Assembly (NCBI GenBank): GCA_905250005.1
Contig: CAJNOH010000220.1
Span: forward strand, 1-64,000
DNA: 64,000 bases
Direction of reading: 5' to 3'
DNA from: Rotaria sordida
Lineage: Eukaryota
How positions within the stretch are numbered: the first letter of the stretch is position 1; the number at the start of each line of letters is the position of its first letter. The notes beneath the pieces are model-generated. The model was not told the DNA's origin. It ran no database searches and saw only the letters and a program-made list of their open reading frames with translations. The position numbers and the translations under genes were made by a program. Of the stretch, positions 1-64,000 are shown in pieces.

Positions 1-47
1 CATAAACCACCATTTAACCAGAGCCATCGGTAATCAGATAGACTTAC

Positions 48-320
48 CGCTAATGCAGCTATAGCAAACATACTACATGATGCTGAAATATAATTTCGTT
101 CATATCGTTTTAATATGGATGATGATGAATGCACTCTTGTTGTAATTGGTATTATTGGTTGTGAAACAAGATTTTGTTCTTCAACTATTGATTGTTCGGA
201 TGGATCATCAACATTTATTTCATCTTCTGTATTAACAAGTTGATGAGCTCGATGATGATCATTATTGGTAGTTGAGAAACGAGAAAAAAACCGTGAAAAA
301 AATCGATTATTCGGTGACAT
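48..320 (-). CDS. First coding exon (partial gene) of an unidentified protein; the gene continues beyond the window start
   Basis: Minus-strand ATG at 320..318 opens a frame reading MSPNNRFFSRFFSRFSTTNNDHHRAHQLVNTEDEINVDDPSEQSIVEEQNLVSQPIIPITTRVHSSSSILKRYERNYISASCSMFAIAALA. The frame ends exactly at a GTAAGT donor (revcomp of plus 42..47). No domain recognised; hydrophobic tail suggests a TM start. Confidence 0.35.
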
Positions 321-2703
321 AATTTGATTTATTTTTCTTTAGATGTTAACAGGACATATTAACAATTTTTATGATGATAAACAAGATGAAAAAAAAAATA
401 GCAAAAAAATAGATCTTAAAAATAAAATAATAATAAAAAATAACAATAAAGTTGAGAAATAAAATATTTGTTTTTTTCCTTAACTGACAGAATAGGTCTT
501 TTCACGTATTTACTCCATTGTAAACTTTATTTGTGTCTTTATGTACCCTCATTTTGATTGACTGTTTTTCTAATCAATCATTTTTATTGGACGATCGTTT
601 AAATGAATCTCGTTCTTTGATTGAAGGAAAGAGTAGACCATTCGTGATAAACGATTGTTATTTATTTATTTTTTTTACACTATTAGCCCAAAAGATATTT
701 ACCAAAGATTTTCTTTTTTTAAACGACACAGATGGCAGTATTATGCTAAGTCCTGTTTGAAAATGTTTTTATAAAAAAAATAAAAATGAGGAAGTGACTA
801 AATGATAAATTTGTATTAATTGATGAGATATTCTACAAGACAGAGAAAAGAGTTGATATACATCAGATTTTTTAATTCTATTTTTAAAAAGCGTAGAATA
901 TTGAGCAGTCGAGCAATGAATGAAATTGATCAATTAAAATTTAACTTCACAGTTAAATAAACCCAATTACGAACGTTTCATATGTCTGTTCAAATGACAA
1001 GAAGTATCAAACATAAACATTAAAAGAATCTATAAATAGCCCTTGTAAAATGATGTTTGTATATATCAATCATGAGATATATCGAGAAAGAAATCTTTAT
1101 TATTGTAAGATATCCTTTCAATACAAATTCTAAAAATTTATCATTGAACAAACAGTCGAGTGCACTCTCATGTTTTCTTTTTCCTCTTTCGAGAGCAAAT
1201 ATAAAAGTGCTTGCTTACATTCTTGTTTTAACGTCCGTTATCCTCCTCTTCTTATTCTAATGAGAAGAGAATTATCGCACTAATAAGACATATACATCGT
1301 GTAATTAGCAATAAATTTACTCATCTATCATCACTCTAACAAATAATGATCAACGAACAACGATTAGAAACATTACAGCAGCTACGTACAATTTGGAAGG
1401 AATAATTATGCACATTCACCATAATTCCAATGTAAAACACGATGTTCACCAACACCATACTCATTTTTCGTATCTGCAATGTTTTAATACTCAATTAGAA
1501 TCATCTACATCTCACACACATCTAAACGGAACTTAGATGTTAGTGATAATGATGGAACGTAGAGATTAGTACAGTAATGTGTATTATTGAGCGGAAAACA
1601 AAAATTACTAGTCGAATAAAATTATCAATAACTTCTGTCTCTACGTCTGTCGAATAATAATCCACAATAAATTCAACTCCAGCAGGAATTATTAGAAAAT
1701 TAACAATGTTGTCTTGCATTTGAACAGTTGAAATATGAAAATTTCAAACAACTTGCCATGCTTAGTGATTGAATATGATTTAGCCGTGAGTACAAAGAAC
1801 TGACCATCCGATTTAACAGTAGCTGATATATATGTGAAGAATATTACAAGTAACAAAAAGCTTCGGTCACGTTTTCACTCGTCGGTCATATGGGTAGTAA
1901 ATTAAAAATACGGGTAAACAAAAAACGACTCATACGCACCATTTATGTTTACTAATAAATGACTGTTTCAAATTACTAATATCAACATTACAGCAATTAA
2001 GTCAAAATTTATTTCTATGATTGTTTTGCTCTTGTTGTTCGTTACGTACTACTTCACGACAATGATAAATATGTCGAAGATGAAAATTGAACGAAAACTT
2101 CAATTAGCTGAAAATGTTAGACGTATTCAATATCGTTTCCAACGAAGAACAAATGACTCTCGATTTATTAATAAAGATCTTCGCAAATGTAATACAGCAT
2201 TAAAAATAGGCCGAATTAGAAATACTTTCTGCGCTATTACACTGTTTCTGATCGGTAATCGTACAATATATTGTACTCAATGCTAGTGTCTAGGTCATAT
2301 GTCAGATGAATGCTATCGCGAACATCCTAGTTATCGTCCCTGTCTTAATAGTCTGATTGATAGTCAAACACGGAGTGTTAGAACATGGTTTGTTGTGTTC
2401 AATATAATGACCATCACTATTCTTTATTTAGTAAATAGGAAAATAAATTGTATATACGTAGGATTTAAAAGAACAAGTTAACAAGGCAGTATCTACAGGA
2501 AAACTACATCGATTAGTATCTCACAATCATGCTTAGCCAATACAATTTCAGATGAACCAAGACGAATCTCTATCATTACAATCTCTAATGTCTCATACTG
2601 CTATATGGACATCTGCTCTATTACAATCATTAACAACAGCTAATGAAGATACAACCAAAATCTTGTGATTGATGAATCAAAATATGATCAATATGAAAGA
2701 GAT

Positions 2704-3507
2704 CCTAGTGAATGTACTTAGTTAAGGGTACCCATGTACTGAGAAAGCCTCAGCAAGGTACCTGATATGGATACTTTGAAAAATCTCAGTAATTATACTG
2801 ATGTAGGTACTGCATTGAATACTTATATCAGTATGTTTACTGAACAAGTACTTGTATGGGTACCCACACCTGTAATTTTACTGAGGAACGCTCTACAGGG
2901 TATCCTAGATTTGTCGCGTTCGGTCCAGCAATTGTTCATTCACTATTTTCTTTTGCACATACGGCTTCATATAAACAACTCGACAAAACATAAGAAATTA
3001 ATATTTTTTTCATACGAATTTTTTCCAGATTATTTCTCGACTATTTACTAGTCGAGAACATGCCGATCTCGATTGTAAATTGAGAGAAGACTACCTTGAA
3101 GTGGTCTGATGGAGATCCGATCAACTGAGGTCCGGTCAGATTCAGAAATTTGACCTGCTTGAATTTTCAAAATTAGAAAAATTAAATTAAACAAAATTGA
3201 AAAAAAATGTAATAAATTTCTTTGAGAGAAACAAAAATGAAAAAAGTCAAAGGTTAGGTTCGATCATCAACATACTTCAATTTTGGTAACAGGATACTTA
3301 AAAATACTGTGCAATAGTACCCAGTTGAGTACTTGATCAGTACCTTCAAGTACCCATTCACTAGACGCTTTTCAGCAGGGTACCCGCTCCAGTACTTTAT
3401 ACGTACCTAAAAGTACTTTAAGGTACTTCAGTTCCCGAAAGTTCCTGTGACATACTGGTGGCAGGGTACTTTTTCAAGTATCCTTAGTTCAGTACATTCA
3501 CTAGGGA
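2704..3507. mobile_element. MITE-like non-autonomous element (~800 bp) with ~30-bp terminal inverted repeats and a GTAC-rich imperfect-palindromic interior
   Basis: Left end cctagtgaatgtacttagttaagggtaccc (2704..2733) is the reverse complement of gtatccttagttcagtacattcactaggg (3478..3507), 26/30 identity. Interior is packed with GGTACC/AGTACT/GTACTT motifs recurring in both orientations. No coding capacity I trust (ORF 2767..3051 is low complexity). Confidence 0.4.
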
Positions 3508-4149
3508 AGTACGTAACATATGGGTAAAAGCTTAGATCGTATTAATGCAAGGATCAATCAAGTAGCTCTTGACACCAAATTATATCAAGAAGCACTGGTG
3601 AACCTACTGTCTACAATTGAATTGTTATTTGGCGATTTAATCTGATCGATGATGCAAGTTTTAATGTTGTTGGATTGCGGTATCAACAGCAGAAATTGCA
3701 AAACTTACATAATAACTTGACTATATTATTATTAAGTATGCAATCCAATAATACGATTCGACGAAAGCGTAGTACATTGCCACTTCTATGTCTCTCTTCA
3801 TTTCATCCGTCGAAAGCAATTGCAAACACGTCACAGAATGAATTTGAACAAAATATGAGCATTTAGATGGATACTATGTTCTTTAAAGTGAAAGCAGATG
3901 CCAAATCTTTTTTCTCCTTTCAAAAAAGTTAATCCTAAAGAGACATCGATATAACATTTTTGTCAATCAGGCTTCCAGGCAAAAGATCACAAACTAGTGG
4001 ATAAAGTTCTTGCAGAATGACTTAAGGCAAGTTCTTAAGAAAATATCCTGACACAGTATAAAAATATGTCACTTCAAAAAGTACAAAAAGGACAACTCTT
4101 TTTGAATTTTTTCCATTAAAACATTCTTTATAAAAGGAGTGTCTCTATT

Positions 4150-4470
4150 TTATGTATTTACTGGAGTTGGTAAACTGTGGAATACATATTGAATATCTCA
4201 ATTTAATATTTTTTATCAACATGAAACAAATAAAAGCGGAGATGCATGTATAGCAGTAAGAAAACATTTGAAAGCATCAAAAACACATTGTAATCTGGAA
4301 AACAAAGTTATTATTGATGTAATGGACTCACTGAAACAGTTAAAATAATTGCTTTTTACTGATCGACAGTACAGACTAAAGATTTAGAAGACTTACAATC
4401 ATACATCATTGAAAATACAATCATCACTGGTGATTTTAATGCATCCATGCAAGAATTGGGTGTGGGTGTG
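4150..4470 (+). mobile_element. Decayed non-LTR retrotransposon (LINE) fragment, endonuclease (EEP/APE-like) C-terminal region
   Basis: Translation around 4400..4460 gives ...IIENTIITGDFNASMQELG..., the GDFN signature near the end of LINE APE endonucleases. Surrounding frames are broken by stops and shifts. Confidence 0.25.
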
Positions 4471-6439
4471 CATAAGATAAAAGCAACAGAAGTTTAAAGG
4501 AATGCATAGAAAAACAAAAACAATCGGTGATACATTCTATCAACGTCGCATTCTACAAAACGTTCGAACAGAAACATTCATTTTGATGTTTACAAATGTT
4601 TATTTGTAAAAATGTTGATTTTTATAAGAATAAAAATATTTCTTAATTGTGAATTGAAAGGTGTATGAAACTATTCTCATACTCTTAAAAGATTTTTGGA
4701 TGAAGGAAGTAAATAAGAAGAATGTTGATAAATGGTATGTGAGCTACATTGGCTTTCTTGTTGCTTTAAAACAACAGACTTACATGATAGAAAGAAAAAG
4801 AAAAGTTCCGACTAGCACTGATTTCGTACATTATTTAGTGGTTGAAAGATATGAAAATGATGAAAAATAAGTATTATGAAGAGAAGAAAATGCGCAGCAC
4901 AAACGAAGAGACAAGAATACTACTAGAGTACTACAAGGACGCAACTTTCTATAGTCGTACATGACCCTTAAAAAAAGTGATTTGCCCGTAAGCACTATTC
5001 GTAAAGTTAGTTTAATATTTTATTCACGGACCAATACTTTTGTTTTATTCGTACATAATTGTAAAATATATACGTTTAACGATTATTTTTATATCTTCTA
5101 TCAATAGTTGCAGATTGGACACAGGAAGATACGATTGTCAGATCAGGTAAAATATGCAAAGTTTTAATTTTATGATTACTGAAATAACCAATATCGAGTA
5201 GAGCTTGAGACATTACTTTAGATTCATATTTGCTGACAACGCTAAATAACCACATGTTATATACCGAAAAATTTCCATATGTACTTGGTACTTCAGTCTT
5301 TTGTTCAGATTACACTCTATCGTATTGTTTATTTGTACAAAGAATAATTTTAGGTGCTCGAATAGATTTTATTTTGCGATTTTTATGATGAAGTTTAAGC
5401 CTTGTCGAGCTGGGTTCCTGTGTATCATAAGTTGAAATGGTTTTAAATTGAACATATTCTATATAAGGAATGATATTTTTTTTAATCATTTTCAAGACGA
5501 TTAAATGGGTTCGACCATCTAGTAATGACATTTGTCAGATTATTACAAGATCTCTATTCAATACTATCTAGCATTTTTTTAATCAATCGTTTTTCCATTG
5601 TAGACAGCGCTAATATTTTACAAGTGTTTGATAGAATATCAACGTGAGATAATTAATGAAAATAAATATTCATTTTTTTGTACTGGCTCATTACAAATAC
5701 GTACGTCGCTTACAGCTCTTATATCTTAGCAGCAGAACCAAACAACCATGTAACCAAGGATGTCACTATTAAACAGTCGCGTTTGAAAACACACATTTTC
5801 AATTTTTTTACAAACAATAGTGCTTAGAAAACATATGTCTTCTCAAAAATTTACTTTTCATATCGTTTAACTACCTGTATCTGAAAATCTTATACTTGTA
5901 CCAAAGTGCAAGTGCGAATGTTCGACTCACGGATTGCAGAACACAACATACTACTACGTGTAATGACATGAAAAGTGTAAAATAAGAATGTCAAATATCT
6001 AAATGGAATAAATGGCAAAAGTTTGTGTTCTCAATTCAAGAAACACACTATAATACAGAGAGGCGCTTTAGTCATATCTCTCTAGGGTATATAAACCTAA
6101 ATTACTAACCTTTTCAAAATTAGCTACTAACGAGCTCATTCGATACTATACAGAACAGTTCAAAGCACAAGATTCTGATATATCAGATCATCGCGAAGTG
6201 CAAATTGAAACAGCCTATCAAAAACTAATGAGTCAGCTAAAGACATTATAGGAAAAGATCGAAACAATGAATGTTACGGAGATAAAGAGATCTTTATCAA
6301 AACTAGAATCAACAAAGTCGTCTGACTTCAATGTTCTATCCAATTTTATGAACAGATGACTTTCACCGAGTTACATAAGTTGTCTAACACACTGCTTTGA
6401 TACCTGGTTGAATAAACACAGATATTCCGATGTTCAAAA

Positions 6440-7020
6440 ATCAGCTAATATAGTTACATTGAATAAATTAAAATTAGAAGTACTTCGTTATGATCAGACA
6501 CGTTTGGTTTCACTTCTAGTAGCAACACATACAAAATTGTTGGAAAAATTATATTAGATAAAATGAAGCACCGCACAGAAATCAACAATCAAGTTCCAAC
6601 TGAATAGTGAAGTTTTAGTCTTGAGTGCCTACTTTCTGCTCAAGTTTTATCGATTTATCAAGAAAAAATATCGAAGTATTTCAAGAAATGAAAACAATTC
6701 ATCAATTTGTCTAAGGAAGTAGTGCAGATTTTTCTCTCTATCTCTCTTTACCCCAAACAAAAAAGCAGCGCTTTTGAGAAAATCCATGAATTGAATAAGG
6801 TTGTTTCATCGTTGTCCTTTTGCGCGGGCAATAAATCTTCTCCGAATTATCAATGTGGTATCATTACAAGATTAAGTACATTGACTTATAATAAAAAGAC
6901 TGAAACGAATTTTAAAAAAATCAGACTTAGTTCGATCAATTTTTTTACACTGGTATGCCTTCTCAAGATTTATTTCATTAGAGTAAAAGTGAATTCCTTG
7001 GACAATTCCTTCGAATGAAA
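6440..7020 (+). mobile_element. Decayed LINE reverse-transcriptase fragment (RT motifs 0-2), frameshifted
   Basis: Around 6500..6600 one reads ...VSLLVATHTKLLEKII/LDKMKHRTEINNQVPTE..., matching the LINE RT N-terminal motif IsLLsv.sKvlEkii.nRl. ORF 6707..7018 then contains ...KQKSSAFEKIHELNK..., matching RT motif 2 (kAFDkV.H..L). Several frameshifts and stops; non-functional. Confidence 0.3.
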
Positions 7021-7673
7021 TAATTGCAACATATGTGTTCAAGGCATCCATCGCTGCTTCTTCTGTGCCTTGAGTATTTATCCATGTGAAACCTGCTATG
7101 CTTTTGTTTGTTATTCTTTATCTCTATTCTCTCTTCTTATTTTTTTTTCTCTTCATATAACCTCTTTCGTTCATTTTATCTTCTCTTCATTTTTTCCTTA
7201 TTGCTTTCTCAAGTCACTTTTTCTCATCATATTTTATTTATCTAGTGTGCTATCTTGTAAATCAATTTTTTGCCTTGTCTCTGTGTGCACTATAATAACT
7301 TTTATAATCATGTAATGAAGCAGCTGTGAATGCTTATAGTATTCGTTATAGATACTTCCGAGTGTAATAATAAAGAGGACAAAATCAAAAAAAAAAACTT
7401 CAGGTGATTCATATTTACAATGAACCGAAGGACGAATGAATATCAATGTATGATCCGGCCTTTTTATGATACACAATGTCAATCATGAACAATAAGCTGA
7501 CTGTAAGATAAAACAGAACAGATAAATATATTGCATAAGCAAGCAAGGTTAATATATGGAAATAGTTTTGATGAATGGATGTGTAAACGTGAACTTAAAA
7601 GATTAAAAAAATTATCTATTTTCTTTATCTATTCATTTCCATCTTATCAATTACAATAAAGACAAAATAAAAG

Positions 7674-9494
7674 TTGAGTTTAATCAATATCATGGATTTA
7701 GTCAGTCGTTCTAGTACAAAATATCATCTTGCAAATATTAATGATGATACTGTTTCAAATAGAACATCAAATAATGGATTTCGTTTTATGGATAAGAATG
7801 GTCGTATAAATATAATATATTCTTCATTTGGACGTGTAAAACATATGCATTCAAATGCAATTTTATTTATCATGCAATCTGACTGGTGGCTTGTATTAAC
7901 ATTTGTTTTATTTGGTTTTATACTAAGTTGGTTTTTTTTTGCCTTTCTTTATTTTCTCATTTCAATTGAACATGGAGATTTTGTTTTAAATGAAGATGAA
8001 CAAGCTTTATTAGATAATCAAACAAATTATACACAACAATATTTGAAAATAGAACGAGAAAAATGTGTTAAAGATGTACATAATTTTTTAAGTGCATTAC
8101 TTTTTTCGATTGAAACTCAACATACAATTGGTTATGGTTCGAGATATATAACAACAGAATGTATGGGTGGTATACTTGTATTAACTCTTCAATCATCCCT
8201 TGGATATTTATTACAAGTTATTGTCACGCAAATTGTTTTTACTAAATTATCACGACCTACAGGTGAAATTTATTCCTTTTGTTTTTTGTCGTCTTAAATA
8301 AAAGATTCAGATTGATAGAGATCGAAAGTCTTAGGTTCTTCTGACACTTAATAAGATAAAAGTAGATTTTATTGAATTAATATAAAACTGAAGTAATGCA
8401 GTCAACTTTTTTCGTAGTAGATTGTAGACAAAAGAAATCTTCGAAGAATGTTCCTATAATAGAAAATTATTTTTATTAGTCTAGGACCTCTTCCAATAAT
8501 TCATTATTGTATTCTATTGTGTATTAAATATTGATTTAAACTCATTGCATTGTTTCATAATAAGTCAATTTAAAATTATTTATATATCATTTTGATCAAG
8601 TCTTATTAACTACTTGATGATAATAGATAAATATTTGTTATATTTTTAGAAAAATCTCAATTTATTATATTCAGTAATTATGCACTTATTGCATCACGAG
8701 ATAATCAATTAACGTTAACAATTCGAATAGGTATTTTAAATGAATCATGTCAATCGTAGATTATTAATTTAATAATTCATTTCTTTTTTTTTTTTTTTTA
8801 CATAGTTAACTTATCTACTTCCCAAATGATATTTGCTACTGTTCGTTTATTAATGATTCGTCAACGACGAACACTTGAAGGTGAAATAATTCCTCATCAA
8901 ATCTATGATATGGAATTAACACATCTTTGTAATGGTCAATTATTTTTTCTTCGACCAACTATTGTTGAACATATTATTAATTCACGTAGTCCACTTTATG
9001 GTATACAACAATCAACATTAGAAAAAGAACATTTTGAAATTATTGCTATTATTGAAGGTTCTTTTGATCATACAGGTTTTTCATGTCATTTTCGTACATC
9101 TTATTTACCTAATGAACTTTTATGGGGTTATCAATTTTCACCATGTAATCCTACATTAAGTGGATTTGATTATGATAAATTTAATCGTATACAATTGATT
9201 GATGCTCCTCATCGTTGGAGTTATGAAGACGAAGAATTGAACGATACAAGAACATCTGATATACCCATTAGTTTGCCATATTTATATTATACAAATTTCA
9301 ATGAAAGATTACAACGAGAAAATTCATTTGATGATACTCGTCCATCTACTAAAGGATATAATCGATTATCAGCAGTAGAATCAATATCAAATAATAATTT
9401 TAGACATATAACAACAATAAAACCAATAGATATTGATGAAGAACTAGACGAAGTAGAAACATTTTCATATAAATCAAGTCATTCATCTGTATAG
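7674..9494 (+). CDS. Inwardly rectifying potassium channel (Kir family), 3 coding exons: 7674..8262, 8650..8730 (27-codon micro-exon), 8806..9494
   Basis: Exon 1 has the RFMDKNGRINI (RFVkKnGqCNV-like) motif, TM1, the pore helix with TIGYG selectivity filter, and TM2 ending ...TKLSRPT at an AG|GTGAAA donor. The micro-exon after a TTTTAG acceptor encodes EKSQFIIFSNYALIASRDNQLTLTIRI, aligning with Kir [28 protein letters not shown]. Exon 3 follows a TTTTACATAG acceptor and reads GNLSTSQMIFATVRLLMIRQRRTLEGEIIPHQIYDMEL...EGSFDHTGFSCHFRTSYLPNELLWGYQF, the Kir cytoplasmic domain. All exons phase 1; stop at 9492..9494. Confidence 0.85.
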
Positions 9495-9857
9495 AAAAAA
9501 AAACTTGAATTTTAATAAGAAAAGAAAGAATTAACTTTTTTTTGTTATGAAAAAAAAAATGGAAGAATAGAGTATTCATATATCAAGATCATAATTCTTT
9601 ATATTAATCTATTATAATGATAGATAAGAGAACATGATTTATAATATGTATACATGTATTTGATAATTTTTAGTTTACAATATAGATGTGTGCAAAAAAA
9701 AAAAAGATAATAATATCTTCTATAATCTCATTCATTTTCAATATGTATTGTAAGTATGTAGAAGTATAGAATTGCATGAACAAATATATTTCTTAAAGAA
9801 TCGCGTCTTAATTTTCAAAAAATAAAATTTCTGTATTTTTGTTTTTGAATTATTCAA

Positions 9858-10775
9858 GGTGAACAAAATAATCGATTAATAATCTATCATGATTATCATT
9901 TTCATCAAGCTTATCCTATTGAATATCAAAAACAAGAAATCAATAGACATATTGAGATTTTACAACAATGGCTTGAAAATAATATCGGTCAATATCATTT
10001 ATTCATATTGAAATTTTATTAATTGTTTTTATTGTTCACTTTAGACAAAGATTCAATTGATGATGAAACAGGTTAGTTTATTATTTGATAATAAAAATTC
10101 TTTATTTTATTTATAAGACAACTATTTTGATTGTATTGACAAAGAAGAATTCGGTAAATAGAAATTGAAAACATTTTTCTTTTTGTAATTATTGATTTAT
10201 CATTGTCTAATAGACAATGATGTTGATAATCAATATTTAGCAATCAATTGTCAAGATCATCTATACGATAATAATCTTGTTCAGATATTTACTAACGATT
10301 ATTCATGGATCTCTGAGATTTGGTTATCAATACATCGAAAGTATAAACAAAGTTTTTTTTTTAAATTAATCTTTAGTTTATCAAGAAAATCTTTAGAACT
10401 GGTAAATTACGTCGTTTTCTCAATTATTTTAATCAATCTAGAAAACGATCATTAACAAATATAGTTGAAGAGTTCGTTCGTATATACGGTGGATCCTTTA
10501 ATCATCCAATTGGTTCTTGTGTAAGTCTAATTCTCATTAAAAAAAAAATCTTTGAGGAACAGAAAAAATAATCTTTTTAGTTTCATATATCATATGCAAA
10601 TGAAAAATGGCTTCTTATTTTAAAAAATATCAAACGTAAGTATAACTCAAAAATTGAATTTATCTCAAATAATTCTATTGTTTGTTTTTTTTTTCAAGTT
10701 GTCAAATATCCAGCATATCCATATCCTCAAACACGAATTATTTTTATTCGTAAAGGTGTTTCATTTATAGCAAGA
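9858..10775 (+). CDS. Multi-exon gene of unknown function (about 5 short exons); exon boundaries approximate
   Basis: Short open segments bounded by GT donors and YAG acceptors: GEQNNRLIIYHDYHFHQAYPIEYQKQEINRHIEILQQWLENNIGQYH.., DNDVDNQYLAINCQDHLYDNNLVQIFTNDYSWISEIWLSIHRK|gtataa, FIKKIFRTGKLRRFLNYFNQSRKRSLTNIVEEFVRIYGGSFNHPIGSC|gtaagt, FHISYANEKWLLILKNIK|gtaagt. No recognisable domain. Confidence 0.25.
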
Positions 10776-11096
10776 TAAAAAGTAACATTATATAATTAAT
10801 GTTTTTCAATAAACGCGCATTTAATAAAAATCATGTCTGATGTAATATTTATTGTAATTATTGGTATTATCTTTATTCTTCTTAGTCTAATTATGAATAT
10901 TATACAATTAATAAAAATGTATCGAAATGAAAAAGAGACAAAATTTTAATGTATTCGAATAGATATAATAATAATAAATATAAATATTGAAATGAAAATA
11001 AATGCAATAAATATTAAAAAAATTTTTCGTTTCATTTTTCGTCGTGTAATAATTTTATGTGCATGAATTGTATGATCAAGAACTATAAGAAAATAT

Positions 11097-11696
11097 TTAA
11101 AACAAAAACAAAAAAAAAAGAAAAAAATTAATTTTACTTTCTTGTGTTTGATTTACTGAATGAGATGTTTCTGCTAATGTAATATAAAGTTGACAAATTC
11201 TATCATTATGTTCTGTATGTATTATAGTATTAAGTTCATGAAACATTTCATATAAAATATCAATTTGTTTTTCATTTTTTATTAATGAAATATCTTTATT
11301 ATTAATTTGTTCTTGTTTTTGTTTAATATCTAATAAATTTTTAAAATTATCAATTATTTGAAAAAAAGATATTTGTTGTGAATCAATAATTCGTCGACTA
11401 TGATCATCATTTTGACGTAATGAAATTAATTTTTGTTTTATTTCATTTCGTTTTATTTCATCATGAATATTAATTGGTAAATATTCAATTAATTGAGTTT
11501 GAACACGAATTAATGTTGATTGAAGACAAATATTTAAAAGACGTAAATTATTTATTTCTTGTTGAGCTGAATGAAGTTGAATAGGAACTTGATTTAAAAT
11601 AAGAATTTCTTTTGTTTCAAGAATTTTTGATAATGATATTCGATTAGATAGATTTATTTGTTCAGATTCTTCATTAGGTATTTGATTATTATTCAT
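11097..11696 (-). CDS. Coiled-coil protein of unknown function (single long ORF, about 190 aa)
   Basis: ORF MNNNQIPNEESEQINLSNRISLSKILETKEILILNQVPIQLHSAQQEINNLRLLNICLQ...QKQEQINNKDISLIKNEKQIDILYEMFHELNTIIH... has a heptad-like Leu/Ile/Gln/Lys composition. Its 3' tail runs into a poly-T tract, so the true 3' end is uncertain. No family identified. Confidence 0.35.
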   Translation of the reverse strand: MNNNQIPNEESEQINLSNRISLSKILETKEILILNQVPIQLHSAQQEINNLRLLNICLQSTLIRVQTQLIEYLPINIHDEIKRNEIKQKLISLRQNDDHSRRIIDSQQISFFQIIDNFKNLLDIKQKQEQINNKDISLIKNEKQIDILYEMFHELNTIIHTEHNDRICQLYITLAETSHSVNQTQESKINFFLFFLFLF

Positions 11697-14298
11697 TTAA
11701 TTAAAGAAAAAAATCACCATTAAATCGAGATAACATGCAATTTTATTTACTGCGCAAAAAAAAAAAGAAATTATTATTTGAATAAGAAAGACTCGAAAAA
11801 ATGGTAGAATATTTGAAAATTATTAGTTCGATGTTCATGATTACACGAAAATAATCATTATTTTGCATTCGTCGATTTGAAACAGAGATTTTTAAAATTT
11901 TGCAAGTAGAATTAAGCTATTTGTTTATTCTTGTTTTGTGATAACAACATTCGTATATGCTTAGATTACAAAGGGCATGTAAATTCATCATATACTTTAA
12001 ATAAATGAGACAGTTCTACGATCATGTTTCAATAACAAATGAGAATTTAAATTAAAGAGAGAAAGTACAATTTTGGAACCCTCAGTACATTTTTGGCATG
12101 TTTTGGTATTGAAGATGCTGATATATATTTGGAATTAGACCGAAATTAAGGTCATAGCTATGCGTGAGAGTCATACTAAAGGATGATCCAAAAGTTTCAA
12201 TCCTTTCTGTACATTGACGTTATTTATACAAATACATATGTAGGTAGTTGGCTGAAATACATAGTTTTGTAGAAATAAATTAAAGCTATTGTTCGAAAAG
12301 AAAATAATTCGAATTCCATCGAGATCAGGAAAAGTTATGGGTCTCTTTATTAAAAATGACTAAGCATTTTACATCTTGCATTTTTCAGCAACAAAAGTTC
12401 GACAAGCTCTACACGAATATGAACATCAAAAGAAAAAACTTCTGATTCTGTTTTCAACACAAAACATAGAGAAAGCTATGCAAACTAATAAAAATCTCAC
12501 ATGCATTGCACGAGATAGTATGCTTAACTTTCAAAATAACTTTAGTTGATCGACTGATAATTGATGGTTTGAAATGTAGTAGCACATACTGAAGCTAAAA
12601 ATAACCTTTCCGAACTGCATTAACAGACAAAACAATAGATCAACAAAAATTATTAAAAGTTCAGCTTACTCTCTCTAATATATAAAAATCTCTAGAAAGT
12701 AATATTTCGCTACAGACGTTACAAGCATATTTTATTTTTGCGAAAAATGTAAGATGTATAATGTTTACTCATGATCAATAAAGTAACTATAACTTTTCAT
12801 GATGTCAATACAATTCGAACTAATATTTTCTTTGGAGATTATATTTTTAATCTTTCTCTACAAAACTATGTATTTCATTCAACTATCTGAATATACGTGT
12901 ATTCATATAGATTACATTAATTTATGGACAGAAGTCGAAACTTTTGAACTATACTGTATTTATGAAAAGTAAGTATTTTATCATTTTGAAACTAATGTTA
13001 TAACCATTATCCTGGATTAGAAGGTGCAGGATACGCTATCTTGACAACCTGCAATATGTCCTGTTTGGTACTAGAGAAAGATCCACAATTTTTGTACTAG
13101 TTTTTTTTAATGTAATTTCATTTAATTGGTTTCAATCATAAACCAAACAAAAAACAACGCTACATATCTCAAAAATTTCTAATCATCAAAATATCTAGAT
13201 TTATTTACTGTCTTCTTTTTTTTCAAAATTCGATCTGATGAACTGAAAACATATTCCGATGTAGTTGAACTTGGAAGGACTCCAAAAAAAAAATTATTCC
13301 TATAGATCAACCGATACTTATCTAATCTTAAACGTATTATTTATAGTCAAATCTTTTCATTCCTTATGTTGTTATGCAATTTCATCACTTGCTCTTCCCT
13401 AAGATTCGCTAATGTCAATTATGAATACCTTTCGACGATTTTGCTGGTAAAGCAAGTTGTGGAAATATTAAAGAATGCTTGTTTCACTATCGTAACAAGG
13501 TATCATCTTTTGAAAATAAAAGTTTGCTGTTAATAGAACGATCAATTTCATCAAAATTATAATCATAATTTTCTTTTACATCTCCTGCAAATCTTTGTAT
13601 AGCATCATTTTGCATGACTAAATCGTTTTTCTTCTTTATCGGCAATGTTAAAACTTTGCTGTAGATATTACAGATGAATGGCCTTGTTAAATATCAATTG
13701 TTTCAATTATTTTTCGAAGAATAAAATAAAAACTCAAAATTAAAAAATCAAATGTACATTTGAGAGCTATACGTATAAAGAATAGATTAGCAGCATATTT
13801 GTTTCTGTTGAATAGTTTTGACGACTAATCTAATTTAATTATCAATTCACTTTCATTTCTATCTTTTTTTCTTACTGTATAATTCTAGAAAAGCTTTCAA
13901 CAGTATCTAATATGCAAAATTAGTTGCAGGTTGACAGATTACGACGCTCGTAGCCTGCAATCTGCCTCTACCCTGTGCTAACAGGACAGAGCAAATTATC
14001 TACATCCTGCAAGACTCTATCCTGGATACACAGATATCTATGACGATGCCAGCGACGCGGTAGTCTTGATTCCTTTAGGATCGCGACAGATTCTCAGCCG
14101 CGATGGACATCTCTATCTGAATAACGTGCAATTTAGATAATAAGTGTATGTGTGTGTGTGTTTTTTTTTAATCTTTGTTATTGAAAATAAAATAATTTTA
14201 TAATGATACAATAGTAGAAAGTGTAATTAGTTTTTATAAGTATACTAAAAATATGAAAAAATAACTAATAAAATGGATGAGAGGATATATGATCACAG

Positions 14299-17200
14299 TT
14301 AAGACGAATACCACTGTACTAAATATAGGTTTCCTAATGTATCACCAGCTACAACACCAAATATTCCATTATTATTTTGTTTCCATGTACGCATTTTTGT
14401 AATTGGTGCTGGTACAGGATATTGTCCAAGAATATCGTCAATTTCCTCATCTTCTTGTTCATCATTATCATTTATTTTCATATGTTTTGAATGATCATTT
14501 CTATATTGTACTCGTATGACATTATCGAAACCACTTGTAAATATAAATTCATTATTAATTGAACATAATGCTGTAATTGATCGTTGTTTTGATGATATTT
14601 GATTTTTATTCCATGTTTTTATATCACTAAATAAATTTGATGTTGAATACATATTTCCTGTTGTTGTACCTAAATAGAATACTTGATTATTATCAAGATT
14701 TTCTATTGATGTTATCCATTCAGATGGAATTGATATTCGATATTCTATTTTTGATGAATATGATGCATATAATTTACTATCTGTTGAATCAATTAATGAT
14801 AAATCATATGAACATAATTCATTACTTGTTGAACCAATTGTTAAAATACAATGTTTATGTTCATTTAATGTTAATAATGATGATAATGGCCATTGACATG
14901 TTTGTGTTTTATATGTTTTTAAGCGTTCAAGTGAAGATGATGAATAAAGATAGAATGTAAGTGAATCAAAAGATTGATTTTCACCAACAACAAAATATGG
15001 CATATCATATTGACCAGAAATAAATGAAACAGGTCCATTTGTTGTTGTATCAGTTCTTAAACGTTTTATTGAACATTTTTCTTCATTTTGATTATTGATG
15101 ACTGTCCAAATTTTAATTTTTTTATCAACAGAACCAGTTACAAGAATATGATGTTGAGCATCTGAACGAATCAAAGCCATACCAAGAATTGTTTCATCAT
15201 GTGCTTTAATTGATTGTATAATACGAAATGGTTTTTTAGACATTTCATTTTTCATCATATCTGTATCCATTTCATAATCATCATTTTTTAATGATGATGA
15301 TGATAATAATGACCAAATGAATAGATATGCATCACGTGAAACAGTAAAAACAAGAGAATTATCACGAGAAACACTAATCGATGTAACTTCATCTAAATGA
15401 CTAACAGGTTGAGGAACTTGTGGAGTCATTGCTGATGTTGTTGAATCATTATTTATAAATATACTCGTTGGAATTTGCCATGAACGAAGTGTTTTATCAA
15501 GTGATGATGTTACAATTGATTCATTACTAAGTACAATATCATTTAATGGTTGTGCATGTGCATCATAAACACAACGTTGTTCAGGATCAGTTGGACGCCA
15601 TACACGTATTGAACCATCTTCAGATGCACTAACAACAAGCATTGTATCAACTGTATGTGTTGTACGTGAAAGTTCTTTTTCTTGTTCTTCAACCATATTC
15701 GCCCATTTAGAACCTGAATCGGTTTCATATTTCATACTGACACCTTTTAATTTAATCCATAAATCACATGAAGTTATTTTGTCTGTATGACCACGTAAGC
15801 ATGTAACTTCAGTACCTTTATGAGACCATACTCGAATTGTATTATCTAATGAACCAGAAATAACACATCCATATGAAAAACAAACTGTATTAACAGAGCC
15901 TTGATGACCACGAAGTGTTACACGTGCTTCTTCAACATTAGCTGAAACAATATCCATAGAATTATCATCAGTTTTTGTTGTTTTTGGTATTGTATTCCAA
16001 ATTTTTAATGTATTATCATTTGATGCAGTTACAAGTAAACCATTAGTTGTATTTGATAAAGCAATATCATTTATCCAATCAGCATGACAATGAGCAAGTG
16101 TATTTGATAGTGTTACAACAGATTTTGATGAATATTGATGTATATTCCATATATGTACTTGACCATCACGACTAGCTGATATTAATTGATGTGTTTCATT
16201 ATTAAATGTTAAACCAGTTATTGGTGTACGATGTTCAGTTAAAATTTCATTTGGTTCATATGTTGAACGTTCAAAATATTTTGATAGCATATAAACACAT
16301 ATTGTTGCATCTTCAGATCCTGTTGCAATCATATTCAATTTACTCATAGCACATGATAGAACAGCTGCTGTATGACCTTTAAGTATTGATGTTTGAATAC
16401 GAATATCAGTTCTTTTACCTAAATCTTTTAAATCATATATACGAGAATTATGATCACCCGATGCTGATATTAAAATATTTCCAGATGCAGGTGAAAATCT
16501 AAGACGATTAATACGACCTTTGTGATAATGAAATTCTTGTTCAGCAGTACCATTTTGTATATCAAATATACGTATAGAACCTGAATGATATCCAGCTATA
16601 ATAAATTCACCTTCTGGATGAATTATAATACTCGATACTGAACCCCATGTTTCATTACCAATTATCATTTGACATTGACCTATTGTTGATGAAAATACAC
16701 GAACACGACCATCATTACCAGCTGATGCTAATGTTGATCCATTTGGTGAAAAATAAATTGAACTTATACGAGCTGATATAAGACCAACTTGACTACCACT
16801 TAATGAATTCCATAAACGACATTCACCATCAATTGAACATGATGCTATATAACGACCATCAGCTGAATAAGCAACAGCTTTTATTGAACTTAAATGTCCA
16901 CGCATAACTGATTTACGTTGTCCACTTGTTACATTCCATTGTCGAACAATACTATCCCAACAACCAGTTACTAACATAAAACCATCAGGATGAAATGCAA
17001 CACTTGATACTGGTTTTGGATGTAAACGTATTTCTGTATCGTACCGACCTTTTTGTATATCCCATATACGTACAAATGAATCCCATGAAACAGATGCAAA
17101 TTGTGTACCACGTTGATTTGAACATAATTCTGAAACTCTTTTATCATGTTTAGGTGAAAGTATATGTAAACGATGACCATTTGCTACATCCCAAACTGAT

Positions 17201-17360
17201 AAACCACCATCATTACTACCACTCGCTAAACGATCATTACCAACAAAACATAAAGCAGATATTGGTGCAGCATGACCAACAAATAATTTTAATAAACGAG
17301 ATGTTGATGTATTATATAGACGAATTAAACAATCAGCAGAACCAGCAGCTAGATAAACAC
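14299..17360 (-). CDS. TEP1: TEP1-like terminal exon (WD40 beta-propeller region)
   Basis: Acceptor tgtttgtttag|GTG at 17361/17360, giving a 73-bp intron 17361..17433. Frame continues [32 protein letters not shown]...[17 protein letters not shown] into the 892-aa ORF 14299..16977. Confidence 0.8.
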
Positions 17361-20300
17361 CTAAACAAACAAAAAAAATATTTAAAATTGATTATTTTGT
17401 TTCGAATTCTTATTTTATTATTTTTAAACTTACCTGATGGTGATATTGCTAAACATCGAATAGGTTCTGTAAAACCTTCAATTGAATATTTCATTTGTTC
17501 CATATTATCTGGTTTATTAATACGAACAAAAGCTGTAATTTGATCATTATTATTAATTGAATTTTTTTGATAATCAGAAAGTATTCGTTGTATATTATCA
17601 AAAACAGGACTTGTTTCTAATTCATTTAATGCTTGTTGATAAATTAATGATGGATTAACAGTTAAAATATGACTATTTCGTTGTATAAATGAACGATATT
17701 GTTGAAGATATACTTCATTAATTTGTCGTTCTTTTGTAGTTATTATTGATGATGATACTGGTTTTGTTTTCATAATTGAAGAAATTTGTGTATTAGTTGA
17801 TGAAGATTTAATTAATTCATAATCATCAATTAATGATTGAATAAGACCAACACGACATTTACCAGCAATAAATTTAAGATTAGTTAATATTGTATTAAAT
17901 AATTTATATTCTTCAGCAACATATAAATAATAAGGTAAATGTTCAAATGCGTTCATATTCATTGATGTCCAATGTGGTCCTGTTGCTTCACACCAATAAT
18001 AAAAAGCAAGAAGTTTATATAAATTAATTTGTTGTTCATTTGAATGTATATAACGTGTTTTAACTATTTGACGAATTTCATTTGATGCTATTGAAATTGT
18101 TTGTGGTCCATCATATAATTGAGGTTTTAATAAAATATGACAATTATAAATAAAATCTGCTAATTGTAAAGGTGTTGTTGTTATTGGATAAGTATAATTT
18201 TCTGGTGGAGGTAAAGTTTTTATTGAACCAAAAGATATATTTAATAAATCACGTAATTCTTGTTCAGTTAAATCTTGTCGTGCTGAATAAATTAAACCAA
18301 ATACTGTAGCAACATATGTTTCACCAAATAATGTATCTAAACGTTTAAATATTTCAAGTAAAAATAAATATTGTCTTTGTGGAATAGATTTTAATTTATC
18401 TGTTATTTTCTTTTCATAATCAGTCATTAATAATAATTCTTCACATATTAATGTTAAATATGATGGTTTAAATGAATCACGTTTACTTGTTATAAATTTC
18501 ATTTGTGATGAAAATGCTTGTTCATCTAATTTTTTACCAAAACGATCAAGATGTTTACGAACAATTTCACTACGTTCAAGTAATTCAAGATTTGATATAT
18601 TAATTGTTAATAAATTAGAAAATTTTTTACATGCTTGTTCAACAACACTATCTTCAGTAGCACTAATAATAAATGTTATTTTCTCAAAATTAAAATCTTT
18701 TGGAATAAAATTTAATGTATGAACTAATGTATCATTATCAAGTAATTCAATACCATCAATACAAATAACAATATTTGAAGGATTTTTTATCATACGAAAG
18801 AAATCGGATAAAATTTTACATAAATCTGTATATGAACTTGTACGAATTTTATCAATTGGAAATTGTTTTACTAATTCTGGCTGATCATTTATCATTTGAC
18901 AAAGTAAACGACGAAGCATTGCAAGACTATTTAATGATGCACGTGTAATACCAACATAATGTTCATATAATTTAACATTTAAATCGACTTTTGATAAAAT
19001 ATTATTAGCAATAGCTGCAGTAGTTGCTGTTTTTCCTGAACCTTGTTGTCCTGTAATAAGAATAATCGATGATTTTCCAATAGATTTAATTGTATCATAA
19101 AGAATTTTATTTCGACTAACAAAATGTTCCATAAATGAAATACGATATTGTCGATGTTGATTATCTTCGATTTCATTATCATCTAAAAGAACATATTCAG
19201 GTTTATATTCTTCTTGTAATGATGTCCATAAATTATCAATAACACGTTGTGCAAATTGTTCAAGATCAGTAACAAGTGGTCGATCATTTGATATACCTTG
19301 CCATGAACATGGATAACCATCAAATGTTTCAAAACCACTTGAACGTATACGTTGTTTTAAATTATTTATTTTTATTTGTGAATTATCATCTTCAGAAATA
19401 AAATCATCAGACCATGGTTTAGGAATATTTGAAAGAAATTTTGGATCACGAAGATAAAAAAATGCTCGATTTTGTTTTATTGATGATGATGATGAATTAA
19501 GTGCTCCAGCTTGCATTTCTAAATCTGTTATACCAGAACCAATTGGTAGTTTATTTAACCATGTAAATCGTGGATCATCTTTTGGTACATCATATGTTTT
19601 TGGTATAAAACCATAACGTTCACCAACTAAACCAATAAAATAATCACTACGATATACTTCATTAAGACATAAGAAAACAGATTGTTTTGTTTGACTTTCT
19701 GCAACACCCCATCGAAGATCTATTTGATAAAGATTAACAAAAAGACTTTTTGCTCGTTGACGTAATTCAGGAAAAACATAACGTGTTAGAAGATCACGTT
19801 CAGCATGCATATCTTTAAATGTTGATGATATAAATACACGTACTGTTCGCCAACGTGGTACTAATGTAGTCATTGGTAAGTTTGTAGACAATTTTGATTG
19901 TTCTTCATTTGATGAATCTGTTATTGATTGTGAATCGTTTTTTGATTCAGTTTTTTGATTAAGATTATGTGCATTATCAATATTTTCAACATGTAATAAT
20001 TGTCCATCATTACCACGTTCAGCAATAAATTTTAAAATTGAATCAGAAAAACCACTTAAAAATATATCATTTCGATTATTAAATCGATCTGATTTTGTTA
20101 ATGAACATTGAGCTATACTTAAATCAATACTGACAAACATAAGTTCAGGATTGACTAAATAACGATAAAGTGAAAGAAATCGATAAACAAAATCTGATTC
20201 AGCTGTATCAGCTTTTAATCCATCTGAAACAATAATACTAAAAAAACAAGAAGATAAATTAAATTTATTTTTGTTGATTCTTTTTCATTACTTACATATT

Positions 20301-23008
20301 ATCAAACCATTGTTTTTCAGCAATCATATTTGTAAGAAATGTTGGTGGTATACAAACATCTGATGATGATGATGATGCTGTAAGTTGATCATTTGATAAA
20401 ATTTTTGTCATTTGATTAAGTATTGTTTCTTGTGGTGTTTGTTCAATTTCAGTAAAACTATCTTTTGTTTTATAAATAATTAATTGACTTGATTCACATG
20501 CTGATTTACACATTAAACCCATTAAAAGACCTATTTCAGCACGTGTTCGTGGTTTACCTAAACCTTTAGCTGCTTGACATGGTTGAGACATTGCTTGACT
20601 TAAATTACAAAAAACAAATGTTCGACCAGGTATTGGTTGACAATTATGTTGAGTTGCTATTTTAACTGAACAATCAAGTGCTTTTCTATAACGTTGTAAA
20701 AGTGCAAGATCATATTGGATTTCTTTTGAACCAAGTTTTTTAGCTTTTTCTAATGGAGTTAAAGCAGTCTTTTTGCCTTTTTCTTTTCGTGTTATTCGTC
20801 GACTTTTAACATCTGGTACACTAGCTATTGTTTCTTTAGCTGCACACCATTTATTAAATTCTTCTTCAAGTTCATCCAATATTTGATATGCAGAAAAGAA
20901 ACGAAATGGAAATTGACGACTATATATAACTGCACCATCATCTTGAAGTTTTTTTAATACCCATTGATGATGTTTCTCAGAAATACCTAAAAAAAAATAA
21001 AAGATTAAAATAGAGATTATTTGTTTCTTTTTTATTATAATTTATAGAAAACTACGAAAATCATATTCGATGAATTCCATCAGTTTTCTCAATACATACC
21101 AGCTTTAATCATATTTCGTAAATTTCTTAACATAGCCATAAATGGAAGTTTTTTATTATCGATCAATTGTTGCCAAACTGCAGCTTTGTTTCCTTTCAGA
21201 CTAATTTGTGTTTCCCATCTATATTTAAAAGAAAAATATTTGTGAAATGAAAAATTGAAATAAAGAAAACTAATTTTACTCACGTTTCTGGTGTTGGTAA
21301 TTTCATACGTTTATTTGCACGTTCTGGTTCGAATACACCAGGTAAACGTGATTGATAAAAAAGTTCGGATGTTTCAGGATATCGTTTACCTAATAGACAC
21401 CAAACATGTTCAACAGGTTCACTAATATGTAATTGACGAATTAATCGTTTTAATGTGAATGCCATTCGTCGTGTTTCACGTTCTTCTTCAGTAATTTGTG
21501 CCATAGGTTTTCCTGTTGCTCTATCTGATTTTTGATCTACTGATGCAACACTCACATTCGAATCGGTTGAAGATCCTCGACTTGTTCTCCTTCCACCGCG
21601 CATGGATCGAGAACCTCGAGCACCAGCTCTCGAATACGAACCACCTCTTCCTCGAGTTCCCCTAGTTGTTGTTGCAGGTTGTGCTGTATTAGCCTTTTTT
21701 GCTTTTTTCAAACGAGCTTTTTCTTTATTATATTTTGCAAGTTGATATTTATCAAAATCAGGAAATTTTTTTACCATAACACGACGTAATGCAGATGGTA
21801 ATGAACCAAAATGAATACGTTTATCAAAAAATGTTTGATAAAGTTCAGCTATTTCAATCCAATCTGATGGTAAATTAACAGTTATTTGAAAATATTTCTT
21901 TAAAAATATACGACATGGTTCGGTATACGCAGCATATGCAAGTAGAAAATTTGCTGTTATACGAATATTTAAATGATTTCGTGTATAAAGAGCAGCCTAA
22001 AATTTAAAAAAACAAAAAATTATTTTCGATAAATAAAACATTTCTGGTTGTATTTTAATTTACTTTAAGAATAAATTCTGGATCTTGTTCAGTTACTAAA
22101 TTAGCAAGACGAATAAGTTCATTTCGTTTTGAATCTGTTTGTTTTCTTAGATCTGGTTGACTTAATAATGAATCAGCCAATGAATTCAGAAAACTTTTCT
22201 ATAAAAAAATAATGGATATAAATTTTTTTCTAGAAGAAAAAACCAATCAATATCAAACCTTAATTGATTTAATGCCAACATTGAAATCATCATCATTTAC
22301 ATTTTGACTTTCAAGTTTAGCATAGATTGAAGAAAATGGATCAATACGAGGACGTTTTGGTGGTGGAACATGACAATGTAAATCAATACCAAGACGAATT
22401 GGTTCTGGTTGAATATTTTCAGCATTATATTTGCGTTCATTATTATCCGAGAGTGAAACAGGTGTACTTGTTTTTGTTGTTATCAATGTAGATTTATTTA
22501 AAATTTCTGGAGTTAATGATTGCTTTATGAGTGTTGATTCTGAAGGTTCGGCTTTACGTTTTCGACTTAAACTTGTTTCACTTGTTAACAAAGATGAATT
22601 ATTTAAATTCGATGATGAAAGCAATGTATTATTAGTAGATAATTTCACGGTGGAGAGAAATGATGATGATGTAGGAGCAGTATTTAATATAGTTGATGAA
22701 GATAATTTAGGAGGAGTACTTAATAGAATTGATGAAGATGATGGTTTAGATGAAGTATTTAATAGAGTTGATGACGATGATGGCTTATGCAGAGTACTCA
22801 ATAAATTTGATGATGAAAGAAGACTCGATGGTTTGCTTGTACTTGTTTCTGATAAAAGTGAACTTGTTGTGTTAATTGTTGATGATGATAAAAGATTCGA
22901 GCCTTTAAGTAATGAACTATTGCTAAGCGTAGAATTTTTTGTCGACAAGAGTGAATTTGTTGTAGACAATAATGAGGATGCCGTTGATGGCTTTTTTGAA
23001 TCAGCCAT
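14299..23008 (-). CDS. TEP1: Telomerase/vault-associated protein 1 (TEP1)-like gene with TROVE + DUF4062 + NACHT + WD40 architecture; 7 coding exons at 22259..23008, 22064..22198, 21284..21996, 21100..21218, 20296..20986, 17434..20237 and 14299..17360
   Basis: Exon 1 (ATG at 23008) is Ser/Leu-rich with SSLLS/STLLN repeats, like TEP1 N-terminal repeats. Exons 2-5 encode TROVE-like sequence: [20 protein letters not shown]..., [24 protein letters not shown]..., [25 protein letters not shown]..., [11 protein letters not shown]. Exon 6 carries [27 protein letters not shown] (DUF4062 signature, as in NWD1 and TEP1) and the NACHT P-loop [15 protein letters not shown]. Exon 7 is about 1000 aa of WD40 repeats (WD/WN dipeptides every 40-45 aa) ending at the TAG at 14299. 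Donors GTAAGT/GTATGT/GTGAGT/GTAAAT/GTTTGA, acceptors TTTAG/ATAG; introns 58-113 bp; phases 0,0,2,1,2,1 are consistent. Confidence 0.85.
17434..20237 (-). CDS. TEP1: TEP1-like exon 6 (DUF4062 + NACHT NTPase domain)
   Basis: Acceptor ...gtttttttag|T at 20238/20237; donor SPSG|gtaagt at 17434/17433. Walker A is [11 protein letters not shown]-track protein 17333..20140 is continuous across this span. Confidence 0.8.
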
Positions 23009-23656
23009 TTTCTTTTGCTCACTATTGAGAATAATATCAGGCGTTTAAAAACAAAATGAAAGGAAAAAATAAGATGACCCGAGTATTTAAAGGTAATGAC
23101 TAAAACAACAGCAGATTGTGAAAGAAATAACGTTGCACAAGCTACGAGAAAGAAAGACAAACAAATGTCAGATAGAGTCAGCTGATTCACTTTTATAAAA
23201 AAAACCAAATTGACAGTTGATGGTGTAAGAACAACATGGGTATGTGCAATATTTTCTTTTTCTTTCATGTTATTGCAACAGCAGGTATAAGTCATGTCCA
23301 GGGTAGGCAATCAAAAGCAAAAACAAAGCCGATTGCATCGTAAAAAAAATAAAATTAAAATAATCACGCCATCTATGTCAATAAAATTTATTTGAAATAA
23401 TTTTTTATACAAAAAAAAAGAAAAGAAAAAAAGAAATGAGTATTCGAAAAATACAAAAATTCAATTGAATAATTAAAGAAAGTAATCCATTGATATTGAG
23501 GATATTTACTTAGCGACATGGATAATGTGGTGCCTTGTTCTGCTCATCCAGTCAGCGATAACCGCAAACGAAACTGTTATACAGCATCATATCTTAATTT
23601 CTTCTAGAGTAAAGAAAATGTTCTTCAATTATTAGTAATTCTTTAAAAAGTAAATT
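23009..23656. promoter_or_regulatory. Putative bidirectional promoter region between the head-to-head TEP1-like (-) and CEP78 (+) genes
   Basis: Only 648 bp separate the two divergently oriented start codons (23008 and 23657). Contains A/T-rich TATA-like elements, e.g. gagtatttaaagg at about 23080. No direct evidence of transcription start sites. Confidence 0.35.
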
Positions 23657-33487: not shown

Positions 33488-34044
33488 CAGCAGTGTCCAA
33501 GGACTGAGAAATAGGAATTCCTAATTTACAGAGGAATTGTCAGCGTAGCTATGATAATTCCTTGGGCAAATGGGAATTGACCATTATTTCCATCACAGTT
33601 CCCTCATTCATGAAAGTCAAGATAATGCTTTTTTTTGCAATAACTTTCGTACTCATACGTTCATGTGCACAAATTTTTTGATGAAAACGAGTGTAAGGGT
33701 AATAAGTACCGTGGATATTGTATTTGTTTAAGAGGGGTGTCCAAGGACTGAGAAATAGGAATTCCTACTCAGTTCCCTGACATTTCCTTGAATGCTAAAA
33801 TTAAACAAATACAATATCCACGGTACTTATTACTCTTACACTCGTTTTCATCAAAAAATTTGTGTACATGAACGTATGAGTACGAAAGTTATTGCAAAAA
33901 AAAGCATTATCTTGACTTTCATGAATGAGGGAACTGTGATGGAAATAATGGTCAATTCCCATTTCCCCAAGGAATTATCATAGCTACACTGACAATTCCT
34001 CTGCAAATTAGGAATTCCTATTTCTCAGTCCTTGGACACTGCTG
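33488..34044. repeat. Long near-perfect inverted repeat (foldback/hairpin): two ~245-bp arms about 98% identical around a 69-bp spacer
   Basis: Left arm 33488..33731 (cagcagtgtccaaggactgagaaataggaattcctaatttacagaggaattgtcagcg...) is the reverse complement of right arm 33801..34044 (...cgctgacaattcctctgcaaattaggaattcctatttctcagtccttggacactgctg) with only a handful of mismatches. The spacer 33732..33800 holds a third copy of the terminal roughly 45-bp motif (gtgtccaaggactgagaaataggaattcct). Confidence 0.8.
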
Positions 34045-34893
34045 AAATAAAAATAAACATAAAATATAATAAAATAATAACAAAAATACTTACAAGACTA
34101 TATGATGGAGTTTCAGTTTTATCGATCAAATCAGGATAGAAAATCTAAAAAGACAGCCAAAAGTATTGTTAAAATCTTATTTAAGATCAAAACTTACATT
34201 AAATTTGTATCTTTGGACTGTTTTTGGTGGTGGATTATCTCTGTCATAATGTTTTTTTATTATATTGATTCCAATCATAACCCTACACAGCCCATTTGTA
34301 CCTCTCAATCGGATACATAATAGTAATTCGAAAATAAAAATTTTTCAAATTAAAGTTTATTTAATCCTTTCATGCCAGAGTTTTTTTATGAACATATTAC
34401 AACGAGATAAAAAGTGACGACGGGTGTTGCCAGAACGCAAGAGAAAACATTTATATATACATAGCGGTGCTACACGATGACGCTATGATATTGGCGACAT
34501 AAGAGAAAGAGAGAGCGATCCTGTGGCCTGAGGCAGAGAGAAGCACAATGACGGCAATATGAGCAAAAGCTTAGCCCGTATATATATAGGCTCCGGCACG
34601 AAAGGGTTAATGGAAAAATTAAGGAGAAAATAAATAAATAAATGTAATTTAATTGTATTTATTCAATATATAGATGCCGCTTGAAAAAAAAAATCTTTAT
34701 TAAAATAAAATTTTTATATGAATTTAAATATTTGAAAAAGAATTTTGGAAAATTAATTTAGATTTTATTGAATGTATAAATATTTATACCAGACCAGTCA
34801 TATTTGTTGGAAATGATAAGACAATAACATATGTATAAGCAAAGAAAAAAACAAACATAAGTGAAGATAAACATGTTCAATTCATGAATTTAA

Positions 34894-35151
34894 TTGTATG
34901 ATTTACCTGATGAAGTTCTTATGATAATTTTGAAAAAATTACAAAATTCTCAAGTTCTCTATTCTTTCATGGGTGTTAATAAACGACTCGATCGAATTGT
35001 AAATGATTCAATTTTTACAAGAAATTTAACATTCACAACATCTTTTAATGATTTAAATCAATTGACTGATTCAATACGTAATCGATTTTGTCATGAAATT
35101 TTACCTAATATTCAACATAAGATCGAATGGATTAACGTTGAATCATCATGA
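34894..35151 (+). CDS. Small F-box domain ORF (85 aa), possibly truncated or an F-box pseudogene
   Basis: MYDLPDEVLMIILKKLQNSQVLYSFMGVNKRLDRIVNDSIF matches the F-box consensus (LPdEvLl.IlskL...dLl....VcKrw..l...). The ORF stops after 85 codons and downstream similarity continues only in another frame, so it may be decayed. Confidence 0.4.
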   Translation: MYDLPDEVLMIILKKLQNSQVLYSFMGVNKRLDRIVNDSIFTRNLTFTTSFNDLNQLTDSIRNRFCHEILPNIQHKIEWINVESS

Positions 35152-35977
35152 ATTGAACCTATTCTTCTTGAAAGAAATTATCCTAATTTACATGGACTTG
35201 GTTTGTATAATCTTACATCAACAAGAGCAAAAGATCTCTTTATTGGTAACGATATTTTGTTTAACTCTTTCAATAATTAATTATATAAGGATAATTTATC
35301 TGAATATATACTTTATATAATTCAAAATTTAGTTCTTAGGGATATTTTTATTCTAAAATAATTTTCTTATTAGTATTTATTGATCAATATGAATATGAAG
35401 AAAATTCAAAATGATCATATCAATTGAAAGAAAATATCAATATGATTTTATAATATTTTCAACTAAAATTTTCTGATTCTTAAAGCAGAAAGTAAATGAT
35501 TAGATAAAAAAAATACTGCATTGATTATAGAGTAAAATGTATTATAGAATTTAAATCAAGATCATTTAGAATTAATTTATTAATAAAGGAAAGAGAATAG
35601 ACTATTTTAAATCAGTAATGGAACTGAGCAAATAGGGATTTTCTCGAGTAAGAGTACAAGTACAAGTACAGGTACCGACCTTTCGAGTATGAGTATGACC
35701 AAAATCATAATCGAGTACTTTGCCCAGCTCTCATTAGTAAATAAAAGGAAAACTAAGAAATAATTTAATAAAAATTTTAATATTTTTTTTTTTATTTAGC
35801 TCGAAGTTTCTTGCGTCGTCATTTAAAAAATCAAATATTATCACTGGTTATTGATATTAAAGAAGGTGGACCAACAGATTCATTCGAAGATGCAGATATA
35901 CATGTATATATACAAATCAGAGCTGTCGACCTGGCCTGGCACCTGCCTGGCACCAGGCCAGGCTGGATTTTGAAACT

Positions 35978-36110
35978 TTGGCCTGGCCTGATCAGGCTGA
36001 AAAATTCTTGGCCTGGCCTGATCAGGCTGAAAACTTTTTGGTCTGGCCTGATCAGGCTGAAAAATTTTTGGCCTAGCCTGATCAGGCTGAAAAATTTTTG
36101 GCCTGGCCTA
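35978..36110. repeat. Tandem array of about 4.3 copies of a 30-bp unit, TTGGCCTGGCCTGATCAGGCTGAAAAATTC (the unit contains the palindrome GGCCTGATCAGGC)
   Basis: Read directly: ...tttggcctggcctgatcaggctgaaaaattcttggcctggcctgatcaggctgaaaactttttggtctggcctgatcaggctgaaaaatttttggcctagcctgatcaggctgaaaaatttttggcctggcc... Subterminal repeat array of the hAT-like element. Confidence 0.8.
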
Positions 36111-36133
36111 CAGGCAGGCCAGGCTAAACTTGG

Positions 36134-36385
36134 TTGCCAGGGTCATTTTATTTGTATTATTTTTCCTTATCAATTTTAGCAAGACAAATACATTCAATTC
36201 CCGCAATTAGTGCTGGTATAGAACGGCAGTTTAGTATTGCTGATCTTACATTAACTGATCAAAAGTCTTGTTTGGATCCAGAACAACTGGACAATATCTT
36301 ATGTCTTCAGGCTATGTCGAAAGTAGATGATAAAACTTTAAAATATTACTTTTTTTGTTATTTGTCTCATGTCTTATTTGCTTAA
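36134..36385 (+). pseudogene. Fragment of a hAT-family transposase C-terminal dimerisation domain
   Basis: ...IPAISAGIERQFSIADLTLTDQKSCLDPEQLDNILCLQAMSKVDDK matches the hAT dimerisation motif (sa.sERvFS.ag.i.t..R.rL.pe.ve.l.fl..N). Only about 80 codons remain; the N-terminal transposase (BED/RNase-H) parts are absent. Confidence 0.5.
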
Positions 36386-39300
36386 TTTTCATAAAATCTG
36401 GCATCCCACCGACAGTTCGTAGAGAAAGAGGAAAAAAGAGGAGCTTCATTTTAAAAAAAAGAGGCTTTCTCAATAAAAAAGAGGAAAAAAAGAGGCGCAT
36501 TTTTTGGCTTTTAAAATGCAAAAAGGTTACCGCGATGTTCCATTGTCGAGAAATAGGAACGGTGTTAATCTGGATTCAGTACAGACTCAAAAAAATTGAA
36601 AAATGAAAGCGATTGGTAGCCGATCACGTTTGTAGTTATACATTTATTGTCGAACTCGGAAAAAGAGAGCTACAAAAAGACAAGAGACACAAAAGGCAGG
36701 GTCTGTCTCAAAGGTACTTAACTACAATATCACTTCATCTAAATGTTCGTATAAAAAGAAAAAGAAGTTCAAAATCATCCAATATCCAAAATCTGTTTAG
36801 TTTATAATATTATAAGAGTGGAAAAACTTAAGAAACCGGAAAAAGACACAGTAGACAGTACATGTCTATAAGAAAAGAAAACACGATACATGTAGTTCAA
36901 AGCAAGTTTCACTTTTCTTTCTCAAATCTGTCATCGAAATTTCAACCGTGGACAGAAGAAATTCTCTCTGCAAACACAAAAATACCACTTGTCATCAAGT
37001 CTGCAAATTTGGAATTCAATTGATATTGAGTAATATACAAAAAAATACTTGAAAAGAATTTTGATTTCTGAATATACTACGGTTTAGTTTTGACAATTTT
37101 TCATGAAATTCTACTAAAAGTGAGAAAATCTTACGGTTTTAAAGTTATATGACGCAACAAGTTTTTATCAAAATTCATGAAAGGTTATAACTAGATCATC
37201 TTCGAGTAGACTATTGATGCAAAAACTATCAGTGAGTATGAAGTGACATTTGGCAAAACTTTTTTTATCTCACGAAATTTTTGAAACTTTAATGACTAAA
37301 TCTGGTTTTATTTGTTGTGCTAACTAGTTGCGTGTGGAAACCATGTCCTCATTCGAATAAATATGGTCACATTAACGGCAAATTGTCGATCCTGAAGCTG
37401 AAGTTCTTGAGTTTCGATTATCGGAAACCATATTTGTTCATACTGGAAGCTGTCTTGACGCTCTACTGAAGTTTTATGCACGATTTTTAGAAAAAAAACT
37501 ATTCCAATGAGCTCAGACATCTAATTTTTAAAGACTCATGTTTGTACATCAATAAATCTATCGCGACTTATTTTCGTATTTCCAAATTTCAGCCTCAAGA
37601 AATATCTATTCTAGATAGATCGATAAATTCCATGTCAAAAAATTTAATAAACAATATTTGCGAAAAGGATAAATGCTTATCTGGTTCTTATGATGCGTCC
37701 TGAGGAATAATTCTGAATGCTGTTATTGATTCTTTTGCTTCGAAGTGTATGGATTCACCGAAATTGACCGATATTATCAATTGTTATCGTTAAAAACCCA
37801 ATTTTTTTCCGAAAAAAGAGAAAAAAGGATTTACAGCAAAAAGAGGCGACAAAGAGGAGGTTCAGACAAAAGAGAGGAAAAAGAGGCAGGGTGGGATGTC
37901 AGCATAAAGTGTATGTGCATTCTACTGTATATTGCTTTTTTGCTATTATGCATATTTTTCTTGTGTAGATGAACCAGTATAAACTTTATCGTTATACTTT
38001 ATAAATTCTAGCATTTATTGTGCGAAAAAAACAGATAAAAATGAGTTAATTTTCATTTTGCGTTTTTTTTTGTAAAGATGTGCAATCATATTATTCTGAT
38101 AGTAGAAGATTAAATAAGTAACTAAAACGGATGTCTTAAATTATTGCTAAACTGTCAATTTACTAATCTGAAAAAGCAAAAACACTATTCGGTCTGGTTT
38201 GCCTGCAGGCAGACCAGGTCAGGCTGCAGGCTGACTTTTGAATTTTAGCCTGGCCTGCTTAGCACACCAGGCAGGCCAGGTCAGGCTGAAAAAAAGTGGC
38301 CTGTTGGCAGCTCTGATACAGACCTGCATACCAATGTGCATAATGACATTGACGCTAATATCAACGTACACAGACCTACCCACCCTTTCTAAACGTTGGA
38401 TACTAGCTTTGTTGAAGACTGTAAAGCAGTATATAACACCAAAGAAGCCGAATATTCAGTCGAGGGTCAAGCGAGTCACACAGACGAGCGCTACTTGTTG
38501 TTATATGCTATAGTAATAACTTGTAGATATTCAGGCTGAAAATTGATAAAAACAATGGACAATCATGATTATCTGTCGATTGCTTTCTCTGTTGTGCACG
38601 TTTCCAATTTTTTCTCAACTTCTTCTAATGAGATATCTTCGATTGAAATGTTCGGTAGTTGAGAGATAGTTTCATATTTTTTAATGCATCTCAATGAGCT
38701 GAGCTACTGGAGGCAAATGATGAGCTTTCGAAATGTGTTTCGTAAAGATTTGTAAGAGTATCAGCAATTAACTAATCATCTTTTATCACACCTGTGGTAG
38801 TAGTATGATATTTAAATGTTAGCGTACAAGGGTAAAATATTGTGTGAATATATTTTAATAAATTATTCCTTTGAGAAATATAAACTATTTTATTTTCCAT
38901 TTTTTTCTGCACAGATAATGATTTTTCTCTTAAATAGATATTTTTCATGAATAGATAATTTTCTAGATCTTCTATAAGTTTTTCGTGCAATGTTTGGATT
39001 CTTTGGAATTTGTACAGAATATGTTGATTATGGTGATCGGTATTTTTTGACTAGTATATATTCACTGACTTTGCCTTACGCAAAAGCAAAAAAGAAAGAG
39101 AAAGTTTTTGAAAAAAGCATCAGCAATGGAGATTATAAACAAGAGAGTTGAAGTATGGAAAAGCACATTTGAGAGAAAAAGAGGATACTTTTCAATTAGT
39201 TTTACGAAAAACATTGTTTACTTCGGTTGATAGAGATGTTTTGGTCAAAACAAGATAGTGATCAGGCGTCTCTTCTTGTTTAACCTCAGCTCCTAAAAAT

Positions 39301-40179
39301 TCGAGTTCGATTCACTTTGTGAAACGCCATTTTGAAAATTTAGATGTTAATAGCTTTCAAACAGCCCATCCATTTTTGTTCAAATTTTTATCATAAGTAT
39401 AACTTTCAGATTCACATAAATAGTGAAAATTTCAACTAAAAGTCGATTAATATGAGTGGTATTTCAGACCATTCGATTTATTTTGTGGTGGAATGCTACT
39501 CTATTTTTATTTCGAAGATAGATTCTGAATTAAAATGTAATTGCATCACATAGACTTTACGTAGACTACTGCAATTTGTAAAACGACATTTTTTATATGA
39601 TACTTCGAGCAATAGTGAGTCGACATGGGCTGCGTTTTTTCTTTCGACATTTATAGTTTTCAACATTTTCACTTTCGACATTGGTTGGAGGAATCATAAC
39701 ATTGCTGAGAAAATAATTTATACTCGAAATGTTAATTCAATCATTTGAAAATCTCAGTAGAATCTCAAAGTTTGATTCTATTGATGATATAAAATTTTAA
39801 TCTATTTTATTTTATGAAATAGATATTCTATTACATATTCATTGATGATTGTTTAAATATTATCGAATTTTATCTTATTTTTTTGTTTCCTTTGAAAAGT
39901 TCTCTTGCTGAGCATTGAAATTCATTATTACTGCTCAGTACCGCCATCTATCATGAAAAAAACATCATGTAATATAATGTGAGTAACACATCTTAGTAAC
40001 AGAACTCATTATACATACTACTATGGTAAACTATCATTGTGCCATATAGAGTTTCATTTTGATTATTTACAGATTGTGTTTTAAAGAGGAGATTAAAAGA
40101 GCTTCGGTACATAAGAACATTTTGTAACAGTTAATCTTTAATGTGAAAAGGCCTATAAATTAAATAAATAAGAACAGTG

Positions 40180-43100
40180 ATGGATTTTACTCCGGCACGA
40201 GATACAAGTGCTACATCTGGCCTTGACCAACCTCAAGGTAGTTTTAAAATAAAAGAAATTTAATTAAAATATATACTGAATATCGGAGAATTTTAGGTCA
40301 AGCTAAAAGAATATCAAATGAACGTCAAATGATTGCCAAACTTGATCCAGCTGAACTTCAAGATCGATATTTACGTTTATATGATGATCATTTAGTTCTC
40401 AAACAACATGCTCGAAAACAAGAAGATAAAATTAAAAAGTAAAAATGAAAAAAAAAAGAAAAAGAAGAAGATTCAATTTTCTTTCTTTAGATTAGCAACA
40501 AAATTAACAAAAGTAATTGAAGATAAAAAGAAAAGTGAAGCCATTCCTTTAGGTAAGTAAACAACAAACAAAATGTAAATACATTTAATATCTTCATCAC
40601 TAAAACAAAAATAAAGGTTCTAAGCTTGGCGCTCGTGAAACCGAGACTGAAAATCTTCTTGCTGAATATCGTAATAAAATATCTCAATTAAGTGAACAAA
40701 ATAAATTACTTAAACAACGCATTGTTGTTTCTCAACAACAATTACAAGCAGCACAACAAATGAAAAAATCAGCTACTATATATGATAATGTTACATCAAG
40801 AATTGATACAGTAAAAGAATTTTCTTGACTTATTTCTATTTATTATTGAATCATTTTTAAGGGTCAACCAAAACGAATGCCATCACCACTACTTCATAAT
40901 ATCCGTGTTATTGGTCCACGAGATTCATCAAGGTGATTTTTTTTGTTGTTTTTAAATCAAATAAACTCCCAGAAAAAGGACAGTTGCAATTAATATCACA
41001 CAGAATTTTTCTTCAAAAAACAATTAGATATTATAATAGTATTTGAAATCCTTATGCTATGAGTCTTCGACTTGAATTTATTATTTTCGATGATATTATT
41101 GAAAATATTAATTCATCTATGATTATCGACTTTCAATCATATAGAAATAGAATCCTGCGGGAACGACTTTCCTCATTCCTCACTTCCGTTCCTGTAATGA
41201 TTTCAGACTTCCTATTACATTTTCATTATAAGTATTTGAGAAAAACTATCATTACCAGACATCAGCTTCTGTCAATAGCGCACTTTATGCAACGTGAGAT
41301 GGTCTTAAATTAAAAATAAAAGTATCATTAGAGATGAAATTTAGTAATATAAACAATGAATATTTATACATCGATATTTATCAAAGTTAACTCAAGATAA
41401 TTATTTCCTTCATCAATTGAAAGGAGAAAAAGAAATACGAGCACATCAATAATATCGATGAAAAAAATGAAAACATTCAAGGAAAAAAGATAATAATAAT
41501 CCTATATTATGATATAACCAGAATAATATTATTTTTGGGAATGCCCATTTTTTAATACCGTTTCCATTTCCAATTTCCGCGGAAAACGGAACAGAAAAAA
41601 ATCGTTCTCGCAGGATACTATATGGAAGTCTACATTGTAATCTTATTTATAAGTTACTTAGTTTACACTATTCATATACGTTCATTTTCCACATCTTAGC
41701 ATAAGCGGCGGAGCTCTTAGGCTTAGCGAGGCTCAGATATCTGAAGAAGCCTTACTAATCTCATCCTGAAGTTATGTTTAGTAAGCGAAAACTCTTTGAA
41801 CAAAAGTTGTCTTGCATTTTTCTGCAGGTTGTATTCAGCCAGATGTTGGATGGTGTATCTGCAAGAATGTATTTTTTTTTGCAACGCCTGGTCGATAGAC
41901 ATCGGAATTTTAGGCAGAACTCAGTCTATGTTTTTTGAAAAACAGCCTTCAGCAGTAAATTGAAAGATTGAATAAATGTTTTTTTGCTTGCCGCGAAAAA
42001 AGTAAAAGTTTGAACGCCTTTAGTAATAATCATTATCACAAAATTTGAGGCAAGCCTACGCTTACGTTTAACAACAATGTAAAAGGTGAGTGTATGGACA
42101 AAATTCAGTAATTCCTTTGTTTTTCAACTGATATCTTATAAAGCATTAAGAAGTTTGGCAATATTACAACACTAGGTAGGTTAAGAAATCTTGCTTAAAA
42201 TCTTTTCGTATACAAGTTGCTTTTGAATTGCATCCTGCTTGTTGCATGACAGACAAAAACTTTGCCCAACAGCTTTTACTGCATTCACGACTGAAGTTTG
42301 CAATAAAATTCTCAAAAATATATGAACGACTTTCTATGAATAAAACTGAACACTAAAAGTTTTCTAATTTTATCTAATATTCCAAGTATTCTTCGAATTC
42401 ATAATTATTTTTTCTAAAAATATATTTCGACTATATCCTATTTATATTTTAGAACTTCTGGAACAACTCCAAGAATAAATAGTGCATTAATAGAAGATGC
42501 TCGAATGGCAAATAAACAATTGTAAATATTTAATTTATATTAATGAAATAAAACGAATCGATTATTGTTGTTTTTTTTTCCTTCTAGAGAAGAATCACTT
42601 GAAAAAGCTAATCAACAACTAAATACATATGAACAACAGATGGAAAATCTTCGTCAACAACTTCAACAACGTGATAATGAATTTGAACAAAATTTATTAC
42701 GTTTAAAAGCCCAAGCAACAGGTGGCGATTCGCGTACTAATTTACAAGAAAATATCGATATGATTCGTTTACAACGAGATTTACGTGATAAATCTGATGA
42801 ACTACGACGCTTACAAACTCAATGTACAAATTTTGAATCAGTCTGTTAAATCTTTAATTTATTGATTAATTATTTATTTTCTTCTTTTTTTTTTAAAGCA
42901 AAATCGTTCACTTCAAGTAACAAATGCAGAATTATTAAAAGAAATTGATCGACTTGATAGACAAATAAAAGATGAACAACAACGAGCGTTACAATTACGT
43001 ACTGAATTAAGAAATGGTTCACGTTCAAATACAGTTATTCAAGAAGTAAAATTATCAAAAATATTTATACTTCGAAAACATAGTTGTAATCAATTTTTTT

Positions 43101-46100
43101 TTCAAGATTTCATCAACATAAAAACATATTTTTTTGAAAACTCAATCATATATTCTGATAGTGCTTGGAAACTTCTCTCATTGTGTATATTCATATTTTG
43201 ACTTAAATTTATTTACTATTTGAGTCTAGTGAAGACATCCTTATCATTAGATCTGTATGAATTTATATTTTTTACTAATCCTTCAGTTTACGTTTTAAAT
43301 TTATGGTCACTTTAGAAATAACTTTTTACAAAAGTAATTATATCCTCTGGAACCATTGTAAAATTTTCTATCATTGTATAGTTTATAAGCTTTTGCTTCC
43401 TAATAATTTTCTGATCGAAGTTTCAAATATTGTTGAAGAATTCGATTCTTCACGATTTTTTTTTCTGGTTACGCCACTACTTCCTATGAATAGTGTCCTA
43501 TACATGTCCATATTCTCAATAGTATACGATCATTCGATGTTCAAATTGAATGTTTTACTTTATTTTAATGCGCATATTTTGCATCTAACAAGGGGATAAA
43601 ATGTCATAAACAATCGTCTAGTCTCATCATATAAAGCAATCATATTAGATTGCTCATATGTTGACTCTTTAACTTATTAGGATAATTATTCACATGTTAG
43701 TTCAAACTGTGATATATGATTTCCTCAATAATATTTAAAATATTGATCAGAAAATTATTATATATCAAAAGTTGTCCAAATACAAATCGATAGAAATTTT
43801 TCACCCTTACCAAAATGCAGCAAAAAAATGTAGCCTTTTACTTGTTACAAATGCATTCACAAGTAATGATTAGTCTCTATATACTGAAAGAAAATTTCAC
43901 GCGATATCAGAATATGTAATTGAATTTTCAAAAACTACATTTTTACATGGATGAAATATTGAAACAAAAAATCGATGATAACTATTTGTTTTTCAAGTGT
44001 ATATAAATGTTTTCTTTTTGTCTTGACAAAAATTGATTTGTTTTAGCTTAATGCTCAAATAGAAGATTTTCGACGTGAATGTGAAGTATTAAAAGAAGCA
44101 AATACAAAATTAGTTAGTTCAGCATTTAGTGGTGATCGTGATAGAGAATTTCGTGAAAAAGAACGAGCATTAAAATTACAAATAGCACAACTTGAAGCAA
44201 CGCTTAAAGCAGATTTAGGTGAAAGAGGAAATTTACTTGATCGACTTACATTAGAAAAAGGTAGAAAATTTATCTTTAATAAATAGAAAAAAATTAATTA
44301 ATTAAATGATTTTCTTTTTAATTTTAAGATACAAATAAAAGAACTGATGACGAACATCGTGCTATGCATTTGAAATATTTAGAAATGAAAGAAAAATATG
44401 ATGATTTAGCAGAAAAAATGAGATTTTTTGAAAAAGTTTGTTATTTCATTTAGTTGTTTGTTTACAAAAATCTAAATTGGTTTAATTAGGAAAGTGATAT
44501 AAATATGAAAGAAATTGAAGAAGCACTTATTATATTACGTCAACGTAAACAACGACAAGAACCAAATTTTGATTTTCTACAAAAAGTTGATGATGAAAAA
44601 GCACAAAGTAAGAAAATATAAAGAATAAAAACAAAAAAGATTTGGTTTTTTTTGTTTTATTTTAGATTTAAATCGACGAGTACTTGAATTAGAAAGTCAA
44701 TTAGCTGAAACAGCTAATGAATTAGAAAAAACTCGAAATTTATTATTTATGCAATATAAAATTAATCGAGATTATAAACTTGAAGTATAAACAATGGGTT
44801 TTTTTTTCTTTTGATTAAGATTTAATTTATACTTTTATAGGTTGATTGTGTTCAAAGAAAAATGGACGAAAATCAAGCAGAACATTCATCACGTGTACTT
44901 GAAAGTGGTCAATTACTTGATATTCGTGCTGATCGTATTCGAAAACTTGAAAAGTATGTTTCTTTATTCGATAGAAAATGTAATAAGAAGAGAAAAAATA
45001 TGAGCATTTATAATTGCAACTTATTTTCAGACAAGAAAATCATTAGGAATATTAAAAAAAAAGCTGTAAATCTTTCACTGTTTTATTTTTTTAACTAGAG
45101 CCTTAAAAGATGTTGCTTATGGTACACGTCAATATCGTATTCAAGATCAACCAATTACTGATGATAATCTAACTAATGATTTAATTGAAGAAGCTATTGA
45201 ACTTGAACGTGGTCAAAATTTAATTGAAATTCATATAAGTCGTGCTTCATTTAATGAACGTGCACTTGAATTTTTTGGTAAAAATAATGAACCATCAACA
45301 TTTTGTTCGATAGAATTTTTTGAACATGAATTACAAATGACACCTATTGTAAGAGGTCGAATACCAGAATATCATTTTACTGCACAATATATTGTTAATG
45401 TTGATGATTTTCTTTTATATTATTTACAAAAAGAATATACACTTATTGAACTACATCAAACAGTTGGACAATCATTTCAAACAATTGCTACATGTAAACT
45501 TAGTTTAAAACAACTTATTGAAGGTAAATTTAAATAGAAAAAAGAAAACAATCATTTTTAATTCTATTTTTAGGTAATCAAGGCCGATTACATGGTACAG
45601 CTAAATTAATTGCATCTCATCAAAATAATATTGATATTGGTACATTTGGTGTTATTGAATATTGGATTCGATTACGTGTACCTATGGAACAAGCATTCCG
45701 TTTATTAAAAGAAAAAATGAAAGCTCAAGGTTATCTTGTTACAACAAGTCGTCCATCAACAAAAACATCTGATGATATTGAACAACAACGTGAAATGAAT
45801 CCAAATATGAATGAATTAACAATAGCTATACTTAATTGTTCAAATGTTAAAGCAGCTACACCAGGTAGAATAGAAACAAAATTGTTTTTCTTTTCTTAAA
45901 ACAAAAAAAAACCTTTTTTCTAGATCATCAACCTGATCTTTATTGTATATATAAATTTTATGATTTTGTTGATCATGATACAATAACAATTCCATCATCA
46001 AATAATCCAAATTTTGATGATCGTATACAATATCCTGTTCAAATGGATGCTGATCTTGATCGTTATCTTAAACAATCTCAATTAACAATATTTGTTTTTG

Positions 46101-48001
46101 ATGATCGTGATCAAAAAAATGATCGTTATGTTGCACGTGCTGATATTCCATTAATACCACTTTCACATGATAATCAAATTCGAGGTACATTTAATATGCG
46201 TAATGATCAAGGTGAAAATAATGGTACAATGGATGTTACACTTAAATGGACATATTCATATTTACCACCATCATCATCAACTCGTACACCAGCTCAACGT
46301 TTAAAAAGTGCACCAACAACTCAACGTGAACCATTAGCTTTATTACCTGATGAAAGTGTATCTGGACATAAAACTATAGCTGAAAAACAACGAGAAATGA
46401 ATGTAAGATTAACATCACGAGATGTACTCGGATCTGATAGTGAACAAAGACCAAAACCAGGTAAATTCAAAGAAATGATTAAAAAAAAATTTTATTTTAT
46501 TTTTTTATTTTAGGTTTACCAAGGAGTAGTTCTGGTTCACCATCACCTAGTTCGTCACAACCAGTACGTAATGGACGTGAAAATTATCATCAACGAACAT
46601 CATCAAATGCAAGTTCACAAAGTAAACGAGGTAATTACATTTAAAATAATATCATTCGAATTAAATTTCTCTCGCTATTTTTAATTTCAGTTAGTTTTGA
46701 TAATCGAGAAGGTATACCAACTCGATTTCAAAATGGGGTATGTTAATTTATAATCAAATATTTAAATTTTTTTCCTTGTTTTTGTTTGTTGTAAATTTTA
46801 GGATCATCAAATTACTAGCGAAAGCAGTCGTGCAGTATCACCTGGTAACTAGAAGAAAAATATTCATTTAAGGCCATGCCCTCAAAAATCGATCTTTGAA
46901 CAGGAGCATTCAAATGTTAGAATATGTTGGAGCTGTAGTAAAGAGGCTATGATAAAAATTTCAGCGCTGTATCATAACGTTTTTGGGAGATATTCAATAA
47001 ACTAGGATTAAAAATAGGTCGTTTAATAATCCAAAATTCTCCGTGGGTCTTCATTCTATATACTTAATTTTCTTTTATCGCAGAACGAAATTTAGTCAAA
47101 TTAAAAGAATTGAAATCTCTGAATATATAAGCATTTTATAGATTGATTGTTGATAAATATGATTTGATTTCAATTTATTTATTTGTATTTGATTTATCTT
47201 TAGAATCATCTGATGATGTAGTCAATCCATCAGGTACATCAACACGTTATGTTGATGAATCTGATCCAGATATTATTTATCAAACATCAACGCCAAAAAA
47301 TACTAAAAAAGAAAATGATGTTGTAACAATTGGTGTACATGATCTTGTACTCAATGATAAATGTTCTGTATTTGATAATGATAATTGTGAAAAAGTATTT
47401 GTTAGTGTAGAATTTCTTGATTATCCACAAGAAGCACTTGAAACACCATATGCATTAGTAAAAGGAGAACCAAATACAAAATATAGTTTTAATTTTCAAA
47501 CTGGTATAATAAATTTTAATTATTGATTTAGTTTTCTAAAGATTCATTTTTCTTTTTTGAAGATTTTTCGGTACGTGATCAATCAAAGAAACATCAACTT
47601 TCGGAACTTATTGGAACACAATCAAGTGGAGAGTAAGTCATTGAATATGTATATAGAATGATAAATAATGATATATTGATTTATTTAGAATAAAATTTGT
47701 TGTCGTAGGTGAACCACCTGAAGATCAACCAACACTTGATTGTGTTGATGTTGGTGTTGCTACTATAAATGCTAAACAACTTTTACAGAAGCAAACTGAT
47801 CTTATTGAAAAAAGCATTGATGGTAAAATGATTTTATCTGTATTTTATTTTTACTTCTTTGTTTTTTTTTTTTGTTTTTCAAGTATATGGAATCGATGAT
47901 AACCCAGAAGTTATTGGACAAATGAATGTAACTGTATCAATTGTTCAAGCATTGAATAAAATAACACGAGAAGGACAAAATATTCGTCGAATACACGATT
48001 A
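40180..48001 (+). CDS. RPGRIP1L: RPGRIP1L (RPGR-interacting protein 1-like, ciliary transition-zone scaffold) orthologue: N-terminal coiled coils, central C2 domains, C-terminal RPGR-interacting domain; over 20 short exons with one roughly 1-kb intron at about 43050..44050
   Basis: Exon 2 ...[44 protein letters not shown] + [14 protein letters not shown] aligns with human [47 protein letters not shown]. Further matches: [36 protein letters not shown] (human [35 protein letters not shown]); [26 protein letters not shown]; the C2 region [40 protein letters not shown]...[26 protein letters not shown]; a second C2 [54 protein letters not shown]; and the C-terminal [12 protein letters not shown]...[18 protein letters not shown] (human VGVAHVDLADMF...LQVTVEALHALRSV). 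ATG at 40180 sits about 20 bp downstream of ggcctataaatt (40151..40162, TATA-like); stop at 47999..48001. Confidence 0.85.
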
Positions 48002-49185
48002 AAATAATCAATGAAAACTTATCATCCGTAGGATGTCAGATAGGCATACATCATAATATCATGATTATAGCTGGGCTCTTCTTCTTGTTGTTTCAATGCT
48101 TTGTGTGTTGTTTAGACAAGTTTCTATATTTTGTTTCTCATTGATTTTTCTTCGTATTTCTATCTTAATATAAAAAAACAAAACGTGTGCGTCTTCAGTA
48201 GTATGACAAGTGAAAATTAACTAAATATTTATAAGTTGAAATATGATAAATATTTGAAATGATATTGACAACAAAACGCAATGCAATAATCAAGGAATAA
48301 CTATCAAAGGTCTTAATGTGTTGACCGTAGAAAGATCGAAAAGTCCTTTAAGACATCGAAACATCGTATCATGAATACTAAATAAATCTTTAAAAAACTC
48401 CCTAATAATTTTATACATGTAGCAAAGATCTTCCTTTTTATCAATTAACAAATGAAGTAACTGCAGATAGTTTCTCACCTGATGGAGTTCTACCGTACAC
48501 ATCGAATAGAAAAACTCGAAAGAAAGTATCAAAATATGGTTCAATCGGATGCAGACTCGAAAAAGTTTAATGAACCGGGTCCGAAAAGTTTGGATACGTC
48601 GAACTCTAATACTCTCACACACCATGGAGACATTTTTTTCTTTCGTCCTCTCTACAGCCAACCTTGTCGTTAATCTCTGTCTAGTATTAATCATCACCGT
48701 TACTACTGGTTACAGATACAAATTAAGAGAATAATGAGAACAGTAATAATAAACGGTCGACATCTGAAGTAATCGTTTACTACATACTTCATTTGTTTTT
48801 TTCGATATTTTTCTCTTTTGGTTTTTTTATATCATATCAAGAAAACAAATGAATCTATGTCTATTTTTGAATCTACGAAAAAAAAAGGGAATATTTATTG
48901 TTTGCTTCCAATGAAACCAAAACAGCAAGAACAATAATAACAAGACAACAACAAAATGAACACATACAAGAAGAAAATAATCAATTCAGAAATACAAGAT
49001 ACACACATACATCTATTTTTTTCTCTCTTTCTATCAAATATTGCGAATGAGTTCAACTCATCACATATACATATAAAGCGTTTTTTATTTTGTTTTCTAC
49101 GAGAACATCATAATTGAATAGAAAAAAAAAACCGAAATATACATTTAGATAAGAAAAGCAAAAATATTGTTTATCTCTATATGTA

Positions 49186-51551
49186 TTAATTAATAAGTTC
49201 TTCTTGTTGTTGTTGTTGTTCTTTATCTTGAATATCATTTAATTTTTCATCTAAATCTTGTTTTTTTTCAATTGATTTTTGTTTACCAACATTACTACCA
49301 GCTGTTGATCGTCGTTTTTTAACTGGTGCTGATTGACGAGCTTGTAATTCGTTACGATATAATTTTGATAAAACAACTAATTGATGTTTAAGAACTGCTA
49401 AACTACTTGATGATTGAACATCATTAAGTAAATCATTATCATTTAATGTATCCGTATTATTTTTCTCAGTAAACCATTGAGGATTTTTTATAATTAATGA
49501 TGGATGAGTAAATAAAAATGTATAAAACCCTAAAAAAACATTTCAAATTCAAAAAAAAAAACAAAAAATTTCTCTAACGAAGGAACAATTCGAAATGATA
49601 CCTCGCATTTAAGATTAGAGATATCACCTCGAGTGAATTCCCCTGTACGAAATAAAAACTTACATTCTTGTGGTATATCAACATGTGTTCGATTAAGATT
49701 TAAACAAAGTATATGTTCAAAACGACGTTTAGCTTTTTGTTCAGCTTCTTCAAATGTTTTTGTTGAACCTAATTGTTCAAGTGCATCGAGTACTTCTTGT
49801 TCTTCAAATGGTGATAAAAATCCAGTTCGTATATCATGTTGTCCACTAAGAACATTATTTGTTGATGAATTCATAAATGCTTGAGGTTTTATAATTGGTT
49901 TACGTTGTGTTGTAAATTTAGTTGTAACTGATGGACTAGCAGAATTAAATTCTGGAACAGGAACATCTTCATTACTTGATGATATTGATGGTTGTTTAAG
50001 ACGTGGTCGTCCACGTTTTCTTCCACTACTTGTACCATTAACTATTTGAGTTGGATTTGTTTTAATTGGTGTTGTATTAACAGAATTAGTATTTATTGGT
50101 GTTCGTTGTTCATATGAAACTGATGAACCATTTGCTGTTTGTCCAAAAACAGTTGTTGTTGTTGTTGTTGTTGTTGTTGCTGTAGTATTTATTTTATCTG
50201 CGGATGAAATTGTTTTAGGTATATAACGATTTTTATTTGGTGGTGTTGGATTTGAATCGGAATCATTTGATGTTTGTTTACTAAGTTTAATTTTAACTGA
50301 TGAACTTTTACGTATAGGTGAATCAGTTGATGAATCTTCATCGTCAGATTTAAATTCAAATGTTTTTTCAGCAAGTAATGAACGATTATTTGGATCTAAT
50401 GTTGATGTTCCAATAGATTCAGATGATTCTTCTGGTTTGGTAATAGATGTTTTTGGTCGACGACCTGGTTGACCTTTTGGAGTAACTTCACATAAAAAAG
50501 AAAAATGTAATGTAAAAATGAAATAAACAATATTATCCTACCGAGTCTTTTTGTATAGAAATGAACTTTTGGTTCAATTTCTTGAAGACGTTTTTCATTA
50601 GTTTGTTTAATTGCTTCATCAGCTTCACGTACAGCCATTTCCCAATCTTCACGTCGACCAATTGTAACTTTTAATTGAAATCGTTCAGTTAATTGTTCTT
50701 TTTGAGATTTTGTTTGTGCCTCAAAAACAAAACGATGATTCTTTTTTCTCAAATTCTTATTATTATTCGATTAAATTGTATACCTTATCAACAGTTTCTT
50801 GAGCATATTTAGTAAATGCTTCAACACCTTTATATGGTATTATTGCTGCATCAGATACCCAAGCAAAATCAGCAGTTGAACCATAGAATACAACAAAATA
50901 CATGCGTTTTGGTCGAGCATTACCTAAGAAAGAACAAAAATATTTTCTTTTCTGAGGAAATATCATTAATATATACCAGAAATTTTAGTAAAACATCCGG
51001 TAGAATCATTTGGATCTCGAATTACAAGACTTGGCCACCTGTAGATAAATTTTATAGAAATATTTTTTTTTTTCATTGAAATATTTATCTTACCAAGGAT
51101 GTCCACCCATTTTAACCCAAACAACATCAGCAACATCATAAAGTATTGGAATTTGTTTATCACGTTCTTGATCATCATCGGCTTCACCATTTGTTTGTTC
51201 AATTTTAGTTTTATTTGTTTTTGTAGTACCATTAACCATATTTGTTGATACTTCTTCACCTAAAATTATCATTATTATTTATATATATATATATATATAT
51301 ATGTTATTTATTTAAATTTACTTACGTTTAGATAATGTACGTTTTGGACGTCCATTGGGTATATTTTCTGTTGGTTCGAGTGACTTTTTTGTTGATCGTT
51401 TTCGTTTGCCGATTTTATTTTCATTTGCATTTGATTCTTCATCCATGCCATTAACTAGATTTTCTTCAGAATTTGTCATATGCATATCAGCAGATGCATC
51501 TCCTACTAATGTATTTGCCATAGTTTCTGAATGTTGTGTTACAGAAGTCAT
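49186..51551 (-). CDS. PWWP domain-containing chromatin-reader protein (HDGF/PSIP1-type or similar), about 6 exons with an acidic/Lys-rich coiled-coil C-terminus
   Basis: Exons in order (minus strand): MTSVTQHSETMANTLVGDASADMHMTNSEENLVNGMDEESNANENKIGKRKRSTKKSLEPTENIPNGRPKRTLSKR|gtaagt; EEVSTNMVNG...QIPILYDVADVVWVKMGGHPW|; WPSLVIRDPNDSTGCFTKIS|; GNARPKRMYFVVFYGSTADFAWVSDAAIIPYKGVEAFTKYAQETVDK| (together a canonical PWWP fold with the GHPWWP motif); AQTKSQKEQLTERFQLKVTIGRREDWEMAVREADEAIKQTNEKRLQEIEPKVHFYTKRL|; a roughly 290-codon Ser/Thr/Asn-rich exon; and a terminal exon ...KKRRSTAGSNVGKQKSIEKKQDLDEKLNDIQDKEQQQQQEELIN with stop at 49186..49188. Exact subfamily not resolved. Confidence 0.7.
51280..51302. 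repeat. (AT)n dinucleotide microsatellite (about 11 units), intronic
   Basis: atatatatatatatatatatat read directly at about 51280..51302, inside an intron of the PWWP gene. Confidence 0.9.
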
Positions 51552-52582
51552 TAGAACAGTGATTATATGAATTGTTGGAATGAAAAATAACGAATTATGT
51601 AGACAAAGTGAATAGGTAATGAATGAATCGAATAAACAAAGAACAAGTTTTATTGAACCAATTAAAAATTTTCATTTATTTAATAATATGTAAAAAATTT
51701 TAAAAATATGTCTAAGACAAACTCAATTCTTAATAAATTTTTTTATTTATTTTTTTGAAAAAATAATATGAAATGCATAAATATGTTCTGTTGATAAGAT
51801 CAATATAGAGGTCGTTGCTAAGATTTCTTTAATAGACTTAAATATAAATGAAAGACAATAAAAAGATGTGAAGTTTGAATGTTTTTTATATATATATAAT
51901 TTTTTCTTTTCTTCTCAAACAAGAGGAATGACAACAATCGAATTTGGTGGTGGACCGTCTATCGAAGCTCGCCGGCAATTTTCTAATCTTAAAGATGGCT
52001 CACAAGTGCCAAAGTAATAATCTTCAATAAATATAAAACAAGAATTAATACATATAGAAAATGACATACCCATAAAAAATTTTATATATTTGTTTTGTGG
52101 AATAAATGTTTTGTTGTCAAGAAGGTAACAAAAATATGAGATGTTCGTATATAAACACTTGAAGCATATGTATTCTTTGAAAAATATACATTTTTTTTTC
52201 GTTAAAGTTTGTTCTAACCCTTTGGGATTTCGTTAGCAAAATATTATCAAAATACCTTGAAGAAAAAAGTAGAATTTTTCTTTCTAAAAGAAAAACAAAT
52301 AAAATCAACAGACAGATCCTTTTCTTCTAAGAGGTATACACACAATAATTGACATTGTAAAATGTCTGCATTCTGACAATTGATTTGTATTTTGACGCGT
52401 TTTTAATCACAATAGTTATAGTATGAAACTATAAAATAATTTTTGTTTTTTTGAAACTCATATTAATTTACTGTTAGCTGTTGTTCTTCTTTTCATTTGT
52501 TATGAATGTCTCAGATTACTTCAGTGAAAATAGAGATTGTGAAAAGAACTTATGATTTACTTGATGAATAGTTTATGCAATA

Positions 52583-53918
52583 TGATTACAGCAAATATGC
52601 TGTAATTTTATTTCAATATTTAATAGATACACGGGATATATACATCAATTACGCTATCGCCATGGACATACATATGGTGAAGAGACACATCGTTTAGGTA
52701 ACGAATTTCCTTACGCAGTACATTCAAAATCGAATGCACCAATTGAAAAAATTGATCAATCTGATCCATATGAAACGCATGAATTTCCTGATGGAATGCT
52801 TCCAGGATATACAGGTGAATAATACATCATATAAGTTCTATTTTTTTTTGTTTGTCTCATAATTAACATTTATTTTATATAAGGTTACATACCTCAAAGA
52901 AAATTTCAACTTGGTAATCGATATCGTGTTGAAACAGATGGATGTTTATCAGAAACAAAAGTTATGCATGAACAAACTAAAAATAAATCTAAAGAATTAC
53001 GAAATATTATTGCTGCTTATCCAAAAACAAAAAGCTTAAATAGTGAAACAGTAATAAAACATTTTCTTGATTTTCATCGAGCTTACAATCCAACCGAGAG
53101 TTCACAGACAAGTAAAAAAAAAACGTTTTCAAGAAAACACAAAAAAAATCTATTTTTATTTGAATGATATAGGTGATCGTCGTGTATTTCTTGAACCACC
53201 TATTCCTGGTTATAGAGGATATATTCCTCGTATTCGTCCAACAGATATTGGTCTTGGTTCACGTTATCATGAAGCAACAAAAAAAGGTTTAAATCGTTTT
53301 GCTCTAGAATCAACAACTTTAACAACTAATTTTCCAACATCAATCGATTTACCTTCAGAACCGATGTAAATATCACTAAAAAAAAATAGAAATTGATACA
53401 ATAAAAAGAATTTGATTTCTTTCAGTCAATCAAGTTATTCATCTAATTATTAACAGGTTTTTCATTGTTAAATATTTGTCCGCTATAAAAGAGATTTATA
53501 ATTTTCTTATGATTTATATATAAGCTGTTTAGTCTATGTTGTCTAAAATTTCGAATTCAATTATTAGAAACATATTAATAATCATTTGTTGTTTTCTTTT
53601 CTTTTATTTATTTAAGTCCACCACCAGATTCGCCAAAGGTTTTACCACGTTCGATAACAAGTTTTTCAAGTCATCGACTTTATGCACAATCTGGAATGGT
53701 TCCAAAATATACTGGATATCTTCCTCGTATGAAAACTTTAATCTTTATTAACCGATGTCTATCTTTTTTTTGTTTCTCTAGAAAGCAAATATCGTATTGG
53801 ACAAACATATGGCGATACAAGTCGAAATTTACCTGTCTGTTCTCATTCATTTAATAATTTTGGAGATTCTGTACGATCAAAATCATCTGTGGATTTTAGC
53901 GTAAACAATAATGTTTAA
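52583..53918 (+). CDS. CIMIP2/FAM166 (DUF2475, ciliary microtubule inner protein 2)-like gene; at least 5 exons; 5' start not resolved
   Basis: Repeated Y(T/R)GY(I/L)P(R/Q) motifs typical of the family: ...NRYTGYIHQLRYRHGHTYGEETHRL| (human FAM166A [23 protein letters not shown]), ...HEFPDGMLPGYTG|, YIPQRKFQLGNRYRVETDGC..., ...GDRRVFLEPPIPGYRGYIPRIRPTDIGLGSRYHEATKKGLNRF..., ...SGMVPKYTGYLPR|, KYRIGQTYGDTSRNLPVCSHSFNNF... Stop at 53916..53918. I could not find the initiator ATG in frame. Confidence 0.7.
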
Positions 53919-54179
53919 AAAAAGACAATATTTTTATTCTTCGATGATATTTCTTTATAATTAATTGACTTGTATTGTCTTTCACAGTTTTCATATAATC
54001 CATTTAAACACATTCCAATTATTAGTCAATATTAATCGAAGTTAACTTTTGTTTTTTTTTTTGTTTGTGCAGTTCACATTTCATTTTATTATATAAACTA
54101 ATGAATAATTCAAATGAAAGAAAAAGAAAACATCTGACAAAATCTCATTAATGAAAAAAAAAATAAATTGTTTTTCGAA

Positions 54180-56152
54180 TTAATTTGAATCATTTCTTAA
54201 TTGAGTTAAGAATAAAGGCCAACATCGTGCTAATTGAACAGTCATTGATTCTTTTCGAAAAGCATCCTCGATTGCTGATTGTACGAAAGTTTTTGCTAAT
54301 GTTGATCGTTCAGCAATAATCTTTTTTTGTTAAAAATAATTAAATATATTTTCATTTGAAAATTCTTTTTCTCTTTTCAACTTACTGGATTTAACTTTGT
54401 TTCAATAAGTAATGGATTTATTGTTTCTGGTATTGGTTTGATTACGGGTTTTTGTTGTGTAATTGATGATGTTCGACTGAAAACTGGTGGTGGATATGTT
54501 CTATAGAAGAATTCGTTTTGTTTTAAAGAATAAAAATGATTTTTTTTTGATATTTTACTTGACAGAATCAATATCTGTATCACTTCGTTCACTCATAGAA
54601 TCTTGTTGACTTGAAAGAGTATCAAGAAGACGTCGATCACGATTTATATGTGCTGTTTCAGTAATATTATTATTATTGTTATTGTTATTATTATTATTAT
54701 GTTGCATTCGCATTACACGACCGATTCGTTGGTCCTAAAAATCATAAAAAAAGTCCGTTTTGTATATTTTTTTTAACTCCAAAAAAAAATAATAAATCAA
54801 ATTATTTACCATAGTCATTGGCTGGCGAGAATCTTGTTTAATCGTAGAAGCTTGTGATTGAGATAAAATAATTTGTTCATACGCAGCTGTAAATGCTAAT
54901 GGATTACCTAAATAAACAGCAAGAGAATAGAACTATTGACAAAAATTAGGCATGGACTGAATTCAAACGTTCAGATTCGGTCTTGAATGCAGTCATTTTC
55001 AATTAATAAAACTCGAGAGGAGAAATAAACCACAAAACGGCTTTTCACAATATGCTATGATAAGTCTACAAGACAGTGAAATAAATGACCCAAAAACGAT
55101 GTTCGGAAGTATCCAAATTTGAACTTAATCGAATTTTAGGATGCTTCAAGGACTGCTTGAACAGCTACCTAAATACTCGATGTGATCTGAACTCGCTGGA
55201 TAGCATCGGAGACCGAACTGGAGCTCGGGTGTGCTGCAAATCAAATAAGAATTGAATTATTTACCTTCAAGTGATAGACATTCAAGTGTAGTAAGTTTTG
55301 AAATACAGCGAATATCATCAAATTTTCGAATTTTATTAAAACTTAGGAATAATCTTTGAATTGGTAATGTTTCCAGATCACACTAATTTTAAAAGAGAAT
55401 AAATTAATTTCGAAAAGACTTTAGAAAAAAAAAAACTTACCACAGTGGTGATAAGATTTCCTTGAAGATTAAGTTCAACAAGATTTTTTAAGGTTCGCAA
55501 ATTTTCACATTTTTCTATACGATTGTGTGATAAATTAAGAACACGTAAACGTGTTAAATTTGTAAAATTTTCAATTCGAGAAATCTATGTTCGTAAAAGA
55601 AATCAAAATAATTAATTTTTAAATAGAAACTTACTTGGTTTCCATTTAGGTCAAGTACATCAAGTTGTTCAAGTGCATCCAGATTTTTTATTTGCTTTAT
55701 TCTTTATTAAAAAACATAATAATAATAATTGATATTTTCTAAATAATCTTACTTATTATTTGCTAATCGAAGAATTCTTAATGAACATAAATAATCCAAA
55801 CCTTGAATACAATCAATTTCATTTTCACATAAATCAAGTACAACAAGACATGTTAAATGATCAAGATTAGCTATTTTAGTAATACAATTTTTTTGTAAAT
55901 TAAGTAATTTTATTTGTTCATCAACTTTTAAATAAGGACATGCTAAAAGTTGTTGTCTGTTAAAAATAAAATATTGAAATTTTTTTCTTTTTCTCATTTC
56001 AATAATAATAAACAAACCGTTTTAATACAACTTTTCCAGTTGTTTGTTGAGATGGAATAGCATTTGGATCGTCTCGAGCGGAAAATCCTGGATTAATACC
56101 TTGAATACCAAATAGAGTATCGTTTAAAGAACGTCTGTTCATCTGAAAAAAA
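54180..56152 (-). CDS. Leucine-rich repeat protein of the SDS22-like subfamily (LRRC48/DRC3, LRRC49, CEP97-type cytoskeletal LRR proteins); about 8 exons
   Basis: ATG at 56152..56150 (MNRRSLNDTLFGIQGINPGFSARDDPNAIPSQQTTGKVVLKR|gtttgt). LRR exons: QQLLACPYLKVDEQIKLLNLQKNCITKIANLDHLTCLVVLDLCENEIDCIQGLDYLCSLRILRLANNK| then IRKIKNLDALEQLDVLDLNGNQ.., ISRIENFTNLTRLRVLNLSHNRIEKCENLRTLKNLVELNLQGNLITTV, giving 22-residue SDS22-type repeats (LxxLxxLxxLxLxxNxIxxIxx). C-terminal exons include a poly-Asn tract (NNNNNNNNNNN) and ...TFVQSAIEDAFRKESMTVQLARCWPLFLTQLRNDSN, with stop at 54180..54182. Confidence 0.7.
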
Positions 56153-56388
56153 ACAATGCAAAAAAAAAATTTTATTAAACTCCGTAAACTCGCAAACAAG
56201 CATCTCTATTCGAGTTGCCATGACTCCTTCCTCCTTTTTTTTTCTTGTTCTCTTTGTCTAGATTCAAACACAAACAGAAAAATATAATGCGTATGCTACT
56301 CAACAGTAATGAATATGAAATTATTTTCACAACGACTGACATTCACGCCAGAAGAAAAAAAAATGAAAAGCAAAAGCATTGACTATGA

Positions 56389-59300
56389 CAGACGAGCATT
56401 AATATTAATTTGAATTTCTACAATTATAGGATAATCACGCATTGATAAAAGAAATGTATTATTCATTGTTGATGGTATAATACTTTGAATTGGACCAAGA
56501 CCAAGTTTAAACATTTGAGAATTACGCTATAAATTAATAAATAACAAAAACAAAAAAATTATTGAAATAATTTTTTTTTTGTTTCATTTACTTCATAATG
56601 ATTTCGAAGTAAACGAAGTTGACCATCTTTACCACAAGATAGAACACGATTTTGACTAAGAGTAATTGCTGATGCATGTAAATCAATAGCGGATTTATCT
56701 ATAAGAAATAGTTTTGTAATTCTTAACAAAAAGAAAACCATATATAGTCACATCTTCTATTCCATATGGAATTAGGAATGTAATCAATAATATCTTTAGT
56801 ATCTCCGATTTCCTTGATATGTGATATGACTCAAAGTATAGTTTATTCAATAGAATAAAATAGAGAACATAATCAATCGAAAATAATGAGAAACGTTTAT
56901 TTCATTTGTTTTTTTATTAATATTAATTTCTGTATTGCAATTATAAATTGAAGTATATAGTTTCTTTTGTCACGCACATATGCATAATTATAGAAATTAC
57001 ACAAAAAGAAACTAGACCTTTTTTGTTTTTAAATGGCAAGTTAAAGATAAAGTTCATTGTCGAACAAATCTTAAATTAATGGATAATCGGAAAGTTTTTA
57101 CAGAAGATATTTGTTCACTTTTAACTCGCTAGAAAGTATCCAAAGATATGAGTCAGGATGTTCTTTTCACATATATGGGCTTAGAAATTTTATTCAAGAT
57201 TAGTGAAATAATCTTTGAAAAACCAAACAAATTAGTTTGCACGGAAAATTTTTGTATTTTCATTATTATGATTCAAATCTAAAAGTTGGTATCTTTGTTT
57301 ATATGTCAGCTTGTAAATTAGAAGCTACCCTACACAGTACATTATTTGAAGTTTTTTTTTGTCATTCGACAAATCGCCTCAATTATCGTTTTTCCTAAAC
57401 GCTTATTTTTGAAATGAGCTCTAGAAAAATATTTGGGTGAAAACTACAGCTTAGTTGAATATCACATTTTAGAGAAGTATTCACTCTCCAAAACAACCGA
57501 TTCCGACAATTTTAGCATGTTCGAAAAGGGACTTTTAGAGTAAATAAAAACCCGTTGGCCTACGATTCTTAAGTCTTTCAAAAAGTCGCTTACTATTCTT
57601 CAACAAAAATAAACATAGCATTCCTAAGCTCATATTCAAATTCTAATCGTGACCTATAGTTTTTAGCTCGTCTGAAATATTTTCAAGCAGGTCCATATTC
57701 AGCAAAAACGTCGGCGTTACAAATTCCATCCAAACTATTTTGCTGAATTTTTCAAAGATTATTTCACTATTTTCCAACAACATTTCTAAGCCTATATTCG
57801 AAAAGAGTGTCCTAACTCATCAAAAACACTTTCTAACGGGTCAAAAACGAACAAACATCTTGTCGAAAAACTTTTCAATCACTCATTACAAAATCAGTCT
57901 ATAAACTTCTATTTTCAAATGAATAAATATTTCAGACAACATAGTATTCCTATTTTCCTATCAAACATACCTAATGTGTTACACACAATTGGATGTAAAC
58001 CTTCATGCCATTTAATATTTTGAATATTTATTCCTACTATAATCTCAAATGTTGGTATTGACCCTAAAATCATCTTATCAAAAATTCTTTTTTTTTTAAT
58101 GAATTAATAAACATTTACAAATATTATAATCATTATCCGTATAAATAACAAGAAGATATTTTGAATCTATTGACCATATAACATCACTTACATGTGATTT
58201 ATCATTCTGAAGAAAACAAAAAGAAAGAAATTAAATATTTTCAAACAAAAAAATAAAGTAGACGTTGAATATTACATGAAGTATTCCATTAGTATGAAGA
58301 GAAAAATCTCCATTACCTAATACATTAAAAATAAAAGCATTTCCATTATGTAATCCAACAGCTAAATTTGAACCATCTATTATTATTTAAAAGACAAAAA
58401 AAGCATTTTTTTTTTAAAAACTTATTCATAATTATTATTATTTTAAAAATAACAAACCAGGAGAAAATCGAACTGATTTAACACTTGTATTAACTTTTAA
58501 TGTTATTGTTGTTATATAATAGGATGTTAAAGTATCATAAATAAGTAATTTACTTGTTTCAGTTCCAAGAACAATTATATTTCGTTCAGGATGTAAATCA
58601 GCACAAGACACAGGTTGCTAAAAAAATAAAATAAAGCATACTAATCAATTTAGATTCTAATAGATAATTAATATTTACTTTAGTTTTTGTTGACCATTCA
58701 ACAACTTTTGTTCTATGATTCCATTTAAATAAATATCGATCAGAACTTATAGAAAAATAAGAACGACTTTGTTTCTGACAACATATACAAATCAATGGAC
58801 TTGTATGTCCCTAAATATAAGGAATTATTTTTATATTGAGATAATTATAAAACATACTCGCATAATAATATCAAATTGTTCTTTTCCAATTTCTTTCGAT
58901 ATAATATAATTTGATTTTGTTCCAATAGCTAACGCAACAGAAACTGAACCTTGTCGGATACAACAAATTGATTGAATTGAACCAATTGTTTCATTTAACT
59001 ATCATAATAAAAAAAAAAAAAAGAGAATAAATAATGAACAAAAGTCTCTCATGACTCGTATCTCGGCTAAAATACATGCTGGAGGTTTGAAAATTTGTGT
59101 ATACATACTGCACTAAGAGTTAAGTTCCGAAGCGTGAGATCGCTCCGATTATTTAAGGCAACCCGTCACCCTTTTCGGGGTGTCTAACAAAACTGCTCAT
59201 TTGACATATTTAAAACTTTTAGGATGGATATATCTCGATGAGTAGAGCAAAAGTTGTCAGAAACTCCAAATACCTTCTTCTAGGAAATATTTGGGTTGCA

Positions 59301-64000: not shown

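Follow-up and report, generated by a model that had tools for sequence, protein, structure and literature searches.

Does the minus strand of this Rotaria sordida contig carry one gene that joins a TROVE module to DUF4062, a STAND NTPase, and WD40 repeats, and what would such a protein do in a bdelloid rotifer? The window, meaning the whole 64,000-nucleotide stretch that was analyzed, contains at 23008..14299 of that strand a 7-exon gene encoding 2757 aa, whose model we rebuilt from the ORF list and the sequence and then translated. The CDS has 8274 nt (2757 codons plus the stop) with no internal stops, and introns 1 to 6, of 60, 67, 65, 113, 58, and 73 nt, are GT..AG in six of six cases. This model reproduces exactly the ends (14299 and 23008), the seven exons, and the roughly 2750 codons given in a preliminary description of the locus. 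Its parts are as follows, with the evidence in brackets, where L001 is a JGI contig carrying a bdelloid TEP1.

14299..23008, minus strand: whole gene, almost certainly a TEP1 orthologue, 7 exons and 6 GT-AG introns (translated model; L001 ORF; sturgeon TEP1 collinearity)
22259..23008, minus strand: exon 1, aa 1-250, Ser/Leu/Thr-rich N-terminal region with two basic NLS-like motifs (ATG at 23008)
22064..22198, minus strand: exon 2, aa 251-295, TROVE start (gene model, L001 alignment)
21284..21996, minus strand: exon 3, TROVE with RG-rich insert (gene model, Pfam, L001 alignment)
21100..21218, minus strand: exon 4, TROVE (gene model, Pfam, L001 alignment)
20296..20986, minus strand: exon 5, TROVE end and start of the vWA-like DUF5920 (gene model, Pfam, L001 alignment)
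17434..20237, minus strand: exon 6, 935 codons (ORF list, gene model)
14299..17360, minus strand: exon 7, stop included (gene model)

Orthology and integrity of the gene

The gene is almost certainly a full-length TEP1 orthologue (telomerase protein component 1, vault protein p240) of a bdelloid rotifer, because Pfam finds all the domains of TEP1 in their proper sequence (TROVE, vWA-like DUF5920, DUF4062, P-loop STAND NTPase, winged helix, APAF1-like helical domain, and WD40; the preliminary description had named TROVE, DUF4062, NACHT, and WD40), both TEP1 propeller families are matched, BLASTP against sturgeon TEP1 is collinear from aa 246 on (2249 columns, 30% identity), and the homology matches are TEP1 proteins from animals (echinoderms, molluscs, annelids, cnidarians, placozoans, and vertebrates) and from Amoebozoa. 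The closest matches come from Rotaria magnacalcarata (P0001, already deposited as an "unnamed protein product" or TROVE domain-containing protein, 82% identity) and Didymodactylos carnosus (P0004, 63%), and TEP1 is conserved in three other bdelloid sequences. L001 is 74-76% identical and intronless, with one 2743-aa ORF running from the N-terminal repeat to the last WD40; from its lack of introns we infer that it derives from mRNA. Since this uninterrupted ORF spans all six predicted junctions without gaps, the locus is one intact gene and not two.

Ro60 and NWD1/NWD2 architectures do occur separately in animals, and the seven-exon model could in principle have wrongly fused a Ro60-like TROVE gene to a DUF4062-NACHT-WD40 (NWD-like) gene. 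However, exon 6 holds in a single open frame the end of the vWA-like domain, DUF4062, the NTPase, the helical domains, and the first WD strand, the exon 5/6 junction falls within DUF5920, the L001 ORF is continuous across all parts, and deposited TEP1 proteins of rotifers and other animals share the same fusion, which effectively refutes a fusion of neighbors and leaves it practically no probability. The preliminary description had looked to transcript data for signs of separate genes; the case against a split is instead made by the L001 ORF and by the domains that exon 6 joins.

Other bdelloid TEP1 sequences (P0001, P0004, and L001) are alike in their start (MAD[SP]), end, exon layout, and IRK neighbor, and the genomic DNA of R. 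magnacalcarata has the same large exons and the same downstream IRK-channel gene. The present copy is complete, whereas some 270 aa of the WD40 region are absent from P0001, and P0004 and P0002 are 5′-truncated. At the stretch missing from P0001, all frames of the R. magnacalcarata contig are open, which probably reflects an assembly gap.

Predicted RNA-binding and NADase domains

20625..22261 (introns 1-4 included), minus strand: TROVE RNA-binding module, aa 250-693 (PF05731, E 4.3e-103, 346 bits, profile positions 20-442 of 442)
19958..20528 (intron 5 included), minus strand: DUF5920, vWA-like, aa 726-896 (PF19334, 39.9 bits, cut-off 27)
19205..19852, minus strand: DUF4062 / NIR TIR-like NADase domain, aa 932-1147 (PF13271, E 9e-13; PDB 11gz_A alignment)
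19517..19519, minus strand: codon of E1043, aligned with catalytic E1008 of human TEP1 (alignment)

The TROVE domain claimed in the preliminary description is borne out by this Pfam match (E 4.3e-103), and the domain that follows it is shown as vWA in Fig. 5A of Osinski et al. The same pair, TROVE and then a vWA-like domain, is found in Ro60 and bacterial Rsr, and we obtained a weak match to the solved structures of TROVE domain-containing proteins 9l5y and 9kop (E 1e-8); Ro60-type proteins differ in that they have about 500-540 aa, end after the vWA domain, bind Y RNAs, and lack NADase, NTPase, and WD40 parts.

DUF4062 was matched by PF13271 over aa 936-1016 (48.7 bits, cut-off 24.7) and aligned with PDB 11gz_A (human TEP1 894-1113) at E 1.2e-55 and 43% identity. 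The preliminary description was right about the domain, but the "unknown function" in the name of the domain is outdated, as DUF4062 has now been characterized as a TIR-like NADase, and that of human TEP1 is an E1008-dependent NADase that works in reconstituted vaults (bioRxiv 10.64898/2026.05.01.722283; 10.64898/2026.09.04.749371). Human E1008 aligns with rotifer E1043, R976 with R1010, and R908 with K944, while R954, the third active-site arginine, lies inside a 2-residue deletion that shortens the rotifer BB loop. The catalytic E1043, the active-site R1010, and Walker A and B are conserved in rotifer TEP1, and the loss of R954 together with the change of R908 to Lys may make any NADase activity differ from that of human TEP1.

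STAND NTPase and WD40 region

18551..19084, minus strand: STAND P-loop NTPase (NACHT-type by orthology), aa 1188-1365 (NPHP3_N 36.1 bits, cut-off 24.8; AAA_16 34.2-35.5 bits, cut-off 32.6)
17807..18349, minus strand: NWD1-type winged helix, aa 1433-1537, and APAF1_C-like helical domain, aa 1565-1613 (PF25469; PF17908)
14302..17509 (intron 6 included), minus strand: WD40 region, aa 1713-2757, about 20-21 blades in about three propellers (Pfam, AF2, Foldseek)

The NTPase has a Walker A motif GQQGSGKT (aa 1199-1206, 19028-19051, minus strand) and a Walker B motif VICIDG (18752-18769, minus strand). The P-loop named in the preliminary description is therefore present, but the Pfam NACHT profile (PF05729) scored 22.0-24.3 bits, slightly short of its 26.7 gathering threshold, while NPHP3_N and AAA_16 pass theirs, and it is by orthology that the domain is assigned to the NACHT type. 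When the NTPase region was searched as a profile, APAF-1 was the best match (E 5e-11). The winged helix (HTH_NWD1) scored 29.5-31.1 bits with a cut-off of 27, and the APAF1_C-like domain 20.6-22.2 with a cut-off of 22.8. The motif [GA]xxxxGK[ST] occurs once in the window (all six frames, open segments of at least 50 aa), so the statement that this is the only NACHT-family STAND NTPase there holds within the motif test and is uninformative.

The WD40 region reached 292 bits in Pfam, with 10 stretches each significant by itself, and matched the TEP1-specific families Beta-prop_TEP1_2nd (196.7 bits, cut-off 89) and Beta-prop_TEP1_C (77.4 bits, cut-off 32). AlphaFold2 modeled exon 7 (mean pLDDT 79.4) as all-beta, and the roughly 81 strands of the model correspond to about 20-21 blades, in keeping with the roughly 20 repeats first counted; its Foldseek matches are tandem WD40 propellers.

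Vertebrate TEP1 (human Q99973; DUF4062 crystal structure PDB 11gz) has the same domain order, about 21 WD40 repeats, and both TEP1 propeller families, and has in common with the rotifer protein the catalytic glutamate, one of the active-site arginines, and both Walker motifs. Identity is about 30% overall (sturgeon) and 43% in the NADase domain (human), and the rotifer protein differs in an RG-rich insert in TROVE (aa ~405-435) and in its N-terminal 245 aa, which are unaligned and have an SxLLS array in their place. Proteins of the NWD1/NWD2/NPHP3 type and APAF-1 resemble it in having DUF4062 before a STAND NTPase, an NWD1 winged helix, an APAF1-like helical domain, and WD40, but lack any RNA-binding module of the TROVE or vWA type; among human DUF4062 proteins, TEP1 alone showed NADase activity in vitro (bioRxiv 10.64898/2026.05.01.722283).

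N-terminal repeat and antisense reading frame

22574..23008, minus strand: 11 polar-x-L-L-polar motifs (SSLLS, NSLLS, STLLN, and similar), aa 11-142 (shuffle test)
22660..22816, minus strand: DNA tandem repeat, period 36-39 nt, about 4 copies, units KPSSSS[TI]LL[NS]T (Tandem Repeats Finder, 75-79% matches)
22547..22567, minus strand: basic motif SRKRKAE, aa 148-154, NLS-like (conserved in P0001 and L001)
22322..22366, minus strand: basic motif, aa 215-229, NLS-like (conserved as KRPR[IM]DPFSSI[YF] in P0001 and L001)
22431..23048, plus strand: antisense ORF, 205 aa, very probably not a gene (codon shuffles; R. magnacalcarata comparison)

Exon 1 contains 11 polar-x-L-L-polar motifs where 3.3 are expected, a count reached by none of 2000 residue shuffles, and the enrichment recurs in L001, in P0001, and in a crinoid and a spider TEP1. 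The low-complexity repeat of the preliminary description is real, but it is not merely composition, being an ordered SxLLS array with a 36-39 nt tandem repeat. The N-terminus, including MTDPKKTSISSSLLST, is shared with R. magnacalcarata P0001 and L001, although this repeat is the least conserved part among bdelloid TEP1 proteins (44-50% identity). A Pfam search of the exon 1 region at E ≤ 0.1 returned no family, the vertebrate 30-aa TEP1 N-terminal repeat included. The lineage-specific array probably forms a disordered region for docking, and the two NLS-like motifs might serve nuclear import.

The antisense ORF is long (205 codons), and in L001 a similar 184-aa antisense ORF, within an open run of 190 codons, was called a gene by the JGI pipeline, but a real overlapping gene is very improbable. 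When the codons of exon 1 were shuffled, antisense open runs averaged 131 codons and 8% reached the observed 198; in the rest of the CDS they averaged 67 codons and did not exceed 109. The same place in R. magnacalcarata has antisense ORFs of 65 and 111 aa only, and the encoded peptide, rich in D/E/V/L, mirrors the sense repeat. Composition therefore accounts for the frame, as had been suggested. By our own reading of the sequence, it stays free of stops owing to the scarcity in exon 1 of His, Gln, and Tyr (3, 3, and 2 of 250 residues), whose CA- and TA-initial codons would give stops in that antisense frame.

Proposed function

Taken as a whole, the best explanation, which we hold with high confidence, is a 2757-aa TEP1 orthologue that is an NLR-like STAND protein, with functions assigned by analogy with mammals. 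As in mammalian TEP1, the TROVE and vWA-like module would bind vault RNA, a small RNA polymerase III transcript, and would suffice for association with the MVP shell, and the NACHT-type ATPase would drive oligomerization. The DUF4062/NIR domain, once concentrated or oligomerized, would convert NAD(P)+ to ADP-ribose(-phosphate) and nicotinamide, and the roughly three WD40 propellers might form an APAF-1-like sensor or autoinhibitory platform, which is speculative in the source paper too.

Mammalian TEP1 was discovered as a telomerase-associated protein that binds telomerase RNA (PMC2193651), and a true holoenzyme subunit in rotifers, with TROVE binding telomerase RNA and the protein acting at telomeres, would fit the two conserved NLS-like motifs and the addition of telomeric repeats at truncated chromosome ends in the bdelloid Adineta vaga (PMC13564844). 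The same paper, however, reports that mouse Tep1 is needed for the stability and association of vault RNA and is dispensable for telomerase, TERT was not found in A. vaga (PMC5405514), and a search of the window found no telomerase RNA family. The search of the window gave no vault RNA or Y RNA family either, which bears on the vault reading. A. vaga does have MVP genes, and stress induces them (PMC10809525). Of the "telomerase- or vault-type" component first proposed, we lean to the vault because of the mouse result, the failure to find TERT in A. vaga, and its MVP genes, and consider a telomerase subunit quite unlikely.

The order of effector, STAND NTPase, and repeats, the conserved catalytic Glu, the APAF-1 match of the NTPase profile, and the finding that eukaryotic DUF4062 domains lie mostly within NLR-like proteins would also suit a mainly free, vault-independent innate immune sensor, in which TROVE or WD40 would sense RNA or another ligand and NACHT oligomerization would lead to NAD+ depletion by the TIR-like domain, as in the Avs, Swarozyc, and Vulcan systems of bacteria. 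Bacterial DUF4062 proteins are abortive-infection NADases, and the DUF4062/NIR systems (Swarozyc, NIR-Avs, Vulcan, Vesta, and Evangelion) share the TIR-like NADase, the catalytic glutamate, and often a STAND fusion; they differ in being prokaryotic and phage-triggered and in having no TROVE module or vault context. Against such a sensor, TEP1 in human cells is located in vaults and active there, and an immune role is only a hypothesis in the source paper, with no immune phenotype demonstrated for TEP1 itself. We give this reading a minor but real share of the probability. An immune-sensing role is compatible with residence in vaults.

In conclusion, the locus is an ordinary, intact, full-length copy of TEP1, a family already well known across animals, and by analogy with its mammalian counterparts we favor, with some reserve, that rotifer TEP1 would act as a vault-associated RNA-binding NADase.

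Results

Structure of the gene

Chaining the long minus-strand open frames and splicing them by reading the sequence reproduced exactly the coordinates, exon number, and length that the preliminary description had proposed for this TEP1 gene. The exons are joined at canonical splice sites.

Exons of the TEP1 gene (window coordinates)
23008-22259, minus strand, exon 1
22198-22064, minus strand, exon 2
21996-21284, minus strand, exon 3
21218-21100, minus strand, exon 4
20986-20296, minus strand, exon 5
20237-17434, minus strand, exon 6
17360-14299, minus strand, exon 7

The six introns measure 60, 67, 65, 113, 58, and 73 nt, with GT..AG boundaries in 6/6, and the 8274-nt coding sequence runs in frame through 2757 residues to a single terminal stop, within an AT-rich region (24-32% G+C per kb). 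A JGI contig of 8494 nt from a relative (L001), reached via the second-best match, carries an uninterrupted 2743-aa ORF at nt 131-8362 that is 74% identical to our model, aligns gap-free at 6/6 predicted junctions, and has an in-frame stop upstream of the start codon. Since Rotaria magnacalcarata genomic DNA has the identical split into large exons, the intronless 8.2-kb ORF suggests, most simply, that L001 is an mRNA-derived contig. The R. magnacalcarata protein reads NVGIKSIK up to the exon 1/2 junction and continues across it, and the C-terminal sequence is common to all Rotaria-like sequences.

A model with one TROVE gene followed by a separate NACHT-WD40 gene was rejected on two grounds. 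DUF4062 and the P-loop NTPase lie together in exon 6 (935 codons), flanked by the last part of the vWA-like domain and by the first WD40 strand, so the TROVE and STAND portions cannot belong to separate genes, and the ORF of L001 is continuous. We likewise rejected the possibility that the low-pLDDT loops of the WD region conceal introns, as these loops are present in the intronless L001; over aa 1701-2757, the alignment of the model with L001 holds 6 gap columns.

Domain order and orthology

Profile searches placed the following domains along the protein.

Domains of the predicted protein (residues; profile; score)
aa 250-693; TROVE (PF05731); E 4.3e-103, 346 bits, profile positions 20-442 of 442
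aa 726-896; DUF5920 (PF19334), vWA-like domain of TEP1, directly after TROVE; 39.9 bits, cut-off 27
aa 936-1016; DUF4062 (PF13271), between the TROVE module and the NTPase; 48.7 bits, cut-off 24.7
aa 1188-1312; NPHP3_N (P-loop NTPase); 36.1 bits, cut-off 24.8
same region as NPHP3_N; AAA_16; 34.2 bits (34-35), cut-off 32.6
aa 1194-1365; NACHT (PF05729); 22.0 and 24.3 bits, under the cut-off of 26.7
aa 1433-1537; HTH_NWD1; 29.5 bits, cut-off 27
aa 1565-1613; APAF1_C-like; slightly under cut-off
C-terminal region; WD40; 292 bits
C-terminal region; Beta-prop_TEP1_2nd (PF25047); 196.7 bits, cut-off 89
C-terminal region; Beta-prop_TEP1_C (PF25048); 77.4 bits, cut-off 32

The proposal that the gene has the full TEP1 architecture is borne out by this domain order, by both TEP1 propeller families, and by BLASTP against TEP1 of the sturgeon Huso huso, which gave a single collinear alignment from aa 246 (2249 columns, 30% identity, 956 bits). 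The nearest matches were to Rotaria (82% identity in R. magnacalcarata, 76%, and 85% for a partial sequence) and Didymodactylos (63%), and TEP1-named proteins of echinoderms, molluscs, annelids, priapulids, chelicerates, Hydra, Trichoplax, vertebrates, and Amoebozoa matched at 32-40% identity. By its nearest matches, the window belongs to a bdelloid rotifer close to Rotaria. These comparisons support the assignment of the predicted protein as a TEP1 orthologue and a complete member of a well-known, widely distributed family.

The TROVE domain expected in exons 2-5 is clearly present, and a sequence search of this region against solved structures gave weak matches (E 1e-8). Unlike the stand-alone Ro60/Rsr proteins of ~500-540 aa, which consist of TROVE and vWA and end there, the rotifer protein continues after its TROVE and vWA-like modules for ~1860 further residues in the same exon and ORF, and it is therefore not of the Ro60/Rsr type. 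We also observed an Arg/Gly-rich insert within TROVE (aa ~405-435, window 21560-21700, minus strand), of which R. magnacalcarata has a longer, more repetitive version (..RGGRGANRGGRGADRGGRGADRGGRGR..) and which the sturgeon alignment lacks.

The putative NADase domain

The preliminary description treated DUF4062 as a domain of unknown function, a view overtaken by two 2026 preprints (Osinski et al. 10.64898/2026.05.01.722283; Le Mouellic et al. 10.64898/2026.09.04.749371) that identify it as a TIR-like NADase, also employed by bacterial anti-phage systems. According to the same preprints, human TEP1 hydrolyses NAD(P)+ via the catalytic E1008, vaults reconstituted from MVP and TEP1 are NADase-active, and TEP1 density lies at the vault shoulder on the central axis (10.64898/2026.05.01.722283; 10.64898/2026.09.04.749371).

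Residues 932-1147 of the rotifer protein match human TEP1 894-1113 (PDB 11gz_A) at E 1.2e-55, with 43% identity over 216 residues. In this alignment, the catalytic E1008 is kept as E1043 and the substrate-coordinating R976 as R1010; human R908 corresponds to K944, and the position of R954 falls inside a 2-residue BB-loop deletion. The ITDLE motif and one further 11-residue motif of the DUF4062 region are also kept in the other rotifer sequences. The essential glutamate is thus in place, and the rotifer domain is a likely but putative NADase, whose activity may differ given K944 and the shortened BB loop.

The STAND NTPase and the WD40 propellers

The 'T' in the acronym NACHT stands for TEP1. 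The claim of a NACHT domain held in part: Walker A (GQQGSGKT, aa 1199-1206) and Walker B (VICIDG, aa 1293-1298) are in place, and orthology supports a STAND NTPase, but the PF05729 score stays under the gathering cut-off. The winged-helix, helical domains, and repeat sensor follow the Walker motifs, as in other members of the NACHT clade of STAND NTPases. Across the TEP1 NTPase alignment, the G, G, K, and D positions are invariant, and 14/14 scanned TEP1 NTPase regions match NACHT at E<=1e-3 (best 8.5e-12). As a single sequence, the region matched no solved structure, and a profile of the 14 regions found APAF-1 as its best match (E 5e-11). From the family-wide NACHT and APAF-1 matches, the domain is assigned by orthology as a predicted STAND ATPase of the NACHT/NWD type, the rotifer sequence itself being a marginal NACHT scorer. 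The statement that it is the only NACHT protein in the window holds within the tests run, with one Walker A found in open segments of at least 50 aa, and is uninformative.

Exon 7 (1019 aa), modeled with AlphaFold2 from a 25-sequence alignment (mean pLDDT 79.4), came out as all-beta, with ~81 strands. As modeled, it would form ~20-21 blades of four strands each, which fits three seven-bladed propellers, and the top Foldseek matches were tandem WD40 propeller proteins. In the deposited R. magnacalcarata model (P0001, 2486 aa), ~270 aa of the WD region are skipped, and the window copy is complete there. At 16157-17097 of the R. magnacalcarata locus (L002), several frames are open on both strands, most likely owing to a run of N that marks an assembly gap.

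The N-terminal region and its antisense frame

Residues 1-250 matched no Pfam family at E<=0.1, including the vertebrate TEP1 N-terminal repeat family, and did not align with vertebrate (sturgeon) TEP1. The 30-aa N-terminal repeats are not known outside vertebrates and hence do not define the wider TEP1 orthologue group. Where vertebrate TEP1 has these repeats, rotifer TEP1 has an SxLLS array instead. Exon 1 had been called low complexity, and its composition is indeed biased (rich in S, L, T, N, and K), but it also holds an ordered motif array beyond composition and a real DNA tandem repeat (period 36-39 nt, ~4 copies, 22660-22816). The polar-x-L-[LF]-polar motif occurs 11 times over aa 11-142 (window 22574-23008, minus strand) vs 3.3 expected, a count reached by 0/2000 residue shuffles. 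Enrichment was also found in TEP1 of L001, R. magnacalcarata, a crinoid (10 vs 2.8), and a spider (5 vs 1.4), and was not significant in the N-termini of two vertebrates, Trichoplax, and Capitella. Our guess is that this region serves as a disordered docking region. Two basic motifs, SRKRKAE (22547-22567) and a second at 22322-22366, both on the minus strand, are kept in 3/3 Rotaria-like N-termini and, judged by sequence, look like nuclear localisation signals.

The ORF at 22431-23048 on the plus strand is a genuine open frame over exon 1, and a real antisense gene could be read into it. Codon shuffles of exon 1 gave antisense open runs with a mean of 131 codons, 8% of them reaching the observed 198, while runs in the remaining coding sequence average 67 with a maximum of 109. 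At the antisense position, R. magnacalcarata has ORFs of 65 and 111 aa only. We therefore rejected an antisense gene, and the earlier view that the frame is purely compositional stands. On L001, the JGI calls comprise an antisense gene at 106-660 (minus) and a TEP1 ORF at 695-8362 (plus), which begins 188 codons late relative to the true 131-8362; it was cut short because the antisense ORF over the repeat was also called as a gene.

Neighboring genes

Downstream of TEP1, an IRK channel gene lies on the opposite strand both in the window (7671-9491) and in R. magnacalcarata, and synteny at TEP1-IRK is thus conserved, in agreement with an origin of the window close to Rotaria. Pfam families among the other sizeable ORFs were the IRK channel, TPR with ADP-ribosyltransferase, RPGRIP1-type C2, and doublecortin; four further ORFs in the window matched no family in the Pfam scan.

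Other features of the window
7671-8294 and 8760-9491, plus strand, intron-split inward-rectifier K+ channel gene (IRK E 4e-32, IRK_C E 3e-35)
28746-30623, minus strand, single-exon 625-aa ORF starting MGGQKSK (N-myristoylation-like), with ART (NAD:arginine ADP-ribosyltransferase; 23.3 bits, cut-off 22.3) and C-terminal TPR repeats
29001-33000, G+C island of 0.36-0.40 vs a window background of ~0.28, overlapping the ART-TPR gene and extending beyond, possibly a foreign gene or a coding-dense stretch
45070-46510, plus strand, and 62969-63838, minus strand, RPGRIP1-type C2 domain exons (E 3e-39, 3e-12) and a doublecortin-domain exon (E 1e-14)

The ART-TPR gene, 6 kb upstream of TEP1, would encode another NAD+-consuming enzyme.

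Discussion

The gene had been taken to imply a telomerase- or vault-type particle, and published work favors the vault part and not the telomerase part. In the mouse, Tep1 is needed for vault RNA stability and not for telomerase (PMC2193651). In the bdelloid Adineta vaga, TERT was not found (PMC5405514), although broken ends do acquire telomeric repeats there (PMC13564844), so that TERT may yet be present. The same species has several MVP genes that radiation and desiccation induce (PMC10809525). Together, the mouse data, the undetected TERT, and the induced MVP genes lead us to favor a vault reading of rotifer TEP1. From work in mammals (PMC2193651; PMC3762200 citing Poderycki 2005), we infer that rotifer TEP1 would bind vault RNA and reside in vaults. 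An Rfam search of both strands of all 64 kb at the gathering threshold found no family, including vault, Y, and telomerase RNA.

Bdelloid copies of TEP1 are 74-82% identical, and the catalytic Glu and the P-loop are preserved. An intact TEP1 where TERT is reported undetectable would argue for a telomerase-independent ancestral role. This proposal, in which the ancestral and selected role of TEP1 was the vault or NADase one and the SxLLS array may be an ancient short-linear-motif docking region with the vertebrate 30-aa repeats as a derived state, strikes us as unlikely and is offered as speculation. As bdelloids strongly induce MVP after irradiation and desiccation, it would make them a candidate natural system in which to study vault NADase function in stress tolerance.

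Another copy of TEP1 in itself matters little: the gene occurs widely in animals and Amoebozoa, and databases already contain unnamed rotifer copies. Only two points are mildly novel: a lineage that is possibly TERT-less and induces vault genes has kept TEP1, and the N-terminal motifs form an ordered array. The gene offers a complete, junction-verified bdelloid TEP1 reference, the rotifer models deposited so far being cut short or interrupted by gaps, and it documents conservation in Rotifera of the newly discovered catalytic glutamate of the TEP1 NADase domain. It also places an intact gene for a 'telomerase protein' in a group reported to be TERT-less, in which vault genes are induced by genotoxic stress. 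The retention of TEP1 in these possibly TERT-less animals supports a vault-centered view of the protein and suggests an accessible organism in which to test it.

Follow-up and report, generated by a model that had tools for sequence, protein, structure and literature searches.

The 64-kb window analysed here (64,000 nt of contig CAJNOH010000220.1, 29% GC) carries a 557-bp near-perfect hairpin at 33488-34044, and the question it raises is whether such a structure is a gene dedicated to small RNAs or a derivative of a transposon. A sequence-only reading of the window had put an hpRNA or endo-siRNA locus first and had named a foldback-type transposon as the alternative. An inverted-repeat search returned the hairpin at exactly the coordinates given in that reading and bore out its description of arms of roughly 245 bp, about 98% identical, around a 69-bp loop: the inverted arms lie at 33488-33731 and 33801-34044, measure 244 nt each, are 98% complementary and stand 69 nt apart. 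Compared base by base, they differ by five substitutions (four transitions and one transversion, at 33528/34004, 33544/33988, 33567/33965, 33667/33865 and 33698/33834) and by no indels. RNA folding, which had been proposed as a check, predicted a single long stem for the 557 nt, a 244-bp near-perfect duplex of -441.5 kcal/mol (z = -49). The DNA fold of the same 557 nt likewise gave one long stem (-288 kcal/mol, z = -48), and as DNA the locus is a potential hairpin or cruciform.

The same reading had described a terminal motif of about 45 bp, holding a palindrome and recurring a third time in the loop, and had taken the third occurrence as a sign of replicative or recombinational origin. A motif shared by the hairpin termini does exist, but it is shorter, with 30 nt exact or 38 nt at 92%. 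The exact 30-mer GTGTCCAAGGACTGAGAAATAGGAATTCCT occurs in the window at 33493(+), 33737(+) and 34010(-) only, while 100 shuffles gave no match; the occurrence at 33737 lies in the loop as described, and the palindrome is AGGAATTCCT. Its recurrence has another explanation than replication: as comparison with related copies indicates, the third motif belongs to an intact 313-bp element, whose left terminal inverted repeat it represents.

Relatives of this element were sought by an exact 30-mer scan of JGI metagenome contigs, which yielded 16 contigs with one match each, and two further copies (L017 and L018) were recovered by a search with concatenated stop-free six-frame peptides of the element. 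The family sample thus comprises 18 contigs from several metagenomes, with L001 and L013 representing one locus on two contigs and with the source genome represented by the present locus; 13 other full or near-full copies are available overall, and 11 full or near-full metagenome copies made up the alignment set (blastn, MAFFT). Every full-length copy aligns solely to window positions 33732-34044, with sharp ends and unrelated flanks. The repeated unit measures 310-314 bp in nine full copies, starts with 5'-GAGGGGTGTCCAAGGACTGAGAAATAGGAATTCCT... and finishes with ...AGGAATTCCTATTTCTCAGTYCTTGGACACTGCTG-3'. Identity to the window copy is 94.6% for L008, 92% for L017, 82% for L018 and 68-75% for the others. 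The 13 other full or near-full copies possess just terminal inverted repeats of about 37 nt, and neither blastn nor the alignment revealed a second arm in any of the 18 other contigs. The majority fraction reaches 0.99 in the left terminal inverted repeat, 0.90 in the right one and 0.75-0.84 in the interior, the 99% at the left end (positions 6-35) being partly a matter of ascertainment, as the copies were found using that very 30-mer. Conservation begins at the G of GAGGGG, the bases upstream being unrelated among copies, and the outer five nucleotides are unlike at the two ends (GAGGG versus CAGCA). When folded alone, the intact 313-bp element is much less stable than the whole locus (-111.5 kcal/mol, z = -9.8).

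The GC content of the metagenome contigs is 28-39%, and animal-type genes flank the copies, namely 7tm_1, FG-GAP and, at L018, an F-box exon, the copy there sitting in the apparent intron that directly follows it. Searches with the 30-mer and the right-end consensus in viral and prokaryotic genome collections returned no match. No ORF longer than 63 aa is found in the element or in the locus. Because the element is short and non-coding, with conserved terminal inverted repeats and dispersed copies in unrelated flanks, we classify the family as MITE-like, that is, as putative non-autonomous TIR transposons dispersed in bdelloid-rotifer-like DNA. The 313-bp family appears not to have been described before, while the phenomenon itself is well known. 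The many dispersed copies, which the sequence-only reading had itself named among its refuting conditions, point to a transposon family and away from a dedicated small-RNA gene. The transposon alternative of the sequence-only reading was therefore closer than its hpRNA first choice, although only in part: the locus is transposon-derived, but the family is not a foldback family.

How the locus is put together became apparent from the family profile. In nhmmer, profile positions 1-312 match 33732-34044(+) with E = 2e-96 and positions 70-312 match 33731-33488(-) with E = 3e-69, and the two matches abut at 33731/33732 with neither gap nor overlap. No further family copy was found by nhmmer in the 64-kb window. 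The first match corresponds to an intact copy of the roughly 313-bp MITE-like element (copy B, 33732-34044, plus strand; blastn, MAFFT, nhmmer), which makes up the loop and the right arm. The second corresponds to a 5'-truncated sibling (copy A, 33488-33731, minus strand; nhmmer), which consists of element positions 70-313 in inverted orientation and forms the left arm. The left arm opens with CAGCAG, the outer bases of the element's right end, whereas the left end has GAGGGG; we therefore read the left arm as an inverted copy of the element's right-hand 244 bp that reaches the terminus, and not as a copy of its left end. With M denoting the 313-bp element, the locus can be written as rc(M[70-313]) + M[1-313]. 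The hairpin spacer of 69 nt (33732-33800, plus strand) equals element positions 1-69, present in copy B and absent from copy A. The long hairpin is thus best described as a rearrangement peculiar to this locus, in an element whose inverted repeats are normally short. Given that the arms are 98% identical and that the nearest other copy reaches 94.6%, the duplication is younger than the family and confined to this locus.

The termini of the two copies can be defined in detail. Copy B starts with its left terminal inverted repeat, GAGGGGTGTCCAAGGACTGAGAAATAGGAATTCCTAC, at 33732-33768(+), which includes the third 30-mer together with the palindrome AGGAATTCCT; it is this repeat that we take the motif in the loop to be. 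At the other end of copy B, 34008-34044(-), stands its right terminal inverted repeat, ...TAGGAATTCCTATTTCTCAGTCCTTGGACACTGCTG, with a family majority of 0.90 and the conserved terminus CTGCTG. The outer left end of the composite, 33488-33524(+), is a right-end-type terminal inverted repeat belonging to copy A, and it is the exact reverse complement of 34008-34044, outer CAGCA included. Viewed as a transposon substrate, the locus offers one left and two right ends. At the junction 33731/33732, copy A breaks off inside the element, at position 70, and meets the exact 5' terminus of copy B; no microhomology was found there. The core of the terminal inverted repeats, TAGGAATTCCTA, is a perfect 12-bp palindrome at 33512-33523, 33756-33767 and 34009-34020. 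Within this core, GGAATTCC is reminiscent of both a Rel/NF-kB-type half-palindromic site and an EcoRI site; an EcoRI-linker cloning artefact was rejected, as GGAATTCC lies in a diverged family found in many shotgun metagenomes. Subterminal GGAATT/AATTCC repeats in alternating orientation occupy 33954-34018 at the right end of copy B and are mirrored at 33514-33578 in copy A. Of the 46 GGAATT sites in the window, 12 fall inside these 557 bp; the family consensus keeps three of the four that lie at the right end, and we consider these repeats putative transposase-binding-type motifs. Directly to the right of the element, at 34045-34085, lies an A-rich, (AAATA)n-like microsatellite, which belongs to the flanking DNA and is absent at other copies.

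The nine full-length copies were scanned for target-site duplications of 3-10 bp, with boundary offsets allowed. The locus represented by L001 and L013 exhibits a perfect 8-bp duplication, GAAAAACA, exactly at the inferred termini, whereas mismatched flank pairs, used as a null, shared repeats of at most 6 bp. No duplication was detected in the remaining eight of the nine copies, L010 sharing ATTT only; metagenome flanks are possibly chimeric, yet L018, which sits in a coherent-looking intron, is without one as well. The flanks of the composite share AAA only, and copy B taken alone has no target duplication. Since duplications are absent from most copies, from the composite and from copy B, transposase-mediated integration is here something that we infer.

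Hallmarks of hAT transposons are an 8-bp target-site duplication and YARNG-type termini. The duplication seen in one of nine copies hints at this superfamily, while the termini GAGGG and CAGCA have only the AG at positions 2-3 in common. A hAT remnant lies 2 kb from the hairpin at 36134-36385(+) and consists of the C-terminal dimerisation domain of a transposase (Pfam PF05699, E = 3.7e-10); no upstream catalytic part was found for it, it is without a terminal inverted repeat like that of the MITE, and nhmmer detected no similarity between it and the element. Immediately upstream of this remnant, a 30-bp tandem repeat, TTTGGCCTGGCCTGATCAGGCTGAAAAATT, spans 35977-36109 with 4.4 copies and 92% matches and yields a repetitive 'WPGLIRLKNF' ORF. 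The element encodes nothing and would depend on a transposase from outside its own sequence; no autonomous partner with matching termini turned up.

Several other classes were considered for the element and rejected. Tc1/mariner elements were set aside because TA flanks are absent, and piggyBac because TTAA flanks are absent at the other copies. A solo LTR was discarded because its inverted repeats would be much shorter than those seen here, and because the outer bases of the element are conserved. Helitrons and Helentrons have 5'-TC...CTRR-3' ends, insert between A/T or T/T and lack terminal inverted repeats; the ends of the present element are GAGGGG...CTGCTG, and the base next to each end is not constant (a/t/c at the left, g/a/t/c at the right). 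A tRNA-derived SINE was dismissed as no tRNA is present, and a retrozyme/hammerhead or other structured RNA as there is no Rfam match.

The host itself is a bdelloid rotifer, because the best relatives of the protein encoded by an ADP-ribosyltransferase/TPR (ART-TPR) ORF in the window come from Rotaria sp. Silwood1/2 and R. sordida (59-63% identical), followed by Adineta species. At the DNA level, the nearest match of this gene, in Rotaria sp. Silwood1, is 76%. The ORF (28746-30623, minus strand) encodes 625 aa starting with MGGQKSK, is shorter than most rotifer homologues (650-1000 aa) and has a C-terminal TPR region that looks disrupted; its exact product was not found on record, and neither were those of two ORFs inside the hairpin arms. 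No nhmmer matches to family copies were obtained in 78 kb around ART-TPR homologues in the Rotaria sp. Silwood1/2 assemblies.

Long, intron-poor ORFs characterise the window. A large gene at 14299-23008(-) comprises at least two long ORFs with DUF4062, an NACHT/NWD1-type NTPase and TEP1-type WD40 propellers. In this otherwise gene-dense window, the stretch of about 15 kb at 30700-46000 is unusual: it is gene-poor and rich in repeats and transposon remnants, and it includes no ORF of 160 aa or more; five ORFs reach 110 aa, and the largest of these has 158 aa. Left of the hairpin, the direct repeats that had previously been noted are indeed present, but measure about 760 bp instead of some 720 bp (31143-31876 and 32144-32903; 76% identical, about 1 kb apart); the hairpin flanks were not found in these repeats or elsewhere in the window. 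An F-box-like ORF of 85 aa (34894-35151, plus strand; Pfam E = 1e-5) lies 850 bp downstream of the hairpin; it continues only after a frame change and most likely represents a truncated gene or a pseudogene. Another inverted repeat, at 43360-43443 and 43718-43801, has 84-nt arms that are 74% complementary and 274 nt apart, and is possibly a further decayed MITE-like element.

Which event brought the two copies together? The best explanation, which we hold with moderate confidence, is that sibling MITE-like copies, the truncated A and the complete B, were joined head to head by a transposase-mediated event. Both the outer-left and the inner junction look like transposon-end junctions, because the inner one is the exact 5' terminus of B and the outer left one is a complete right end beside unrelated DNA. 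A random breakpoint in 313 bp would fall on the exact 5' terminus of B with a chance of roughly 1-2%. The event would have joined the left end of B to an internal site of a near-identical copy in inverted orientation, by self-insertion (compare maize double Ds) or by alternative transposition between sister copies. Self-insertion would require a further event that removed the first 69 bp of A, and motif and profile searches found no trace of them to the right of 34044. They may have been lost afterwards, for example through an adjacent deletion starting at the right end of B or through a centre-break deletion of the palindrome. When L008, L017 and L018 serve as outgroups, the truncated arm carries the derived state in four of the four polarisable arm differences, while the fifth site differs in both arms. 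The pattern suggests either a sibling copy that was slightly different or chance (p about 0.125, not significant).

An in-situ inverted duplication without any transposase, in which template switching or fold-back break repair copied positions 70-313 in reverse, is unlikely, albeit worth taking seriously. Double-strand breaks are frequent in desiccation-tolerant bdelloids. That the arms are adjacent and 98% identical, that a target duplication is absent, and that palindromes in the element ends could favour strand switching would all fit such a copying event. Against it stand a junction that falls exactly on the 5' terminus of the element, which a random breakpoint would rarely hit, the lack of microhomology at that junction, and an outer arm end that is a complete right-end terminus set against unrelated DNA. 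The distribution of derived states would also be slightly surprising if the two arms were equally old, though not significantly so.

The hairpin may at the same time be functional, that is, an hpRNA or endo-siRNA locus that is transcribed, cut by Dicer and kept by selection as a trans-silencer of the MITE family or of genes bearing its copies. Such a role is compatible with the structural explanation, and we regard it as rather improbable. In its favour are the predicted near-perfect 244-bp dsRNA, the presence in the arms of the terminal inverted repeat that is conserved throughout the family, the maize precedents, and the expansion of Argonaute/Piwi, Dicer and RdRP gene families in bdelloids (PMC7943196). 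On the other hand, no adjacent coding exon, promoter, host gene or conserved ortholog was found, the composite is missing from all 18 related contigs, and the arms have already begun to diverge. Rfam gave no match at gathering level in the window; the best sub-threshold matches were the plant long-hairpin miRNA models MIR8007 (88.4 bits against a threshold of 195) and MIR821 (79 against 249), a structure-only resemblance.

If transcribed, the hairpin would be an excellent Dicer substrate. A read-through transcript would give a 244-bp dsRNA, as with Mu killer, and small RNAs made from it would correspond in sequence to the family's terminal inverted repeats and subterminal sites. Taken further, this leads to the idea that the locus is a natural 'transposon killer' in an anciently asexual animal, silencing or marking the whole family in trans, a speculation to which we attach a small probability. 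Were it true, the locus would play in an animal the part that Mu killer and the Ac composite insertions play in maize, and would bear on how bdelloids keep transposons scarce without sex.

The composite itself might alternatively be mobile, a foldback-type derivative of 557 bp that uses two right ends and was transposed to this site as a unit, which we find very doubtful. It is indeed bounded by two intact right-end termini with subterminal GGAATT repeats, and its left and right flanks resemble neither each other nor the element. Yet no second composite occurs in the window or in any related contig, the flanks share nothing beyond AAA, and FB-style tandem subrepeats are absent. An inverted chimera from whole-genome amplification or a mis-assembly at a repeat is scarcely credible: multiple-displacement amplification is known to produce inverted chimeras, but a copy made from a single molecule should be identical, whereas the arms here differ by five substitutions, mostly transitions, with no indels, the junction falls exactly on a transposon terminus, and unique flanks run on at both sides.

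The main value of these results is a correction, as an apparently purpose-built hairpin gene turns out, on the present comparison, to be a rearranged copy of a small MITE-like family. MITEs have been reported as a very minor and poorly characterised share of bdelloid repeats (PMC7943196), and the family consensus and termini could aid the annotation of such repeats. Like other MITEs, the element is about 313 bp long and non-coding, its terminal inverted repeats of about 37 nt are more conserved than its interior, and it has short subterminal repeats and many dispersed copies in unrelated flanks, one of them intronic (L018). It departs from them in that its target duplication is seen in one of nine copies and in that its outer five nucleotides differ between the ends (GAGGG versus CAGCA).

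With Drosophila Foldback (FB) elements, the locus shares long inverted arms, a short loop and the lack of coding capacity. In FB, however, the long arms characterise the whole family and are made up of tandem subrepeats, whereas the members of the rotifer family have short repeats. An FB-type foldback was accordingly rejected, as TRF finds no tandem array inside 33488-34044 and the other family members are without long arms. Animal hpRNA or endo-siRNA loci and MITE-derived miRNA precursors likewise form a long near-perfect duplex from an inverted transposon repeat, while the rotifer hairpin is known by its sequence and a predicted fold, with sub-threshold Rfam matches.

The closest parallels come from maize, where head-to-head transposon pairs are known natural triggers of transposon silencing by RNAi. 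Mu killer duplicates part of MuDR in inverted orientation; it is about 4 kb long, spans transposase-coding sequence, is transcribed from a flanking gene and silences MuDR (PMC3440606). Transcription and silencing are proven there, whereas the rotifer locus is non-coding and known from its sequence alone; both are natural partial inverted duplications of a transposon that include the terminal inverted repeat and from which a long hairpin RNA is predicted. In the Ac/Ds system, inverted duplications generated by alternative transposition give rise to dsRNA and to siRNAs that silence Ac/Ds (bioRxiv 10.1101/2020.01.07.897926). Double Ds keeps both halves of the recipient copy, while the rotifer locus is without the 69-bp half. 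Compared with the Ac/Ds composites, the rotifer locus has no duplicated flanking DNA, its mechanism is deduced, and it is built from 313-bp MITEs in an animal. What it has in common with double Ds and the Ac/Ds composites is the architecture, an inverted copy joined to a sibling fragment at a precise element terminus, the result of which is an inverted duplication of terminal and subterminal sequence.
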